Shown one piece after another: positions 1 to 64,000 of a stretch of 64,000 nucleotides of DNA. The stretch comes from Escherichia coli. Its GTDB lineage: Bacteria > Pseudomonadota > Gammaproteobacteria > Enterobacterales > Enterobacteriaceae. The stretch's first letter is position 1, and every line of letters starts with the position of its first letter. A program made the position numbers and the translations under genes. The DNA is taken from assembly GCF_003018115.1 (NCBI RefSeq), contig NZ_CP027457.1; one strand, written 5' to 3'. The notes under the pieces are model-generated. The model saw only the letters and a list, made by a program, of their open reading frames with translations, was not told where the DNA came from and searched no databases.

Positions 1-989
1 TCGCAGAGCACTTTATTCCGTTCCTCAACGACCATATCAAGCCATTACTGGTAGGCCGCGATGTGGATGCTTTCCTGCCGAATGCCCGTTTCTTCGACAA
101 ATTGCGTATTGACGGCAACTTGCTGCATACCGCCGTGCGCTACGGATTATCACAGGCGCTGCTTGATGCTACCGCGCTGGCAACCGGCCGTCTGAAAACT
201 GAAGTGGTCTGTGATGAATGGCAGTTGCCACGCGTGGCGGAATCCATTCCATTATTTGGTCAGAGCGGCGACGATCGATATATCGCCGTCGATAAGATGA
301 TCCTTAAGGGCATCGACGTGCTGCCCCATGCGCTGATTAATAACGTCGAAGAGAAGCTGGGCTTTAAAGGTGAAAAACTGCGCGAATATGTCCGCTGGTT
401 GTCGGATCGCATTCTAAGCAAGCGCACCAGCGCACGCTACCACCCTACCCTGCACATCGATGTATACGGCACTATCGGTCTGATCTTCGATATGGATCCG
501 CTTCGCTGTGCGCAATACATCGCCAGCCTGGAAAAAGAAGCGCAAGGCCTGCCGCTCTACATTGAAGGGCCGGTCGATGCCGGTAACAAGCCCGACCAAA
601 TTCGCCTGCTGACCGCGATTACCAAAGAGCTGACGCGCCTCGGTTCCGGCGTGAAAATTGTGGCCGATGAATGGTGTAACACCTACCAGGATATTGTTGA
701 TTTCACTGATGCCGCCAGTTGTCACATGGTGCAAATCAAAACCCCGGATCTGGGCAGTATTCACAACATCGTCGATGCGGTTCTTTACTGCAATAGCCAC
801 AGCATGGAAGCGTACCAGGGCGGCACCTGCAATGAAACTGATGTCAGTGCCCGCACCTGTGTCCACGTCGCCCTTGCCGCTCGCCCTATGCGTATGCTGG
901 TAAAACCAGGGATGGGCTTTGACGAAGGCCTCGATATCGTCTTCAACGAAATGAATCGTACTATCGCGCTGTTGCAGGCTAAGGATTAA
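1..989 (+). CDS. 3-methylaspartate ammonia-lyase (methylaspartase), C-terminal ~330 codons; 5' end lies outside the window
   Basis: Frame (phase from base 3) is open from the window edge to the stop at 987-989. Translation carries methylaspartase/enolase-superfamily signatures LPHALINNVEEKLG, HIDVYGTIG, ADEWCNT, HMVQIKTPDLG, GGTCNET, KPGMGxDEG, matching clostridial methylaspartase as I remember it. Confidence 0.85.
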   Translation, partial: AEHFIPFLNDHIKPLLVGRDVDAFLPNARFFDKLRIDGNLLHTAVRYGLSQALLDATALATGRLKTEVVCDEWQLPRVAESIPLFGQSGDDRYIAVDKMILKGIDVLPHALINNVEEKLGFKGEKLREYVRWLSDRILSKRTSARYHPTLHIDVYGTIGLIFDMDPLRCAQYIASLEKEAQGLPLYIEGPVDAGNKPDQIRLLTAITKELTRLGSGVKIVADEWCNTYQDIVDFTDAASCHMVQIKTPDLGSIHNIVDAVLYCNSHSMEAYQGGTCNETDVSARTCVHVALAARPMRMLVKPGMGFDEGLDIVFNEMNRTIALLQAKD

Positions 990-992
990 CAA

Positions 993-2363
993 ATGGCTCG
1001 TTCTTTTAAAGTCTTATCGCCAACGGCAATCCTCGGGTATGGATTCCCGGAAGAGAGCTTCCGCAAAGCGATGGCAGAATCGCCCGATCTGATCGCCGTT
1101 GATGCAGGCTCTTCCGATCCAGGCCCCCACTACCTCGGGGCAGGCAAACCGTTTACCGATCGCGCAGGGGTCAAGCGCGATCTGCGCTATATGATCACCG
1201 CAGGCGTGCAAAATAATATACCGGTGGTGATCGGAACGGCTGGCGGTTCTGGTGCCGCACCACACCTGGAGTGGTGCCGAGAAATAATTCATGAGATTGC
1301 CCTGGAAGAGCAACTCGCGTTCTCCATGGCGTTGATCCCGGCAGACGTTGACAAAGCCATCGTCCACCAGGCGCTGGATAACGGCAAAATCACGGCGCTG
1401 GATTTTGTCCCGCCGTTAACCCACGACGCGATTGACGAAAGTACGTATATCGTTGCGCAAATGGGCATCGAACCCTTCCAGCGGGCGCTGAAAGAAGGCG
1501 CGCAAGTGGTGCTGGGCGGGCGCGCTTACGACCCGGCCTGCTTTGCTGCGCTACCGATCATGCAAGGCTTTGATGAAGGTCTGGCGCTGCATTGTGGGAA
1601 AATCCTTGAATGCGCGGCAATCGCCGCAACGCCCGGCTCAGGCTCTGACTGTGCGATGGGCATCATTGATGACAACGGCTTTACGCTGAAGACATTTAAT
1701 CCGAAGCGTAAATTTACCGAAACGTCAGCAGCTGCACACACACTGTATGAGAAATCCGATCCCTACTTCCTGCCAGGACCTGGCGGCGTGTTGAACCTGA
1801 AAGGCTGCACATTTAAAGCAGTCAATGACGGCGAAGTCTACGTCAGCGGTTCTAAGCATGAAGAAACGCCGTATGCCCTGAAACTGGAAGGTGCACGACG
1901 GGTGGGCTTCCGCTGTCTGACCATCGCCGGAACGCGCGACCCGATTATGATCGCCGGGATCGATAAAATCATCGATGAAGTCAAAACCAGCGTTTCGCGT
2001 AACCTGTCGCTCGACGATGACAGCATTCGCATCAATTTCCACCTGTACGGCAAAAACGGGGTGATGGGAGACCATGAACCGATGCAAACTGCCGGGCATG
2101 AGCTGGGGATTGTCCTTGATGTAGTTGCACCGACCCAGGAAATTGCCAATAGCGTTTGCTCGCTGGTGCGCTCTACCATGCTGCACTACGGCTATGAAAA
2201 CCGCATCGCTACCGCAGGCAATCTGGCGTTCCCGTTCTCCCCTTCTGATATCCAGGGCGGGCCGGTATACGAATTTTCCATATATCACCTGATTGAAGCC
2301 AACGACGCTCTGCGTTTTGATTTCCATATTGAACAGGTGACGCCAGAAGGAGTTCAGGCATGA
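993..2363 (+). CDS. hypothetical protein, 456 aa; tentatively DUF1446/AtuA-like
   Basis: ATG at 993 with AAGGA about 7 nt upstream, starting 4 nt after the methylaspartase stop. Long ORF with normal composition. Family assignment is from memory only and unverified. Confidence 0.6.
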   Translation: MARSFKVLSPTAILGYGFPEESFRKAMAESPDLIAVDAGSSDPGPHYLGAGKPFTDRAGVKRDLRYMITAGVQNNIPVVIGTAGGSGAAPHLEWCREIIHEIALEEQLAFSMALIPADVDKAIVHQALDNGKITALDFVPPLTHDAIDESTYIVAQMGIEPFQRALKEGAQVVLGGRAYDPACFAALPIMQGFDEGLALHCGKILECAAIAATPGSGSDCAMGIIDDNGFTLKTFNPKRKFTETSAAAHTLYEKSDPYFLPGPGGVLNLKGCTFKAVNDGEVYVSGSKHEETPYALKLEGARRVGFRCLTIAGTRDPIMIAGIDKIIDEVKTSVSRNLSLDDDSIRINFHLYGKNGVMGDHEPMQTAGHELGIVLDVVAPTQEIANSVCSLVRSTMLHYGYENRIATAGNLAFPFSPSDIQGGPVYEFSIYHLIEANDALRFDFHIEQVTPEGVQA

Positions 2364-2677
2364 AACAGTCAATTGTCTCACTGGCGCAAGTCATTCGTTC
2401 GAAAAATGCCGGACCTTACGAACTGGTTTTAGATATTTTATTTAAAACGAAAGAAAACTATGAGCGAGTTAAATCATCAGGGCAATTAACCCCAGAACTG
2501 ATTGCGCGCTTATATCATGTTGAACCTGACTTTATTCATCGTATTGTCTGGTTTGATCCTTCTAACGCAGTAAAAATCGTCATGCCACGAGATATTATCT
2601 CCGGGAATGTAGGTGACAATGATGTCTATGGTGCACAGCAACATGCACCTTTATTAAATATGAGTTTCGATTTGTAA
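2360..2677 (+). CDS. small hypothetical protein, 105 aa; tentatively the DUF4387-like partner of the preceding ORF
   Basis: Start overlaps the upstream stop (ATGA, 2360-2363), indicating translational coupling. Family assignment unverified. Confidence 0.55.
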   Translation: MKQSIVSLAQVIRSKNAGPYELVLDILFKTKENYERVKSSGQLTPELIARLYHVEPDFIHRIVWFDPSNAVKIVMPRDIISGNVGDNDVYGAQQHAPLLNMSFDL

Positions 2678-2760
2678 AAATCCGAATACTTTTAGCCAAC
2701 TGACATCCCGTCACTTATTGCAGTTCAACACTTCAGCTATTTGTAAGGTTGTAATAGCAG

Positions 2761-2792
2761 GTAGATGCCTGAATCTCTATTCAGGCATCTAC
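2761..2792. promoter_or_regulatory. perfect palindrome (14-bp arms, 4-nt loop) GTAGATGCCTGAAT-CTCT-ATTCAGGCATCTAC; possible intra-operon attenuator, RNA processing site or protein-binding site
   Basis: Read directly from the sequence, between the small ORF stop (2677) and the transporter start (2838). No clean T-run follows it. Confidence 0.4.
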
Positions 2793-2837
2793 TTCTCCTG
2801 ATTCTGATTTATCGCCGTGCACCTGATGGAGGAAAAA

Positions 2838-4118
2838 ATGAAGAAAATAAGTTTAACCACGATGATTCTTTTGGCGCTGGTACTTGGAATGATTATCGGC
2901 GTAGTGCTCAATAACACTGCTTCACCGGAAACCGCAAAACTCTATGCGCAAGAAATATCGATATTCACGACGATTTTCTTACGACTGATAAAAATGATTA
3001 TCGCTCCGTTAGTGGTCTCTACCCTGGTGGTAGGTATTGCTAAAATGGGCGATGCCAAAGCCCTTGGTCGTATTTTTTCTAAAACACTTTTTTTATTTAT
3101 TTGCGCCTCATTGCTGTCAATTGCCTTAGGCTTGATAACGGTAAATTTCTTCATGCCAGGCACAGGAATTAATTTTGTTGCACACGGTGCCGAAACCACA
3201 GGAGTGGTCGCGTCAGAACCCTTTACGCTAAAAGTATTTATTTCGCATGCTTTCCCCACCAGCATTGTCGATGCCATGGCGCACAATGAAATTTTGCAAA
3301 TCGTGGTGTTCTCAATTTTCCTCGGCTGTAGCCTGACGGCGATTGGCGAGAAAGGCAGCGCCATCGTTCACGCCTTAGATTCGCTGGCACATGCCATGTT
3401 AAAGCTCACTGGCTACGTCATGCTCTTCGCTCCCCTGACCGTATTCGCCGCTATTTCAGCATTGATTGCTGAACGAGGACTGGCCGTTATGGTGAGCGCC
3501 GGGATCTTTATGGGTGAATTTTATTTCACCATGTTATTACTTTGGGTGCTGCTTATCGGTCTGGCCATCGTTTATGTCGGCCCCTGCATCAGACGCCTGA
3601 CCCGCGCCCTTTCGGAACCCGCCCTGCTGGCATTTACCACATCCAGTTCTGAAGCGGCTTTTCCGGGAACGCTTGAAAAACTGGAGCAATTTGGCGTTTC
3701 CCCCAAAATTGCCAGCTTTGTCTTACCCATTGGCTACTCATTTAATCTCGTTGGATCAATGGCCTACTGCTCCTTCGCCACAGTTTTCATCGCCCAGGCC
3801 TGCAATATCCATTTATCCATCGGTGAACAAATCACCATGCTGTTGATCCTGATGTTGACCTCGAAAGGAATGGCTGGCGTACCACGCGCCTCAATGGTGG
3901 TTATCGCCGCCACGCTCAACCAGTTCAATATTCCGGAAGCGGGGCTGATCTTGCTGATGGGCGTTGATCCGTTCCTTGATATGGGGCGTTCCGCGACAAA
4001 CGTCATGAGCAACGCAATGGGCGCTGCGATGGTGAGTCGGTGGGAAGGCGAACATTTCGGCGAGGGCTGTCGGGGTAAAGCATTAAAACCCAATGAATCG
4101 AACGTTGCTCTGCCCTGA
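2838..4118 (+). CDS. dicarboxylate/amino acid:cation symporter (DAACS family, DctA/GltP-like), 426 aa
   Basis: ATG at 2838 preceded by GGAGG. Highly hydrophobic multi-helix protein with DAACS-like segments; the longer ORF from 2817 is probably an upstream extension. Confidence 0.8.
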   Translation: MKKISLTTMILLALVLGMIIGVVLNNTASPETAKLYAQEISIFTTIFLRLIKMIIAPLVVSTLVVGIAKMGDAKALGRIFSKTLFLFICASLLSIALGLITVNFFMPGTGINFVAHGAETTGVVASEPFTLKVFISHAFPTSIVDAMAHNEILQIVVFSIFLGCSLTAIGEKGSAIVHALDSLAHAMLKLTGYVMLFAPLTVFAAISALIAERGLAVMVSAGIFMGEFYFTMLLLWVLLIGLAIVYVGPCIRRLTRALSEPALLAFTTSSSEAAFPGTLEKLEQFGVSPKIASFVLPIGYSFNLVGSMAYCSFATVFIAQACNIHLSIGEQITMLLILMLTSKGMAGVPRASMVVIAATLNQFNIPEAGLILLMGVDPFLDMGRSATNVMSNAMGAAMVSRWEGEHFGEGCRGKALKPNESNVALP

Positions 4119-4225
4119 GGGGGATCTTAAGCAATCAGAAGCCAATGACTACGCATTTTTATAAGCCGGATCATGAAGTTAGACGGCAATTAAGTAACAC
4201 TAACGTTTAAGGTGAAAAGTGAAAT

Positions 4226-5878
4226 ATGTCCAAACCATTTATCTGGCAAGAACCGTTTCTACAAAATAAAGACGGTACAGAATATACATTAATTAGCGAT
4301 CAGCATATTACAGTAACGGAATTAGACGGCGAAGAAGTGATAAAAATCGCTCCTGAAGCATTAACGCTGCTTGCCCGGCAGGCATTTTATGAAGCCTCTT
4401 TTTTCTTACGTTCCGCTCATTTGCAACAGGTCGCCAGCATTCTTAACGATCAGCAGGCCAGTAGTAATGATAAATACGTTGCGTTGCAGTTATTACGTAA
4501 TGCTGAAGTCTCAGCAAAAGGGGTATTACCCAACTGTCAGGATACCGGCACCGCAACTATTGTTGCCAGTAAAGGGCAACAGATATGGACCGGAGGTAAC
4601 GACGCTGAAGCCTTAAGCAAAGGCATTTACAGTACTTTCCAGGAAAATAATCTGCGCTTTTCACAAAATGCGCCGCTGGATATGTATACCGAAGTCAATA
4701 CGCAAACCAATCTCCCGGCGCAGATTGATATCAGCGCTGTCGCTGGTGATGAGTACCATTTTCTCTGTGTTAATAAAGGGGGCGGCTCCGCCAATAAAGC
4801 CGCGCTTTATCAGGAAACCAAATCCTTATTGCAACCAGAAAAACTGACCGCATTTTTAATCGAAAAAATGAAATCGCTGGGCACCGCTGCCTGCCCGCCT
4901 TACCACATCGCCTTTGTCGTCGGAGGGCTTTCAGCCGATCAAACCTTAAAAGTTGCCAAGCTGGCCTCAACGAAATATTACGACAATTTGCCCACCAGCG
5001 GAAACGAGCAGGGACAAGCATTCCGTGATATTGAGCTGGAAAAAGCGTTGCTCGAGGCCAGTCAGCAATTTGGTATTGGTGCACAATTTGGGGGGAAATA
5101 TTTCGCTCATGATATTCGCGTCATGCGTCTGCCGCGTCACGGTGGCTCTTGCCCGATAGCTATGGCGCTCTCCTGTTCTGCCGATCGCAATATCAAAGCA
5201 AAAATTAACAAACACGGTATCTGGCTGGAAAAACTCGAACACAATCCGGGGCAATATATTCCAGCCTCATTGCGGGAAGAAAATCACGCGCAACATGTAC
5301 AACTGGATCTAAACCGTCCGTTGCGTGACGTGATGCTGGATCTCGCCAGATTACCGGTAGGCACCCGCGTGTCGTTAAGTGGTCCCATCGTAGTGGCGCG
5401 CGATATCGCCCACGCCAAAATAAAAGCGCGGCTGGATAGCGGCGAATCGATGCCGGAGTACCTGAAGCATCATATTGTCTATTACGCTGGCCCGGCGAAA
5501 ACACCGGAGAACATGGCCTGCGGTTCACTGGGTCCAACCACGGGCGGTCGAATGGACGGTTATATCGATACCTTCCAGGCGGCTGGCGGCAGTCTGGTGA
5601 TGTTATCGAAAGGTAACCGCAGCCAGCAGGTCACCGATGCCTGTCACAAACATGGCGGCTTCAATCTGGGAAGTATTGGCGGTGCTGCTGCGTTACTGGC
5701 GCAAGAATATGTCAAAAGTCTGCGTTGCCTGGAATATCCGGAGCTGGGTATGGAAGCGGTGTGGATGATGGAAGTGGAAAATCTGCCCGCATTCATCCTG
5801 GTAGATGATAAAGGCAATAATTTCTTTAGTCAGTTTGAGCAGCAACACCGCTGCGCCAGTTGCCCTGCGGGACATTAA
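4226..5878 (+). CDS. fumD: class I (Fe-S) fumarate hydratase paralog, 550 aa; candidate mesaconase (FumD-like)
   Basis: Near full-length similarity to E. coli FumA/FumB as I remember them (WQEPF, GVLPxCQDTGTA, [41 protein letters not shown], GSLGPTTxGRMD). The symbol is from my memory of a described O157:H7 mesaconase and is not verified. Confidence 0.75.
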
Positions 5879-5887
5879 GGAAAATGA

Positions 5888-6490
5888 ATGGAAGCGCGAA
5901 TTTCAACTGAACGGCATGTGCAGCGCCAACAGAAATTGAAGGAACAGGTCGATACGCGCGTCGCGGCGGCGATAGAGAAAAAAGGGATCTTGATTGTTTT
6001 CACCGGCAACGGCAAAGGGAAATCCACTGCCGCGTTTGGTACTGTGACGCGCGCGGTGGGTCATGGCAAAACGGTGGGGGTTGCGCAGTACATCAAGGGG
6101 CAATGGGACAACGGCGAATACAACCTTCTCCAGCCGCTGGGGGTTGAGTTTCATATTATGGGAACCGGTTTTACCTGGGAGACACAGAACCGGCAAGCGG
6201 ATATCGACGCGGCGAAAGAGGTCTGGTCGGAAAGCAAACGGATGCTGGCTGACAAGCGTTACGACTTAGTGGTGCTTGATGAGCTGACCTATATGCTGGC
6301 TTACCATTATCTGGATACCGAAGAAGTGATCGCTTCTCTGCAAAACCGCCCGGCACAACAAAGTGTCATTGTCACCGGACGCGGTTGCCACAGTCAGATA
6401 TTAAAAATGGCAGATACGGTCAGCGAAATCCGCCCCGTCAAACATGCTTTTGATAACGGCATACAGGCCCAGCCGGGTATCGACTGGTAA
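5888..6490 (+). CDS. ATP:cob(I)alamin adenosyltransferase, BtuR/CobA paralog, 200 aa
   Basis: P-loop VFTGNGKGKSTAAFG plus GFTWETQNR and LDELTYM motifs align along the whole length with E. coli BtuR as remembered. RBS AAGG upstream of the ATG at 5888. Confidence 0.85.
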   Translation: MEARISTERHVQRQQKLKEQVDTRVAAAIEKKGILIVFTGNGKGKSTAAFGTVTRAVGHGKTVGVAQYIKGQWDNGEYNLLQPLGVEFHIMGTGFTWETQNRQADIDAAKEVWSESKRMLADKRYDLVVLDELTYMLAYHYLDTEEVIASLQNRPAQQSVIVTGRGCHSQILKMADTVSEIRPVKHAFDNGIQAQPGIDW

Positions 6491-6493
6491 TAA

Positions 6494-6520
6494 CTGCGCC
6501 TGGCATCCTGCCAGGCGCAG
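6494..6520. terminator. hairpin CTGCGCCTGGCA-TCC-TGCCAGGCGCAG between convergent genes
   Basis: Perfect 12-bp inverted repeat lying between the adenosyltransferase stop (6490) and the LysR stop (6524), followed by GTTTTA. Confidence 0.5.
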
Positions 6521-6523
6521 GTT

Positions 6524-7429
6524 TTACATCTCCTGCGGTACGACCGATTTCGCCAGCAACCATTCACGAAATTGCTGCAAGTGCGGTGAGTCAGACTTCT
6601 CTTCCTGCCACGTCATAATAAAACGATTACCGGTACGAATAGGCACATCACAGGGGATCACCATATCGCCACTATCCAAATCATGTTGAATAGCGAACCG
6701 TGGTAACAGCGCCACGCCGAGATTAGAGCGCACGGCGGCAATCAGCATTGAAAGCAAATCGAAACGTGGTCCGTTGTTGACCAGCGGACTGCTAACGCCA
6801 GATAAAGCAAACCACTCTTCCCAGCCAGTAATACGGGTGCTTTGATGCAGAAGTGGTAACTCAGTAAGCAGTTCTGCCACTGACAGTTTTTGATCGGACA
6901 TTGCAAGCAAACTGCCGCTGCATACCGGCAAAATCTCCTCATCAAAGAGATATTCTACTTCCGCCCAGGGCGCGCAAAAATTTTCGCGCATAATGACAGC
7001 ATCGTACTCCCGATTAAGAAAATCGCCGTTATTAGCTAAAGAATGAATATTAACAATAATATCGGGATGTAACTTTGTGAATTCATGTAAATTTGGGATC
7101 AACCAGTGGGTACTAAAAGTAGGATTAACGGCAAGTTCAATAACCTGAACCGTAGGCTGCCAGGTCATAATGGTATTGGTATCGCGTTCCAGCTTATTTA
7201 ATGTTTCTTTTACTATCCCCAGGTAATACTTCCCTGCATCATTAAGAAAAATGCGTTTTTTAGAGTGTGAAAATAACGGAGTACGTAAAAATTCCTCCAG
7301 CGCACTTACTTGTCTGAATACTGCACTTTGGGTTAACGCTAACTCCTCTGCCGCTCTGGTATAACTTTCATGACGTGCGACGACCTCAAAAGTCACCAGC
7401 AGTTCCGTTTTAGGTATTTTCCCTCGCAT
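6524..7429 (-). CDS. LysR-family transcriptional regulator, 301 aa
   Basis: N-terminal HTH region (LTQSAVFRQVSALEEFL) and the usual ~300 aa length. Convergent with the pathway operon. Confidence 0.85.
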   Translation of the reverse strand: MRGKIPKTELLVTFEVVARHESYTRAAEELALTQSAVFRQVSALEEFLRTPLFSHSKKRIFLNDAGKYYLGIVKETLNKLERDTNTIMTWQPTVQVIELAVNPTFSTHWLIPNLHEFTKLHPDIIVNIHSLANNGDFLNREYDAVIMRENFCAPWAEVEYLFDEEILPVCSGSLLAMSDQKLSVAELLTELPLLHQSTRITGWEEWFALSGVSSPLVNNGPRFDLLSMLIAAVRSNLGVALLPRFAIQHDLDSGDMVIPCDVPIRTGNRFIMTWQEEKSDSPHLQQFREWLLAKSVVPQEM

Positions 7430-8194
7430 AATGCCTTCCGTGAAAAAAATAACAATTCAAAAAATTATTTTATAAAAAATAGTAGTGCTAATGAATATCA
7501 TAATTCAAATAAACAAACCAGTCAGCTATATGTCCAACCAGAAAAATAAAGTGACAATAATCCTAAAACAGAAATTTCACCTCAGTTATCCGCATGCAAT
7601 ACTTTAAAGCTATTATTGCAAGAATATTATTCATATACATGAATATACTCTAAATAACTCGAGTTGCAGGAAGGCAACAAATAATGAATTTCCAGAAACT
7701 TACATAAGTCAGTGGCCAGGGTGAGCGAACATCGATGCAGAACATGCAACTTGAAGTATGACAAGTATACAATGATAAATTTAGATACCCTATGTTATAT
7801 ATTATCTATGTCTGGTTAAATTGAATGAGTCATGGCCTTAAAAGACTTCGCAAAAGATAATTTCTCTTTAACAATAAGCCAGATTTACCACTTGTAAAAA
7901 TTGCTATCGCCACATACACTACGCGCGTTTTCTTTCCCTTTTGCTGGCTGCTGACCGGAAAGACAAAATTACCCTCGCAATACAGGGGGTTTTTTAACGT
8001 CTATATTTCAGGACAGCGTTATTCATCATCTTTCAAGGCTTGATAAAGCCTTTCTGCGCAAAGGGATCCAACTTTCCCGCGCCAACAATATTGTTTCATT
8101 ATCTCGTCCATCTGGTGCCAGTGCCCGCGTACTGCTGCCGGACGAACTACCGCTGGAAGAAAAAGCAGTAACACAACTGCTTGATTTTGCAGAA

Positions 8195-9418
8195 GTGAAG
8201 CTACCAGACCACCCAGGTTATGTGCGCCAGACGTGCGCGACGCCAGATTTTCACCCCGGCAATGGCGTCCCCGTTGGCGCGGTGGTGGCCTCAACGCCGG
8301 ATTTAGTCATTCCCGCCGCCATCGGCACCGATATTTCTTGCGGCATGCGGCTGCTAACGACTGGATTAACACTTGAGCAAGCCGAAGCGAATAAAGACGT
8401 CATCACTCAGCGGTTAACGCAAGTGCTACTGCAAAATGAGCGCGATGTTCCGTTATCCGCACAAGCGTTCACTGCGCTTTTTGATGGCGGACCGGCAGAT
8501 TACGTATCGACCTTGCCATCAGCAGGTCTCTGGACACGCACGAATATCCCCCGAATGGTACAAGAGATTGACCGCTGCATTGGGCTTAACGAGCATAACA
8601 GTCATTCGCGTTATGCCCCACCCGCCCTACTGGCAACGGACCGCGCATTACTCCGCGATCCTTGTCTGGGTACGCCAGGTTCAGGTAATCATTTTATTGA
8701 ACTTCAGGTGGTTGATAGCGTGGTCGATCGCCATGTGGCCTGGCAACAAGGGCTGAAAACGGGCGATATCGTGGTGATGATCCACAGTGGATCGCGAGAT
8801 GTCGGCTTTTACGTCGGACGACGCTGGATGGACCGTGCCCGTGCTGAATGGCCCGCCGGGCATAAACACCCACAAAGCGGGTTATATGGTCTGGCTGGTG
8901 GACTGGCGGAGGAATATCTACAAGCGATGGGAATGGCGGCGCGTTACGCATGGTTAAATCGCGTGACCATTGCGGAAATGGTTCGCGTATGTTTTGCCGA
9001 TTTATTTCATCAGGATGATTCACATCTGGTGGTGGATGTGCCGCATAACATCATCCTTCGCGAACATGAAATGAATATTCATCGCAAAGGTGCAACACCG
9101 GCACACGCGGGCGCTCTGGCATTAATCCCCGGTTCAATGGGCGATTATACGTGGCTTGCGGTAGGTTGCGGCAACTCGGAGTGGTTGTGGTCATGCAGTC
9201 ATGGAGCAGGACGCAGCCAGCGTCGGCAGGCGATGCGCTCACGCGCGACTGAAGAGTCAACGCTGCCGTGGCAATGCGTCACATTGCGTGAAGAACGACG
9301 TCTTGAAGAAGCGCCAGCTGCTTATAAAGATATTGCTCCGGTTATCGAAGCCCAACAAGAAGCCGGATTGATTCAGCCTGCGGTCAGATTACGACCGTGG
9401 TTAACGTTTAAGGGGTAA
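8195..9418 (+). CDS. RtcB-family RNA ligase homolog, 407 aa from the first canonical start (GTG at 8195)
   Basis: RtcB motifs DISCGM, GSGNHFIE, HSGSRDVG, HRKGAT, SCSHGAGR. The frame stays open for 80 codons upstream (7955-8194) with no ATG, GTG or TTG, so the true start is uncertain. Confidence 0.8.
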   Translation: MKLPDHPGYVRQTCATPDFHPGNGVPVGAVVASTPDLVIPAAIGTDISCGMRLLTTGLTLEQAEANKDVITQRLTQVLLQNERDVPLSAQAFTALFDGGPADYVSTLPSAGLWTRTNIPRMVQEIDRCIGLNEHNSHSRYAPPALLATDRALLRDPCLGTPGSGNHFIELQVVDSVVDRHVAWQQGLKTGDIVVMIHSGSRDVGFYVGRRWMDRARAEWPAGHKHPQSGLYGLAGGLAEEYLQAMGMAARYAWLNRVTIAEMVRVCFADLFHQDDSHLVVDVPHNIILREHEMNIHRKGATPAHAGALALIPGSMGDYTWLAVGCGNSEWLWSCSHGAGRSQRRQAMRSRATEESTLPWQCVTLREERRLEEAPAAYKDIAPVIEAQQEAGLIQPAVRLRPWLTFKG

Positions 9419-9433
9419 CTGAAATGATAAATG

Positions 9434-9526
9434 GCCTGCGGTTCTCACGCAGGTCAAATCTGGTATCTGCGTAAGCTAACAAACTTGTTTATCAACAATT
9501 TCAGGCCATCCGAAGATGGCCTGAAA
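9434..9526. terminator. two hairpins (CCTGCGGTTCTCACGCAGG and TTCAGGCCATCCGAAGATGGCCTGAA) between convergent rtcB-like and mngB
   Basis: Inverted repeats read directly in the 145-bp gap between convergent 3' ends. Confidence 0.45.
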
Positions 9527-9562
9527 TTGTTGCCCCCCTTAGATACACTTTAAGCGCAATAA

Positions 9563-12196
9563 TCAGCCAAGGCGGTAGCTAAATGTCCGTGACTGCCCCG
9601 GTAAAAATGCCCCCAGTTCCTTTAAATTATCTCTTTCCGCTGTGCTGATGCTTTCATCCATCATCGTTTGCGTACATGAAATCACCTCACGACTGAACGC
9701 AACAGTTGCCTCACAGGTTGTCGATTCTGCCGGATTAAACAGTCGCAATACCACTTCTTGCCGGTCCTCCGCTTTTTTAAGAGCGCTAATCAGGCATCCC
9801 ACAGGTGGCATTTTCAGCAAGCTATAGCTTTCCGGCACATTGAATCCGGCTTTATTTAACTTCATCGCATCCCATGGGATTTTGTTGTAACACTGTACTG
9901 GCGTCAGCCATGCACGCGCCTGCTGGGCTACACCGGCGGTCGCAGGCGTACCTGTATAACTTAATAAGCTCAGACGGCAGCTAAAGGAGCCACGTAATTG
10001 TGAATCGGGCACCGGCATTTTTATGCCTGAAGGACGTCCAGGCCTTAAAAGCAGATCTTCTTTGCCCAGTAAGCCCACGCCACGCAGCAACGTAATGGCA
10101 AAGGTTTTCTTCTCTTCACCGATGACTTCAAATTCACGTAGCCCTTCGCTAAAGACAGCCATGCCGTTACGCCCTTCCTGTAAGGCTGCATAGTTGAGCA
10201 TATTCCATACCGGAACCGGCGCTTCTTTCCAGCCTTCTTGCTGCCAGTTGTTCATTGCACTGTCGTTCACGGGGCGCGTTAGCGAACCAAACTGGGTATC
10301 TGCCAGAACACTATCGGTGTTAAAAGATGTAGGGATCAGGACGCGAAGGCGATGATCGTCAGCCTGGTTATCAAGGTTGATATCCACATCAATGCGCCTG
10401 CTGTTATGACTAAGAGTGACAACCAACTCCACCCCTACTCTACCCGTGGATTGCCGGGCGCTGCGTTCTTGCAGATTACGCGGCACCGCCATTTCATAGC
10501 GGATAACAGCCCTGCTCTGCCAGGCCTCATGAATAATCTCGCATTGCGGTTTCGCATTCGCCGAAGTAATTACCCACTCTTCTTTTGCGGGTGAATAGTC
10601 ATATTCATCACCATCATCAGAGCTTTCTTCAATTTGCAATACCCGGTCATAGCGCACACCGCTGTCTTTATCTACCAGTTGTAGCGTTCCATCCTCATTG
10701 AGCGCAATTTGCCAGAAAGCATTTTCCAGTATCCCTTCAGCGTCACTTTTTGCCGCAATCACGTTGCCAGGCTGATTCGCTTCGATATAAAGCGTTCGAT
10801 AGCCCATAGAAGGGACAATCTGGTTGATCTGAATATCAAACTCCATAAAGGGATCGTAATTACCGTAATGAACGATTTGCCGATCGATTAAGCCTGGATC
10901 GATCTCACGGGCATGGCGAATAAAATACGGTACAGGCTGACCGCGATCGTCTCGTAGATTAAACTGGCTGGCGCGCAGCCGCACAGTGGTGTTAATAACT
11001 TCTTCACGCGGCCAGGGCATCAGGTTAAACAGCACAAGTTTGTCGGCATCACTCTGTGGCATGTTATCGGCAATTTTGCGCATGTAGAAACGCAGCAGAT
11101 TATCCGCCATGTCTTCAGCCAGTTCGAAGCGGGCGACGATTTCGCGATGAACTTTGTCACTACAGCAGCAGCCGATGCTGTCGTGGGCATGATTTTTTAA
11201 GATCTCTTTCCACATTTTCTCCAGCAAGCCGTGGTGGTATTCAAAACCCAACGTCCAGGCCAGCGTTGCCAGCGGTTCCAGCAGATTAACAATCTTATTT
11301 TCAATACGTGCGTGGGCAACTTTGATATCCATGCGCGTGGAACCGATGGTGCGATGCACGCGCATATATTTGCCATCAATAAATTCACCTTTCAGGGTCG
11401 CCAGACTTTCACGCTGCGCTTCAATCTGCTCGAATACCTCTTCAAAGCGGCTCATCACAAACTTTCGTTGAGGATAAATTTCGCGAAGTTTCTCCATTAC
11501 TTCGAAGATATTTTGCTGCAATGGCATCTGGTCATGACCATTCGGCAGCAAAATCTCTTTGGTTACAGACGCTTTTTCCAGCACGTCAAAATAACTGTCG
11601 AGGCGTTTGCGTAATCCGTTTTCGTCCGCAGGTAAGTACTTACCGATGGCATAACCCAACGGCAGCACCTGCGCCGTCACTTCGCTACCGTCACTGCTTT
11701 GCCACAAAAACTCGTTTTTATCAGTACCGTGGCGCTCAGAACATCCACGCCAGAACATGGTGCGGGTAATGCCAAATCCATTGTAGATATGCGGCAGTTG
11801 CCCGGACATGCCAAAGGAATCCGGTAAATAACCTATTTTCATCGGCTCGCCAAACGCGAGGCAGTCACGCATTCCGTACATCAGATTACGGACGATGGAT
11901 TCCGCAGAAACAATCGTGGTATCGGTCTGGGTATACCAGGGGCCGATAATCAACTTGCCGGCTTCTACCAGTTTCTTCACGCGGTCTTTGTTTTCCGGTT
12001 TCACCGCGAAATAATCTTCGAGGATCGCCGTTTGCCCGTCGAGTACGTAATATTTGTATTCGTTGTCCTGTTCCAGTCGGCACAGGATCTCTTCCATATT
12101 ATTGACCAGCAGAATGCGTGACTCTTCGGTGGTGAAATACCACTCCCGATCCCAGTGCATATGCGGGGTGATGTGAACGCGAGATACCGCTTTCAT
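9563..12196 (-). CDS. mngB: alpha-mannosidase (mannosylglycerate hydrolase), 877 aa
   Basis: Length and sequence fit the family 38 glycosyl hydrolase MngB; position next to mngA. Confidence 0.9.
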
Positions 12197-12213
12197 CGTC
12201 GTTTCCTTTTTGT

Positions 12214-14190
12214 TTATGGCATTACGCCATCAGTCAGATAGTTGCCATGCTTAACCGCGTGACGCCGCCAGATAAGGAGAATTGCAGTCGAGATTGCAGC
12301 CCCCACCAATGCCGCACCAAACCAGCCAATTGCCGCCATAACACCGCCCGCGCCATTATCATGAAGTAAAAAGAGCGAGAAAATGCCGGCACCGGGTGTC
12401 GAAAGGCCGATATTCATCGCGCCGACAATAGCGCCCGTTACCATAGAGCCCAGCACAAACGAACCAATAACCCGCAGCGGATCTTCAATCGCCATCGGGA
12501 TCGCCCCTTCGGTAATACCTGCCAGCCCTAACAGCCAGGTGGATTTTCCGGTCTCAATTTCAAACTCTTTAAACAGGCGCGGTGCGAGCATCGTGGAAGC
12601 GGTTACGGTAAATGCCGAAACCATTTTGACGGAGGCGAAAATGGCATACGGGCCATAAACGCCGTTCGCCATTGCGCCCAGGCAGAATGCATAAGCGGCT
12701 TTGTTCACTGGCCCTCCAAGGTCAAAGGAACACATAAAACCGAGAATGGCACCCAGCAACAGCGCGTTACTTCCTGACAGACCGTTCAGCCAGGCGGTAA
12801 GCGAGTTATTGATCCAGGCGACAGGTTCCCCCACCACAAACAGCATCAGACTGCCCGCTCCCAATGTACCGAGCACCGGGTAGAGATAAAAAGTCAGGAA
12901 TCCATTGAATTTACTGCTAAGACGCAAGTGATTTTTCACCCAGCGCATCAGATAACCGGCTATCAATCCGCCAACGACCGCGCCGAGAAACCCGGAACCG
13001 ATCATGTTGGCGGCAAGTCCAGCCGCAAAGCCTGGCGCTAACGCCGGTTTATCTGCCAGTGAATAGGCGGTATAGGCCGCGAGCACCGGCACCATCAAAA
13101 TCCCGAGCATCCCGCCGCCCAGCTTGCGGTACATCCACAGCCAGGAGTTTTCTTCATTAAACAGATCTTGTAGCCCGAAGATTTGCGACAGTAATACCGC
13201 GACCGCCAGCACCGTGCCCCCCGCGACAATCAACGGTACGGCAAAAGAGATCCCGCTCAACAGTGCCTGTTTCAGCTCCGTTTTGACACTTTTCACCGGT
13301 TGCGTATCTTGCTGTACGATACGCGTCTCATCGCTACGCTTGAGGGTAAGCGCTTGTTGAATCAAAGCTTCTGCATGGCGAATCGGCTCGGCAACAGGCA
13401 CCGAAAGCGCGGGAATGCCGTTAAAACGCTCACTCTCCTTGATGGCGACTTCAGCCGCAAAAATACAGGCAGTTGCACTATTGAGTTGATCCGCCGTTAA
13501 ACGCCCTTCAATGCCGTTAGCACCTTGCTTTTCAACGTAGACATTCACGCCGAGTTTGCGTCCGGCTTTTTCCAGATACTCCGCAGCCATGTAGGTGTGA
13601 GCAATACCCGCCGGGCAGGCCGTTACGCAGACAATAGTTGGCGCGTTGGAAAAAGAGGCAGAAGGTTGCGTGCCTCCCTTGTCATCCAGCGCCGAGAGCA
13701 ATTCATCAGGCGTCGTCGCCGACTGTATACGCGCCCGAATCTCATCATCCGCCAGGCGCGTGGTCAGCGCTGTCAGCAGTTGCATATGCGTAGTACCCGC
13801 TTCATTGGGGGGAATCGCCAGCAACACCACTAAATCAACCGCTTCCGGGCCATCAACGCCTTCCCACTGAAGCGGCTCGCTGAGTGTGGCGACCGCAAAC
13901 GCCGCTTCTTTTACCGCAGCAGTTTTGCCATGCGGCACAGCCAACCCTTCACCTAAGGCGGTCGGGCCAAGGCTTTCACGGCGATACACTTCTTCCAGAA
14001 ATTGCTCAGTACTGGAAATTTTCCCCAGAGCAGCAAGACGTTGAGTCAACGCGTGGATGGCCTCTTCACGGCTGGTAAAGCGCGCATTCAGACACAACGC
14101 ATCGCGGTGGGTCAGAGTCGTCAGATTCATCATGATCCTCACTTGATCGTTTTTATAGTCGCGCCAGTGTGCCCGATAAAACAATACCAT
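12214..14190 (-). CDS. mngA: PTS 2-O-alpha-mannosyl-D-glycerate-specific EIIABC component, 658 aa
   Basis: N-terminal EIIA-like region, then EIIB and a hydrophobic EIIC domain; synteny with mngR and mngB. Confidence 0.9.
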
Positions 14191-14299
14191 TATGTGATCA
14201 ATTTCACTTGATTGAAATTATTTGTATTTTATTTGTATTATTTACAGGATGAGTTTATCGGGCATAATGGCTAAATTCGTATTAATGAGATGCTAAATC

Positions 14300-15022
14300 A
14301 TGGGACGGAAACCCTTATACCGACAGATTGCTGATCGCATTCGTGAGCAAATTGCGCGTGGCGAGCTTAAACCTGGCGATGCGTTACCCACTGAATCAGC
14401 GCTACAAACAGAGTTTGGCGTCAGCCGGGTTACGGTGCGCCAGGCTTTGCGCCAGTTAGTTGAACAGCAGATCCTCGAAAGTATTCAGGGCAGCGGGACT
14501 TACGTAAAAGAAGAGCGAGTCAATTACGATATTTTTCAGTTAACCAGTTTTGATGAAAAACTGACGGACCGTCACGTCGATACACACAGTGAAGTTCTGA
14601 TATTCGAAGTGATTCCGGCTGACGATTTTCTTCAGCAACAGCTACAAATCACCCCGCAGGATCGTGTGTGGCATGTGAAGCGCGTGCGCTATCGCAAGCA
14701 AAAGCCAATGGCGCTGGAAGAAACCTGGATGCCGCTTGCGTTGTTCCCGGATCTCACCTGGCAGGTCATGGAAAATTCGAAATATCACTTTATCGAAGAA
14801 GTGAAGAAAATGGTTATCGATCGTAGCGAACAGGAAATCATTCCTCTGATGCCAACCGAAGAGATGAGCCGTCTGCTTAATATCAGCCAGACAAAGCCGA
14901 TTCTTGAAAAAGTATCGCGTGGATATTTAGTTGATGGTCGGGTGTTTGAATATAGCCGCAACGCTTTTAATACCGATGACTATAAATTTACCCTGATAGC
15001 GCAGCGAAAATCATCGCGATAA
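14300..15022 (+). CDS. mngR: GntR/HutC-family repressor, 240 aa
   Basis: N-terminal GntR HTH (LPTESALQTEFGVSRVTVRQAL); divergent from mngA. Confidence 0.9.
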   Translation: MGRKPLYRQIADRIREQIARGELKPGDALPTESALQTEFGVSRVTVRQALRQLVEQQILESIQGSGTYVKEERVNYDIFQLTSFDEKLTDRHVDTHSEVLIFEVIPADDFLQQQLQITPQDRVWHVKRVRYRKQKPMALEETWMPLALFPDLTWQVMENSKYHFIEEVKKMVIDRSEQEIIPLMPTEEMSRLLNISQTKPILEKVSRGYLVDGRVFEYSRNAFNTDDYKFTLIAQRKSSR

Positions 15023-15024
15023 GC

Positions 15025-15125
15025 ACAAAAAAGGCCATCATACGATGGCCAACCATGTCGAAACCGACAGCCCTTCGCCATTCCTGTAGAGGGAAGCGGC
15101 GAGGGCTATTTCTTATTACAGATAT
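15025..15125 (-). ncRNA. sdhX: SdhX-type sRNA from the sucD 3' UTR, ending at a Rho-independent terminator (GGCCATCGTATGATGGCC + T-run on the minus strand)
   Basis: Hairpin and T-run seen directly downstream of the sucD stop. Assignment rests on established knowledge that the sdh-suc operon 3' UTR encodes SdhX; exact ends not determined. Confidence 0.5.
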
Positions 15126-15995
15126 TTATTTCAGAACAGTTTTCAGTGCTTCACCGATATCCGCCAGGCTGCGAACGGTTTTCACGCCTGCGGCTTCCAG
15201 AGCAGCGAATTTCTCATCCGCAGTCCCTTTACCACCGGCAATGATGGCACCCGCGTGGCCCATACGTTTGCCTTTCGGCGCAGTCACACCAGCGATGTAA
15301 CCCACAACTGGCTTGGTAACGTGCTCTTTGATGTACGCAGCCGCTTCTTCTTCAGCGCTACCGCCGATCTCACCGATCATCACGATCGCTTCGGTCTGCG
15401 GATCTTTTTCGAACATTTCGAGAATGTCGATAAAGTTAGAGCCAGGGATCGGGTCACCGCCGATACCGACACAGGTCGACTGACCGAAACCGTAATCTGT
15501 GGTCTGTTTAACCGCTTCATAGGTCAGTGTACCGGAACGGGAAACGATACCCACTTTACCCGGTTTGTGAATGTGACCCGGTTGGATACCAATTTTGCAT
15601 TCACCCGGGGTGATAACGCCCGGGCAGTTCGGGCCGATCATACGAACGCCGGCTTCATCCAGTTTCACTTTCACAGTCAGCATATCCAGCGTCGGGATGC
15701 CTTCAGTGATGGTGATAATCAGTTTGATGCCTGCGTCGATGGCTTCCAGAATGGAGTCTTTGCAGAACGGTGCTGGCACATAGATAACAGAAGCGGTAGC
15801 GCCAGTGGCAGCAACAGCTTCACGCACGGTGTTGAACACCGGCAGGCCGAGGTGGGTAGTACCGCCTTTACCTGGAGTTACACCGCCAACCATTTTGGTG
15901 CCGTAGGCAATGGCCTGTTCAGAGTGGAAAGTCCCCTGGCTACCAGTAAAGCCCTGGCAGATAACCTTGGTGTTTTTATCAATTAAAATGGACAT
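15126..15995 (-). CDS. sucD: succinyl-CoA synthetase alpha subunit, 289 aa
   Basis: Near-exact recall of E. coli SucD ([28 protein letters not shown]...). Confidence 0.95.
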
Positions 15996-17161
15996 TATTT
16001 CCCCTCCACTGCGGCAACAACCTGCTGAGCTGCATCCGTCAGACCTTTTGCTGCAATAATATTCAGGCCGCTGTCAGCCAGTTTCTTCGCGCCGAGTTCG
16101 GCGTTGTTACCTTCCAGACGTACCACGACCGGTACGTTAACACCCACTTCCGCTACCGCGCCGATGATACCGTCAGCGATCAGGTCGCAACGAACGATAC
16201 CGCCGAAGATGTTAACCAGAACGGCTTTCACTTTGTCGTCAGAGAGGATGATTTTGAACGCTTCGGTTACACGTTCTTTGGTTGCGCCGCCGCCAACGTC
16301 AAGGAAGTTAGCTGGTTCGCCGCCGTGCAGTTTAACGATGTCCATCGTACCCATCGCCAGACCTGCGCCGTTAACCATACAACCGATGTTACCGTCCAGC
16401 GCAACGTAGTTCAGTTCCCACTGTGCAGCCTGTGCTTCACGTGGATCTTCCTGCGACTGGTCACGCATTTCGCGCAGATCAGGCTGGCGGAACAGTGCGT
16501 TGCCATCAGCGCCCAGTTTGCCGTCGAGGCAAATCAGATCGCCCTGTTTGGTAATGACCAGCGGGTTGATTTCGATCAGCGCCAGGTCACGCTCCAGGAA
16601 AATGGTCGCCAGGCCCATGAAGATTTTGGTGAACTGCTGAACCAGTTTACCTTCCAGACCCAGTTTGAACGCCAGCTCGCGTCCCTGATACGGCATCGGG
16701 CCTGTCAGCGGATCAAGCGCAACTTTATGGATCAGGTGCGGAGTTTCTTCCGCCACTTTTTCGATTTCCACGCCGCCTTCGGTGGAGGCCATAAAGACCA
16801 CACGACGGGAACTACGGTCTACAACGGCACCGAGATACAGCTCTTTAGCGATATCGGTCGCTGCTTCAACCAGAATCTGGTTAACCGGTTGGCCATTGGC
16901 ATCTGTTTGATACGTTACCAGACGCTTGCCGAGCCAGTTTTCTGCAAAAGCACGGATGTCTTCTTTGCTGTTTACAACTTTCACACCGCCCGCTTTACCG
17001 CGGCCACCAGCGTGAACCTGACATTTCACTACCCACGGACCGGCACCGATTTTTGAAGCGGCTTCTTCTGCTTCGCGCGGAGTAGTACAGGCATAACCCA
17101 CCGGTGCTGGTAAGCCATAGCGGGCAAACAGTTGTTTTGCCTGATATTCATGTAAGTTCAT
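15995..17161 (-). CDS. sucC: succinyl-CoA synthetase beta subunit, 388 aa
   Basis: [19 protein letters not shown]-terminus; 1-nt stop/start overlap with sucD. Confidence 0.95.
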
Positions 17162-17239
17162 GTGTTCTGTCCATCCTTCAGTAATCGTTATCTTTTAAAC
17201 CGTAGACCGAATATTTCGTATCGCTTCCGGGTATTGTCG

Positions 17240-17415
17240 GTCACCCGTAGGCCTGATAAGACGTGTAAGCGTCGCATCTGGCATCGCTTGTCGGATGCGG
17301 CGCGAGCGCCTTATCCGACCTACATCGGTGCTTCCCGTAGGCCTGATAAGACGCGTTAAGCGTCGCATCAGGCTTCAATTGCCGGAGAAAGCAATAATGT
17401 CTTATCCGGTCTACA
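17240..17415. repeat. cluster of REP (repetitive extragenic palindromic) units in the sucB-sucC intergenic region
   Basis: Repeated GCCTGATAAGACG...CGTCGCATC(A/T)GGC and GCCGGATGCGGCG...CCTTATCCG palindromic units. Confidence 0.7.
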
Positions 17416-17436
17416 GTGCAGGTGAAACTTAAACTA

Positions 17437-18654
17437 CTACACGTCCAGCAGCAGACGCGTCGGATCTTCCAGCAACTCTTTGATCGTTACGAGGAAGCCC
17501 ACGGATTCGCGACCATCGATCAGACGGTGATCGTAGGACAGCGCCAGGTACATCATCGGCAGGATCTCAACCTGACCATTCACCGCCATCGGACGATCTT
17601 TGATAGCGTGCATACCCAGAATTGCGCTCTGCGGCGGGTTGATGATAGGCGTAGACATCAGGGAACCGAACACACCACCGTTGGTGATGGTGAAGTTACC
17701 ACCGGTCAGATCTTCAACCGTCAGCTTGCCGTCACGGCCTTTAACTGCCAGCTCTTTGATTTTCTTCTCGATGTCTGCCATGCCGAGGGTATCGACATCA
17801 CGCAGTACCGGCGTCACCAGGCCGCGCGGCGTAGAAACCGCCATGCTGACGTCGAAATAGTTGTGGTAAACCACGTCATCGCCGTCGATAGAAGCATTCA
17901 CTTCCGGGTAACGTTTCAGGGCTTCAACCACCGCTTTCACGTAGAAGGACATAAAGCCCAGACGGATGCCGTGGCGTTTTTCAAACGCTTCACCGTACTG
18001 CTTACGCAGATCCATAATCGGCTTCATGTTGACTTCGTTGAACGTGGTCAGCATGGCGGTGGAGTTTTTCGCTTCCAGCAGACGCTCTGCCACACGCTTA
18101 CGCAGGCGAGTCATCGGGACACGTTTTTCACTACGTGCAGCCAGAGCCGGTTGCGCCGCCGGAGCAGCCGCTGCCGGTGCAGACTCTTTCGCCGGGGATT
18201 TCGCCAGATGTTTTTCCACATCTTCACGGGTCAGACGACCACCCACACCGGTGCCTTTAATGGCGCTGGCGTCGAGGTTATGTTCAGCCAGCAAGCGACG
18301 GATCGCCGGGCTTAACGCATCGTTGTTTTGCTCTTCCAGAGACGCCTGCTGGCGTTGCGCCGGAGTGGACGCTTTCTCTTCAGATTTGGCGCTGGTTTCT
18401 TTACCGGCGCTGTTGCCTTCACGCAGGCGACCAAGGATCTGACGAGACGTTACCGTTGTACCTTCATCTTCCAGAACCGCATCCAGAATGCCGTCTGCTG
18501 ATGCCGGTACTTCCAGTACCACTTTGTCAGTTTCGATTTCTACCAGCACTTCATCACGTACGACTGCGTCGCCGGGTTTTTTATGCCAGGTTGCGACGGT
18601 GGCATCGGCTACGGATTCAGGCAGGTCAGGGACCAGAATATCTACGCTACTCAT
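17437..18654 (-). CDS. sucB: 2-oxoglutarate dehydrogenase E2 (dihydrolipoyl succinyltransferase), 405 aa
   Basis: Lipoyl domain at the N-terminus, Ala/Pro-rich linker, catalytic domain with the DHRLIDG motif. Confidence 0.95.
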
Positions 18655-18668
18655 TGTGTATCCTTTAT

Positions 18669-21470
18669 TTATTCGACGTTCAGCGCGTCATTAACCAGAT
18701 CTTGTTGCTGTTTCTGGTGAACGGACATATACCCTACCGCCGGAGAGGCGGAGGCCGGGCGGCCTGCATAACGCAGAGAAGCCCCAAACGGAATCACTTC
18801 ACGGAAATGATGCTGGCTGCAGTACCATGCGCCCTGGTTGAGCGGCTCTTCCTGGCACCAGACAAAATCCTTGACGTGAGCAAACTGCTGCAACACTTCC
18901 TGCATCGCTTTATGCGGGAACGGGTAGAGTTGCTCGATACGCACAATGGCGACATCGTGTTGATTGTTCTTACGACGTTGTTCCAGCAGGTCGTAATAAA
19001 CCTTACCAGAACACATCACTACGCGCTTCACGCCCTTCGGATCAAGCTCGTCGATTTCACCGATGGCTGGCAGGAAGGTGCCGTTCGCCAGTTCTTCGAG
19101 GCTGGAAACCGCCAGCGGATGACGCAGCAGGGATTTCGGCGACATCACGACCAGCGGACGACGCATCCCGCGCAGCGCCTGACGACGCAGCATGTGGTAA
19201 ACCTGTGCCGGGGTAGACGGTACGCACACCTGCATGTTTTGCTCAGCACAAAGTTGCAGATAACGTTCCAGACGCGCGGAGGAGTGCTCCGGCCCCTGCC
19301 CTTCGTAACCGTGCGGCAGCAACATCACCAGACCACACATCCGGCCCCATTTCTGTTCGCCAGAGGAGATGAACTGGTCGATAACCACCTGCGCACCGTT
19401 GGCGAAGTCACCGAACTGAGCTTCCCAGATAGTCAGAGTGCGTGGTTCTGCGGTGGCATAACCGTATTCAAACGCCAGCACTGCTTCTTCAGAAAGTACG
19501 GAGTCCCAGACACGGAACGCGCCCTGGCCGTTATGGATGTGTTGCAGCGGCGTGTAAGTGGAACCGTTAGACTGGTTGTGGATCACCGCGTGGCGGTGGA
19601 AGAACGTACCGCGACCGGAGTCTTCACCCGACAGGCGAACCGGAATGCCTTCATCAACCAGCGTGGCGTAAGCGAGGTTTTCCGCGCCGCCCCAGTCGAA
19701 CAGTTTCTCACCGGCTGCCATTGCCTGGCGATCGCCATAAATCTTGGCAACGCGAGACTGCATTTCAACTGCTTCCGGCACCGTGCTGATGCGTTTAGCC
19801 AGTTCCTGCAGGCGCTTCATCTCAACTTTGTTCGGGTACTCTTCGTCCCATTCGTGGTTGAGGTACGGCGACCAGGTGAAAGAGTGCATGTTCATCGGAC
19901 GCCACTCTGCCACTACGCAATCGCCAGCATCCAGCGCATCGCGGTACAGGTTAACCATCTCGGTGGCATCTTCCAGCGTCGCCACTTTTTCCTGCTCCAG
20001 CTTGTCAGCATAGATTTTGCGCGGCGTCGGATGTTTTTTGATTTTCTGATACATCAGCGGCTGGGTTGCGCTCGGCTCGTCGGCTTCGTTGTGGCCGTGA
20101 CGGCGGTAGCACACCAGGTCGATGAAGACATCACGTTTAAAGGTGTTACGGAAATCGAGCGCCAGACGGGTCACAAAGGCAACGGCTTCCGGATCATCCG
20201 CGTTAACGTGGAAAATCGGTGCCTGAACCATCTTACCGATATCAGTACAGTACGGTGTAGAACGAGCATCCAGCGGATTAGAGGTGGTGAAACCAACCTG
20301 GTTGTTGATAACGATACGTACCGTACCGCCAACTTCATAACCACGCGCTTTCGACATGTTCAGAGTTTCCTGAACCACGCCCTGCCCGGTCACTGCGGCG
20401 TCACCGTGGATGGTGATTGGCAGCACTTTGTTGCTGCTCGGCTCATCAAGTCTGTCCAGACGGGCACGAACAGAACCGATAACTACCGGGCTTACAATCT
20501 CAAGGTGAGACGGGTTAAACGCCAGCGCCAGGTGCACCAGGCCGCCATCGGTCTGGAAGTCAGACGAGAAGCCCATGTGGTATTTCACGTCACCCGTGCC
20601 GAGGTGTTCTTTATGTTTACCGGCAAACTCGTCGAACAAGTCTTGCGGTTTTTTACCCAGCACGTTCACCAGCACGTTCAGACGACCACGGTGCGCCATC
20701 CCGAGAACCACTTCCCGGGTGCCGCTGTTGCCAGCGTGGCGGATCATCTCTTTAAGCATCGGGATTAACGCGTCACCGCCTTCCAGCGAGAAGCGTTTTG
20801 CGCCAGGGAATTTTGCGCCGAGGTAACGTTCAAGGCCTTCAGCGGCGGTCAGTTCGCTTAAGAAGCGTTTTTTCTCTTCGCTATTGAAAGTCGCGCGACC
20901 AGACTCGAAACGCTGTTGGATCCAGCGTTTTTCTTCGGTGCTGGTGATGTGCATATACTCGGCACCAATCGGGCCGCAGTAGGTTTGCTTGAGGGCTTCC
21001 AGCAGCTCGCCGAGTTTCATGGTTTCTTTGCCGCTGGCAAATGAACCGACGTTGAAGGTCTCCTGGAAGTCTGCTTCGGTCAGATCGTGGAAAGACGGAT
21101 CCAGATCGGCCACTTTATCTTGCTGCCACAGTCCCAGCGGATCGAGATTCGCATGCTGGTGACCACGGAAGCGGTATGCGTTAATGAGCTGCAGGACTTT
21201 AACCTGCTTCACATTGGTGTCAGGGTCGGAGATCGTTGAAGAGTAACGTGAAGCGTCTTTCGCCAGGCGGCGGAAATATTCACGCGTTTGAGAGTGGAAT
21301 TGATCCGGTTTGACTCCCGTACCAGGTAACTGCTGGAACGTCGAACGCCAGTTAGCGTCAACCGAGTCAGGATCGGTTAAGAAGTCTTCATAGAGCTGTT
21401 CTATCCAGCTCTGGTTTGCGCCAGAGAGGTAAGAAGAGTCCAACCAGGCTTTCAAAGCGCTGTTCTGCAT
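18669..21470 (-). CDS. sucA: 2-oxoglutarate dehydrogenase E1 component, 933 aa
   Basis: [39 protein letters not shown]-terminus; length and synteny. Confidence 0.95.
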
Positions 21471-21647
21471 CGTGATCCCTTAAGCATCTTTTTTATGCTT
21501 ACTTCGCCGTGGATACTACCACGCACAGTGATGTGCGTGCCGGGGTTCACTTGCGAGCTCTTGTCTACGTAGTGGCTCGCGAAGGAACCTTTAAAAACTG
21601 TCTTAGTGTCAGGGGCAGTTTTTAAAGATTTCCTGCATTTCTTTGTT

Positions 21648-21768
21648 ACGCCTGATGCGCTGCGCTTATCAGGCCTACGGGTAATGACTTGTAGGCCGGA
21701 TAAGGCATTCACGCCGCATCCGGCACTGGTTGCCTGATGCGACGCTTGCGCGTCTTATCAGGCCTACG
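21648..21768. repeat. REP units in the sdhB-sucA intergenic region
   Basis: Palindromic GCCTGATGCG/CGCATCCGGC-type units read directly. Confidence 0.65.
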
Positions 21769-21770
21769 GT

Positions 21771-22487
21771 TTACGCATTACGTTGCAACAACATCGACTT
21801 GATATGACCGATGGCGCGCGTCGGGTTCAGCCCCTTCGGACATACACTGACGCAGTTCATGATGCTGTGACAGCGGAATACGCTGAATGCATCGCTCAAA
21901 CCGTCGAGGCGGCTGTCAGTCTCGGTATCACGGCTATCGATCAGGAAACGATATGCCGCTAACAAGCCTGCCGGGCCGATAAACTTATCGGGATTCCACC
22001 AGAAAGACGGACAAGAGGTTGAACAACATGCGCAGAGAATACATTCATACAGCCCGTCGAGTTTTTCGCGCTGCTCTGGCATCTGTAAATGCTCGCGAGC
22101 TGGCGGATTTTGTCCATTATTCAACAGGTAAGGCTTAATTTTCTCATATTGCGCATAGAATTGTCCCATGTCTACCACCAAATCGCGGATCACCGGTAAA
22201 CCTGGCAGCGGGCGAATCACAATCTTCTTGCCCGGCTGGTTGAGTGCCGAAATCGGGGTAATACAGGCCAGACCATTCTTGCCGTTCATGTTCAGACCGT
22301 CGGAACCGCACACACCTTCACGACAGGAGCGGCGGAACGACAGGCTGGGATCTTTCTCTTTCAGCTGGATAAGCGCATCCAGCAGCATCATGTCGCGACC
22401 TTCTTCCGCTTCCAGGGTGTAATCCTGCATACGCGGAGCATCATCAACATCCGGGTTATAGCGATAAATTGAAAACTCGAGTCTCAT
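21771..22487 (-). CDS. sdhB: succinate dehydrogenase iron-sulfur subunit, 238 aa
   Basis: Cysteine clusters for the 2Fe-2S, 4Fe-4S and 3Fe-4S centres; synteny. Confidence 0.95.
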   Translation of the reverse strand: MRLEFSIYRYNPDVDDAPRMQDYTLEAEEGRDMMLLDALIQLKEKDPSLSFRRSCREGVCGSDGLNMNGKNGLACITPISALNQPGKKIVIRPLPGLPVIRDLVVDMGQFYAQYEKIKPYLLNNGQNPPAREHLQMPEQREKLDGLYECILCACCSTSCPSFWWNPDKFIGPAGLLAAYRFLIDSRDTETDSRLDGLSDAFSVFRCHSIMNCVSVCPKGLNPTRAIGHIKSMLLQRNA

Positions 22488-22502
22488 TTTCCTGTCTCCG
22501 CA

Positions 22503-24269
22503 TTAGTAAGTACGAATCTTCGGCGGGAATGCCGGGCGCAGTTTCGGTTCCATGTTGACGCTTCGGCGCGTCATGGATTCCGACTCAGGCAGATACAGGG
22601 AGTGGCACAGCCAGTTTTCATCATCACGATCCGGGAAGTCGAAGCGGCTATGTGCGCCACGGCTTTCGGTACGGAAGTTGGCAGAAACAGCCGTTGCATA
22701 CGCCGTTTCCATCAGGTTATCCAGTTCCAGGCACTCAACGCGCTGGGTGTTGAACTCGCTGGAAGTGTCATCCAGACGGGCATTTTTCAGACGCTCGCGG
22801 ATCACTTTCAACTGCTCAAGCCCTTTCGCCATCGCATCACCTTCACGGAAGACCGAGAAGTTATGCTGCATACATTCTTGCAGTGCTTTACGGATCGCCA
22901 CCGGATCTTCACCGTTACGGTTGTTGTTCCAGCGGTTCAGGCGATCCAGAGACGCTTCAACATCAGACTCGCTGGCATCGCGCAGTGCGCCCTGCTCGGC
23001 GATAGACTCTTGCAGATGCAGACCCGCTGCGCGACCAAAGACCACCAGGTCCAGCAGCGAGTTGCCGCCCAGACGGTTAGCGCCGTGTACCGATACACAA
23101 GCGATTTCACCAACGGCAAACAGCCCCGGAACAACCACATCTTCGCCTTTCTCATTCACAGTCAGCGCCTGACCGGTCACTTTGGTCGGAATACCGCCCA
23201 TCATGTAGTGACAGGTTGGGATAACCGGAATCGGCTCTTTCACCGGATCAACGTGAGCGAAGGTACGGGAAAGCTCCAGGATACCCGGCAGACGGGATTC
23301 GAGAACTTCTTTACCCAGGTGATCGAGTTTCAGTTTCGCGTGTGGCCCCCACGGACCATCACAGCCGCGACCTTCACGGATTTCGATCATGATGGAACGC
23401 GCCACCACATCACGGCCCGCCAGGTCTTTGGCGTTCGGCGCATAACGCTCCATAAAGCGTTCGCCATGTTTGTTCAGCAGATAACCGCCTTCACCACGGC
23501 AACCTTCGGTGACCAGTACGCCCGCACCGGCAATGCCGGTCGGGTGGAATTGCCACATTTCCATATCCTGCACCGGTACGCCTGCGCGGATAGCCATGCC
23601 GACACCGTCGCCAGTGTTAATGTGGGCGTTAGTGGTAGACTGATAAATACGCCCTGCTCCGCCAGTCGCCAGCACGGTAGCGCGGGCTTTAAAATAAACC
23701 ACTTCACCGGTTTCGATGCACAGTGCGGTACAACCCACCACCGCACCATCCTGGTTTTTCACCAGATCCAGCGCATACCACTCGGAGAAAATGGTGGTGT
23801 GGTTTTTCAGGTTCTGCTGATAAAGCGTGTGCAACAGTGCGTGACCGGTACGGTCAGCAGCCGCCGCGGTACGTGCCGCCTGCTCGCCGCCGAAGTTCTT
23901 CGACTGACCGCCAAACGGACGTTGATAGATACGACCATCATCAAGACGCGAGAACGGCAGGCCCATGTGTTCGAGTTCCAGAATCGCTTCCGGCCCGGTT
24001 TTACACATATATTCAATCGCGTCCTGGTCACCGATATAGTCCGACCCTTTTACGGTGTCGTACATATGCCATTCCCAGTTATCTTCATGGGTATTACCCA
24101 GCGCAACGGTAATGCCGCCTTGCGCAGAAACGGTATGGGAACGGGTCGGGAAGACTTTAGAGAGCAGCGCACAGGTCTGGCCGCTCTGGGAAATTTGCAG
24201 CGCCGCGCGCATACCTGCGCCACCGGCACCAATCACAACTGCATCAAATTCTCTGACTGGCAATTTCAT
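22503..24269 (-). CDS. sdhA: succinate dehydrogenase flavoprotein subunit, 588 aa
   Basis: Start placed at [24 protein letters not shown] (FAD-binding fold), four codons inside the tracked ORF. Confidence 0.95.
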
Positions 24270-24616
24270 CACACACCCCACACCACAACGAATCCATAAA
24301 TCACGTAAACCACCAGTGCAACGACAATCACCAGTTGCAGCATCAGGCGCAAGGCCAGCGGTTTAACGTAGTCGGTCAACACCTGCCACATGCCGATCCA
24401 GGCATGAATCAAGATAGAAAACAGCGCCAGCAGGGTGAACACTTTGGTGAACGCAGAGGCGAAGAAACCGATCCAGACTTCATATGTCAGTTCGCCACTG
24501 GTGGCGAAAAAACCGACCATATAAATGATGTAGAGCGTCAGGACGATAGCGGTAGCGCGAACGAGGATGAAATCATGTACGCCATTGCGTCCTAATGCGG
24601 AGGCGTTGCTTACCAT
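24269..24616 (-). CDS. sdhD: succinate dehydrogenase membrane anchor subunit, 115 aa
   Basis: Small hydrophobic protein between sdhC and sdhA; overlaps both neighbours. Confidence 0.9.
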
Positions 24617-24999
24617 ACGAGGACTCCTGCGAGAAGTGAAAGCACGACAGTAATAACAAAGGAGATTTTGGCGGAGCGTTTACCCGCTTCGAATGTTTCT
24701 TCCAGATAGCCAAAATCCATCATCATGTGGCGAATACCTACGACTACGTGATACGCCAGAGCGGTAAGGATGCCCCACATGATAAATTTGACGAAGAAGC
24801 TGCCCATAATCGCGGAAGCTTGCTCGAAACCTTCAGGGGAAGAGAGGCTGGTACCCAGAAGCCACAGCAGGATGCCCACTGCAACAAAGGTGATCACACC
24901 GGAAACGCGATGGAGAATGGACGCTATCGCCGTGATGGGGAACCGGATGGTCTGTAGGTCCAGATTAACAGGTCTTTGTTTTTTCACATTTCTTATCAT
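24610..24999 (-). CDS. sdhC: succinate dehydrogenase cytochrome b556 subunit, 129 aa
   Basis: Start placed at [15 protein letters not shown] inside the longer tracked ORF; hydrophobic. Confidence 0.9.
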
Positions 25000-25707
25000 G
25001 AATAACGCCCACATGCTGTTCTTATTATTCCCTGGGGACTACGGGCACAGAGGTTAACTTTCTGTTACCTGGAGACGTCGGGATTTCCTTCCTCCGGTCT
25101 GCTTGCGGGTCAGACAGCGTCCTTTCTATAACTGCGCGTCATGCAAAACACTGCTTCCAGATGCGAAAACGACACGTTACAACGCTGGGTGGCTCGGGAT
25201 TGCAGGGTGTTCCGGAGACCTGGCGGCAGTATAGGCCGTTCACAAAATCATTACAATTAACCTACATATAGTTTGTCGGGTTTTATCCTGAACAGTGATC
25301 CAGGTCACGATAACAACATTTATTTAATTTTTAATCATCTAATTTGACAATCATTAAACAAAGTTGTTACAAACATTACCAGGAAAAGCATATAATGCGT
25401 AAAAGTTATGAAGTCGGTATTTCACCTAAGATTAACTTATGTAACAGTGTGGAAGTATTGACCAATTCATTCGGGACAGTTATTAGTGGTAGACAAGTTT
25501 AATAATTCGGATTGCTAAGTACTTGATTCGCCATTTATTCGTCATCAATGGATCCTTTACCTGCAAGCGCCCAGAGCTCTGTACCCAGGTTTTCCCCTCT
25601 TTCACAGAGCGGCGAGCCAAATAACAAACGGGTAAAGCCAGGTTGATGTGCGAAGGCAAATTTAAGTTCCGGCAGTCTTACGCAATAAGGCGCTAAGGAG
25701 ACCTTAA
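25000..25707. promoter_or_regulatory. divergent sdhC / gltA promoter-control region
   Basis: 708-bp AT-rich non-coding gap between divergently transcribed sdhC and gltA. Established knowledge that both promoters and their global-regulator sites lie here; individual sites not mapped. Confidence 0.6.
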
Positions 25708-26991
25708 ATGGCTGATACAAAAGCAAAACTCACCCTCAACGGGGACACAGCTGTTGAACTGGATGTGCTGAAAGGCACGCTGGGTCAAGATGTTATTGAT
25801 ATCCGTACTCTCGGTTCAAAAGGTGTGTTCACCTTTGACCCAGGCTTCACTTCAACCGCATCCTGCGAATCTAAAATTACTTTTATTGATGGTGATGAAG
25901 GTATTTTGCTGCACCGCGGTTTCCCGATCGATCAGCTGGCGACCGATTCTAACTACCTGGAAGTTTGTTACATCCTGCTGAATGGTGAAAAACCGACTCA
26001 GGAACAGTATGACGAATTTAAAACTACGGTGACCCGTCATACCATGATCCACGAGCAGATTACCCGTCTGTTCCACGCTTTCCGTCGCGACTCACATCCA
26101 ATGGCAGTCATGTGTGGTATTACCGGCGCGCTGGCGGCGTTCTATCACGACTCGCTGGATGTTAACAATCCTCGTCATCGTGAAATTGCCGCGTTCCGCC
26201 TGCTGTCGAAAATGCCGACCATGGCCGCGATGTGTTACAAGTATTCCATTGGTCAGCCATTTGTTTATCCGCGCAACGATCTCTCCTATGCCGGTAACTT
26301 CCTGAATATGATGTTCTCCACGCCGTGCGAACCGTATGAAGTTAATCCGATTCTGGAACGTGCTATGGACCGTATTCTGATCCTGCACGCTGACCATGAA
26401 CAGAACGCCTCTACCTCCACCGTGCGTACCGCTGGCTCTTCGGGTGCGAACCCGTTTGCCTGTATCGCAGCAGGTATTGCTTCACTGTGGGGACCTGCGC
26501 ACGGTGGTGCTAACGAAGCGGCGCTGAAAATGCTGGAAGAAATTAGCTCCGTTAAACACATTCCGGAATTTGTTCGTCGTGCGAAAGATAAAAATGATTC
26601 TTTCCGCCTGATGGGCTTCGGTCACCGCGTGTACAAAAATTACGACCCGCGCGCCACCGTAATGCGTGAAACCTGCCATGAAGTTCTGAAAGAGCTGGGC
26701 ACCAAAGATGACCTGCTGGAAGTGGCTATGGAGCTGGAAAACATCGCGCTGAACGACCCGTACTTTATCGAGAAGAAACTGTACCCGAACGTCGATTTCT
26801 ACTCTGGTATCATCCTGAAAGCGATGGGTATTCCGTCTTCCATGTTCACCGTCATCTTCGCTATGGCCCGTACCGTTGGCTGGATCGCTCACTGGAGCGA
26901 AATGCACAGTGACGGCATGAAGATCGCCCGTCCGCGCCAGTTGTATACAGGATATGAAAAACGCGACTTTAAAAGCGATATCAAGCGTTAA
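25708..26991 (+). CDS. gltA: citrate synthase, 427 aa
   Basis: [37 protein letters not shown]-terminus and full length. Confidence 0.95.
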
Positions 26992-27019
26992 TGGTTGATT
27001 GCTAAGTTGTAAATATTTT

Positions 27020-27050
27020 AACCCGCCGTTCAAATGGCGGGTTAATTTTT
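27020..27050 (+). terminator. Rho-independent terminator of gltA (AACCCGCCGTTCAAATGGCGGGTT + T-run)
   Basis: GC-rich hairpin followed by TTAATTTTT, 30 bp after the gltA stop. Confidence 0.65.
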
Positions 27051-27381
27051 ATATACCTAAACACAAAAAATTGTAAAAATAAAATCCACTATCGGACATT
27101 CATATATTCTAAAAAAAAATATATCGGTATAAATTATAAACAAATCGATGATTTTTAATCATGTATCTTCCTCTCAGTTACATGAATAAACCACCAAATA
27201 TAGCGCACCCCTATAATTTCCAATACTTTATTCATCAAACATTTAATTCATACCATCAATTAATTACTTTTACATTTAATAAAATTAATAATATTTTTAA
27301 GAAAAACTAAAAACATTCGACAATCAAATAAGATATTCTTGCACCGATATACTTTTTTCTTTTCTGTTAAAGGACTCCGTT

Positions 27382-27948
27382 ATGTTTAAAGGACAAAAAA
27401 CATTGGCCGCACTGGCCGTATCTCTGTTGTTCACTGCACCTGTTTATGCAGCTGATGAAGGATCCGGTGCAATTCATTTTAAAGGTGAGGTTATTGAAGC
27501 GCCTTGTGAAATACATCAGGATGATATTGATAAAGAAGTTGAACTTGGTCAGGTGACCACCAGCCACATTAATCAGTCACATCACAGCGATGCCGTTGCT
27601 GTCGACCTGCGCTTAGTCAACTGTGATCTGGAAAACTCCAGCAACGGTTCCGGTGGCAAGATTTCTAAAGTTGCAGTCACCTTTGATAGCTCAGCGAAAA
27701 CCACCGGCGCAGATCCGATTCTCAACAACACCAGCACGGGTGAAGCCACCGGCGTCGGCGTGCGTTTATTGAATAAAGATCAAACCAATATCGTTTTAGG
27801 CACTGCTGCTCCAGACATCGACCTGGCACCGACCTCCAGCGAACAAACGCTGAATTTCTTTGCCTGGATGGAACAAATTGATCAGGCTACACCTGTAACG
27901 CCAGGTGCAGTTACAGCGAATGCTACCTACGTGCTGGATTATAAATAA
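27382..27948 (+). CDS. ybgD: fimbrial major subunit-like protein, 188 aa
   Basis: Signal peptide (LAALAVSLLFTAPVYA), fimbrial-subunit size, C-terminal YVLDYK-type strand; synteny. Confidence 0.8.
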   Translation: MFKGQKTLAALAVSLLFTAPVYAADEGSGAIHFKGEVIEAPCEIHQDDIDKEVELGQVTTSHINQSHHSDAVAVDLRLVNCDLENSSNGSGGKISKVAVTFDSSAKTTGADPILNNTSTGEATGVGVRLLNKDQTNIVLGTAAPDIDLAPTSSEQTLNFFAWMEQIDQATPVTPGAVTANATYVLDYK

Positions 27949-27998
27949 GTATTACTTTGGCGGCGCTATCGCCGCCTTTCTTCAAATATTTATCAGGT

Positions 27999-30458
27999 AT
28001 GGACACCGTGAATATTTATCGACTCTCTTTTGTATCCTGCCTGGTTATGGCGATGCCTTGCGCATTGGCGGTCGAATTCAACCTTAATGTTCTCGATAAA
28101 TCGATGCGAGACCGCATTGATATTTCATTATTAAAGGAAAAAGGAGTCATTGCTCCCGGTGAATATTTTGTTAGCGTTGCGGTGAATAACAACCAAATCA
28201 GTAATGGGCAAAAAATCAACTGGCAAAAAAAGGGTGACAAAACCATTCCATGCATCAATGATTCACTGGTCGATAAATTTGGTTTAAAACCAGATATCCG
28301 TCAGTCCTTGCCACAGATAGATCGGTGTATTGATTTCAGTTCCCGACCTGAAATGCTCTTCAATTTCGATCAAGCCAATCAGCAACTGAATATTAGTATT
28401 CCGCAAGCCTGGCTGGTGTGGCACTCAGAAAACTGGGCTCCCCCCTCTACATGGAAAGAAGGTGTCGCCGGTGTCCTGATGGATTACAACCTGTTTGCCA
28501 ACAGCTACCGCCCACAGGACGGCAGCAGCAGCACTAACCTGAACGCCTACGGTACCACCGGAATTAACGCCGGGTCATGGCGCTTACGCAGTGATTACCA
28601 GCTTAATAAGACCGATAGCGAAGATAGCCATGAACAGTCAGGCGGAATATCGCGCACCTATCTTTTTCGTCCATTACCGCAATTAGGCTCTAAATTAACC
28701 CTCGGCGAAACCGATTTCAGTTCCAATATTTTCGATGGTTTTTCTTATACCGGCGCGGCACTGGCGAGTGACGATCGAATGTTGCCATGGGAGCTACGCG
28801 GCTACGCCCCACAAATTAGCGGTATTGCACAGACCAATGCCACGGTGACGATCAGTCAATCAGGCCGCGTCATTTACCAGAAAAAAATTCCGCCAGGCCC
28901 GTTTATTATTGATGACCTCAATCAGTCTGTTCAGGGCACGCTGGATGTCAAAGTGACGGAAGAAGATGGTCGGGTGAACAATTTCCAGGTTTCGGCAGCA
29001 TCGACGCCCTTCCTGACTCGCCAGGGACAGGTTCGCTATAAACTGGCCGCGGGTCAGCCACGGCCTTCCATGTCACATCAAACTGAAAATGAAACCTTTT
29101 TTAGCAATGAAGTTTCCTGGGGGATGCTCTCAAACACCTCGCTGTACGGCGGCCTGCTGCTTTCTGGTGATGACTACCATTCTGCCGCAATGGGTATCGG
29201 GCAAAATATGCTGTGGCTTGGCGCGCTGTCGTTTGATGTCACCTGGGCCAGTAGCCATTTTGATACTCAGCAGGACGAGCGGGGCTTAAGCTACCGATTT
29301 AACTACAGCAAACAAGTGGATGCCACCAACAGCACGATTTCGCTCACCGCTTATCGCTTCTCCGATCGTCATTTTCACAGCTACGCCAACTATCTGGATC
29401 ACAAATACAACGACAGCGATGCGCAGGACGAAAAACAGACGATCAGCTTATCCGTGGGCCAACCGATTACCCCGCTAAACCTCAATCTTTACGCCAACCT
29501 GCTGCATCAAACCTGGTGGAATGCAGACGCCTCCACGACTGCCAACATCACAGCCGGTTTTAATGTTGATATTGGTGACTGGAGAGATATCTCGATTTCG
29601 ACGTCATTCAATACGACCCACTACGAAGATAAAGATCGCGACAACCAGATTTACCTGTCGATTTCGCTCCCCTTCGGTAACGGTGGTCGGGTTGGTTATG
29701 ACATGCAAAACAGTAGCCACAGCACCACACACCGCATGTCGTGGAACGATACGCTGGATGAACGTAATAGCTGGGGCATGTCTGCCGGACTGCAATCCGA
29801 CCGTCCTGACAATGGAGCCCAGGTGAGCGGTAACTATCAGCACCTGAGTTCAGCAGGTGAGTGGGATATTTCTGGTACCTATGCCGCCAATGATTACAGT
29901 TCCGTCAGCAGCAGCTGGAGCGGTTCTTTCACCGCAACCCAATATGGTGCAGCGTTTCATCGCCGCAGCTCCACCAATGAACCACGCCTGATGGTCAGCA
30001 CCGATGGCGTGGCAGATATTCCGGTTCAGGGCAATCTCGACTACACCAACCATTTTGGCATTGCGGTGGTGCCGTTGATTTCCAGTTACCAGCCTTCCAC
30101 CGTGGCGGTGAACATGAATGACTTACCCGACGGCGTTACAGTTGCAGAAAACGTTATCAAAGAAACGTGGATTGAAGGCGCGATAGGTTACAAATCACTG
30201 GCTTCCCGTTCCGGTAAAGACGTTAACGTCATCATTCGCAACGCCAGCGGTCAGTTTCCTCCCCTCGGAGCGGATATCCGCCAGGATGACAGCGGCATTA
30301 GCGTGGGGATGGTTGGCGAGGAAGGACATGCCTGGTTAAGCGGAGTCGCTGAAAATCAAAAGTTTACCGTGGTCTGGGGTGATAGCCAGCATTGCTCGCT
30401 CCATCTTCCTGAACATATGGAAGACACCGCAAATCGCCTGATTTTACCTTGTCATTAA
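27999..30458 (+). CDS. ybgQ: outer-membrane fimbrial usher, about 819 aa
   Basis: Large beta-rich protein with a signal peptide, following the subunit gene. Start chosen at the ATG inside the tracked ORF; uncertain by a few codons. Confidence 0.8.
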   Translation: MDTVNIYRLSFVSCLVMAMPCALAVEFNLNVLDKSMRDRIDISLLKEKGVIAPGEYFVSVAVNNNQISNGQKINWQKKGDKTIPCINDSLVDKFGLKPDIRQSLPQIDRCIDFSSRPEMLFNFDQANQQLNISIPQAWLVWHSENWAPPSTWKEGVAGVLMDYNLFANSYRPQDGSSSTNLNAYGTTGINAGSWRLRSDYQLNKTDSEDSHEQSGGISRTYLFRPLPQLGSKLTLGETDFSSNIFDGFSYTGAALASDDRMLPWELRGYAPQISGIAQTNATVTISQSGRVIYQKKIPPGPFIIDDLNQSVQGTLDVKVTEEDGRVNNFQVSAASTPFLTRQGQVRYKLAAGQPRPSMSHQTENETFFSNEVSWGMLSNTSLYGGLLLSGDDYHSAAMGIGQNMLWLGALSFDVTWASSHFDTQQDERGLSYRFNYSKQVDATNSTISLTAYRFSDRHFHSYANYLDHKYNDSDAQDEKQTISLSVGQPITPLNLNLYANLLHQTWWNADASTTANITAGFNVDIGDWRDISISTSFNTTHYEDKDRDNQIYLSISLPFGNGGRVGYDMQNSSHSTTHRMSWNDTLDERNSWGMSAGLQSDRPDNGAQVSGNYQHLSSAGEWDISGTYAANDYSSVSSSWSGSFTATQYGAAFHRRSSTNEPRLMVSTDGVADIPVQGNLDYTNHFGIAVVPLISSYQPSTVAVNMNDLPDGVTVAENVIKETWIEGAIGYKSLASRSGKDVNVIIRNASGQFPPLGADIRQDDSGISVGMVGEEGHAWLSGVAENQKFTVVWGDSQHCSLHLPEHMEDTANRLILPCH

Positions 30459-30472
30459 TTAAGGAAATGAAA

Positions 30473-31204
30473 ATGACATTTATGAAAGGACTACCCCTTT
30501 TGTTGTTGGTTGCCAGTCTGTGCAGCCACGCTGCACTACAACCCGATCGCACTCGTATTGTGTTTAACGCTAATGATAAAGCTACCAGTCTGCGGGTGGA
30601 TAATCGTAGCGATAAACTCCCCTACCTCGCTTATTCCTGGCTCGAAAATGAAAAAGGGGAGAAAAGCGATGATCTTCTGGTCGCCCTGCCGCCGATACAA
30701 CGTCTGGAACCGAAAGCAACAACGCAGGTACGGATAGTAAAGCAAGCCTCGACCACAAAATTACCGGGCGATCGCGAAACGCTATTTTTCTACAATATGC
30801 GTGAAATTCCTCCCGCCCCGGAAAAAAACAGCGACCATGCCGTTCTGCAAGTCGCCATTCAGAGTCGTATCAAGGTGTTCTGGCGACCGGCTGCATTACG
30901 CAAGAAAGCAGGAGAAAAGGTCGAACTGCAGTTACAGGTCAGCCAGCAGGGCAACCAACTGACACTGAAAAATCCTACCGCGTATTATCTGACCATTGCC
31001 TACCTGGGACGAAATGAAAAAGGCGTTCTCCCCAGCTTCAAAACCGTGATGGTTGCGCCTTTTAGTACGGTCAACACAAACACCGGAAATTATAGCGGCA
31101 GCCAGTTTTATCTCGGTTATATGGATGATTACGGCGCGTTACGCATGACGACGCTCAACTGCAGCGGACAATGCCATTTACAAGCCGTGGAGGCGAAGAA
31201 ATGA
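30473..31204 (+). CDS. ybgP: periplasmic fimbrial chaperone (PapD-like), about 243 aa
   Basis: Signal peptide and chaperone-like length; start chosen at the ATG with an AAGGA spacer; overlaps the usher stop. Confidence 0.8.
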
Positions 31205-32262
31205 GTGCTGGCAAGGGAGTGTTGCTCGTCATCTGTCTGTTATTTCTGCCGTTGAAGTCTGCGCTTGCCCTGAACTGCTACTTTGGTTCATCCGGTGGCT
31301 CGGTAGAAAAATCAGAAGCGATTCAACCTTTTGCTGTACCAGGCAATGCCAAACTCGGCGATAAGATTTGGGAATCTGACGATATTAAAATTCCCGTCTA
31401 TTGTGACAACAATACCAACGGCAATTTTGAAAGTGAGCATGTTTATGCCTGGGTAAACCCCTACCCGGGGGTGCAGGATCGCTATTATCAACTCGGCGTA
31501 ACTTACAATGGCGTTGATTATGACGCCAACCAGGGAAAAAGCCGCATCGACACTAACCAGTGTATCGACAGTAAGAACATTGACATTTATACCCCTGAGC
31601 AGATTATCGCGATGGGATGGCAGAACAAAATTTGCTCGGGTGATCCCGCTAATATTCACATGTCGCGTACCTTTCTCGCTCGCATGCGGTTATACGTCAA
31701 AATACGAGAAATGCCGCCGCATGATTATCAAAGTACGCTTAGCGACTATATCGTCGTGCAATTTGACGGTGCCGGTAGCGTTAACGAAGATCCTACTGCC
31801 CAAAACCTGAAATATCATATTACCGGTCTGGAAAACATTCGCGTGCTGGATTGCAGCGTCAATTTTTCCATTTCACCGGAAACACAGGTGATTGATTTTG
31901 GTAAATTTAATTTGCTGGATATTCGTCGCCACACAATGTCGAAAACATTCAGTATTAAGACGACAAAATCACAAAATGACCAATGCACCGACGGATTTAA
32001 AGTCAGTTCCTCCTTTTATACCGAAGAAACGTTGGTTGAAGAAGATAAAGCATTGTTGATTGGTAATGGTCTGAAGCTACGTTTGCTGGATGAAAACGCC
32101 TCGCCTTATACATTCAATAAATATACTGAATACGCCGATTTCACCAGCGATATGCTGATCTACGAAAAAACCTATACGGCTGAACTTTCGTCCATTGCAG
32201 GCACCCCCATCGAGGCTGGCCCCTTCGATACAGTGGTGCTTTTTAAGATTAACTATAACTGA
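31201..32262 (+). CDS. ybgO: fimbrial adhesin-like protein, 353 aa
   Basis: Signal peptide; last gene of the chaperone-usher operon; overlaps the ybgP stop. Confidence 0.7.
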
Positions 32263-32413
32263 CTTGCCATGATGCCCTTTGCAGCCGGAAAGGGCATCTC
32301 TTTCAGAAAATTGCTGATTTTCCCCTTTTCCTTGATTGCTGTTATTTTTTCCTGGCCCGGCTTTCTTTATGCTGTATCGATACACCAAAGAGAAAATAAT
32401 GAGGGAGCAAAGG

Positions 32414-33460
32414 ATGCCAGTTTTGCAGTGGGGAATGTTATGTGTGCTATCACTTCTCCTTTCTATTGGTTTCCTCGCGGTACATCTCCCGGCGGCATTA
32501 TTACTTGGGCCGATGATCGCCGGGATCATCTTTAGTATGCGCGGGGTTACCCTGCAACTCCCCCGCTCCGCTTTTCTCGCCGCGCAGGCCATTCTTGGCT
32601 GCATGATTGCGCAAAACTTGACCGGTTCGATCCTGACCACGCTGGCGGTTAACTGGCCGATTGTGTTAGCTATTTTACTGGTGACGTTGCTTTCCAGCGC
32701 TATCGTGGGATGGCTACTGGTGCGCTATAGCTCACTGCCCGGAAATACTGGTGCCTGGGGCTCCTCGCCTGGCGGGGCGGCGGCAATGGTCGCGATGGCG
32801 CAGGATTACGGCGCAGATATCCGCCTGGTGGCGTTTATGCAGTATCTGCGAGTGCTGTTTGTCGCGGGGGCCGCAGTTCTGGTCACGCGAATGATGCTGG
32901 GCGATAACGCTGAAGCGGTTAACCAGCATATCGTCTGGTTCCCGCCAGTGAGCATTAATCTCCTGCTTACTATTTTGCTCGCGGTCGTTGCCGGTACAGT
33001 GGGATGCCTGCTGCGTCTTCCTTCCGGCACGATGCTCATCCCGATGCTTGCGGGCGCAGTGCTCCAGTCTGGTCAGCTCATCACCATCGAACTACCGGAA
33101 TGGCTGCTGGCGATGGCGTATATGGCAATTGGCTGGCGGATTGGTCTTGGTTTCGATAAACAAATATTACTGCGGGCATTGCGCCCACTGCCACAAATCC
33201 TGCTGTCGATTTTTGCTCTGCTGGCTATTTGTGCGGGTATGGCGTGGGGACTGACCCGGTTTATGCACATTGATTTTATGACTGCCTACCTCGCCACCAG
33301 CCCCGGCGGGCTTGATACCGTGGCGGTCATCGCCGCAGGGAGCAATGCCGATATGGCGCTCATTATGGCGATGCAAACCCTGCGCCTGTTCAGTATTTTG
33401 CTGACTGGGCCTGCCATTGCACGGTTTATTTCGACCTATGCGCCGAAGCGGTCGGCCTAG
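32414..33460 (+). CDS. abrB: AbrB-family membrane protein (putative regulator), 348 aa
   Basis: Start placed at MPVLQWGML; polytopic hydrophobic protein; synteny with nei. Confidence 0.8.
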
Positions 33461-34248
33461 TGCTGGCAGCCTGGACACCAGTAAAACGGGCGCGAGGACA
33501 ACGTGGTTTTCTCAATGATGCCGCCACAGCGTTCGCACAGTTCGCCATCACGATGAAAAACCTTAAAGCGAAACAGCGCCCCATGATGCTTATTCTCATC
33601 CACCTGCCCCCGCGTAGCGTAAGAAAATCGAGGAATCTCCAGTAACGCGTGTGCGAGTGCATCCAGTTGCGCCGCATTGAGATCTTTCGCTTTATGATTT
33701 CCAGTCAACCCAACCTGCCAGAGGATCTCCACCCGCAAATAATTGCCAAGTCCTGCCAGAAACGCCTGATCGAGCAGTAATCCAGCAAACTGACGGTTAC
33801 GAAAGCGCGGCGACAATAACCGTTCTTTCACCACCTCCGGCGTCAGATTCGGATCCAGCACATCGGGACCAACGCGTTGTAAAAACGGATGCGTGGTCAG
33901 TTGTTCCGGCCTCAACATCTCAATATCCGAGGCGCTATAAAGCAGAATGGTTTTGTCAGCCGTTTGCAGTTTTACCCGCAATACTCGCGTGGTCTGCGAC
34001 TCTTCGCCGGTATCAACCACGCGCCAGACGCCATAAAGCTGATTATGGCTGTAGAGCGTTAAGTCGTTGGAAAAATGAGTTAACAACGCCTTACCACGCG
34101 TTTCCACATGGGTAACGTGTTGACCGATAAGTTGTGATTGATAAGTTTTTAACTGCGGGAAGGCAAACCAGACATCAGTTAGTGGTTTGCCTTTGATCGC
34201 CGCCTCCAGGTTATCCGCTGCACGGCGGATCTCCGGGCCTTCAGGCAT
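33457..34248 (-). CDS. nei: endonuclease VIII (DNA glycosylase/AP lyase), 263 aa
   Basis: N-terminal [18 protein letters not shown] (Fpg/Nei catalytic P2-E3) and C-terminal zinc finger [25 protein letters not shown]. Confidence 0.9.
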
Positions 34249-34283
34249 GGTGATATCCTTTTTTCATTCTTTATTAATCGGGG

Positions 34284-35018
34284 TTATGCTGCGACAACAA
34301 TCCCCTTTTCGGCAAATGCAGAGCGTAGTCGGCGGGCGAACGCCAGTGCGTGCTCGCCGTCGCCATGCAGGCAGACCGTTTGCGCCGTGACCGTTGCCCA
34401 TTCGCCGGTGATACTTTTGACTCTGCCGTGTTGCACCATCTCCAGCGTTTGCGCCAGCGCCTGTTCTTCGTTTTCAATCAACGCGCCTGACTGGCTTCGC
34501 GGCACCAGCGAGCCGTCAGCCTGATAACCGCGATCGGCAAACACTTCCTCGCGCGTTGTCAGACCATATTGCTTGCCTGCACGAATCAGCTCGCTTCCTG
34601 CCAGCCCGACGAGAATCAATGCCGGATCGCAAGCGTATACCGCTCTGGCGATGACGTCTGCCAGTTGTGCTTCTTTCGCCGCCTGGTTGTACAACATGCC
34701 GTGCGGTTTGACATGACGCATTACGCCGCCTTGCGCACGGGCAATCGTTGCCAGCGCGCCAATTTGATACAGCGTCTGGGCGTAAACGGTTTCTGGCGGC
34801 AGCTGCATAGCGCTGCGACCAAAATTTTCCCTGTCGGGAAAACTCGGATGAGCGCCAATCGCGACACCATTTTTTATTGCTTCACGCACGCAAGCCTGCA
34901 TGGTTTGCGCATCGCCTGCATGAAATCCACAGGCAATATTGGCAGAGGAAACCAGCGTTAATAGCTCTGCGTCACTGGTGCAGCCTTCGCCCAGATCGGC
35001 GTTCAGGTCAATTTTCAT
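34284..35018 (-). CDS. pxpA: 5-oxoprolinase subunit A (LamB/YcsF family), 244 aa
   Basis: [13 protein letters not shown]-terminus typical of LamB/YcsF; overlaps pxpC. Confidence 0.85.
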
Positions 35019-35940
35019 TGTGCAGCCGCCACGCTAATTGTTCGAAATAACGTTGCTGATCTTGCCGCGCTTTCAGTGCCTCTTCCAGTGAACACTGGAC
35101 AAAATGAATCGGCTGACCGAGCGGAATTTGCGCCAGATGGTACATATCAGCCTCAATGATACAGGCAATACGCGGGTAACCACCGGTGGTCTGTGCGTCG
35201 TTCATCAACACAATGGGCTGCCCGTTATGTGGCACCTGCACCACGCCCGGTAACAAACCGTGAGATAACAGTTCGCGATCGGTGGTGCGTTTTAAAATTT
35301 GCCCCTGTAAGCGATAGCCCATGCGGTTACTTTGCGGGCTAAGCTGCCAGGGCGAACGCCAGAATGCATCCTGCGAGGCGCGATCGAACTCATGATATTC
35401 CGGCCCCGGCAAGGCGCGAATGCGGTTGCCCCACAGCAGCTGTTTAACGCCTTGCGCTTCCATAAAATCACGCTTCGCTTTGCCAATCGGGAGCCGGTCA
35501 CCATCCCTCAGTAAACGGCCTTCCAGCCCGCCAATCCCCACTTTGAGATCGGTGCTGCATGATCCCATTACCGGCGGAACATCAATACCACCCGCGACCG
35601 CCAGATAACTGCGCATCCCGTGCTGCGGGCGTTTAAGCGTTAAACGCTGGCCTGCTTTCATCGGCAATCGCCAGCCGGTCCAGACGGCATTATCATCCAG
35701 CCGCGCTTCGCAACCGGCACCCGTCAGAGCAAACCACCCATCAGTTTCGAACTCAACCGTTAACTGACCGAGCGTGATCTCCAGCGCGGGGGCATTGGCG
35801 TCATTACCCACCAGCAGGTTAGCAATGCGTAACGCAGGCATATCCAGTGCGCCGCAGTGGCTGATACCCGACTGGCGAAAACCGTGACGACCGCCATCTT
35901 GCACAGTGGTATACATGCCCGCACGAATAATCTTCAGCAT
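35008..35940 (-). CDS. pxpC: 5-oxoprolinase subunit C (allophanate hydrolase subunit 2-like), 310 aa
   Basis: Size and position between pxpB and pxpA; overlaps both neighbours. Confidence 0.85.
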
Positions 35941-36590
35941 ACTCCCTCCTTTTGCGGAACAAAGCGCACGCTGTCTCCCGGACGTAATAAGATGGGTTCG
36001 TCACGCGCCGGATCAAACAGGCTGAGTGAGGTATGACCAATCAACTGCCAGCCACCCGGCGTTGCCAGCGGATAAACACCAGTCTGAGGCCCGCCGATCC
36101 CGACAGAACCTGCCGGAACGAGCAAGCGCGGTTCAGCGCGCCGTGGCGTGTGTAGTTGTTCCGGCAAACTCCCGAGATACGGGAAGCCCGGTTGAAAACC
36201 TAAAAACCAGACCACGTATTCCACGGAGGAGTGCAATTCAACAACCTGTTTTTCGCTCAACCCGCAATGCGCCGCGACCACCGCCAAATCCGGTCCGCCT
36301 GCACCACCGTAAACCACCGGAATTTCAATAAAGCGAGACTCAGGTTCCAGGGCCTCGCTCTCCTCCCACCAGCGTTGCAAACGCTCTATGGCATCCAGCG
36401 CCAGCGACTCAGGATTACGCAAAATCACCGTGATATTGTTCATGCCGGGAATGGCTTCAACCACATTCGGCATATCCACCAGACGCTGCGCCAGTCGCCA
36501 GATCCGTTTCTGGCTAGCCAGCGTCACCGGCGGTTCCAGTTCCAGCACTACCGCCGTTTCACCTATCAGATAACAACGCGCTCGTTGCAC
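35934..36590 (-). CDS. pxpB: 5-oxoprolinase subunit B (allophanate hydrolase subunit 1-like), 218 aa
   Basis: Size and operon position. Confidence 0.85.
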
Positions 36591-36612
36591 TTTCGATCCC
36601 TCTGATTATTCG

Positions 36613-37356
36613 TTATGCAGGATTAGGAATATCAATAAAAGTCACATCAAGATCGGTATTTTCATTCAGCCACTCGCTCAATGCGCGAATACCACCACGT
36701 TCAGTGGCATGGTGACCTGCAGCATAAAAATGCAATCCCTGCTCGCGGGCTGAATGAATGGTCTGTTCAGAAACTTCGCCAGTAATAAAAGCATCCACGC
36801 CAAAACGCGCGGCGCTATCGATAAAACTTTGCCCGCCGCCCGTGCACCAGGCGACGCGCTGGACCACCTCAGGTCCGGTATCGCCACACCATAACGGCTT
36901 ACGTCCCAGACGCGCTTCAATCCAGGAAGCCAGCTCCAGTCCCGGCACAGGCATGGTCAGCTCTCCCCACGGCACCAACGGCTCAATTTCGCCCATGACC
37001 GTGATCCCCAGTAACGCCGCCAGCTGTGCGTTATTGCCCAGCTCAGGATGTGCGTCAAGCGGCAAATGCCAGCCATACAGGTTGATATCATTTGCCAGCA
37101 ACGTTTTTAAACGGTTACGCTTCATGCCGCGAATGACCGGAGATTCACCTTTCCAGAAGTAGCCATGATGCACAATGACCGCATCCGCGCCCAGACGCAC
37201 TGCCTCATCGAGCAAAGCCTGGCTGGCAGTGACACCGGTAACAATTTTTTGCACCGTCTCTTTGCCTTCCACCTGCAAACCATTCGGCGCGTAATCACTA
37301 ATCGCCGCGCTGTTCAGTTTTTCGTTAATCAGTTGTTCCAGTTCGGTGTTTTTCAT
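36613..37356 (-). CDS. ybgI: NIF3-family metal-binding protein, 247 aa
   Basis: Size and synteny upstream of pxpB; HHGYFWKG-type motif. Confidence 0.85.
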   Translation of the reverse strand: MKNTELEQLINEKLNSAAISDYAPNGLQVEGKETVQKIVTGVTASQALLDEAVRLGADAVIVHHGYFWKGESPVIRGMKRNRLKTLLANDINLYGWHLPLDAHPELGNNAQLAALLGITVMGEIEPLVPWGELTMPVPGLELASWIEARLGRKPLWCGDTGPEVVQRVAWCTGGGQSFIDSAARFGVDAFITGEVSEQTIHSAREQGLHFYAAGHHATERGGIRALSEWLNENTDLDVTFIDIPNPA

Positions 37357-37443
37357 CTTCGCGCCTTCCGTATTCTGATAGCTACACCGTTAACATAGCG
37401 TTACCTCGCCTGTTCGTCGATAGCCAATCTTTTGACATATTAA

Positions 37444-39108
<1,665 letters not shown>

Positions 39109-39119
39109 TAGGCCAGCAC

Positions 39120-39235
39120 CGATGCCTGATGCGACGCTTGACGCGTCTTATCAGGCCTACGTATTTCCTGCAATTTATTGAATTTGCACAAATTTGTAGG
39201 CTGGATAAGGCGTTCACGCCGCATCCGGCATCTGG
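39120..39235. repeat. REP units between dtpD and phr
   Basis: GCCTGATGCGACGCTTG...CGTCTTATCAGGCCTAC and GTAGGCTGGATAAGGCG...CGCATCCGGCA palindromes. Confidence 0.65.
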
Positions 39236-39257
39236 GCTCGATTGCCTGACGCGTCTG

Positions 39258-40676
39258 TTATTTCCCCTTCCGCGCCGCCTCATACGCTGCCAACGTTTGT
39301 ACTCTCGCCTCTTTGTGCTCGACTATCGGTTGCGGATAATCCAGCTTCACACCTGCTTTCTCAGCCCACTTCCACGGCTCATGCACCACTTTCCCTGGCA
39401 CATCGCGCAGTTCCGGTAGCCACTGGCGGATAAACTCGCCTTCGCGGTCAAATTTCTCGCCCTGGGTTGTCGGGTTGAAAATACGAAAATACGGCGCTGC
39501 ATCAGTACCCGTAGAAGCCGCCCACTGCCAGCCACCGTTATTGGCTGCCAAATCACCATCAATCAGCTGCGACATGAAATATCGCTCGCCTTCGCGCCAG
39601 TCGATCAATAAATCTTTCACCAGAAAACTGGCTGTAATCATCCGTAGCCGGTTATGCATCCAGCCAGTGCTATTAAGCTGACGCATGGCAGCATCGACAA
39701 TCGGGTATCCCGTTATGCCTTCCTGCCAGGCCTTTAAATGGGCGGGATTGCTTTGCCACTGTACACGATCCGTCCAGGCAATAAATGGACGATGTTTACA
39801 CAACGAGGGGTAATACGTCATCAGATGACGGTAGAACTCGCGCCAGATCAGCTCATTAAGCCAGACACTACCGGCCCCACCGTCCAGCGCCTGCGGCTGT
39901 TCCGCCAACAAGCGATGCAAACACTGGCGAGGCGATAACCCGCCCGTTGCCAGGCTGGCGGACAAACGACTGGTGCCTTCCACTGCCGGAAAATCTCGTT
40001 GTTGCTCATATTCTCCGGCACCGTTCTGGCAAAACTGGCGTAATTGCGCAATCGCCGCTTTTTCTTCCACCGGGAAATGCGCAGTATCGAAAGACTGACG
40101 AGGATAATTCAGCGTAATGGATGGCGCGGGCTTTATCGATCCGCTACTACGAACTTTTGGTGCAGCGACGCACTCCGGCATCCCTTCCCGCAGCCGTTTC
40201 AGCCAGGCATTCTTAAAAGGCGTAAAGACTTTGTACATCTCATGATTGCCGGTCATCACCGCGCCAGGCGGCAGGATCACGCTGTCATCAAATCCTTCAC
40301 ACACCACGTTACGCAGCGCTCTTTCAACTTCCACATCCCGCGCCCGCTCATTCACCTCATACTGATAGTTATAAAAAAGATGAGTAACGCTGTTTTCCGC
40401 GCACACCTGTTTAATTATTTCGACGCTGGCGGCAAAGTCATCCACTTCACGGAACAATAAAGGAATACCTTTTTCCGCCAGCGCGATTTGTAGCCCGTTC
40501 AGTTGAGCATTGATAAGTTCAGCCTGACGCGGCGACATATTATGCGCCGCCCACTGGCGTGGTGTAGCGATATACAACGCCAGCACGCGTGCAGACGAAT
40601 TGCGACAGGCGGCAGCCAGCGCGAGATTATCGTGCAGACGTAAATCCTGGCGAAACCAGACCAGATGAGTAGTCAT
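39258..40676 (-). CDS. phr: deoxyribodipyrimidine photolyase, 472 aa
   Basis: MTTHLVWFRQDLRLHDNLAL N-terminus and FAD-binding C-terminal half; overlaps the ybgA stop. Confidence 0.9.
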   Translation of the reverse strand: MTTHLVWFRQDLRLHDNLALAAACRNSSARVLALYIATPRQWAAHNMSPRQAELINAQLNGLQIALAEKGIPLLFREVDDFAASVEIIKQVCAENSVTHLFYNYQYEVNERARDVEVERALRNVVCEGFDDSVILPPGAVMTGNHEMYKVFTPFKNAWLKRLREGMPECVAAPKVRSSGSIKPAPSITLNYPRQSFDTAHFPVEEKAAIAQLRQFCQNGAGEYEQQRDFPAVEGTSRLSASLATGGLSPRQCLHRLLAEQPQALDGGAGSVWLNELIWREFYRHLMTYYPSLCKHRPFIAWTDRVQWQSNPAHLKAWQEGITGYPIVDAAMRQLNSTGWMHNRLRMITASFLVKDLLIDWREGERYFMSQLIDGDLAANNGGWQWAASTGTDAAPYFRIFNPTTQGEKFDREGEFIRQWLPELRDVPGKVVHEPWKWAEKAGVKLDYPQPIVEHKEARVQTLAAYEAARKGK

Positions 40677-41182
40677 AAAACTCCTGAATGGCGCAAGTTA
40701 ATCACACGCGGCCAAAGTTCGAAATAACGCTGCCCTGAAAGCCAGGCGTCAGGATAAAGCGCCATATAGTGTTTGATACGCATCAGCGGCGCAAGAAGCG
40801 GTTGCTCGCCACGGCGATAACTGTCGATAAGCGCTGCCAGCTGCTGGCGTTCTGTGGAATCAATATGCGGGCGAAAATAACCCTGAACGTGCATCAAAAC
40901 GTTGGTGTGATCGCGCGGGTTGGCGGGATGAGAAAGCAAAACAATTACGCGTTGGCGGTACTGGTTGTAAAAATCATCCAGATTTTGCCACTGGTGAATA
41001 TCAGCCACGAACGGGCCAAGTTTGCGGTATTCCGGCTGGGAATGAGCCAGAAAGACGAGTTTATAGCGGCTGTGATAATCGTTGAGCGCCCCGCGCGTTA
41101 AGCCATGTTCTTTCAGTCGATGTAACTCATGAAGGGCGAAGATACGGATTAGGGTGCTGTCATCAAATCGTTGCTGATTCAT
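40673..41182 (-). CDS. ybgA: DUF1722-family protein co-transcribed with phr, 169 aa
   Basis: Size and position immediately upstream of phr, with a 4-nt overlap. Confidence 0.85.
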   Translation of the reverse strand: MNQQRFDDSTLIRIFALHELHRLKEHGLTRGALNDYHSRYKLVFLAHSQPEYRKLGPFVADIHQWQNLDDFYNQYRQRVIVLLSHPANPRDHTNVLMHVQGYFRPHIDSTERQQLAALIDSYRRGEQPLLAPLMRIKHYMALYPDAWLSGQRYFELWPRVINLRHSGVL

Positions 41183-41355
41183 TACTGCTCCTGAACGGTT
41201 TACAGGAGTAAGTGTAGACGATGGTAAATGAATTTTGTGGGGTTATGCTTTCTTCCCTACCAAGCTGTTATATCCAGTTCAAAAACAATCATTTTACATC
41301 ATCATCAAAGCAGCGAATACTTGACCGATTGGTAGTACCGCTGCATATTTCACCA

Positions 41356-41613
41356 TCAATTATATTTTATAATTTGTTGTATTGCTGACTTTATATTGCC
41401 AATGACATCCTCATCATTAAATTCATTTAATATATTTTTTAGAATAGGATGTAGTTTAATATCACCTAAAATACCTGCCGAAATAATCACTTCATCAAAA
41501 ATTATGTTTTTTTGCAGTTCATAAATTATAGCAGTTATAACACGATTATCTTTTCTTTCTGCCAGTCCGCTTATAGCTTCAATTCTGGCACAATCATTCT
41601 TATCTGTCAGCAT
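41356..41613 (-). pseudogene. 85-codon ORF with HEAT-like repeat character; possible remnant of a gene disrupted by the adjacent H-repeat element
   Basis: Starts 13 nt after the H-repeat ORF stop, in a different frame, with no convincing RBS. Repeat-like AISGLAE.../ILGDIKLHPILKNIL pattern. Weak call. Confidence 0.25.
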
Positions 41614-41625
41614 TCCAGGGCAAGA

Positions 41626-42762
41626 TTACGAAAGCCCGCTCCCCGCAAGGACTGACGCCAGATAGTTTCTGTCCATGGCTGCTTTTCGCATCTTACGTCT
41701 TAACCCTGCCTTGAATACCTTATCATTCGTCAAAATATTAATAGCAATGTGCCGTATCCCTGAAAATAATTCTGCTGCATTTCCTCTTCTTATCTTGCAG
41801 TCGTCTTCATTCATTACCACGTCCAGACGCCAGTGCAGCTTATTCTCCACGTGCCAGTGGTTTCGGATTGCTGTGGCGAACTTCTCTGCGGTTAAATCAG
41901 CAGAACTGATATAATATCTGACCGTCATTTCTGGTTCTTTCTTTTGTTCTGCTATTATGGACCGAAAGGAGACTGCCACGCATAATTTCTTCAGCCCTTT
42001 CCATTCAAACGTGAAATCAATAAGTTCATAAGGGACATCGCAAACAATATGAAGACGGATCTCTTCTCTGCCGTGACTCTTTTCACTGATTGCGTAACTG
42101 TCATGCTCTGGATTATTTAATTCTTTCAGCGGAAATTTTTCCTCAAAGGCTTTATTTAGCCGCCCCTGGTTTCCTTTTACCGCGAATAAATAATCACCTC
42201 CCTGTTTTTGTATCTTCTCTGCAATATCTTTCTGGCAACCCATCGCATCAGTTGTGATGATTTTTCCTTTAATATCCAGCATGTTAAGAAGTTCTGGGAT
42301 AGCTGTAATCTCATTAGATTTCTCATCCGTCTTGATCTGTCCGATGACCAGACTGTGCATTGTTGAGAACGCACTAATGACATGAATCGCTCCCCTGCGG
42401 CGACTCTTGTCATAAGAGTGCCGGAGCGTTTTTCCATCAATTGCAATGACGTCTTTATCATCTGAAGAATGGCAGTCACGCATCCAGTTAATAAAGCACT
42501 CGTGAAATTTTGCAGGACTGATACAGGATACAACTCTGGCAATGGTATCGTGAACAGGAATACCATTTTCAAAATCACCATATTGCTTCAAAAAATCGAG
42601 ATGTGTTTCCCCAAAATCCTCTATATCTTCCCAGCCTTCTGCACCAGAAATAACGGCACAAATAGTCAACAGTAGAATATCAGATAATTTATGTTCCACT
42701 TTCCAGGCTTGTCTGTAATCAGGGATAAGAGAAATATGTTCCATCAATTTTTTAAGCTCCAT
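41626..42762 (-). mobile_element. H-repeat (ISAs1-family) transposase-like ORF, 378 aa, of the kind found beside Rhs elements
   Basis: [64 protein letters not shown] is the H-repeat protein N-terminus as I recall it; sits between ybgA and the Rhs locus. Confidence 0.85.
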
Positions 42763-43420
42763 TTTGTTCTCCTTAATTATGTAAGGAGTATTTGATCATG
42801 TATAAGCAATAAAAAACAGCTTCAGGTAATGAGGAATATCTCAATTTTTAAACATAAAATGCGAATTATTTAGTACAAAAAGTGAACTTCTGATGATCTT
42901 TCCCTGTGATTGCTTCCCGTTTCCCGATACGGCGGCGCGGGGAGTCATAAAGGTAAGAAATTTCCAGCAGTACGGCGTCCTATTGTTCACGGCGGTAATG
43001 CACCAGCCAGTATTGGCTATCGTAGTGATAACCGTGTAACCTGCCGCCGCATCGCGTATCTAATGTTCATTCTTTTCCATAAACCGTCCGTACACATTGT
43101 GATAGTAAAAATACAATACATCTTCGCTGATGCGGTTATTCTGCTGCATGTGGGAAGCGCCGAATACTGCTCCCGGTATGGCCAGTAATTACTATTTAGT
43201 ACGACGTTAGGGGGAGTCACTTAATCTCACAGATACTTCAAGTAACAGATGAAAATCGCTCCTGAAATGAAAAAAGAATTTTTTTTGAATGTGTTTCTGT
43301 CAAATCAAGTGGTTTTTTCGTCGATATGTAGAGTCATATTGTACACAAAATAGTTACGAAACACACCTTGGTAAAATATTTGAATCGACTGTACAGTGGA
43401 TTATTTTGTGTGTATTACAT

Positions 43421-43675
43421 TCAACACTTGCCCATCTTTTTCGCTATTAGTATTGTAAAATTTCCTCCTAACGTCTTCGGTTGTTTTCCCTCGATTTTCC
43501 AACAATTATTGTCATCTGTAATACTATATGGTTTCTGAAATTCTGCTTTTTCTTTCCCGTATACATATTTAATGTAAACATATGATAATTCCAAAGCCAT
43601 TTCACGACTATTTACTAAAATTTCCACAGGATTTTCTTTTCCAAATACTGAGTGTGATATTGTAAACAATATCAT
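43421..43675 (-). CDS. small hypothetical protein, 84 aa; candidate orphan immunity protein
   Basis: ORF directly downstream of a short toxin-like open frame (about 43712-43849, minus strand) in the Rhs-associated AT-rich region. No family recognised. Confidence 0.3.
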   Translation of the reverse strand: MILFTISHSVFGKENPVEILVNSREMALELSYVYIKYVYGKEKAEFQKPYSITDDNNCWKIEGKQPKTLGGNFTILIAKKMGKC

Positions 43676-43870
43676 AATAAGTAATATTAGTGAGTTTCTC
43701 GTGTTCTACACCTATCGAATCTCAAAAGTTGTGGGTAAAACATTACATTCAGAATATATGATATTCTTACCATCGGAATCCATTTTTCCAAATCGACCTT
43801 CTGGTGTACCTGGATATCCATTAAGAACATGTTTTTCCGAATGGTTAATTTATTTTCTCAGGAAGATGTT

Positions 43871-44440
43871 TTATTTTTCTTCACTACGAAGCAGTTCATG
43901 CTGTATTTTTGTTAAACATTCGTAAGACTCATCTTTGTTCGGGAGATGTGCTGTCATTCGAGCATAAGTTGGCTTCTCATCTTTAAAATATTTAACCATG
44001 ATTGAATTATCAAGGACTGCCAACAACTGAGCTGGATCACTGCTCTTTTTTTGATAGATACCCGCTCTTATATAACTTCTAAACCGATCGCCGAGAAACG
44101 CCGTTTTTTCTGCTGTATTTATCAACTCCTGCAACGTTCCTTTGATGGTATGATTTTCATTAAGGCGTAGTGACCCGACGCGAATTAAGAGTCTCGCCCC
44201 GCTTGGTGTGAATTTATTATTTTTACATGTGCCCAGTTCTGTTTGCCAATAATACTCACCGATGTCCTCATTCTGATACCATCTCCACATGGCTTTATTA
44301 TTTAAGACAGGAAACGCGGAAAAAATAGTACCCTTAGCGAAAATAGTAAAACAATCATGATCTTTAGCTTGTATTTCGCAATCAGCTATAACACCAAAAC
44401 TAACAAATATCATCAGCAAAAAGAACAAAACTCTTTTCAT
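43871..44440 (-). CDS. Rhs immunity candidate with a Sec signal peptide, 189 aa (YbfC-like)
   Basis: Starts inside the last codons of the Rhs gene (4-nt overlap). N-terminus [21 protein letters not shown] is a classical signal peptide with a V-I-A cleavage motif. Confidence 0.6.
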
Positions 44441-47400
44441 TTTCTTATTCCTCTCGATGTTCTCTGTTTCATTTTAGCTAAAATTTCACCCAAATCATCT
44501 ATCCCTGCTGTTGCTGGCCCATCGGGTTTATTAATGTCTGGGAATAAATAGGGTTCTGCACAAGTATATCCTGGTGGTAATTGAGTTGTTGGCCAATTTG
44601 TCTGTGGCAGGTAATCACTTGCTGTCTTTGTATCCATCCCTGGATACTGGGGATCATCCTGTGGCGTACAAGTCAGATTTGGTTTTACCCACTTCCTGCA
44701 ATACAGTGTGTAGTCGTAAGGGCTTAATACTCTGAAGAATGTTTTGAAAACATTAGGCGCACTACTGGCCTGGTCAATAGGATATGGCAGTCTTAATTGT
44801 TTCGCTATGTCTGGCAATTTACTTGGATCGGGCGTAGGCGGTTTGTTGGGTCTCGCTCCATATCCGCCATTATTTAAGTGTCCATATTTTGATGCCAGTC
44901 CCATTGAATCTATATACTGAACCGGATTCAACGGATACTGATAAAAATTCCATCCCCCCTTCAGTCCAATCGGATCCTGAGTGATATATCGCCCCTGCAG
45001 CGGGTCATAATAGCGGTGGCGGTTGTAATACAGGCCGGACTCCTCATCATACTGCTGCCCCGGCAGGCGGATAAGCTGCTGCAGCTGATGCGGGTTCTCT
45101 TCATTCAGCAGGTTGCCCCACTCATCGTATTCTGCGCACCATTCTGTTGCCCCTTCCGTGCTGATAAGCACCAGCGGCAGGCCGCGATGGTCGCAGTGGT
45201 ACAGGTGAATTTTTCGCGCCGGCGTGTACACCGGGTCCAGCTGGTTTTGCATCTGCTTCACCGTCAGGCCGCACGATGCCAGCCAGCGGCGGCTTTCCTC
45301 ACTCACCCGGTCAGCCAGGATTTCACTTTCCAGCCGGTCGAGCATCTGCACCAGCACCGGCGGGAACACCACACTGCCACCGTCTTCGCCGCCGGACTGC
45401 TGAAGCGCATCCGCCAGGCTGCGGCGCTGCGTTTTCGCCAGCTCACCGGTGGCGGTTTCAACCCTGATGAGTGGCGTGAAGCTCCCCGGCTGATAAATCG
45501 TCTGGATGCGGGTTCTGTCGTTCTGTATTGTGGTCAGCCGGTCGCCGTCCCAGCCGTACCAGGTCACTTGCGGTTTCCGTGACAGCGACATCCAGCCCGT
45601 CAGGTCCCGTTCACGTCGCCACACCCGTTTTGCCACCCTGCGGCCCAGCGGGTCGTAAAGATAGCGACTTTCGACCAGCGGCTCTGCATATTGTGTCCGC
45701 GTGTAGTGCACCAGCCGGTGCTGACTGTCGTAATGGTACCGGTGGGTGCGCTCATCATCCGTGCGGATAACCCCTTCCGGGATGAGGTCGGTTTTCTCTG
45801 TCAGTCTGCCGTGACGGTCATACCGGTAAAGATAGTGCGCGTCACGGGCGATACGGTTATCCGGCCACATGCTGAGGGTGCTGTCCGGGTGCAGCTCCGG
45901 GTCGGGCAGGCGGTTACCTGCCGGGTCTGTGGCATACGGGATGCGGATATCCAGAGTTGAGGTGGTGGTGTGAACGCCGGTCAGCCTGCCGGTGGTGCTG
46001 TAGCTGTAACTCCGGGTATGGCGCGGGCTGCTGATGCGGATGAGTTCGCCGTTGTCGTTCCAGGTGTAATCGCGGTCATACTGCAGGCTGTTCAGGTGCT
46101 GACGCTGTAACTGCCCGGCAGGGGTGTAAGCGGTGGTGAGTTCATAACGGCCGAAGCTGCGCAGCGTTTCCCGGTGCAGGCGGTCGCGGGTGAAATCCAC
46201 CAGCGGTGTGTCGCCGAGCTTCATGCCTGCCAGGTAACCGCTGCCGTAGGCCAGCCATTCCACGGCGGGCAGGCTGTCCGGTATACAGCGGTTCGCCAGT
46301 CCCTGCGCGTTGTACGCATGTCTGGTCTCATGCTGCCAGAGCAGTGCTTCCGTCTGCGGGTGATGCACCGTCTGACGCTCACCGGTCAGCCGGCCTTTCT
46401 CATCATACCCGTAATGCACCGTCACCCGGTGCCCTTCGCTGATATGGCTGATGTCTGTCAGCCAGCCGCGTTCGTCGTACCGCCACCGCTCTGCGGTTTC
46501 ACCCTTCACGGTGCGCTGCGTGAGGCGGTCTGCTTCGTCATAGTGCCAGTGGGTGACCAGCCCCTCATCCTCGCTGCGGATAAGTTTGCCGGTCAGGTCG
46601 TGGTGATAACGCTGTGTGCGGCCGTCAAAGCCGGTTTCCTGTATCAGCCGGTCGAGTACATCGTAACGGAAGGTGGTGTGGCTGCCGTTTTCACTGGTCA
46701 GGCGGATGACCCGTCCGGCAGCATTGTATTCCATACTGCGCGTCAGACCGCCCTGCGTGGTACGGATGGCCTTTCCCCACGCATCGTACTGTGTCCCGTT
46801 TCTGCTGCCGTCCGGGGCAATGACGGCGGTCAGGTCACCGGCGATGTTGTATTCATACCGCATTTCATGGCCCTGCATGTCTTTCACCGCAATTAACTGT
46901 CCACGGCTGTCGTATGCACGGTACTGGCTCAGCCCTTCCTCGCGGTGCACCGCCGTCATCTGCCCGAAGCGGTCATGGTCATAACGGGTTACATAACCGG
47001 AACAGTCGGTGAAGCTCAGCAACTGGCCGTAACGGCTCCATGTCATGGTTTTCCGGCTGCCGGTGGCATCGTCCGTTGCGCAGGGTAAGTCACTGTGTGG
47101 ATTATCATAACGGTAGCGGGTGATATCGCCGTTGTGTGCAGTTTCCTGAATCAGACGGCCCAATTCATCATATTCCCGGCGTATTTCCAGCCCGTCTGGC
47201 CCGGTGGCTGACGTTAACTGGCTGTGGTGGTTATAGTAAAACGCCGATGCCCTGCCATCCGGCGTGGTGATGCGCGTGATGAGTCCCGTCACCACATCCG
47301 GGCTGTACTCAGTCGTCCGGCCTGCGGCATCCGTCTGTGCCTTAAGCCTGCCCACCGCGTCAAACTGACTCTGCGTGACGCTGCCGTCCGCGTGTTCCTT

Positions 47401-48636
47401 TTTCACCACCCGCTTCAGCCCGGCTTCACCCTGCGTGTGCAGGACTTCACGGCGGTCCAGGCTGTCGGTGATGGTGATGCGGTCTTTCTCATACTGATAC
47501 GTGTAGCTTAAGCCTGCCGGGTTTAGCTGTTCTGTCACCCGCCCGTCGCGGTCGTAACGGTAACGGATTTCCGGTCGGCCCGTGTGACGGTGCGCCACCA
47601 TCCGGCCCCGGTATTTATCATCGTAAGTAAAGCTGCGCACCTGTGTATTGCTGCGGTCATACACCGCCGCCAGTTCGCCGCGCGGCGTCCAGCCATAGCG
47701 CACCAGCGGCGCGGCAGGTAAATTCTCCGGGTATTCCGGGTCGTGCGTCAGCCACACGGCAGACAGACGGATGCCGTTGTCCCGGCCATATTCGGTGTAA
47801 CCCGGCAGGGTATCAGGAAAAGCGGACGGTTCCGTCCCGCCGGAAATGGCCTGCTGCCGGGCTTCTTCTGCCCGCTGCGCCTGCGTGGTCAGTACCAGCC
47901 GGAAGTGACGCCCGGCACCATCCGTCACGCCGGTGATTTCGCCGCTGAATTCACCGGCGGCTTCGCGGTGGAACGTCTGTGTGCGCCCGAAGCGGTCCAC
48001 CAGCCCGGTCAGTACCCGGTACGGCGGCAGCGGCGCAGGCAGCACCTCATCCGCTTCCGGCACCCGCTCACACCAGCCGAGCAGCCACCACGGCCCCTGC
48101 GGGCTGTTTGTCGCCAGATAACGATGCGGACTTAAGCGGAGTTCTTCCGGCAGCGCCTGCCAGAGTGCGGCCAGCCGGTGACCTTCATCCAGTTTCGCCA
48201 CACCGCCGCGCACCAGCCACAGTGACTCGCTGCGGCTGTAACCGTCCTCACGGGGAAACAGGTGCTCAAAATACAGGCTTCTGCCGCCGTTATCACTGAG
48301 TATCAGTGTGTTATCGCGCAGCTGTAAGCGGATATCCGCAGGCATTTTCCAGCCGGGGCCGAGGCTCCCCACCGGCGCGGGCGTTTTTGTCCGGTAACTG
48401 CTGTAGGTGCGGGAGAGAATGAACGGCAGCGGGGCGGGCAGGGCGATGTCGGTTTCACCGGGAAGGACCTTTGCACCCAGCAGCGGATTGACCGGATGGC
48501 CGGACGTCACTCCGCCGGGGCACACCGAACAGGCCACGCCGGTGGGGGCACCAATGCGCACCCCGGCTGAACCCTGGACAATGCTACCGCCATACTGCGT
48601 CATGTCGCCCTGACGCGCCGCCGGTTTTCCGCTCAT
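44437..48636 (-). CDS. rhsC: Rhs-family polymorphic toxin, 1399 aa: conserved core with YD repeats, then a ~150-aa variable C-terminal toxin domain after [27 protein letters not shown]
   Basis: N-terminus [33 protein letters not shown] and YD-repeat core match E. coli Rhs proteins as remembered; locus position next to ybfA/kdp corresponds to rhsC. C-terminal domain family not recognised. Confidence 0.9.
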
Positions 48637-48824
48637 CTGCTCATCCTTGTTTTATCGAGTTATTTGTCTGCTTCCAGGCAAAACCCTACAGATTTATAAG
48701 AAAGCCTTAAGTGAGATATCCATCAGATAGAAACAATTAGGAAAATATTTATATATATTTCATGAATATATGTTTCGATTGGTATAACGGTGTCTAAATA
48801 TTCCTCTGAACATCTTCCTTATAC

Positions 48825-48859
48825 AAAAAACCGCCAGCGTTTCCGCTGGCGGTTTTCAA
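48825..48859. terminator. bidirectional hairpin AAAAAACCGCCAGCGTTTCCGCTGGCGGTTTTCAA downstream of ybfA
   Basis: GC stem flanked by an A-run and a T-run, 20 bp after the ybfA stop on the minus strand. Confidence 0.55.
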
Positions 48860-48878
48860 TGTATTCAAAACTCAGCAA

Positions 48879-49085
48879 TCAGTAAAAATCACCAGTTGCC
48901 TTTTCGGCCTGATCCATCCACACCGGTTTATCGCTGGTTTTCGACCAGACGCGATGCAGGTAGCTGTAAAAGCGGGCGCGGTCTTTCCAGAAAAGCATGA
49001 AAGGCAGCGCCAGAACGCCCGCTGCAACCGCATAAGTACGGCGTAAAAAGATAAGCCATGCAGGATATTCTCTGTAGAGTTCCAT
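48879..49085 (-). CDS. ybfA: small membrane protein, 68 aa (DUF2517)
   Basis: [33 protein letters not shown]; synteny between the Rhs locus and kdp. Confidence 0.8.
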
Positions 49086-49294
49086 ACTTTTCTCCCCCTT
49101 TTGTATCTACCCGGTGAATAGCACCGGAAAAATGAATTTGTTTATCTGATGAAAATAGTACCGCCTTTTGTGTAATTTTACTACTCATCCGACCACTTAT
49201 TTTTGCTTATTGATGGTTTATTTACATTCACCCTGTAATTAAGTTACACAAAAGTTAAATTAATACTAAACATTAGTTAAATCATGGCTTTTGC

Positions 49295-49325
49295 CATTTT
49301 TATACTTTTTTTACACCCCGTCCGC
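49295..49325 (+). promoter_or_regulatory. KdpE-binding site / kdpFABC promoter element (TTTTTATACTTTTTTACACCCCGTCCG)
   Basis: T-rich direct-repeat sequence about 75-100 bp upstream of kdpF, matching my memory of the KdpE operator. Confidence 0.5.
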
Positions 49326-49397
49326 AGATTTTTGCGAAATCTTTGCAGCCAGAATTCTACCCTTCCGGTATCACTTTTAGGCCACTGGAGGTGCACT

Positions 49398-49487
49398 GTG
49401 AGTGCAGGCGTGATAACCGGCGTATTGCTGGTGTTTTTATTACTGGGTTATCTGGTTTATGCCCTGATCAATGCGGAGGCGTTCTGA
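49398..49487 (+). CDS. kdpF: K+-transporting ATPase small subunit KdpF, 29 aa, GTG start
   Basis: [29 protein letters not shown] lies inside the longer tracked ORF 49284-49487; its stop overlaps the kdpA start (TGATG). Confidence 0.8.
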
Positions 49488-51160
49488 TGGCTGCGCAAGG
49501 GTTCTTACTGATCGCCACGTTTTTACTGGTGTTAATGGTGCTGGCGCGTCCTTTAGGCAGCGGGCTGGCGCGGCTGATTAATGACATTCCTCTTCCAGGT
49601 ACAGCGGGCGTTGAACGTATACTCTTTCGTTTACCTGGCGTCTCTGACCATGAGATGAACTGGAAGCAGTATCTCTGTGCCATTCTCGGCCTGAACATGC
49701 TGGGGCTGGCGGTGCTGTTTTTTATGTTGCTCGGTCAGCACTATCTGCCGCTTAATCCACAGCAGTTGCCGGGGCTGTCGTGGGATCTGGCGCTGAATAC
49801 CGCCGTCAGCTTTGTCACGAATACCAACTGGCAATCTTATAGCGGTGAAACCACGTTGAGCTATTTCAGCCAGATGGCAGGCTTAACGGTACAAAACTTT
49901 CTTTCTGCCGCCAGCGGGATTGCGGTGATTTTTGCCCTCATTCGTGCATTTACCCGCCAGAGCATGAGCACACTCGGGAATGCCTGGGTCGATCTGCTAC
50001 GCATCACGTTATGGGTGCTCGTCCCTGTGGCGTTGGTGATCGCACTGTTTTTTATTCAACAAGGTGCGCTGCAAAACTTTCTGCCCTATCAGGCAGTGAA
50101 TACCGTTGAAGGAGCGCAACAGCTGTTACCAATGGGTCCGGTGGCTTCTCAGGAAGCGATCAAGATGCTCGGCACTAACGGCGGTGGTTTCTTTAATGCC
50201 AACTCGTCGCATCCGTTTGAAAACCCAACCGCACTGACCAACTTCGTGCAGATGCTGGCGATCTTCTTGATCCCAACAGCGCTGTGCTTTGCCTTTGGTG
50301 AAGTGACGGGCGATCGCCGCCAGGGGCGCATGTTGCTGTGGGCGATGTCGGTGATTTTTGTCATCTGCGTAGGCGTGGTGATGTGGGCAGAAGTTCAGGG
50401 TAATCCTCATCTGCTGGCGCTGGGTGCGGACAGCAGCATCAATATGGAAGGTAAAGAGAGCCGTTTCGGCGTGTTGGTCAGTAGCCTGTTTGCGGTCGTG
50501 ACTACGGCGGCGTCCTGTGGCGCGGTGATTGCGATGCATGATTCGTTTACCGCTCTCGGTGGCATGGTGCCGATGTGGCTGATGCAAATTGGTGAAGTGG
50601 TATTCGGCGGTGTCGGTTCTGGTCTTTACGGCATGATGCTGTTTGTCCTGCTGGCGGTGTTTATTGCCGGGCTGATGATTGGTCGTACACCGGAATATCT
50701 GGGTAAAAAAATCGACGTACGTGAGATGAAACTGACTGCACTGGCGATTCTGGTCACCCCGACGCTGGTGCTGATGGGCGCGGCGCTGGCAATGATGACC
50801 GACGCCGGACGTAGCGCCATGCTCAACCCTGGCCCGCATGGTTTTAGCGAAGTGCTGTACGCCGTGTCATCCGCCGCTAACAACAACGGCAGCGCCTTTG
50901 CCGGATTAAGCGCCAACTCTCCGTTCTGGAACTGTTTACTGGCGTTCTGCATGTTTGTCGGTCGCTTCGGGGTGATTATCCCGGTGATGGCAATTGCCGG
51001 TTCGCTGGTGAGTAAAAAGAGCCAACCCGCCAGCTCCGGCACGCTGCCAACGCACGGCCCGCTGTTTGTTGGCCTGTTAATCGGCACCGTGTTGCTGGTT
51101 GGCGCACTGACCTTTATCCCTGCCCTGGCGCTTGGTCCGGTGGCGGAATATCTCTCCTGA
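49487..51160 (+). CDS. kdpA: K+-transporting ATPase subunit A, 557 aa
   Basis: Start at [26 protein letters not shown] inside the tracked ORF; polytopic membrane protein. Confidence 0.95.
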
Positions 51161-51182
51161 TGATATTGAGTGAGCACTGAAT

Positions 51183-53231
51183 ATGAGTCGTAAACAACTG
51201 GCGCTATTCGAACCAACACTTGTCGTTCAGGCGCTGAAAGAAGCGGTGAAAAAATTAAACCCGCAGGCGCAATGGCGCAATCCGGTGATGTTTATCGTCT
51301 GGATCGGCAGTCTGCTGACCACCTGTATTAGCATCGCGATGGCAAGCGGTGCGATGCCCGGCAATGCGCTGTTTAGCGCGGCCATTAGCGGTTGGCTGTG
51401 GATCACCGTACTGTTCGCTAATTTCGCCGAGGCGCTGGCAGAAGGCCGCAGTAAAGCGCAGGCCAACAGTCTGAAAGGGGTGAAAAAAACTGCCTTTGCC
51501 CGCAAGCTGCGTGAGCCGAAATATGGCGCTGCGGCGGACAAAGTTCCTGCCGATCAACTTCGTAAAGGCGATATCGTACTGGTAGAAGCTGGCGATATTA
51601 TCCCCTGCGATGGTGAAGTTATTGAAGGGGGTGCATCGGTCGATGAAAGCGCCATCACCGGGGAATCGGCACCGGTGATCCGTGAATCCGGCGGCGATTT
51701 TGCCTCCGTCACTGGCGGCACGCGTATTCTTTCTGACTGGCTGGTGATTGAGTGTAGCGTTAACCCCGGCGAGACATTTCTGGATCGGATGATCGCGATG
51801 GTGGAAGGCGCACAGCGACGTAAAACGCCGAACGAGATTGCCCTGACCATCCTGCTGATTGCCCTGACTATCGTCTTTTTACTGGCAACCGCCACGCTGT
51901 GGCCGTTTTCCGCGTGGGGCGGTAATGCAGTCAGTGTAACGGTACTGGTGGCGCTGCTGGTCTGTCTGATCCCAACCACTATTGGCGGCCTGTTGTCAGC
52001 GATCGGCGTCGCCGGGATGAGTCGGATGCTGGGCGCGAATGTGATTGCCACCAGCGGACGTGCAGTTGAAGCGGCAGGTGACGTTGACGTTCTGCTGCTG
52101 GATAAAACCGGCACCATCACACTCGGTAACCGTCAGGCATCGGAGTTTATCCCCGCGCAGGGCGTGGATGAAAAAACACTGGCTGACGCCGCACAACTGG
52201 CTTCGCTGGCTGATGAAACGCCGGAAGGCCGCAGTATTGTGATCCTCGCCAAGCAACGTTTTAACCTGCGCGAGCGCGATGTGCAGTCGCTCCATGCCAC
52301 CTTTGTACCGTTTACTGCGCAAAGCCGGATGAGCGGGATAAACATCGACAACCGCTTGATCCGTAAAGGTTCTGTCGATGCCATTCGCCGCCATGTTGAG
52401 GCTAACGGTGGTCACTTCCCTGCCGATGTTGATCAAAAAGTCGATCAGGTTGCGCGTCAGGGAGCCACGCCGCTGGTGGTGGTGGAAGGTTCTCGTGTGC
52501 TGGGTGTTATTGCGCTGAAAGATATCGTCAAAGGCGGTATTAAAGAGCGCTTCGCCCAGCTGCGTAAAATGGGCATTAAAACGGTGATGATTACCGGCGA
52601 TAACCGTCTGACTGCCGCCGCGATTGCTGCGGAAGCGGGTGTCGATGATTTTCTCGCCGAAGCGACACCGGAGGCCAAGCTGGCATTGATCCGTCAGTAT
52701 CAGGCGGAAGGCCGTTTGGTAGCGATGACCGGCGACGGCACCAACGATGCTCCGGCGCTGGCGCAGGCAGATGTCGCGGTGGCGATGAACTCTGGTACTC
52801 AGGCGGCGAAAGAAGCGGGCAATATGGTGGATCTCGACTCTAACCCGACCAAGTTGATCGAGGTGGTGCATATTGGCAAACAGATGCTGATGACCCGTGG
52901 CTCGCTGACCACCTTCAGCATTGCCAACGATGTGGCGAAATACTTCGCCATTATTCCGGCGGCATTCGCGGTAACGTATCCACAGTTAAATGCGCTGAAC
53001 ATCATGCGCCTGCATTCGCCCGACTCCGCCATTCTCAGTGCGGTCATTTTCAACGCCTTGATTATCGTCTTTTTGATTCCCCTGGCGTTAAAAGGCGTGA
53101 GTTATAAACCGCTTACCGCTTCTGCCATGTTGCGCCGTAACTTATGGATTTACGGTCTGGGTGGGCTGCTGGTGCCGTTTATTGGTATCAAAGTCATTGA
53201 TTTACTGCTGACCGTTTGCGGTCTGGTGTGA
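51183..53231 (+). CDS. kdpB: K+-transporting P-type ATPase subunit B, 682 aa
   Basis: P-type ATPase motifs DKTGTIT and [12 protein letters not shown]. Confidence 0.95.
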
Positions 53232-53239
53232 GGTTTACC

Positions 53240-53812
53240 ATGCGTGGATTACGTCCGGCATTATCGACATTTATCTTTCTGTTATTGATTACTGGCGGTG
53301 TTTACCCGCTGCTGACCACCGCGCTGGGGCAATGGTGGTTTCCCTGGCAGGCCAACGGTTCGTTGATCCGTGAAGGTGATACGGTGCGGGGTTCGGCATT
53401 AATCGGGCAGAATTTTACCGGCAACGGCTATTTTCATGGTCGCCCGTCGGCAACGGCAGAAATGCCTTATAATCCACAGGCTTCTGGCGGGAGCAATCTG
53501 GCAGTCAGTAACCCGGAGCTGGATAAACAGATAGCCGCACGCGTTGCTGCATTACGGGCCGCTAACCCGGATGCCAGCGCGAGCGTTCCGGTTGAACTGG
53601 TGACGGCATCGGCAAGCGGGCTGGACAATAACATCACCCCACAAGCGGCGGCCTGGCAGATCCCACGCGTAGCGAAAGCGCGTAATCTCAGCGTTGAACA
53701 GCTCACGCAACTGATCGCAAAATACAGCCAACAACCACTGGTGAAATATATCGGCCAGCCGGTCGTCAACATTGTCGAACTCAATCTGGCGCTGGATAAA
53801 CTTGATGAATAA
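53240..53812 (+). CDS. kdpC: K+-transporting ATPase subunit C, 190 aa
   Basis: Start placed at the second in-frame ATG ([20 protein letters not shown]). Confidence 0.9.
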
Positions 53813-56489
53813 CGAACCCTTACGTCCCGACCCCGATCGTCTGCTGGAACAAACTGCCGCGCCGCATCGGGGGAAGCTGAAAGTTTTCTTCGGTGCCTGC
53901 GCAGGCGTCGGGAAGACCTGGGCGATGCTGGCAGAAGCCCAGCGACTGCGGGCGCAAGGGCTGGATATTGTGGTTGGCGTGGTAGAAACCCACGGGCGGA
54001 AAGATACCGCCGCCATGCTGGAAGGGCTGGCTGTTCTGCCGCCAAAACGCCTGGCGTACCGTGGGCGGCACATCAGCGAGTTTGATCTCGATGCCGCCCT
54101 CGCCCGCCGTCCGGCGCTGATCTTAATGGACGAACTGGCGCACAGTAATGCGCCAGGTTCTCGTCATCCTAAACGCTGGCAGGATATCGAAGAACTGCTG
54201 GAAGCTGGCATTGATGTTTTCACAACCGTCAACGTTCAGCATCTGGAAAGTCTGAATGATGTGGTCAGCGGCGTCACCGGAATTCAGGTACGGGAAACCG
54301 TGCCCGATCCTTTTTTCGATGCCGCCGACGACGTGGTGCTGGTGGACTTGCCCCCGGACGATCTGCGCCAGCGGCTGAAAGAAGGCAAAGTCTATATTGC
54401 TGGGCAGGCGGAGCGCGCCATTGAACATTTTTTCCGCAAAGGCAATCTGATCGCCCTGCGCGAACTGGCACTGCGCCGTACTGCCGATCGCGTTGATGAG
54501 CAAATGCGCGCCTGGCGGGGGCATCCTGGCGAAGAGAAAGTCTGGCACACGCGCGACGCGATCCTTTTATGCATCGGCCATAACACCGGCAGCGAAAAAC
54601 TGGTCCGCGCGGCGGCGCGGCTGGCGTCACGGCTGGGGAGCGTCTGGCACGCGGTGTATGTTGAAACCCCTGCCCTGCATCGCTTACCGGAGAAAAAACG
54701 TCGGGCAATTCTCAGCGCCTTACGTCTGGCGCAGGAGCTGGGCGCGGAGACGGCAACACTTTCTGATCCAGCGGAAGAGAAAGCGGTAGTGCGTTATGCC
54801 CGTGAACATAATCTCGGCAAGATTATTCTCGGTCGCCCAGCCTCGCGCCGCTGGTGGCGTCGGGAAACGTTTGCTGACCGACTGGCGCGCATCGCCCCCG
54901 ATCTCGATCAGGTGCTGGTCGCGCTTGATGAACCACCCGCCCGCACGATTAACAACGCGCCGGATAGCCGCTCTTTTAAAGACAAGTGGCGGGTACAGAT
55001 TCAGGGATGCGTGGTTGCCGCCGCGTTATGCGCCGTTATCACCTTAATTGCCATGCAGTGGCTGATGGCGTTTGATGCCGCCAACCTGGTGATGCTGTAT
55101 CTACTTGGCGTGGTGGTGGTGGCGCTATTTTATGGACGCTGGCCTTCGGTGGTTGCTACCGTCATTAATGTGGTGAGTTTCGATCTCTTTTTTATCGCCC
55201 CACGCGGCACGCTCGCCGTCTCTGATGTGCAATATCTGCTGACCTTCGCGGTGATGTTAACCGTCGGGCTGGTGATCGGGAACCTTACTGCGGGTGTGCG
55301 TTATCAGGCGCGGGTAGCCCGTTACCGCGAGCAACGCACACGGCACTTATATGAAATGTCGAAAGCTCTGGCTGTGGGCCGCAGTCCGCAGGACATCGCC
55401 GCCACCAGCGAACAATTTATTGCCTCCACGTTTCATGCCCGCAGCCAGGTATTGTTACCCGATGACAACGGTAAATTGCAGCCGTTAACGCATCCGCAAG
55501 GAATGACGCCGTGGGACGATGCCATCGCGCAGTGGAGTTTTGATAAAGGCCTGCCTGCGGGTGCGGGCACCGACACGTTACCCGGCGTGCCATATCAGAT
55601 TTTGCCGTTAAAAAGCGGTGAGAAAACTTACGGGCTGGTGGTGGTGGAACCGGGGAATCTGCGCCAGTTGATGATCCCGGAACAGCAGCGCCTGCTGGAG
55701 ACGTTTACGCTGTTAGTCGCCAATGCGCTTGAGCGGCTGACGCTGACCGCCAGCGAAGAACAGGCGCGGATGGCAAGCGAACGTGAACAGATCCGCAACG
55801 CCCTGCTGGCAGCGCTTTCGCATGATTTACGCACTCCGCTCACGGTGTTGTTCGGTCAGGCAGAAATCTTAACGCTCGATCTGGCAAGCGAAGGATCGCC
55901 CCACGCCCGCCAGGCCAGCGAGATTCGTCAGCATGTGCTGAACACTACCCGACTGGTGAATAATCTACTGGATATGGCGCGAATTCAGTCCGGCGGCTTT
56001 AATTTGAAGAAAGAGTGGTTAACGCTGGAAGAAGTAGTCGGCAGCGCGCTGCAAATGCTGGAACCGGGTTTATCGTCGCCCATCAATCTTTCTCTGCCAG
56101 AACCGCTGACCTTAATCCACGTTGACGGGCCACTCTTTGAACGGGTGCTGATTAATCTGCTGGAGAACGCGGTGAAATATGCGGGTGCGCAGGCCGAAAT
56201 TGGTATCGATGCCCACGTTGAGGGCGAAAATCTACAACTGGATGTCTGGGATAACGGCCCCGGTCTTCCGCCAGGCCAGGAGCAGACGATATTTGATAAG
56301 TTTGCTCGCGGGAATAAAGAGTCGGCAGTACCGGGGGTAGGGCTTGGACTGGCAATTTGTCGGGCGATTGTGGATGTACACGGCGGCACCATTACCGCGT
56401 TCAACCGACCGGAAGGTGGTGCCTGTTTTCGTGTTACACTTCCCCAGCAAACCGCTCCTGAACTTGAAGAATTTCATGAGGATATGTGA
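53805..56489 (+). CDS. kdpD: sensor histidine kinase KdpD, 894 aa
   Basis: Start at [16 protein letters not shown]; N-terminal P-loop GACAGVGKT, membrane segments, C-terminal HisKA ([10 protein letters not shown]) and ATPase domains; overlaps kdpC by 8 nt. Confidence 0.9.
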
Positions 56490-57163
56490 CAAACGTTCTG
56501 ATTGTTGAAGATGAACAAGCTATTCGTCGCTTTCTGCGCACGGCGCTGGAGGGCGACGGGATGCGCGTCTATGAGGCCGAAACGCTGCAACGCGGCTTGC
56601 TGGAAGCGGCTACCCGTAAGCCAGATTTGATTATTCTCGATCTCGGCCTGCCCGATGGTGATGGGATTGAGTTTATCCGCGACCTGCGCCAGTGGAGCGC
56701 GGTGCCGGTGATTGTGCTTTCCGCACGCAGCGAAGAGAGCGACAAAATCGCCGCGCTGGATGCCGGAGCTGATGATTACCTGAGTAAGCCGTTTGGCATT
56801 GGCGAATTGCAGGCCCGTCTGCGCGTCGCCTTACGCCGCCATTCAGCCACCGCCGCACCCGATCCGCTGGTGAAATTTTCCGATGTGACCGTCGATTTAG
56901 CCGCCCGCGTGATTCACCGGGGTGAGGAAGAGGTGCATCTTACGCCAATTGAATTTCGCCTGCTGGCGGTGCTGCTCAACAATGCCGGAAAAGTGCTCAC
57001 CCAGCGCCAACTCCTTAACCAGGTATGGGGGCCAAACGCGGTCGAACACAGTCACTATTTGCGTATTTATATGGGACATCTGCGACAAAAACTGGAACAG
57101 GATCCCGCCCGCCCCCGCCATTTCATTACTGAAACCGGTATTGGTTATCGGTTTATGCTTTAG
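56486..57163 (+). CDS. kdpE: OmpR-family response regulator KdpE, 225 aa
   Basis: Receiver domain with DLIILDLGLPDGDG and a winged-helix C-terminus; 4-nt overlap with kdpD. Confidence 0.95.
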   Translation: MTNVLIVEDEQAIRRFLRTALEGDGMRVYEAETLQRGLLEAATRKPDLIILDLGLPDGDGIEFIRDLRQWSAVPVIVLSARSEESDKIAALDAGADDYLSKPFGIGELQARLRVALRRHSATAAPDPLVKFSDVTVDLAARVIHRGEEEVHLTPIEFRLLAVLLNNAGKVLTQRQLLNQVWGPNAVEHSHYLRIYMGHLRQKLEQDPARPRHFITETGIGYRFML

Positions 57164-57171
57164 GCGGTTAA

Positions 57172-57312
57172 ATGCTGGATCCGGCGTGAACGCCTTATCC
57201 GGCCTACAAAATAGCTTAAATTCAATAAATTGCACCATCCTCGCAGGCCTGATAAGCATAGCGCATCAGGCAGTCATAAGTAAAAAAGGGCGATCTTGCG
57301 ACCGCCCTTTTT
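57172..57312. repeat. REP units (57172-57272) followed by a bidirectional terminator hairpin AAAAAGGGCGATCTTGCGACCGCCCTTTTT (57283-57312) between kdpE and pgm
   Basis: Palindromic GGCGTGAACGCCTTATCCGGCCTAC / GCAGGCCTGATAAGCATAGCGCATCAGGC units and a GC hairpin flanked by A- and T-runs. Confidence 0.6.
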
Positions 57313-57326
57313 CTTATTTAATGTGT

Positions 57327-58967
57327 TTACGCGTTTTTCAGAACTTCGCTAACAATCTCAACCGCTTCTTTCTCAATCTGCTTGCGATGTTCTTCACCGA
57401 GGAAGCTTTCGCAGTAGATCTTATATGCGTCTTCCGTGCCTGACGGACGCGCGGCGAACCAGCCGTTGTCAGTCATCACTTTCAGACCGCCAATAGAAGC
57501 ACCGTTGCCCGGAGCAGCAGTCAGGCGCGCGGTGATCGGGTCACCAGCCAGGGTGCTGGCGCTCACCATTTCCGGAGACAGCTTAGACAGCGCCGCTTTT
57601 TGTGCGGAAGTCGCAGCTGCCTGCAAACGGTTGTAGCTCGGCGCACCAAAGCGTTTTGCCAGTTCGTTGTAGTGTTCCTGCGGGTTCTTACCGGTGACAG
57701 CGGTGATTTCCGCCGCCAGCAGACACATGATGATGCCGTCTTTGTCGGTGGACCACGGCGTGCCGTCGAAACGCAGGAAGGAAGCCCCTGCGCTCTCTTC
57801 GCCGCCAAAGCCGAAGCTGCCGTCGAACAGACCATCAACAAACCATTTGAAACCTACCGGGACTTCTACCAGCTTACGACCCAAGTCATTGACCACACGG
57901 TCGATCATCGCAGAAGAAACCAGCGTTTTACCAACGGCAACATCTTTGCCCCACTGCGGACGATGCTGGAACAGGTAATTGATCGCCACCGCCAGGTAGT
58001 GGTTCGGATTCATCAAACCTGCCGGAGTGACGATACCGTGACGGTCATAATCCGGGTCGTTAGCAAACGCCAGATCGAACTTATCACGCAGTGCCAGCAG
58101 GCCCGCCATCGCACACTCGGAGGAGCAGTCCATACGGATCGCGCCGTCTTTATCAAGGTGCATAAAGCGGAAGGTTTGATCGACCTGATCGTTAACGATA
58201 GTCAGGTTGAGGTTGTAATACTCGCCAATACGCTTCCAGTATTCGATACCGGAACCGCCCAGCGGATCAACGCCAAGCGTCAGGCCCGCTTTCTGAATCG
58301 CCGCCATATCAACGATATCGGCCAGCCCTTCCACGAACGGCTGCACCAGATCCTGCTCTTTCACATGACCGGATGCCATCGCTTCGTCGAGGGAGATACG
58401 CTTCACGCCTTTCAGGCCATCGGCCAGCAGTGCGTTGGCACGATCTTCCACCACTTTAGTGACGTTGGTATCAGCCGGGCCACCATTTGGCGGATTGTAC
58501 TTGATACCACCATCTTCCGGCGGGTTATGGGACGGTGTAATAACGATACCGTCTGCCAGCGGGCCACCTTTTTTATTGTGAACCAGGATGGCATTGGAAA
58601 CGGCAGGCGTCGGGGTGAAGCCATTGTTTTCCTGCACAATAACATCTACGCCGTTCGCTGCCAGCACTTCCAGAACGGAAATAAATGCAGGTTCGGACAG
58701 GGCGTGAGTATCTTTACCCACATAGCAAGGGCCAGTGATGCCGTTTTTCGCACGTTCTTCAGCAATTGCCTGAGCGATCGCCAGAATGTGCGGCTCGTTA
58801 AAGCTGTGGCGCGCTGCACTGCCACGGTGACCGGAAGTACCGAATTTCACCGCGTGCTCCGCATTCCCTGCTTCTGGTTTCAGTACATAATATTGCGCCG
58901 TCAGTTGGGCGACGTTAATCAAATCACTCTGTTGTGCAGGTTGGCCTGCACGATTGTGGATTGCCAT
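57327..58967 (-). CDS. pgm: phosphoglucomutase, 546 aa
   Basis: Start at [16 protein letters not shown] inside the tracked ORF; phosphoserine loop GTSGHRGS near the N-terminus. Confidence 0.9.
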
Positions 58968-58992
58968 TGCTTTGTCCTTTGTCTGCAACGTG

Positions 58993-59538
58993 TTAGATAG
59001 TTCCGCAAACCTTCTCAATCAATTCCGCCGGGAATTGCATCGACTGCATGATGTGTTCGATCATGCTGCATTTACGGCCGGTGTTGGTGTTGGTGATCAC
59101 CCAATACGGCGTGCCTGGCACATGTTTCGGCTTGGTCTGATTACCATTTTTCAGCAGCGTTTGTTCATCTGCCGCAAAGTAAACGCGCGTACGACCGTGC
59201 AACGATTCCGTTGCTTCGGCAAACGCCTGGGCGTCAAGAGAATATAGTGTAGACAACAGCAGCATAAAGCGATTGACCGCTCGCTTTTGCTCTGCGTATT
59301 CATCCGAAAGCAGAAGTTCACGCATTGCGCGAACCTTGTCTTTAATCGTTTTGACCGGCTTCGCTTCGACGATAGCAGGTGACGCAACGCGAACCTCTTT
59401 CGTCACCGGAGCAGCAGGCTGTGATGCGGCGGAAAATTTCAACATACGCCGTAAAATGTCGGATGCGCTCTCGCCGATATGCTTAGTGTGGCTGGCAATA
59501 TAGCTGTAGAGTTCATCATCAACTTCAATCGTTTTCAT
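58993..59538 (-). CDS. seqA: replication initiation negative regulator SeqA, 181 aa
   Basis: Start at [35 protein letters not shown] inside the tracked ORF. Confidence 0.9.
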
Positions 59539-59722
59539 CTTAATCCAGTGCAGTGTCTTAGCTGAATACAAGTCGCCAGGAGTATATGAATAAATCCCGG
59601 CAGCGGATAGCGTCAAGCCTGGCTTGCAGAAAAACTCGGAATAAACCTTATTTGTTGCAGCCCTGTGGCACAATGGTCAACATAATACCCTAACCCGACA
59701 ACGCGAAAAAAAGAACTTTGCC

Positions 59723-60487
59723 ATGAAATTGAATATCCGCGCGCAAACTGCACAAAACCAGCACAATAATTCTCCCATCGTTCTTGTCCACGGTCTGTTT
59801 GGCAGCCTCGACAACCTTGGCGTACTGGCTCGCGATCTGGTAAACGATCACAATATCATCCAGGTTGATATGCGTAACCACGGTCTTTCACCGAGAGATC
59901 CGGTGATGAATTACCCGGCGATGGCGCAGGATCTTGTTGATACCCTGGATGCACTGCAGATCGACAAAGCAACATTTATCGGTCACTCCATGGGCGGTAA
60001 AGCGGTAATGGCACTTACTGCACTGGCCCCCGATCGCATCGATAAACTGGTGGCGATCGATATCGCACCGGTCGACTATCACGTACGCCGTCATGATGAG
60101 ATTTTCGCGGCTATCAACGCGGTCAGTGAATCGGACGCACAAACTCGCCAGCAAGCAGCAGCAATAATGCGCCAGCATCTAAATGAAGAAGGGGTGATTC
60201 AGTTTCTGTTGAAATCTTTTGTTGACGGGGAGTGGCGTTTTAACGTGCCGGTATTGTGGGATCAGTATCCGCATATTGTGGGTTGGGAGAAAATCCCGGC
60301 ATGGGATCACCCTACCCTGTTTATCCCTGGTGGTAATTCTCCGTATGTTAGCGAGCAGTACCGTGATGATTTACTGGCACAATTTCCACAGGCACGGGCG
60401 CATGTGATTGCAGGCGCGGGTCACTGGGTCCATGCTGAAAAACCGGATGCGGTATTACGCGCTATCCGTCGCTATCTCAATGATTAA
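59723..60487 (+). CDS. ybfF: alpha/beta-hydrolase fold esterase, 254 aa
   Basis: GHSMGG nucleophile elbow and HGLFGS oxyanion region; synteny. Confidence 0.85.
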   Translation: MKLNIRAQTAQNQHNNSPIVLVHGLFGSLDNLGVLARDLVNDHNIIQVDMRNHGLSPRDPVMNYPAMAQDLVDTLDALQIDKATFIGHSMGGKAVMALTALAPDRIDKLVAIDIAPVDYHVRRHDEIFAAINAVSESDAQTRQQAAAIMRQHLNEEGVIQFLLKSFVDGEWRFNVPVLWDQYPHIVGWEKIPAWDHPTLFIPGGNSPYVSEQYRDDLLAQFPQARAHVIAGAGHWVHAEKPDAVLRAIRRYLND

Positions 60488-60626
60488 CGCAACTGATTAA
60501 AAACCCAGCGTCCGCGTCGCTTTCCGCGCGTGGGCGTTGGCGTGACTCATCGCGCTGATGTATTATGGCGCGCTATCCATCCGGGCAGAGGCCTGGCTGA
60601 TTGTTTCCCCCGAAGTCACCAAGATC

Positions 60627-60920
60627 ATGGCCAAAGAACAAACGGACCGTACGACATTAGATCTGTTCGCGCACGAGCGTCGACCGGGACGACCGAAAAC
60701 AAATCCGCTTTCGCGCGATGAACAGCTGCGTATTAATAAACGCAACCAACTAAAACGCGACAAAGTACGTGGCCTTAAGCGTGTCGAACTGAAGCTGAAC
60801 GCGGAAGCTGTCGAGGCGCTGAACGAGCTGGCGGAATCGCGCAATATGAGCCGTAGCGAACTGATCGAAGAGATGTTAATGCAGCAACTGGCGGCGCTGC
60901 GTAGTCAGGGCATCGTTTAA
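60627..60920 (+). CDS. ybfE: small CopG/ribbon-helix-helix-like protein (LexA-regulated), 97 aa
   Basis: Start at MAKEQTDRT inside the tracked ORF; synteny between ybfF and fldA. Confidence 0.7.
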
Positions 60921-61059
60921 ATTTCCACTTTCATGTAGCACAGTGTGCAGTCCTGCTCGTTTGCTGATTCCGCAAGACTGCCTGTTCTGCTATGATTGCC
61001 TTTATCCGTGGGCAATTTTCCACCCCCATTTCAATAAGTTTCAAGAGGTTATTTCACTC

Positions 61060-61590
61060 ATGGCTATCACTGGCATCTTTTTCGGCAGCGACACCGGTAA
61101 TACCGAAAATATCGCAAAAATGATTCAAAAACAGCTTGGTAAAGACGTTGCCGATGTCCATGACATTGCAAAAAGCAGCAAAGAAGATCTGGAAGCTTAT
61201 GACATTCTGCTGCTGGGCATCCCAACCTGGTATTACGGCGAAGCGCAGTGTGACTGGGATGACTTCTTCCCGACTCTCGAAGAGATTGATTTCAATGGCA
61301 AACTGGTTGCGCTGTTTGGTTGTGGTGACCAGGAAGATTACGCCGAATATTTCTGCGACGCATTGGGCACCATCCGCGACATCATTGAACCGCGCGGCGC
61401 AACCATCGTTGGTCACTGGCCAACTGCGGGCTATCATTTCGAAGCATCAAAAGGTCTGGCTGATGACGACCACTTTGTCGGTCTGGCTATCGACGAAGAC
61501 CGTCAGCCGGAACTGACCGCTGAACGTGTAGAAAAATGGGTTAAACAGATTTCTGAAGAGTTGCATCTCGACGAAATTCTCAATGCCTGA
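61060..61590 (+). CDS. fldA: flavodoxin 1, 176 aa
   Basis: [30 protein letters not shown]-binding N-terminus. Confidence 0.9.
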
Positions 61591-61795
61591 TGTGATGCGG
61601 CGTAGACTCATGTCTACGCCGTATTAATAGATAATGCCAATCAAAATAATTGCTACAAATTTGTAACTTTTGCTGTTGTACCTGTACAATGTCCCGGTGT
61701 TCAAGTGGCCTTGCCGTTGTAAATGTAAGCTGTGCCACGTTTTTATTAACAATATTTGCCAGGGACTTGTGGTTTTCATTTAGGCGTGGCAATTC

Positions 61796-61814
61796 TATAA
61801 TGATACGCATTATC
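61796..61814 (+). promoter_or_regulatory. Fur box TATAATGATACGCATTATC at the uof-fur promoter
   Basis: 19-bp AT-rich imperfect palindrome overlapping the uof start, matching the Fur operator as I remember it. Confidence 0.6.
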
Positions 61815-61886
61815 TCAAGAGCAAATTCTGTCACTTCTTCTAATGAAGTGAACCGCTTAGTAACAGGACAGATTCCGCATGACTGA
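61800..61886 (+). CDS. uof: upstream-of-fur leader peptide Uof, 28 aa
   Basis: MIRIISRANSVTSSNEVNRLVTGQIPHD at the end of tracked ORF 61650-61886; its stop overlaps the fur start region. Confidence 0.7.
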   Translation: MIRIISRANSVTSSNEVNRLVTGQIPHD

Positions 61887-62325
61887 TAACAATACCGCCC
61901 TAAAGAAAGCTGGCCTGAAAGTAACGCTTCCTCGTTTAAAAATCCTGGAAGTTCTTCAGGAGCCGGACAACCATCACGTCAGTGCGGAAGATTTATACAA
62001 ACGTCTGATCGATATGGGTGAAGAAATTGGTCTGGCTACGGTATATCGCGTACTGAACCAGTTTGACGACGCTGGTATCGTCACCCGCCACAATTTTGAA
62101 GGCGGTAAATCCGTATTTGAACTGACACAGCAACATCACCACGATCACCTGATCTGCCTCGACTGCGGCAAGGTTATCGAATTTAGTGATGATTCCATCG
62201 AAGCGCGTCAGCGTGAAATTGCCGCAAAACATGGCATTCGCCTGACTAACCACAGTCTCTATCTTTACGGTCACTGTGCCGAAGGCGATTGCCGCGAAGA
62301 TGAGCACGCGCACGAAGGCAAATAA
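61879..62325 (+). CDS. fur: ferric uptake regulator, 148 aa
   Basis: MTDNNTALKKAGLKVTLPRLKILEVLQEP and the C-terminal HHDHLICLDCGKVIEF metal site. Confidence 0.95.
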   Translation: MTDNNTALKKAGLKVTLPRLKILEVLQEPDNHHVSAEDLYKRLIDMGEEIGLATVYRVLNQFDDAGIVTRHNFEGGKSVFELTQQHHHDHLICLDCGKVIEFSDDSIEARQREIAAKHGIRLTNHSLYLYGHCAEGDCREDEHAHEGK

Positions 62326-62340
62326 GCCAGTCTGAACGAG

Positions 62341-62368
62341 AAAAGCCAACCTGCGGGTTGGCTTTTTT
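62341..62368. terminator. Rho-independent terminator after fur (AAAAGCCAACCTGCGGGTTGGCTTTTTT)
   Basis: Hairpin with flanking A- and T-runs read directly. Confidence 0.65.
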
Positions 62369-62408
62369 ATGCAAGGGAAATAAGAAAAGCGAGAGTTACA
62401 GCTCTCAC

Positions 62409-62735
62409 TTATTTGTTATTACTGCGAATTTCCTGCCAGACCTTATCACAATCGGCTTTCACCGCCTGATCATTTCCGGTTTGCGTTGCACGCAGACACT
62501 GCTGATAATCCAGTACGCGGACACTTTCCTGGTCGGCAAACTGCTGATGTTGTTTCTCTTTCTTCAGCACGTTTAACACGCTCTGGCAGGCTTCAATTTT
62601 TTCCGGCGAACCTTGTGCGGTGTTGATACAGGCGCTGTATGCCTCTTTCAGACGGCTGTCTTCCTGTGGTGCGGTTGATTGCGCACAAGCTACCAGCCCC
62701 GATGCCATCATAGCGATGAGAATCAGTTTTTTCAT
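62409..62735 (-). CDS. chiQ: lipoprotein, 108 aa
   Basis: Signal peptide ending in a lipobox (LVAC); directly downstream of chiP. Confidence 0.8.
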   Translation of the reverse strand: MKKLILIAMMASGLVACAQSTAPQEDSRLKEAYSACINTAQGSPEKIEACQSVLNVLKKEKQHQQFADQESVRVLDYQQCLRATQTGNDQAVKADCDKVWQEIRSNNK

Positions 62736-62784
62736 AGCAAATTCCTCAAACGTGCGGCAGGCACAAAACCTGCCGCGTCGGGCA

Positions 62785-64000
62785 TCAGAAGATGGTGAAT
62801 GGTGCGATTACCATAAATTTTACGTCACGCTCATCCTGGAAGATGTTGCCGTAACCACCGCCCCAGCTTGGGATGTCGGAGTGGTTGTCGTATTCGGTGA
62901 AGTGCAGTTTGAACATCGTGCCTTTGGCGCGACCGTCCTGAATGGTGTAGACCGCATCCAGGCTGTAGGCAGACTCTTCAATAGTCCGGTTTTTGTCGTA
63001 GTACGCATCCGGATTGCTCTGCCAGGTCGCAGGTTTAGCATCCCATGCGTAAACGTAGGAAGCGCCGATGGCGAAGCCTGGAAGATTCCAGTTTTTCAGG
63101 TCATACATCGCACCGAAGAAGACCGCTTTTTCGCCGTTGGCGTTGAAGTCAGAACGGTTATCCCACCAGATATCCAGGCGACCGTTTGAGGATGCGTAGG
63201 TCGGAGTCATACGTTGCAGGAAGTATCCCTGCTGACCGTCAGCTTTAACCCAGGTGCCTTCGAGACGCAAATCCACTACGTCAGCCGCCCGGTAACCAAA
63301 GGTCAACGCTTGCAGCCAGGCGGTGCCGTCATAAAGATCGTTGACGCTGCGATCGTCAACTTTATCGCGGGTACCGTAGAACTGGTAGCTGGTGGTTAAT
63401 GGGCTACCGGCGATATCAAATTTGTAGCTGGCTTTGGCAAAATATTGATCGATATACCCTCCTGCCTGACCAAATGCCGCTTCCAGTACGAAGTTATTTT
63501 TGAAGTCGTATTTCGCCCCAAGGGAGTGCAGATAATCAACTTTGGTGGTTTTATCGTTCTGATAAAACTCATCCATTTCCAGATGCCACGGTGCTTTGTA
63601 TTCGTTGGTCCACATGTAGGAGAAACTCAACGCACCAGCATCGCCGTAATCAAAATTCGCTCCGGCTTCCGCCCCCTGATAAGTACCCGGCATAAAGCTC
63701 CAGTGAGGCGCTAACAGCGTCTGACCGGTTGGCTGAATATAACCTGCCCTCGCCCAAACCGGACCGTATTTAAATTTGGCCGCAGCTTTATACAGGCTTA
63801 TACCGCTTTTGTCGCCGGACCAGTCTTCGTCATAGGCTTTATTACTTTTTGAAAACGCGATTTCGTTCGGGTGAGAGCTGTCGCCGTTTTCCGCCATTTC
63901 AATCGCCGTAAACGCAGCAATATCAAGGCCGAACATATCAGCAGCATAACCGGACTGAAAATCGAGGTTGGCATTCCAGGTGGAGTGAGAAAGGTTGGTT
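62785..64000 (-). CDS. chiP: chitoporin (outer-membrane porin), C-terminal ~400 codons; 5' end lies outside the window
   Basis: Beta-barrel-like sequence ending in a C-terminal F; tracked ORF 62785-63936 continues open to the window edge; synteny with chiQ. Confidence 0.85.

Follow-up and report, generated by a model that had tools for sequence, protein, structure and literature searches.

H-rpt elements at Rhs loci have reportedly been the subject of work by Hill and colleagues. The described element closest to the one analyzed here is H-rptB (yhhI) of the K-12 RhsB locus, which is 1,291 bp in length, has CAGGG-type termini, carries one 378-aa DDE transposase and lies at the distal, variable end of its Rhs island. 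That the variable ends of Rhs loci carry H-rpt/ISEc1 elements is a classic observation, and the literature on it is cited in the E. coli W genome paper (PMC3032704). YibA (PDB 1oyz), a HEAT-repeat protein, is encoded by a low-GC, Rhs-linked gene located immediately downstream of rhsA, and Poole et al. 2011 (PMC3150448) state, with reference to Hill and colleagues, that yibA neutralizes the inhibition of growth by the RhsA C-terminus. The same paper describes orphan toxin-tip/immunity modules behind rhs and cdi genes, in which core fragments and immunity genes form arrays and some members are disrupted by IS elements.

A locus in the window, which is the whole 64,000-nt stretch of E. coli DNA analyzed in this study, was compared with these three systems. 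Its ISEc1 element shares with H-rptB the length, the type of termini, the single 378-aa transposase and the position at the distal end of an Rhs island, but it is located in the RhsC island, flanked on one side by an Rhs core remnant and on the other by a yibA-like 3' fragment that forms an 85-aa ORF. The parent gene of this ORF resembles yibA in being of low GC content and linked to Rhs. In contrast to yibA, however, it is a paralogue and an orphan at the end of an array, not a gene directly after a toxin tip, and only its last 85 codons are left in the window; the protein cannot be complete. The locus likewise resembles the orphan modules in consisting of core-fragment and immunity-gene sequences downstream of a main rhs gene and in being disrupted by an IS element, whereas its terminal immunity-like gene is truncated and probably dead rather than a usable spare. 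Taken together, our analysis indicates that, very probably, ISEc1 cut a yibA-family gene in the RhsC island, that a dead 85-codon tail was left, and that at least one IS-anchored rearrangement took place. The features of the locus are as follows.

41183..41220, strand not assigned: core-genome spacer beside ybgA; Nissle-type homology stops at 41220
41321..41615, minus strand: 295-bp block of 30% GC, comprising the HEAT remnant and 35 nt of 3' flank, found in 35 genomes
41356..41613, minus strand: 85-codon ORF, 3' remnant of a yibA-family HEAT-repeat gene, by sequence and context comparisons
41616..42906, minus strand: complete ISEc1 (H-rpt) of the ISAs1 family, 1,291 bp, 40% GC, delimited by the alignment limits of other copies
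41616..41626, strand not assigned: terminal inverted repeat on the transposase 3' side (IRR), CAGGGCAAGAT
41626..42762, minus strand: intact ISEc1 transposase gene, 378 aa, stop codon included, from the ORF list and Pfam
42896..42906, strand not assigned: terminal inverted repeat on the transposase 5' side (IRL), ATCTTTCCCTG, reverse complement CAGGGAAAGAT
42917..43149, minus strand: decayed Rhs core remnant (Rhs residues ~923-1004), from tblastn of the window Rhs protein against 42907-43430
43421..43675, minus strand: orphan Imm-NTF2-2 immunity gene of the Rhs array (Pfam PF15631, E = 1.9e-14)
43871-44440, minus strand: ybfC, directly downstream of and overlapping the main Rhs gene
44437-48636, minus strand: main Rhs gene, 1,399 aa, from the ORF list and RefSeq annotation
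43871..48636, minus strand: main Rhs gene and ybfC together

The window contains the E. coli RhsC island in the arrangement ybfA–Rhs–…–ybgA–phr–dtpD; in the E. coli W genome paper (PMC3032704), which uses K-12 gene numbers, the RhsC site is b0699-b0706. The features of the minus strand are, in order, Rhs core protein, ybfC, Imm-NTF2-2 gene, IS, 85-aa ORF, ybgA and phr, with dtpD located beyond phr on the plus strand, and the RefSeq annotation of near-identical genomes gives the same layout. The island is of the RhsC type and is inserted between ybfA and ybgA, which directly adjoin each other at the empty site of Rhs-free genomes such as Nissle. Position 41220 was taken as the island boundary, because homology of the Rhs-free (Nissle-type) genomes to the window stops there. 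The GC content is 30% in the HEAT-remnant block, ~62% in the Rhs core and ~52% in ybgA and phr, and a value of 30% is typical of Rhs accessory DNA. No toxin tip is adjacent to the Imm-NTF2-2 gene (43421-43675, minus strand), and the RefSeq version of this gene in strain D8 is somewhat longer, at 100 aa.

The original prediction of a 378-aa ISAs1-family H-repeat transposase was confirmed; the ORF is located at 41626..42762 on the minus strand. The protein matches the Pfam domains DDE_Tnp_1_assoc in its N-terminal part (1.1e-33) and DDE_Tnp_1 (1.5e-30), 374 of its 378 residues are identical to those of the K-12-type YhhI (H-rptB/ISEc1), and at the DNA level the element and the K-12-type yhhI copy share 98.5% identity across 1,295 aligned bases. 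The RefSeq name of the gene in near-identical genomes is 'ISAs1-like element ISEc1 family transposase'. The four substitutions, with the window residue given first and that of K-12 YhhI second, are L12I, A19T, N198T and Y245D; position 245 is thus Tyr in the window and Asp in K-12.

The boundaries of the element were defined by other ISEc1 copies in 5,342 genomes, whose alignments to the window are confined to the interval between 41612-41618 and 42905-42912; the 64-kb window itself contains one copy only. The IRR-side terminus is common to the copies in K-12-type RhsB (L002), in O157:H7 (L003) and in a further contig (L016). An extension of IS homology by 12 nt that appeared in genomes of the H146 class was rejected as a chance resemblance of the flanks. 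The H-repeat ends, whose location had been proposed as a check, were found as inverted repeats of the CAGGG type, CAGGG(C/A)AAGAT: CAGGGCAAGAT and CAGGGAAAGAT agree at 10 of 11 bases, and at 13 of 25 when lengthened. A DDE transposase, a length within ~1.2-1.5 kb combined with short imperfect inverted repeats, and near-identity to the reference place the element in the ISAs1/ISEc1 group, in which a target-site duplication is also expected around a simple insertion. The accompanying check for such a duplication came out negative, as a direct repeat of 3-12 nt was not found at either side of the IS, which argues against a simple insertion and not against ISEc1 family membership.

The 85-codon ORF was found directly downstream of the transposase gene, as predicted, at 41356..41613 on the minus strand, and is labeled 'hypothetical protein' (WP_000954499.1) in RefSeq. 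Two details of the original description had to be corrected. The gap between the transposase stop codon and the ATG of the ORF is 12 nt rather than 13 nt, and the two genes lie in one frame rather than in different frames, with the first base of the stop at 41628 and that of the ATG at 41613, 15 nt apart (TAA TCT TGC CCT GGA ATG). Four codons separate the stop from the ATG within window positions 41611-41628 of the minus strand. The ORF lies outside ISEc1, its ATG (41613-41611) starting 2 nt beyond the IS terminus.

As had been noted, no ribosome-binding site is obvious: no usable Shine-Dalgarno sequence was found before the ATG, and the upstream sequence ...TAATCTTGCCCTGGAATG is IS DNA until 2 nt before the ATG. 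Promoter scanning of the region gave seven promoter-like sites versus 8.0 +/- 3.2 expected, none of them upstream of the 85-codon ATG on the minus strand; both the promoter and the terminator scan were at chance level and thus say no more than 'no obvious signal'. The remnant, lacking its own promoter and ribosome-binding site, is most probably a pseudogene fragment. It could plausibly still be transcribed by read-through from the IS, and reinitiation would be conceivable.

The truncation point was located by comparison with contigs in which the gene is uninterrupted (L004, L006 and L011). By blastn, their match to the window sets in at 41615, immediately outside the IS terminus (41616). At this point the uninterrupted version has ...TTTATCA followed by GAATGCTGACAG, and the window has ...CTTGCCCTG followed by GAATGCTGACAG. 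Because the uninterrupted homology starts exactly outside the IS, the 85-codon ATG corresponds to an internal Met codon of the parent gene. It is the Met of ...FIRMLTDK... in the parent protein, and hence an accidental start rather than the native one.

The parent gene was identified through protein homologues, the search of the fragment against full-length proteins having been suggested with the original prediction. A search of 5.8 billion proteins recovered longer homologues of the 85-aa ORF, of 143-148 aa and 85-96% identity. With a 202-aa composite as the query, the matches included a 232-aa protein of Escherichia sp. E4742 (91% identical), shorter ones under the name E. albertii, and P0014, a full-length relative of 288 aa under the name E. 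fergusonii (58% identical). The composite also matched YibA (1oyz, 280 aa) over residues 92-272, with E = 3.9e-41. The 85 aa correspond to YibA residues ~199-280, which is the last ~30% of a ~280-aa protein or ~2.5 HEAT repeats, and are ~48% identical to residues ~199-272 by a hand count of 73 aligned residues. The HEAT-like pattern that had been reported for the ORF therefore holds through the longer homologues and the match to YibA, with HEAT_2 scores of 45 bits for the composite and 40.8 bits for P0002 at a gathering cut-off of 27.7, but not for the fragment alone, which is sub-threshold (Pfam HEAT_2, E = 0.097).

In several IS-free loci, uninterrupted homologues of 143-232 aa are located beside ybgA, namely in E4742 and in contigs whose HEAT proteins match the E. 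albertii-named sequences. The order in L004 and L005 is Rhs, a 149-aa gene, a 30-aa ORF, the HEAT gene, ybgA and phr; in L006-L008 the HEAT gene is followed by ybgA; and in L011 (E4742) the order is ybfA, Rhs, DUF6258, pentapeptide, Imm-NTF2-2, orphan Rhs, 149-aa gene, HEAT gene and ybgA. These loci, together with the start of homology at 41615, support the prediction that the ORF is the 3' remnant of a gene cut by the IS. YibA homology and HEAT-repeat architecture are thus established through the parent composite, whereas the full length of the YibA family (~280-290 aa) is not reached, with 85 aa left compared with 288 aa in P0014, and the remnant is preceded by the IS rather than directly by a cognate Rhs toxin tip. 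In E4742, whose locus is IS-free, the HEAT gene follows another small gene and is the last of the array, i.e. an orphan. YibA reportedly acts as the antidote to the RhsA toxin tip, and neutralization of a specific Rhs C-terminal toxin is known in this family only for that pair. By transfer of this role from YibA at ~48% identity, the parent gene was most likely an orphan gene of the immunity type that closed the RhsC array.

An intact 288-aa yibA-family gene, encoding P0014, was found elsewhere, between nikR and a GntR/PTS cluster (L012-L015, 7001-7867). There is no Rhs gene nearby, making it a free-standing candidate immunity gene, and its locus appears to match the position of the RhsB site in K-12.

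The flank on the IRL side, up to 42907, is of a different nature, being formed by the decayed Rhs core remnant, which carries a frameshift and a stop codon. Its Rhs homology stops ~9 nt short of the IS junction. The 5' part of the HEAT gene is absent from the 64-kb window, as blastn with L006 1-1634 and L004 1-4555 matched only the Rhs core. Because the flanks are mismatched, the 5' part is missing and no duplication is present, we infer an insertion and at least one IS-end-anchored rearrangement; the IS marks a rearrangement joint and not a simple insertion. No genome was found with both halves of the HEAT gene around the IS, and an original simple insertion is likewise a reconstruction.

In the course of events that we propose, the last island gene beside ybgA would originally have been a yibA-family HEAT-repeat gene of ~280 aa. 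The 1,291-bp ISEc1 would have come to end 2 nt upstream of an internal Met codon, so that the last 85 codons survive, and the 5' two-thirds of the gene would have been lost, leaving the other IS end against the decayed Rhs core remnant. The further rearrangement could have been an adjacent deletion anchored at an IS end or an exchange between ISEc1 copies by homologous recombination. Genomes of the O157:H7 type lack the other 295 bp as well, and there the gap stops exactly at the IS end.

The O157:H7 locus is consistent with such losses. There, the IS end directly abuts 41320 and the 295-bp remnant is absent, while an extra 482-bp block with DUF6258 is located between the other IS end and 42907. 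The endpoints, an IS terminus and the arbitrary base 41320, are typical of an IS-anchored deletion or of an independent insertion. The 482-bp block was considered as the missing 5' half of the HEAT gene and ruled out, being an unrelated DUF6258 gene region. In the O157:H7 locus (L003 4001-5800, compared with window 41320-42907) the transposase gene contains an internal stop, and the O157:H7 and window lineages each lack a different IS-adjacent segment.

Alternatively, an ISEc1 copy inserted in the HEAT gene might have recombined homologously with a second copy in or beside an Rhs core fragment, and the junctions would then have arisen in this way instead of by IS-end-anchored adjacent deletion; this is a real though somewhat doubtful possibility, and it concerns the mechanism only, with the same parts involved. 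Rhs and H-rpt repeats are classic recombination substrates, to which the name 'rearrangement hot spot' goes back, and there is a median of five ISEc1-homologous places per E. coli genome, with ~26,000 places for ISEc1 copies in E. coli altogether. Other copies (for example those in L016 and at K-12 RhsB) also lack target duplications and lie beside Rhs fragments, in agreement with this possibility. However, exchange between co-oriented copies in one island yields the same product as adjacent deletion, and the two cannot be told apart from that end state, while the O157:H7-type endpoints described above are those typical of adjacent deletion or independent insertion.

The K-12 RhsB locus contains a comparable case, a yibA-like pseudogene that is also co-oriented with ISEc1 and truncated at its terminus, and that is annotated by PGAP as 'HEAT repeat domain-containing protein, missing C-terminus'. 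In the K-12-type sequence (L002 5291-5641), this pseudogene retains codons 1-116, has an internal stop and abuts the IRL end of H-rptB/yhhI. The geometry is mirrored, with a 5' fragment at the IRL end in K-12 RhsB versus a 3' fragment at the IRR end in the window. The two fragments were considered as halves of one insertion, but the breakpoints are at YibA codons ~116 and ~199, and the K-12 fragment is nearly identical to yibA, while the window fragment belongs to another paralogue. Because both the breakpoints and the paralogues differ, the two truncations are independent events. There are thus two independent cases of ISEc1 with a yibA-family gene, the 5' fragment in K-12 RhsB and the 3' fragment in the RhsC island of the window, both co-oriented with the transposase. 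It nevertheless seems very improbable that ISEc1 is recurrently tied to yibA-family genes, whether by preference or through shuffling or inactivation of immunity genes, and equally improbable, as a separate matter, that the remnant is translated as a mini-HEAT protein or a transposase fusion.

Among 5,426 complete E. coli genomes, the HEAT fragment is present in 35, all 35 of which have the identical IS junction and a fragment of 99.1-99.6% identity, and none of the 5,426 contains an uninterrupted HEAT gene. The carriers include O169:H41 F6326-C1 and O157:H16 Santai. This distribution is not that of an intact small gene conserved across many strains under its own promoter, which had been named as the finding that would speak against a remnant. 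The IS is located near the ybgA flank in 344 genomes, so that ~309 genomes of the O157:H7 type, which are commoner than the fragment carriers, have the IS without the fragment; this number is the difference of 344 and 35 rather than a direct count, and the 200-nt junction megablast was blurred by the joining of pieces up to ~600 bp apart. At its RhsC site, K-12 has only defective H-rpt fragments (ybfQ and ybfD). Divergence from the window begins at 41220 in Nissle-type genomes, at ~41239-41245 in K-12-type genomes and at 41320 in O157-type genomes, and there are at least four junction states beside ybgA in E. coli. These states, the Rhs core remnant flank and the absence of a target duplication bear out the original suggestion of a recombination boundary.

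The pattern of substitutions was compared with that of the neighboring genes. Relative to E4742, the fragment has seven nonsynonymous differences and one synonymous difference, compared with 6 and 16 in ybgA and 27 and 72 in phr, respectively. The difference is significant by the Fisher test (p = 0.009 versus ybgA and p = 0.001 versus ybgA and phr combined), although the counts are small. Relative to the L006 copy, the dN/dS ratio of the fragment is ~0.3, a sign of the constraint that formerly acted on the intact gene. Among the variants of other strains, P0004, P0005 and P0006 have an 8-aa deletion, a scrambled and apparently frameshifted N-terminal part, or a later start. Furthermore, IS-free HEAT copies are themselves broken, that in L004 (4213-4980) by a premature stop and a 10-nt gap and that in L006 (1250-1905) by an N-terminal frameshift. 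Decay of the HEAT gene thus seems to extend through the genus.

Most of the 35 carriers have kept the 85-codon frame open (the cluster P0001 has 63 member sequences). This, the position of the ORF 12 nt past the transposase stop in the same frame, and the report that orphan immunity genes can be expressed (Poole et al. 2011) could be taken to mean that the ORF encodes a functional small HEAT-repeat protein under selection, such as a minimal immunity module, produced by read-through or reinitiation. We consider this highly unlikely, as the ORF holds only ~30% of the YibA fold, or roughly 2.5 repeats, a ribosome-binding site and a promoter were not found in the searches described above, nonsynonymous differences outnumber synonymous ones 7:1 relative to E4742, decayed variants exist, and the ORF has been lost in the ~309 IS-keeping genomes and never occurs IS-free in E. 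coli. That the ORF is a passenger gene of a longer H-rpt variant, as its constant joining to the IS in E. coli might suggest, can practically be dismissed, as all other ISEc1 copies end at 41616, the terminal inverted repeat separates the transposase gene from the ORF, and the occurrence of the same HEAT gene beside ybgA without the IS in other Escherichia already refutes it.

In conclusion, the 85-codon ORF is best described as the tail of a yibA-family gene cut by ISEc1, a feature of a kind already known and a case of ordinary genome decay at a known hotspot. Its practical value lies in better annotation, beyond which it has little importance: the 85-aa 'hypothetical protein' WP_000954499.1 should be flagged as a truncated yibA-family HEAT-repeat pseudogene. 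In addition, the junction states on the ybgA side are a convenient strain marker. The locus offers a worked example of the distal decay of an Rhs island: ISEc1 cuts a probable orphan immunity gene, after which the flanks disappear stepwise, with each step anchored at an IS end.

Follow-up and report, generated by a model that had tools for sequence, protein, structure and literature searches.

In Zhang et al. 2012 (PMC3482391), DUF4329 is equated with the toxin domain Tox-JAB-2, which has the signature E, H[ST]H, S, D and is paired with the immunity family Imm-NTF2-2. The domain was labelled a nuclease in that paper and an "RNase" in others (PMC7216683, PMC10469887); these labels are predictions or citations, and no assay behind them was found in the literature that we searched. 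Dissociated, or orphan, Rhs tips that result from C-terminal displacement have been described by Jackson et al. 2009 (PMC2935791), Poole et al. 2011 (PMC3150448) and Koskiniemi et al. 2014 (PMC3967940), an example being ybfO-ybfC after rhsC-ybfB in K-12 and BL21. According to the displacement model, a displaced tip retains a piece of the Rhs core and stays recombinogenic (Jackson et al. 2009, PMC2935791). The family pair has thus been known since 2012 and the phenomenon since 2009–2011, and the immunity gene considered here is annotated in RefSeq. The relic that we describe is of this already known kind, an ordinary by-product of Rhs tip replacement at a well-studied E. coli locus.

We analyzed a stretch of 64,000 nucleotides from an E. 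coli genome (contig NZ_CP027457.1), called the window below, which carries the rhsC locus. The region under study is read on the minus strand, where the gene order is kdpA-kdpF-ybfA, Rhs, ybfC, the relic, ISEc1/H-repeat, an 85-aa ORF, ybgA and phrB. The features needed for the analysis are as follows.

44437–48636, minus strand: full-length Rhs gene with an rhsC-type core and a ybfO-type C-terminus (CT)
43871–44440, minus strand: ybfC, candidate immunity gene for the current Rhs toxin (RefSeq annotation in near-identical strains)
43850–43870, minus strand: junction at which the ybfC cassette meets the old toxin gene, consisting of six sense codons and an in-frame TAA at 43852–43850
43715–43849, minus strand: 45-codon remnant of a Tox-JAB-2/DUF4329 Rhs toxin C-terminus, equivalent to residues 115–159 of a 159-aa CT
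43709–43713, minus strand: AGGTG, Shine-Dalgarno sequence of the ancestral immunity gene, located 6 nt before the ancestral start and sharing bases with the stop codon of the toxin; kept together with ATG in L005, L015 and L004
43700–43702, minus strand: ACG where the ancestral gene had its ATG start; ATG in L005, strain 746, O157 and strain A16
43421–43675, minus strand: 84-aa ORF of the mechanical ORF list, the Imm-NTF2-2 gene read from its internal Met-10 to a premature end in KKMGKC and a stop
43437–43441, minus strand: A5 homopolymer (A6 in other strains), site of a -1 frameshift
43401–43436, minus strand: ancestral 3' end of the immunity gene, DGQVLNVIHTK and stop, now out of frame
41616–42906, minus strand: ISEc1 (H-repeat, ISAs1 family), the other border of the relic stack

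The core of the window Rhs gene matches the K-12 rhsC core at 96.7%, and its CT together with ybfC matches K-12 ybfO-ybfC at 98.2%. A Pfam search with this current, ybfO-type CT gave no match. From this combination of an rhsC-type core with a ybfO-type CT, the main toxin expressed by the window strain would be the one that is an orphan in K-12, ybfO. The N-terminus of YbfC is signal-peptide-like. In K-12 and BL21 ybfO is a silent orphan, and the same CT is fused to the main Rhs gene in the window.

The relic follows this pair in the order Rhs (44437–48636), ybfC (43871–44440), relic, which is the position of an Rhs orphan (dissociated) tip/immunity module. Very probably it is the eroded bottom layer of the rhsC tip stack, made up of a replaced Tox-JAB-2 toxin end and its decayed cognate immunity gene. 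Like the dissociated Rhs tips in the literature (PMC2935791, PMC3150448, PMC3967940), it lies downstream of the current pair, has its own immunity gene and belongs to a stack bounded by an H-repeat, ISEc1; unlike the classical orphans, which keep a core stretch through which they can recombine and be expressed again, the window remnant has neither core nor catalytic part. A sequence-only reading of the window had proposed a displaced orphan tip/immunity module here. That proposal was right in that an old Rhs C-terminus is followed by its own immunity gene, and wrong in that the tip cannot be re-attached: it has no core and comprises only 45 post-catalytic residues.

On the minus strand, 43849–43715 translates as INHSEKHVLNGYPGTPEGRFGKMDSDGKNIIYSECNVLPTTFEIR and ends at a TAG stop (43714–43712). 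The frame is that of ybfC, whose own stop lies at 43873–43871, and no ATG, GTG or TTG start occurs within the 45 codons. The sequence-only reading had described exactly this, a frame without a start codon, shared with ybfC and six codons past its stop, and its hand translation agrees residue for residue with the computed one; the 84-codon ORF that it placed next to the frame is also real. The remnant is identical at 41 of 45 positions to the end of a full-length E. coli Rhs protein (L005), and with the full-length toxin C-terminus as query, tblastn matched 43849–43715 at 91% identity (E=1.3e-23). Searched alone against PF14220 (DUF4329), it gave a weak match (12.9 bits against a threshold of 28.6) at profile positions 85–111 of 116. 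This C-terminal match arises because the intact parent CT is a PF14220 member (E=3.8e-33), and the 41/45 identity to that CT places the remnant in the family by homology. Our first impression of the sequence, a barnase/RNase-Sa-like fragment, was dropped after the DUF4329 result.

The remnant begins directly after D114 of the FSPxD motif in the family alignment, and the catalytic residues E52, H96/T97/H98 and S111 are all absent from it. Only YxGTP is kept, with a near-invariant Leu replaced by Pro (L127P), and on the model of the parent CT the 45 residues account for the last three strands and the greater part of one helix. No homology to an Rhs core was found upstream, where only 21 nt separate the end of ybfC from the fragment; the remnant is thus neither fused to a core with the PxxxxDPxGL motif nor provided with a start. 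The 45-codon frame is therefore the remnant of a Tox-JAB-2 member rather than a functional member. Lacking a start codon, an Rhs core and all of the E/H-T-H/S/D residues, it is predicted to be neither toxic nor re-attachable by core homology. We rejected a classical, reactivatable orphan because no core is left and homology to full-length Rhs begins at toxin residue 115. For annotation, this hitherto unannotated 45-codon frame is better labelled as a Tox-JAB-2 remnant than as a candidate gene.

A search of the 45-aa peptide against an index of 5.8 billion proteins returned nothing but two short, spurious ORF calls made on the relic itself, and a search of the tip DNA among complete E. coli genomes returned relic copies only, with no full-length gene. 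A 47-aa ORF with an ATG start (MFLMDIQVHQ...) overlaps the remnant in another frame at 43687–43830 on the minus strand. In F9792 and O121 RM8352 the remnant frame carries a 1-nt deletion; in strains with this deletion, gene callers join the 47-aa ORF to the remnant frame (P0001, P0002), and these two ORF calls are annotation artefacts.

The full-length toxin was found by way of intact, 100-aa immunity relatives (P0007, P0008) and their contigs. Two E. coli loci (L005, L006) and six metagenomic ones (L008–L013) carry full-length Rhs genes with this tip and an intact 100-aa Imm-NTF2-2 gene 9 nt downstream, as the sequence-only reading had anticipated when it advised looking for such genes in other strains. 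These proteins end in FSPADINYSKKHVLNGYLGTPEGRFGKMDFDGKNIIYSECNVLPTTFEIR and a stop; the Rhs protein with a C-terminal DUF4329 upstream of the intact immunity gene ends in AYHTHGAYNRHYENEEFSPADINYSKKHVLNGYLGTPEGRFGKMDFDGKNIIYSECNVLPTTFEIR and a stop. An alignment of 24 homologues revealed conserved E52, H96-T97-H98, S111, D114 and Y126-L-G-T-P130. The AF2 model of the intact CT (pLDDT 86, pTM 0.81) has a JAB/MPN fold: the top PDB matches in Foldseek were all JAMM/MPN proteins (PfJAMM1, an Rpn11 homologue, Cap3, AF2198 and AMSH), with a probability of 0.99 and E of about 2e-3. A sequence search of the PDB with the toxin gave chance antibody matches only. The toxin-specific part of the cognate CT was present in 0 of 5426 complete E. 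coli genomes. RhsB-type CTs, the common type, occurred in 2583 of the 5426, and they share only 60–80% DNA identity with the relic subtype. The K-12 example of Tox-JAB-2 with Imm-NTF2-2 is an RhsB-type CT, and YbbC, judging by the sequence P0099, is a family member.

The gene next to the remnant belongs to the partner family. Searching the 84-aa ORF against immunity families, another suggestion of the sequence-only reading, identified Pfam PF15631 (Imm-NTF2-2, "NTF2 fold immunity protein") with 54 bits against a gathering cut-off of 26 (E=1.9e-14), and the ORF covers only profile positions 1–60 of 68 and thus an incomplete domain. With the intact immunity protein as query, tblastn matched 43699–43427 at 83.5% identity (E=1.4e-51), with a second piece at 43490–43404. 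In the window, the gene lies downstream of the toxin remnant, just as the intact gene follows the intact toxin in L005, L006 and L008–L013. The AF2 model of the immunity protein (pLDDT 87) has an NTF2-like/cystatin-like alpha+beta roll with four beta-strands, the fourth spanning residues 93–98. A sequence search of the PDB with this protein gave no match.

Comparison with intact relatives revealed two lesions in the window gene. The intact gene encodes 100 aa, begins with MRNS and a signal-peptide-like leader, and has its ATG 6 nt after AGGTG. In the window that start is ACG, and the 84-aa ORF exists only because the ancestral ATG was lost and an internal ATG (43675, Met-10) is the first start available. 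No Shine-Dalgarno sequence was found upstream of the internal ATG. The missing part of the leader is encoded by 43676–43702, leaving a truncated leader without a charged n-region. The second lesion is the slip from A6 to A5, which changes DGQVLNVIHTK-stop to MGKC-stop and so replaces the last 11 residues. The lost segment (residues 91–100) contains near-invariant G91 and H98 in a 50-sequence alignment, as well as the strand at 93–98. A distant Imm-NTF2-2 homologue, P0079, ends in LLLLKKMGK, the same KK-MGK tail as that produced by the slip in the window; the AAAAAAGATGG run therefore seems to be a hotspot at which frameshifts recur across the gene family.

Set against the systems of Zhang et al. 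2012 (PMC3482391), the locus has the same two families in the same order, and its intact relatives also have the tight, 9-nt spacing. The E/H-T-H/S/D signature and a JAB/MPN-like predicted fold are found in the parent toxin, and the immunity ORF passes the Pfam threshold. The locus differs in that the toxin of the window is reduced to 45 residues without an active site, and both the start codon and the last strand are missing from the immunity gene.

Relic DNA is present in about 845 (up to 848) of 5426 complete E. coli genomes, or 16%, and RefSeq labels an "NTF2 fold immunity protein" directly after ybfC in sister strains. Most of the about 845 genomes have kept both the junction and the 45-codon frame. 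The whole block (Rhs with the current CT, ybfC, tip and NTF2 gene) also occurs at the rhsB locus (nikR...yhhJ) of other strains. The immunity alleles were distributed as follows; the counts are exact matches of 42–44-nt probes among the about 845 block-carrying complete genomes and not full-length inspections.

TAA nonsense at codon 29: 308 genomes, O157:H7 and relatives
2-bp deletion at the 3' end, changing HTK-stop to HK plus a 21-aa tail: 270 genomes, strain-746 type (rhsB locus in strain 746)
ACG start loss: 176 genomes (6 also frameshifted), including BL21 and ATCC 8739
A5 frameshift: 6 of 844 genomes with the gene; F9792 confirmed, the five best whole-region matches being O169:H41-type ETEC
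Possibly intact alleles: at most ~91 genomes; strain A16 has a perfect 100-aa gene

Taken together, these alleles show one orphaned immunity gene knocked out independently by start loss, nonsense mutation, frameshift and 3' deletion, a clean natural series whose independence across lineages argues that the orphan is not selectively maintained in E. coli. The allele of the 270 genomes loses only the last two residues of the protein and might still work. Estimates of dN/dS were 0.22 between functional genes (two copies), 0.2–0.4 between relic and functional genes and 0.25–1.0 among relics; with only 1–20 substitutions per comparison, these values cannot separate past from present constraint.

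DNA homology to the intact L005 locus begins exactly at 43849 and runs through the immunity gene to 43267 (90% over 586 nt). The junction is identical in the rhsC-locus copies (window, BL21, O157) and in the rhsB-locus copy of strain 746, and it therefore arose once. From this homology and this junction we infer the following order of events. The ancestral Rhs protein at the locus would have ended in Tox-JAB-2 (DUF4329, a JAB/MPN-fold metalloenzyme), with an Imm-NTF2-2 gene 9 nt further on. An incoming cassette of ybfO-type CT and ybfC would then have overwritten the old toxin, with its right-hand junction inside the old toxin gene, such that the last 45 toxin codons and the whole immunity gene survived. 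The immunity gene, having no partner, would have decayed subsequently, in the window by ATG to ACG and A6 to A5. Any transcription of the relic would probably be read-through from rhs-ybfC. The arrangement suggests either a replacement whose right-hand junction was illegitimate or a later deletion.

Additional changes distinguish individual strains. BL21 and K-12 have a further, later layer, rhsC-CT/ybfB. In K-12 (L014 9259–9303, compared with window 43832) ~18 nt of the tip are left after ybfC, followed by an H-repeat fragment (ybfQ), and the NTF2 gene is gone; the K-12 relic was deleted through H-repeat activity. In BL21, O157 and strain 746, a DUF6258-family gene and a further RHS fragment lie between the NTF2 gene and ISEc1. 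Comparison of window 42907–43400 with L002 6995–7641 revealed that this layer is missing from the window, where ISEc1 abuts at 42906/42907.

The sequence-only reading had suggested that the 84-aa protein is a functional orphan immunity gene, and we considered whether it could protect against Tox-JAB-2 Rhs toxins of other E. coli. Its homology to Imm-NTF2-2 is clear, with 84 open codons covering 60 of the 68 profile positions, the block is widespread, and rare E. coli assemblies do carry the cognate toxin. In Serratia (PMC10539506) and gut Bacteroidales (PMC12247911), orphan immunity genes have been reported to give protection from non-self T6SS effectors, and they resemble the relic in being immunity genes without a toxin; those genes, however, are intact and were shown to be protective, whereas most relic alleles, including that of the window, carry disabling mutations. 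The start linked to the Shine-Dalgarno sequence is lost and the internal ATG has none; the truncated leader is without the charged n-region, although a full leader is found in 85% of the family; and the frameshift removes one of four beta-strands with two near-invariant residues. The frameshift allele is limited to 6 genomes and is therefore recent and unselected, and other lineages carry different knock-outs, such as the codon-29 stop in 308 genomes. The RhsB-type Tox-JAB-2 toxins found in nearly half of the complete genomes (2583/5426) might offer a reason to keep the gene, but given their DNA identity of only 60–80%, and the ~33% identity of their immunity relatives to the relic protein, cross-protection is doubtful. 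The window ORF could still be translated, starting either at the internal ATG or, weakly, at ACG. Considering ATG to ACG, the -1 frameshift and the independent lesions across E. coli, a working immunity gene in the window is unlikely, and the 84-aa ORF is most likely a pseudogene fragment that is not translated or has no function. We infer this loss of function from the lesions and their frequencies; several independent disabling lesions, together with the lack of a resident cognate toxin, are consistent with an orphaned immunity gene that decays neutrally. Contrary to decay, 16% of complete E. coli genomes retain the block, which occurs at two different rhs loci, and an intact allele exists in some strains.

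It is much less probable still that the tip, the truncated immunity fragment or both have been repurposed for something other than toxin neutralisation, such as the role of a regulatory RNA or protein. The junction and 45-codon frame kept in most of the about 845 genomes would fit such a role, for which the EHEC immunity protein RhsFI, reported to bind sRNAs (PMC7618764), is a precedent; RhsFI, however, belongs to a different locus and family (PMC7618764). The 1-nt deletion that breaks the tip frame in some strains, the several unrelated lesions in the immunity gene and the removal of the whole relic except ~18 nt in K-12 argue against it, as does our promoter/terminator scan of the relic region, which found fewer signals than in shuffles and none above chance. 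The least probable of these explanations, to which we give practically no credence, is that the open frames arose by chance in AT-rich intergenic DNA and have no toxin or immunity ancestry. The region is indeed AT-rich, and short ORFs abound on both strands, but the tblastn matches to both proteins (E=1.3e-23 and 1.4e-51), the Pfam match (E=1.9e-14) and the 90% DNA identity over 586 nt to an intact locus refute it. A replaced toxin end with a decaying immunity gene thus accounts best for the relic.

The family-level comparison raises an additional point about where these toxins act. A hydrophobic, signal-peptide-like N-terminal leader was present in 96 of 113 Imm-NTF2-2 homologues of 90–260 aa (85%), a lipobox-like Cys was present in 23 (a fifth), and the nearest folds to the immunity model include PepSY, cystatin and metalloprotease-propeptide inhibitors. 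The leaders and the protease-inhibitor-like fold suggest a target in the envelope, at odds with the nuclease/RNase labels, and the site of action of the toxin family has possibly been misassigned, as the leader peptides hint. We tentatively suggest, as a conjecture that is itself rather improbable, that the ancestral relic immunity protein, in common with most Imm-NTF2-2 proteins, was exported to the periplasm and that Tox-JAB-2 toxins are envelope JAMM-type metallo(iso)peptidases and not nucleases or RNases; the few intact E. coli alleles might then still protect against rare strains with the cognate toxin.

A segment of 295 bp (41321–41614) lies between ISEc1 and ybgA and carries an 85-aa ORF at 41356–41613 on the minus strand. 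K-12, BL21 and O157 do not have the segment at this site; it occurs in only 35 of 5426 complete genomes, always next to ISEc1. The 85-aa ORF has a weak HEAT-repeat match (E=0.097) and may represent part of a HEAT-type immunity gene.

What the first reader, a model, noticed from the sequence alone, without database searches (positions are those of the whole stretch)
43871..44900. Rhs C-terminal toxin of unrecognised family paired with a signal-peptide-bearing immunity candidate
The Rhs core ends at [27 protein letters not shown]. The following ~150 residues ([30 protein letters not shown]...TSRGIRK) are proline-rich and match no toxin domain I recognise. The gene that overlaps its stop encodes a 189-aa protein with a clear Sec signal peptide. 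Immunity proteins normally sit where their toxin acts, so an exported immunity protein suggests the toxin works in the periplasm or envelope rather than on nucleic acid. As I remember the K-12 rhsC locus, a 189-aa exported protein (YbfC) sits behind an orphan Rhs fragment rather than behind the full-length gene; if so, this locus is a recombinant arrangement in which that orphan tip has been loaded onto the full-length Rhs.
Basis: partly seen in the sequence, partly recalled or inferred. Interest (0 to 1): 0.55.

Follow-up and report, generated by a model that had tools for sequence, protein, structure and literature searches.

The report
Uncharacterised Rhs toxin with exported immunity partner
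This is the E. coli rhsC locus, where a full-length Rhs protein carries a 152-residue toxin tip of no known family followed by YbfC, an exported protein that is probably its immunity partner; the pair is in about two-thirds of complete E. coli genomes but its activity has never been tested.

Summary
On the minus strand a 1399-aa Rhs protein (44437..48636) ends its core at residue 1247. It then carries a 152-aa, 14.5% proline tip. The tip's stop overlaps (ATGA) the start of a 189-aa gene that is K-12 YbfC with 5 substitutions.

The tip and YbfC match nothing in Pfam, NCBIfam, PADLOC, PHROGs or PDB sequences. Both families are small. Wherever the tip occurs, from Escherichia to Burkholderia, a YbfC relative follows it with a 4-bp overlap.

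Every YbfC relative keeps an N-terminal signal peptide. Its cysteines behave as two disulfide pairs. The biochemical activity stays unknown: AlphaFold gave no usable toxin model.

But the "loaded" arrangement is not unusual. It is in 1073 of 5426 complete E. coli genomes, including O157:H7 EDL933, where it was already described in silico. The K-12-type arrangement is in 2534. An ancestral state and an excision product have the same structure, so the direction cannot be told.

Verdict: a real, widespread, uncharacterised member of a known kind of system. Moderate interest.

The parts
44437..48636 (-). Full-length Rhs gene (1399 aa + stop), allele of the rhsC locus between ybfA/kdp and ybgA/phr
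   Evidence: ORF list. NCBIfam RHS_core 2625 bits over residues 1-1247. Pfam DUF6531 and 13 RHS_repeat hits. The N-terminus reads [11 protein letters not shown] (literal PAAR motif). 97.1% nt identity to K-12 rhsC up to window 44908.
44896..45036 (-). End of the Rhs core: [27 protein letters not shown] demarcation motif (variant of PxxxxDPxGL)
   Evidence: Translation. TIGR03696 Rhs_assc_core covers residues 1170-1247.
44440..44895 (-). C-terminal tip, 152 aa, candidate toxin (identical in family to the K-12 YbfO tip)
   Evidence: Translation. 2 aa differences from the K-12 YbfO tip. No match in any family library.
44440..44784 (-). Conserved core of the tip (tip residues ~38-152) with three conserved cysteines (C66, C76, C112) and D61, Y62, W69, D94, P107, G109, A130, D134, R151
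   Evidence: 20-sequence alignment A3 reaching 25-39% identity. Deep search matches cover profile positions 34-151.
44437..44440 (-). ATGA overlap of the Rhs stop and the ybfC start; AGGA lies 9 nt upstream of the ATG
   Evidence: Coordinates and sequence. The same 4-bp overlap occurs in L003, L006 and L014.
43871..44440 (-). ybfC, 189 aa, candidate exported immunity protein
   Evidence: 5 aa differences from K-12 YbfC. Annotated 'protein YbfC' in RefSeq genomes. 49 homologues, none with a Pfam domain.
44384..44440 (-). Codons 1-19 of ybfC: Sec-type signal peptide [19 protein letters not shown], predicted cleavage VIA|DC
   Evidence: Hydrophobicity and -3/-1 residues. An N-terminal hydrophobic leader is kept in all homologues, including those at 21-33% identity.
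44908..45942 (-). 1035-bp core segment that K-12 carries twice (in rhsC and in ybfO); the substrate for tip insertion or excision
   Evidence: blastn of the window against K-12: window 49500-44908 = rhsC, window 45942-43832 = ybfO+ybfC. All sampled K-12-type genomes start the ybfO match at the same base.

Best explanation
The region is a polymorphic toxin-immunity module of the Rhs type.

Shown: a full-length Rhs shell protein with a PAAR-motif N-terminus carries a 152-aa tip of an undescribed family. The tip is invariably followed by a YbfC-family gene.

Inferred, step by step:
1. The tip is enclosed in the Rhs shell, cut off at the core-end motif and delivered by a type VI secretion spike into a neighbouring Gram-negative cell.
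2. It acts in the periplasm or on the envelope, not on nucleic acid.
3. YbfC is exported by Sec and cleaved after VIA. It folds in the periplasm as a disulfide-bonded, mostly beta protein and neutralises the tip there by binding it.
4. The three conserved cysteines of the tip suggest that it too needs the oxidising periplasm to be stable or active. That would keep it harmless in the producer's cytoplasm.

The chemical activity and the target are not known. The tip has no membrane-spanning segment, so a classical pore is unlikely. The window's arrangement is one of two common alleles of the rhsC locus. It is either ancestral or produced by excision of the K-12-type primary tip (rhsC-CT + ybfB).
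For: Rhs identity. PAAR motif in the sequence.

Pairing: every tip match in fetched loci is followed by a YbfC homologue. These are the metagenome loci L003-L005, L007 and L008, an NCBI genome assembly (L006), E. coli-like contigs L009 and L010, Phytobacter L014 and Burkholderia diffusa L017. Phytobacter L016 has a degraded copy, and Citrobacter youngae L015 keeps only short tip fragments beside its homologue. The two genes overlap by 4 bp in L003, L006 and L014 and by 14 bp in L007. Divergence runs in parallel: tip 70/33-36/33/~35% against YbfC 65/30-33/21/27%.

Export: all homologues keep an N-terminal signal peptide ending ALA|, ASA|, AFA| or VIA|. C30 and C175 are invariant. C21 and C72 are both present in 22 sequences, both absent in 4, and never split. 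The only hydrophobic segment is the leader. UniProt calls the Salmonella homologue 'Periplasmic protein', and PMC6033998 lists ybfC as a putative secreted protein.

No nuclease or other cytoplasmic toxin family matched.

Type VI link: L003 has VgrG-type (Gp5_trimer_C), DUF2169 and PAAR-like genes next to the array. The Phytobacter full-length Rhs has the same PAAR-motif N-terminus.

Expression: rhsC core and ybfC are both reported as up in some STEC transcriptomes.

Field practice of reading periplasmic targets from exported immunity proteins: PMC10469887.
Against: - No activity, binding or export was tested.
- AlphaFold2 gave a poor model of the tip alone (pLDDT 56.8, pTM 0.34).
- Fusing the tip to mature YbfC did not raise its confidence (tip blocks 30-80, overall pTM 0.50), so there is no predicted complex.
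- Pfam does not detect a PAAR domain.
- No type VI gene was seen beside the locus: the 17.8 kb around it in the closest annotated genome lists none.
- K-12, which keeps the module as an orphan, is not known to have a type VI system (general knowledge).
- In O157:H7 the toxin gene is intact while ybfC is frameshifted. That fits a silent or periplasm-only toxin, but also a decaying module.
Confidence: 0.62

Rival explanations
1. The module is a genomic fossil in this strain. The Rhs gene is silent or has no secretion system to use, and the tip and ybfC persist only by linkage and occasional use as spare immunity.
For: No type VI gene is annotated in the 17.8 kb around the locus. About 2500 genomes carry the tip only as an unexpressed orphan. 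ybfC is frameshifted in two O157:H7 genomes. Immunity-only copies sit behind ISAs1 elements in Citrobacter, Pseudocitrobacter and Escherichia sp..
Against: The 4.2-kb Rhs reading frame is intact here and in 1073 genomes. dN/dS is 0.2-0.28. Tip and YbfC are conserved as a pair across genera down to about 25-35% identity. Transcripts are reported in STEC.
Confidence: 0.17
2. The tip acts in the cytoplasm (for example a small RNase-like alpha/beta toxin). YbfC is then not a classical immunity protein: it either intercepts the toxin in the periplasm before it crosses the inner membrane, or has an unrelated secreted function.
For: The predicted secondary structure of the tip (helix, three strands, C-terminal helix) is not incompatible with small nuclease folds. 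The proline-rich first ~37 residues are variable and could be an entry linker.
Against: No nuclease, deaminase or ART family matched at any threshold. There is no conserved His, and the candidate Glu (E114) is not conserved. Three conserved cysteines are unusual for cytoplasmic toxins. The strict tip-YbfC pairing with overlapping genes is the signature of cognate immunity.
Confidence: 0.1
3. Arrangement, version A: the window carries the ancestral rhsC allele, with the YbfO-type tip never displaced. K-12-type genomes derive from it by one insertion of a core fragment + rhsC-CT + ybfB.
For: Every orphan must once have been attached (Jackson model, PMC2935791). All sampled K-12-type genomes share one ybfO 5' boundary (query position 459), as expected from a single insertion. 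The loaded allele spans a wide identity range (96.8-98.8%) and includes O157:H7, O169:H41 and others. Full-length Rhs proteins carry this tip in Phytobacter and Burkholderia.
Against: Excision between the 1035-bp repeats regenerates exactly the same structure. This is described as part of the Jackson model (PMC2935791) and, from my recollection of Koskiniemi et al. 2014 (not read here), was seen experimentally in Salmonella. The Phytobacter locus is not syntenic with the window.
Confidence: 0.5
4. Arrangement, version B: the window derives from a K-12-type ancestor by homologous recombination between the rhsC core and the ybfO core fragment. This deleted rhsC-CT and ybfB and attached the orphan tip.
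For: The window lacks exactly the K-12 interval between the two core copies. The mechanism is part of the published tip-displacement model (PMC2935791).
Against: Informative sites across the shared 1035 bp alternate between rhsC-like and ybfO-like states about ten times instead of switching once. The allele is too common and too diverse to be a recent event in this strain.
Confidence: 0.5

Closest known systems
E. coli K-12 ybfO (b0703, pseudogene) / ybfC (b0704) orphan module
   Same: Same tip (2 aa differences) and same YbfC (5 aa differences), 98.2% nt identity, same chromosomal locus.
   Different: In K-12 the tip sits on a 477-codon core fragment behind rhsC-CT + ybfB and is annotated as a pseudogene. 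Here it is attached to the full-length 1399-aa Rhs.
EDL933 RhsC (z0847 fused with z0851) and putative immunity RhsCI (z0853), PMC7216683
   Same: Same arrangement and same tip (2 aa differences in the tip, 97.1% over the whole Rhs). The downstream ORF was already proposed as the immunity gene.
   Different: That work was in silico only. It offered a weak I-TASSER resemblance to VipE (TM 0.574), and none of the passages retrieved here mention a signal peptide on RhsCI. In current O157:H7 records ybfC is frameshifted, whereas it is intact in the window.
Rhs tip displacement and orphan re-attachment (Jackson et al. 2009, PMC2935791; Salmonella Typhimurium main/orphan rhs, PMC7043789)
   Same: A core fragment is retained on the orphan. 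Alternative alleles differ by presence or absence of one tip+immunity unit between direct core repeats.
   Different: No experimental or phylogenetic evidence here for the direction of change.
Periplasm-acting type VI effectors with Sec-exported immunity proteins (Tae/Tai, Tge/Tgi, Tlde1/Tldi1, Tle/Tli)
   Same: The immunity partner has a cleavable signal peptide and the toxin has none. The logic of self-protection only against sister-cell attack is the same (PMC10469887).
   Different: No sequence or profile similarity to any of them. There is no conserved Cys-His or Glu catalytic pattern. The toxin is delivered as an Rhs tip rather than as a free cargo protein.
Tse5 (RhsP1) of Pseudomonas aeruginosa, an Rhs-delivered pore-forming toxin (PMC10684867)
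   Same: An Rhs shell protein whose tip acts on the envelope rather than on nucleic acid.
   Different: From my recollection of that work (only its title and abstract were seen here), the Tse5 tip is hydrophobic and inserts in the membrane, and its immunity protein is a membrane protein. This tip has no hydrophobic segment, and YbfC is soluble after leader cleavage.

Membership tests
Rhs (YD-repeat) polymorphic toxin | RHS core with YD repeats | tested here: met
   NF041261 RHS_core 2625 bits against a cut-off of 2000, residues 1-1247. 13 Pfam RHS_repeat hits plus PF03527.
Rhs (YD-repeat) polymorphic toxin | Core ends at the PxxxxDPxGL motif, followed by a variable tip | tested here: met
   [13 protein letters not shown], where DSMGL replaces DPxGL. 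Relatives have IDPLGL or IDALGL. The alignment to K-12 rhsC breaks at this point.
Rhs (YD-repeat) polymorphic toxin | Small co-oriented gene directly after the tip that varies with the tip | tested here: met
   ATGA overlap. A YbfC homologue follows every tip homologue.
Type VI secretion PAAR-Rhs effector | N-terminal PAAR domain | tested here: inconclusive
   Residues 5-8 read PAAR within [23 protein letters not shown]. Pfam reports DUF6531 (46-123) but no PAAR_motif hit, even at E<=10. PMC7216683 counts the long EDL933 Rhs proteins as PAAR-bearing.
Type VI secretion PAAR-Rhs effector | Genetic linkage to vgrG/eagR or demonstrated type VI-dependent delivery | tested here: not met
   The locus lies between ybfA/kdp and ybgA/phr, with no type VI gene in the annotated 17.8 kb. 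PMC7216683 calls rhsC an orphan not in a vgrG island. Linkage is seen only in the distant metagenome locus L003. Delivery is not testable here.
Cognate immunity protein (RhsI) | Binds and neutralises its own tip | not testable with these tools
   The fused AlphaFold2 model gave no confident interface (pTM 0.50, tip pLDDT unchanged).
Sec-exported periplasmic protein | n-, h- and c-regions with small residues at -3/-1, conserved in homologues | tested here: met
   MKR / [13 protein letters not shown] / VIA|D, by inspection only (no SignalP available). Leaders are present in all 24+ homologues.
Sec-exported periplasmic protein | Structural disulfides | tested here: inconclusive
   C30 and C175 are invariant. 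C21 and C72 are present together or absent together (22 against 4, none mixed). Model coordinates could not be inspected.
Bacterial lipoprotein | Lipobox [LVI][ASTVI][GAS]C | tested here: not met
   The window has V-I-A-D-C, with Asp at -1. Some relatives have MASC, IGAC or MAAC, which would fit, but the distant ones lack this Cys altogether.
Known toxin domain families (nucleases, deaminases, ARTs, peptidoglycan hydrolases, lipases, colicin M-like) | Significant sequence or profile match | tested here: not met
   Pfam on the single sequence and on all 20 members found none. NCBIfam, PADLOC and PHROGs found none. PDB by sequence and by profile gave a best E of 1.6-2.3.

The most novel reading that the evidence does not exclude
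The YbfO-type tip founds a new class of type VI toxin. In this reading it is a small, cysteine-stabilised, non-membrane protein that becomes active only in the oxidising periplasm of the target. It blocks an essential envelope process by a mechanism unlike the known amidases, glycosidases, lipases, pores or lipid II hydrolases. YbfC, a K-12 protein of unknown function, would be its periplasmic antidote.
Probability: 0.2. Interest if true: 0.7.

Novelty: new member of a known kind. Interest (0 to 1): 0.4.

Why it matters
YbfC and YbfO are long-standing unknowns of the K-12 genome. The module sits in about two-thirds of complete E. coli genomes and is attached to a full-length Rhs in about one-fifth, including O157:H7.

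This analysis gives YbfC a testable role as an exported immunity protein and gives the tip a testable site of action in the periplasm. That turns two unnamed genes into a simple two-plasmid experiment.

Most characterised Rhs tips are nucleases or other cytoplasmic enzymes, so an envelope-acting tip with no known fold could reveal a new antibacterial target. If it turns out to be a variant of a known hydrolase, the result is routine.

Tried and rejected
1. Structure of the tip. AlphaFold2 on a 20-sequence alignment gave pLDDT 56.8 and pTM 0.34. I did not search folds with it.
2. Complex prediction. The tip-(G4S)6-mature YbfC fusion, with 7 paired and 36 unpaired rows, left the tip unchanged. 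The YbfC part reached pLDDT about 80-93 and the overall pTM was 0.50. No interface can be claimed.
4. Colicin M idea. The tip's [11 protein letters not shown] resembles the DxYDx5HR motif. I rejected this: the first Asp and the His are absent, and a profile search of the PDB found no colicin M structure.
5. Deaminase idea. The tip has C-A-E plus two other cysteines. I rejected this: the motif order is reversed and E114 is not conserved.
6. Lipoprotein idea for YbfC. Rejected for the E. coli protein (Asp at -1) and for the distant members, which lack the Cys.
7. Crossover mapping against K-12. Only 24 informative sites, in a mosaic pattern. Not decisive.
8. Synteny of the Phytobacter full-length copy with the window. 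Its flanks do not match, so it says nothing about ancestry at this locus.
9. Literature search for ybfC/ybfO. No functional study was found.
Full report
WHAT IS THERE

The window is the E. coli chromosome around the rhsC locus, and the genes of interest lie on the minus strand. A 1399-aa ORF occupies 44437..48636 and a 189-aa ORF occupies 43871..44440. The stop of the first and the start of the second share ATGA.

NCBIfam's RHS_core model covers residues 1-1247 at 2625 bits. Pfam finds DUF6531, PF03527 and many RHS repeats.

The tip is therefore residues 1248-1399, which is 152 aa at window 44440..44895. It is 14.5% proline and has no hydrophobic segment.

The flanks match ybfA/kdp on one side and ISEc1, ybgA, phr and dtpD on the other.

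IDENTITY OF THE TWO PROTEINS

The 189-aa protein is K-12 YbfC with 5 substitutions. The tip is the tip of K-12 YbfO with 2 substitutions.

Neither matches any family in these libraries:
- Pfam, tested on single sequences and on every member of the alignments.
- NCBIfam, PADLOC and PHROGs.
- PDB sequences, tested by sequence and by profile.

HOW BIG ARE THE FAMILIES

A profile search of 1.84 billion representative proteins found only 28 tip relatives at E<=0.001. All of them lie at the C-terminal end of Rhs fragments.

An alignment reaching 25-39% identity defines a conserved core, tip residues ~38-152. It has three conserved cysteines (C66, C76, C112). Also conserved are D61, Y62, W69, D94, P107, G109, A130, D134 and a basic C-terminal end. 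There is no conserved His. The first ~37 residues are proline-rich and variable.

YbfC has 49 relatives in the word-indexed search. It has 9 loci among 100,044 species genomes. These are Citrobacter youngae and a Citrobacter MAG, Pseudocitrobacter, Escherichia sp., two loci in Phytobacter and one in Burkholderia diffusa. The other two are near-identical (97%) copies on contigs labelled as Flavobacterium and Nanosynbacter MAGs.

Fold search adds uncharacterised relatives in Paracidovorax, Delftia, planctomycetes and Lentisphaera.

PAIRING

In every fetched locus with a tip homologue, the next gene is a YbfC homologue. These loci are:
- metagenome loci L003-L005, L007 and L008;
- an NCBI genome assembly, L006;
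- E. coli-like contigs L009 and L010;
- Phytobacter L014, and L016 with a degraded copy;
- Burkholderia L017.

Citrobacter youngae L015 keeps only short tip fragments on either side of its YbfC homologue.

The two genes overlap by 4 bp in L003, L006 and L014 and by 14 bp in L007. Divergence of the two proteins runs in parallel.

The reverse does not hold. In three loci (Citrobacter, Pseudocitrobacter, Escherichia sp.) a YbfC homologue sits straight after an ISAs1 transposase with no tip. L006 has two tandem YbfC paralogues. Strict pairing one way, and immunity-only copies the other way, is what toxin-immunity modules show.

WHERE DOES IT ACT

YbfC begins MKR / [13 protein letters not shown] / VIA|DC, and the leader is its only hydrophobic segment. 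Every homologue keeps such a leader, including those at 21-33% identity (ALA|, ASA|, AFA|).

Two cysteines (C30, C175) are invariant. Two others (C21, C72) are both present in 22 sequences and both absent in 4, never split. This is the pattern of two disulfides and so of a protein that lives outside the cytoplasm.

The E. coli protein is not a lipoprotein, because it has Asp at -1.

The tip itself has three conserved cysteines and no signal peptide. I infer that it acts in the target's periplasm or on the envelope after type VI delivery, and that YbfC neutralises it there. The cysteines may also make the tip dependent on periplasmic oxidation.

This is the usual reading of exported immunity proteins (PMC10469887). 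None of it was tested.

WHAT THE TOXIN DOES

This stays open.
- AlphaFold2 gave pLDDT 56.8 for the tip alone.
- Fusing the tip to mature YbfC brought no improvement.
- In that fusion YbfC folded with pLDDT about 80-93 as a mostly beta protein.
- Its only PDB neighbours are generic sandwiches.

The lack of any hydrophobic stretch argues against a classical pore. The lack of a conserved His or Glu argues against the common hydrolase types. I considered colicin M-like and deaminase-like motifs and rejected both.

THE ARRANGEMENT

The window equals K-12 minus the interval between two copies of a 1035-bp core segment. Window 49500-44908 aligns to rhsC and window 45942-43832 aligns to ybfO+ybfC.

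The allele is common, however:
- A junction-spanning query is covered in one piece in 1073 of 5426 complete genomes. These include O157:H7 EDL933 and O169:H41 strains.
- The K-12-type junction is in 2534 genomes.
- The tip+ybfC module itself is in 3613 genomes.

EDL933's RhsC and its putative immunity RhsCI (z0853) were described in silico in 2020 (PMC7216683).

In the displacement model (PMC2935791), insertion of a circle carrying core fragment + new tip + immunity creates the K-12 type, and excision reverses it. The ancestral and the excised states are therefore structurally identical.

All sampled K-12-type genomes share one ybfO boundary, as expected from a single insertion. The 24 sites that distinguish the two K-12 core copies are mosaic in the window. 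I cannot tell the direction.

EXPRESSION AND DELIVERY

- The N-terminus reads [11 protein letters not shown], but Pfam reports no PAAR domain.
- No type VI gene is annotated in the 17.8 kb around the locus in the closest annotated genome.
- A distant locus does have VgrG-type, DUF2169 and PAAR-like genes beside the array.
- One transcriptome study lists both rhsC core and ybfC as strongly up in a group of STEC strains, with caveats about read mapping (PMC6033998).

VERDICT

The periplasm inference is reasonable and is now better supported. The 'recombinant' reading is only one of two equal possibilities for a common allele.

It is a new, uncharacterised member of a well-known kind of system. 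It is worth a simple wet-lab test but is not surprising to a specialist.

Noticed in passing
L018 7961-8531 (EDL933) and L019 756-1326 (O157:H7 F8798); corresponds to window 44417-44425: In two O157:H7 genomes the full-length Rhs with this tip is intact (same protein, WP_000015262.1), but ybfC is frameshifted. A C-to-T change plus one extra T turns codons 5-8 (TTG TTC TTT TTG here) into a run of nine T inside the signal-peptide codons. The toxin gene therefore has no intact exported partner. The tract might be slippage-prone.
   Followed up: partly
window 43421..43675 (-), and the 42910-43832 stretch: An 84-aa ORF annotated in RefSeq relatives as 'NTF2 fold immunity protein' lies after ybfC with no toxin gene in front of it. 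K-12 has no counterpart of this ~920-bp stretch. It is probably another orphan immunity gene of the array.
   Followed up: partly
window 41356..41613 (-) next to ISEc1 at 41626..42762 (-): An 85-aa ORF matches only the last 82 positions (202-283 of 285) of NCBIfam PRK09687 (YibA-like HEAT-repeat 'putative lyase', E 5e-26). It looks like the tail of an immunity-type gene cut off by the ISAs1-family element.
   Followed up: partly
L011 1657-2223, L012 5998-6564, L013 219-785: In a Citrobacter MAG, Pseudocitrobacter vendiensis and Escherichia sp. MOD1-EC7003, a YbfC homologue (71-72% identity) sits directly after an ISAs1-family transposase about 90-95% identical in translation to the window's ISEc1. 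No tip lies upstream. These are immunity-only copies linked to the H-repeat element.
   Followed up: partly
L006 4735-5301 and 5404-5976: Two tandem YbfC paralogues follow one tip in this genome assembly (GCA_024809975.1). The full-length Rhs upstream carries a different tip and a membrane-protein-like partner.
   Followed up: no
window 49000-64000 and 43300-45100: The best complete E. coli genomes are only 99.2-99.4% identical over 15 kb of kdp-pgm-chiP flank and over the module itself. The source strain is therefore not among the 5426 complete RefSeq genomes.
   Followed up: no
L009 and L010: Two short contigs labelled as Flavobacterium psychrophilum and Candidatus Nanosynbacter MAGs carry this tip and ybfC at 97% protein identity to E. 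coli. They are almost certainly E. coli contamination or mis-binning in those MAGs.
   Followed up: no

Follow-up and report, generated by a model that had tools for sequence, protein, structure and literature searches.

Regulatory region and first genes of the Escherichia coli kdpFABCDE operon: a KdpE operator, the 29-codon kdpF and its one-base overlap with kdpA

The window analysed here is a stretch of 64,000 nucleotides of Escherichia coli DNA (contig NZ_CP027457.1, assembly GCF_003018115.1). The locus that we describe within it is almost certainly the regulatory region and 5′ coding part of the kdpFABCDE operon, of which kdpFABC encode a potassium pump: a KdpE operator, a probable promoter, a very short kdpF gene, and kdpA, the start codon of which shares a base with the kdpF stop codon. 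The features, with those of the downstream genes, are as follows:

49284..49397, plus strand: 5′ extension of a spurious 67-aa open reading frame; non-coding, covering the operator and promoter
49296-49316, plus strand: published minimal 21-bp KdpE element, identical to K-12
49297..49316, plus strand: KdpE operator core, TTTATA-CTTTT-TTTACA, read directly from the sequence
49299-49304, plus strand: KdpE half-site S1, TTTATA, the first direct repeat
49310-49315, plus strand: KdpE half-site S2, TTTACA, preceded by the 5-bp spacer CTTTT
49343..49486, plus strand: spurious 5′ extension of the kdpA frame (605-aa open reading frame, TTG at 49343)
49358..49363, plus strand: probable -10 hexamer TACCCT, proposed from its conservation
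49387..49391, plus strand: Shine-Dalgarno sequence GGAGG for kdpF, 6 nt before the GTG
49398..49487, plus strand: kdpF coding sequence, GTG start (49398-49400), 29 codons and TGA (49485-49487)
49475..49479, plus strand: Shine-Dalgarno sequence GGAGG for kdpA, inside kdpF codons 26-28 (GCG GAG GCG), 7 nt before the ATG
49485..49489, plus strand: TGATG junction, in which the kdpF TGA (49485-49487) and the kdpA ATG (49487-49489) share base 49487
49487..51160, plus strand: kdpA coding sequence, 557 aa, the channel-like K+-binding subunit
51183..57163, plus strand: rest of the kdp operon (kdpB, kdpC, kdpD, kdpE)
51183-53231, plus strand: kdpB open reading frame
53240-53812, plus strand: kdpC open reading frame
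53805-56489, plus strand: kdpD open reading frame, the cognate sensor kinase
56486-57163, plus strand: kdpE open reading frame, the regulator that binds the operator

This layout agrees with existing annotation. A 401-nt query (49200-49600) was matched in 5,423 of 5,426 complete E. coli genomes, and both kdpF and kdpA were annotated under the match in all 30 RefSeq/PGAP records that we sampled down the ranking of those 5,423. In the RefSeq record NZ_CP033605.1 (O157:H7), kdpF (L001, 3199-3288) corresponds to window positions 49398-49487 and kdpA (L001, 3288-4961) to 49487-51160; coordinates near the operon map one-to-one on the window, with the same genes, kdpB to kdpE included, in the same order. 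Away from kdp the mapping breaks: the rhs gene is offset by 2 bp, and the speF-potE pair of that record is missing from the window, which therefore comes from a different strain.

The strain background also differs from K-12, the interval 49200-49600 being 100% identical to an O157:H7 record. The front end of kdpFABC is nevertheless nearly the same in K-12: 230 of 231 bases agree over 49270-49500, the KdpF peptide is identical, and in MG1655 kdpF (b4513, 728732-728821) and kdpA (b0698, 727059-728732) likewise overlap by 1 nt at stop and start, with the divergent ybfA and an rhs element upstream, as in the window. The sole difference is at 49321 (T here, C in K-12); it lies 5 bp 3′ of S2, beyond the 21-bp minimal element and within the 30-bp oligonucleotide of the binding studies.

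The kdpF product is a single-helix membrane peptide of 29 residues. All 29 are identical to those of the KdpF chain in 14 PDB entries, including 6HRA (6hra_D); solved KdpFABC structures contain this 29-aa sequence as chain D, and the peptide would be a physical subunit of the complex. Three family models match above their curated cut-offs: PF09604 (28.9 bits, cut-off 21.2, covering residues 6-29), NF011332 (76.7 bits, cut-off 56, residues 1-29 on model positions 1-29) and TIGR02115 (34 bits, cut-off 26.85). In its size (within the range of about 25-30 aa), its single helix and its place directly upstream of kdpA, the gene has the features of the KdpF family (PF09604, NF011332/TIGR02115), and between its peptide and the chains of PDB 5MRW and 6HRA we find no difference. 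A passage of PMC12648545, citing Gassel 1999, Huang 2017 and Stock 2018, describes KdpF as a stabilising subunit of KdpFABC that lies in the membrane with KdpA. KdpA itself scores 799.6 bits against PF03814 and 1003.3 bits against TIGR00680 (cut-off 387.7), an equivalog model that it matches over its full length from the proposed ATG (residues 1-557 on model positions 1-561 of 563).

A sequence-only reading of this DNA had proposed a GTG-initiated KdpF of 29 residues that runs through a TGATG overlap into kdpA. Both proposals are borne out: the RefSeq and K-12 annotations are identical to the proposed gene, alignment with the annotated KdpF peptide reveals no mismatch (29/29), and the TGATG lies at 49485-49489, just as in RefSeq and K-12. 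The same reading had filed all of this under known biology, rightly so, bearing in mind that it is already annotated in RefSeq and K-12 and structurally solved (6HRA). The kdpF/kdpA front end is, then, a case of a confirmed observation and a supported interpretation, and our results leave known Kdp biology unchanged. Their value is rather as a quality check: a 29-codon GTG gene, a one-base overlap and an operator can be recovered from raw sequence with base-level accuracy.

The published operator, mapped by footprinting and EMSA, contains two 6-bp direct repeats, TTTATA (S1) and TTTACA (S2), which Narayanan et al. reported to be 5 bp apart (PMC3264566). The minimal KdpE-binding fragment is 21 bp long, extending 3 bp beyond S1 on the 5′ side and 1 bp beyond S2 on the 3′ side, and agrees with a DNase I footprint from -72 to -50; the K-12 site is given as CATTTTTATACTTTTTTTACACCCCGCCCG, and it is for the K-12 sequence that KdpE binding and activation dependent on K+ limitation have been described (PMC3264566). 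In the window, the sequence around the half-sites is the published kdpFABC binding-site sequence, CATTTTTATACTTTTTTTACACCCCG, with both half-sites and the 5-bp spacer in place, in accordance with the KdpE site that the sequence-only reading had claimed at this spot. The 21-bp minimal element is identical to the K-12 sequence for which activation is published. The 20-mer at 49297-49316, TTTTTATACTTTTTTTACAC, is present once in the window, where the number expected, with up to two mismatches allowed, is 0.00. The cognate KdpD/KdpE two-component system is encoded in the window too; its KdpE (56486-57163) matches the KdpE chains of PDB 4KNY and 4KFC with E values of about 1e-145 (4KNY: 2e-145).

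For comparison across the Enterobacterales we used the exact 20-mer operator, taking one genome per species, which gave at least 120 loci; the set having been gathered by exact match to the operator, the variability of the operator is not measurable from it. Among the matches listed, kdpF-like and kdpA-like frames lie downstream of the 20-mer, within about 500 nt, in 102 loci, of which 101 were fully scored. The genera among these matches include Citrobacter, Klebsiella, Enterobacter, Serratia, Yersinia, Rahnella and Erwinia, and further Proteus, Providencia, Photorhabdus, Xenorhabdus, Hafnia, Budvicia and Pragia. Counted from the first base of the 20-mer, the kdpF start is 97-103 nt away in 94 of the 101 loci among the matches listed (101 nt in the window). 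The exact 20-mer also precedes kdpF-kdpA in four Bacillota loci. In these loci there is also what appears to be a second pair of repeats, together with a further small hydrophobic open reading frame that is conserved and belongs to no family; their Kdp proteins share only 39-59% identity with the E. coli ones.

Among the 101 scored matches, kdpF is 29 aa long in 98 and 27 aa in three, and it starts at the same aligned codon in each, GTG in 87 and ATG in 14. Pairwise diversity at codon positions 1, 2 and 3 is 0.287, 0.124 and 0.439, respectively (93 distinct 90-nt genes among the matches listed), a pattern that is the signature of a translated frame. At least 80% of 96 distinct sequences among the matches listed retain the GGAGGTG block of 49387-49393. 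Ribosomes load at GGAGG (49387-49391) and initiate at GTG 49398 to yield the 29-aa KdpF, as both the sequence and its conservation show. There is one other in-frame GTG in the E. coli gene, at codon 5 (49410), initiation at which would yield a 25-aa peptide; that the Pfam model spans only residues 6-29 would fit such a start. Codon 5, however, is not kept as a start codon among the matches listed (GTG in 25, GTA in 17, CTG in 14, GTT in 7 and CTT in 6 of 93), whereas at codon 1 all 93 of these genes have GTG or ATG, with the conserved GGAGG 6 nt upstream, and NF011332 aligns to KdpF from its first residue to its last (1-29 on 1-29). We consider the codon-5 start very improbable, and retain the GTG at 49398.

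The same alignments point to a promoter between the operator and kdpF. T49358, A49359 and T49363, which are positions 1, 2 and 6 of a hexamer TAnnnT, recur in at least 80-95% of 96 distinct sequences from Enterobacterales among the matches listed, and we read TACCCT at 49358-49363 as the probable -10 element. A scan of 49080-49500 for the sigma-70 consensus returned no promoter, and no hexamer resembling TTGACA is found 16-18 bp from TACCCT, i.e., there is no canonical -35; these two results fit an activator-dependent promoter. A candidate -35, TTGCGA at 49332-49337, was rejected: at 20 bp from TACCCT it is too far away. Transcription would start at about 49367-49370, an estimate derived from the position of TACCCT together with the published -72 to -50 footprint; with +1 placed there, the operator falls at about -72 to -50, an agreement with that footprint which is partly circular.

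Searches for other elements gave little. Rfam, at its gathering thresholds, has no RNA family in or near 49086-49500, and there is thus no leader riboswitch or small RNA there; ARAGORN found no tRNA in the window. Two terminator-like hairpins were taken as chance matches: one at 49284-49297, adjoining the operator and not conserved across genera, and one at 49416-49432, within kdpF.

Under K+ limitation, KdpE is phosphorylated by the kinase KdpD, both proteins being encoded in the 3′ part of the operon itself (53805-57163). A KdpE dimer would then occupy the half-sites (49299-49315), the midpoint of which lies about 60 bp before the transcription start, and once bound would switch on a weak sigma-70 promoter that has the TAnnnT -10 element (49358-49363) and no recognisable -35, so that the kdp mRNA would begin near 49367-49370. 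This arrangement differs from that of the pho box: pho boxes overlap and replace the -35, whereas the KdpE site, at about -72 to -50, lies upstream of the -35 region. [quoted passage not shown]

Six-frame translation presents both genes in over-extended form, as the sequence-only reading had noted: kdpF is the tail of a 67-aa open reading frame (ATG 49284..49487) and kdpA is contained in one of 605 aa that opens at TTG 49343. Both frames are present and neither is conserved. If the longer of the two kdpF forms were the real product, KdpF would be its C-terminal part. This is what the six-frame scan reports, and the exact 67-aa sequence is indeed public, as a 62-member cluster drawn from GenBank, ENA and Logan gene calls and variously named ('K+-transporting ATPase, F subunit' or 'ATPase'). 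Against such a product, ATG 49284 is upstream both of the KdpE operator and of the probable transcription start, and would for the latter reason be absent from the kdp mRNA. In 48 of 99 distinct relatives among the matches listed, moreover, the kdpF frame is stopped between the operator and the kdpF start, and the extension shows no conservation except in the operator and promoter blocks. The curated models of KdpF, with lengths of 24-29 positions, match the 29-aa form end to end, and it is a 29-aa chain that the solved structures hold. The 67-aa product is effectively refuted, with a vanishingly small chance of being real.

The case for a kdpA start upstream of 49487, be it TTG 49343 (605 aa) or some other in-frame codon within kdpF, is that the frame is open from 49343 in the window. 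Among the matches listed, however, a stop closes that frame at most 30 codons before the ATG in 71 of 99 distinct relatives (directly abutting it in 16), and the start is ATG in 101 of 101 loci, at the aligned position and after a nearly invariant GGAGG. The KdpA HMMs begin at this ATG, TIGR00680 aligning from residue 1 of the 557-aa form, and the RefSeq and K-12 annotations agree on ATG 49487. We attach next to no probability to an upstream start, and take kdpA to begin at 49487.

The sequence-only reading had further supposed that an automated caller would miss this arrangement, which holds in part. PGAP is correct in 30 of the 30 records sampled, NCBIfam equivalog models exist for kdpF, and in the protein collection the exact 29-aa KdpF comes from no fewer than 1,000 contigs. 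What stands of the claim is the cluster of 67-aa calls: its existence shows that callers without homology guidance mis-call kdpF instead of missing it, the typical error being over-extension and not omission. The annotation hazard is a real one, as the 67-aa call persists publicly, while homology-guided pipelines get the gene right.

A further observation concerns the junction between kdpF and kdpA. Among the 101 scored matches, stop and start overlap by 1 nt in 77, abut (TAAATG) in 16, and are separated by 1 nt in five and by 2 nt in three; with the overlap replaced by a gap of 0-2 nt in 24 of these 101, TGATG itself is not the conserved feature. That feature appears to be the tight juxtaposition of the two genes together with the embedded Shine-Dalgarno sequence. 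Codon 26 of kdpF is GCG in 90 and codon 27 GAG in all 93 of the distinct genes among the matches listed; set against a mean third-position diversity of 0.44, this near-invariance indicates that the kdpA Shine-Dalgarno is held at synonymous sites. The last codons of kdpF are accordingly under a double constraint, from the peptide (its conserved ...NAE.F tail) and from the ribosome-binding site of kdpA.

The geometry is that of a coupled pair, in that stop and start overlap and the downstream Shine-Dalgarno lies within the upstream gene, both features being conserved. An embedded kdpA site and a one-base overlap suggest that kdpA translation is tightly coupled to that of kdpF, which could come about by re-initiation, by unmasking of the embedded site, or by both. 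From this geometry we would go one step further only tentatively: it is possible, if somewhat doubtful, that one main role of kdpF translation is to bring or unmask ribosomes for kdpA. If that were so, the output of KdpA would be tied to that of KdpF.

It may be instead that the overlap has no mechanistic role: kdpA would initiate independently at its own strong Shine-Dalgarno, and TGATG would merely be compact packing. The embedded GGAGG, with its 7-nt spacing, is a strong site by itself and the most conserved element, and the operon is retained in those relatives among the matches listed in which a gap of 0-2 nt takes the place of the overlap. The other kdp junctions, too, differ in geometry (a 22-nt gap at kdpA/B, an 8-nt gap at kdpB/C, an 8-nt overlap at kdpC/D and a 4-nt overlap at kdpD/E). 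On the other hand, the kdpF-kdpA junction stays within 2 nt in 101 of 101 relatives among the matches listed, across many genera and despite divergence in the remainder of the sequence, which argues for selection on the juxtaposition; and a ribosome that terminates on kdpF necessarily sits over the kdpA start region. Independent initiation strikes us as rather unlikely to be the full account, yet it is a live alternative or complement to coupling, and the two models are not exclusive.

For the presumed coupling of kdpA to kdpF, familiar pairs with an overlapping stop and start (TGATG or ATGA), such as trpE/trpD and trpB/trpA, offer a comparison. In these, as at kdpF-kdpA, the stop and start codons have bases in common, and the Shine-Dalgarno sequence of the second gene is placed within the coding sequence of the first. 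The difference is one of scale: with only 29 codons, the whole of kdpF fits into the roughly 90 nt before the kdpA start.

Four Bacillota loci, among the matches listed in a scan of one genome per species, carry the exact 20-mer of the E. coli KdpE operator upstream of kdpF-kdpA:

L021, 5171-5190, exact 20-mer operator, Neobacillus fumarioli
L022, 214-233, exact 20-mer operator, Paenibacillus
L027, 10749-10768, exact 20-mer operator, Paenibacillus
L090, 1632-1651, exact 20-mer operator, Bacillota

The Kdp proteins of L027 share merely 39-59% identity with those of the window (55% for KdpE), and the KdpE recognition helix, SHYLRIY(M/I)GHLR(Q/K)KLE, is retained there. Conservation of the KdpE site across phyla was reported earlier at the level of the motif (Fig. 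S3 of PMC3264566); the 20/20 identity of the operator in Bacillota is a sharper form of that published conservation.

Three of these loci (L021, L027 and L090) share two further features. The first is a second repeat pair, TTTACC-N5-TTTAC(A/C/G), which lies approximately 12-15 bp 3' of the first operator and before kdpF. The second is an additional conserved hydrophobic ORF of 28-29 aa, immediately 5' of kdpF (for example, MVNDFTMVVLFVAAFAIFWGFLKFCERA); this small ORF of the Bacillota kdp loci matched no Pfam or NCBIfam family. It may be the counterpart of kdpZ, a gene of the kdpZYABCXDE operon in Clostridium acetobutylicum.

Closer to home, the window's kdp promoter has two blocks, 3' of the operator and 5' of the probable -10 element, that are kept in at least 80-95% of the 96 aligned Enterobacterales sequences. 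One consists of a T-run at 49329-49333 plus C49335; the other is ATCTTT at 49339-49344. Neither block fits a -35 hexamer at normal spacing; the two might reflect contacts with RNA polymerase or KdpE, or a role in DNA shape. K-12 differs from the window at 49321, 5 bp 3' of KdpE half-site S2, having C where the window has T; this position is outside the 21-bp minimal KdpE element but is included in the 30-bp oligonucleotide with which binding was studied. On the other side of the operator, and directly abutting it, a hairpin, ATGGC-TTTT-GCCAT followed by a T-run (49284-49297), was flagged as terminator-like. Since this hairpin shows no conservation across genera, it is probably a product of chance.

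Further into the operon, the window contains two more gene overlaps:

53805-53812, kdpC/kdpD: the kdpD ATG (53805) is placed 8 nt within kdpC, which ends with TAA at 53810-53812
56486-56489, kdpD/kdpE: the kdpE GTG (56486) overlaps the kdpD TGA (56487-56489), giving GTGA

The ORF list gives both kdpC and kdpD in over-extended form, beginning at TTG codons at 53216 and 53772, respectively. The over-extended, 67-aa call for kdpF (49284-49487) recurs in public protein sets, where it forms a 62-member cluster that includes O157:H7, O55:H7, UTI89 and E. marmotae records as well as Logan/ENA automated calls.

Directly after kdpE, across the stretch 57164-57326, lies pgm, on the opposite strand. This arrangement differs from that of the best-matching O157:H7 record, NZ_CP033605.1, in which speFL-speF-potE stand between kdpE and pgm; the window is without them. 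Of 5,426 complete E. coli genomes, only 343 cover this kdpE-pgm junction to 80% or more, the best full-length match among those listed being an O145 strain (98.2%). The spacer includes a repeat with a median of 15 occurrences per genome.

Elsewhere in the window, the following features were recorded, the Rfam matches all being above the gathering score:

21694-21764 (+) and 17250-17320 (-), two copies of naRNA4 (RF02564; Rfam, 82.3 and 64.9 bits)
39153-39195 (-), ES036 (RF02751; Rfam, 75.1 bits)
41626-42762 (-), transposase ORF of 378 aa with DDE_Tnp_1_assoc and DDE_Tnp_1 domains
44437-48636 (-), RHS core protein of 1,399 aa, adjoining the transposase ORF
48879-49085, ybfA (DUF2517), divergent from kdpF and near the transposase ORF

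The transposase ORF looks intact in the window. In the annotation of NZ_CP033605.1, an ISAs1-family transposase in this neighbourhood is a pseudogene interrupted by an internal stop.
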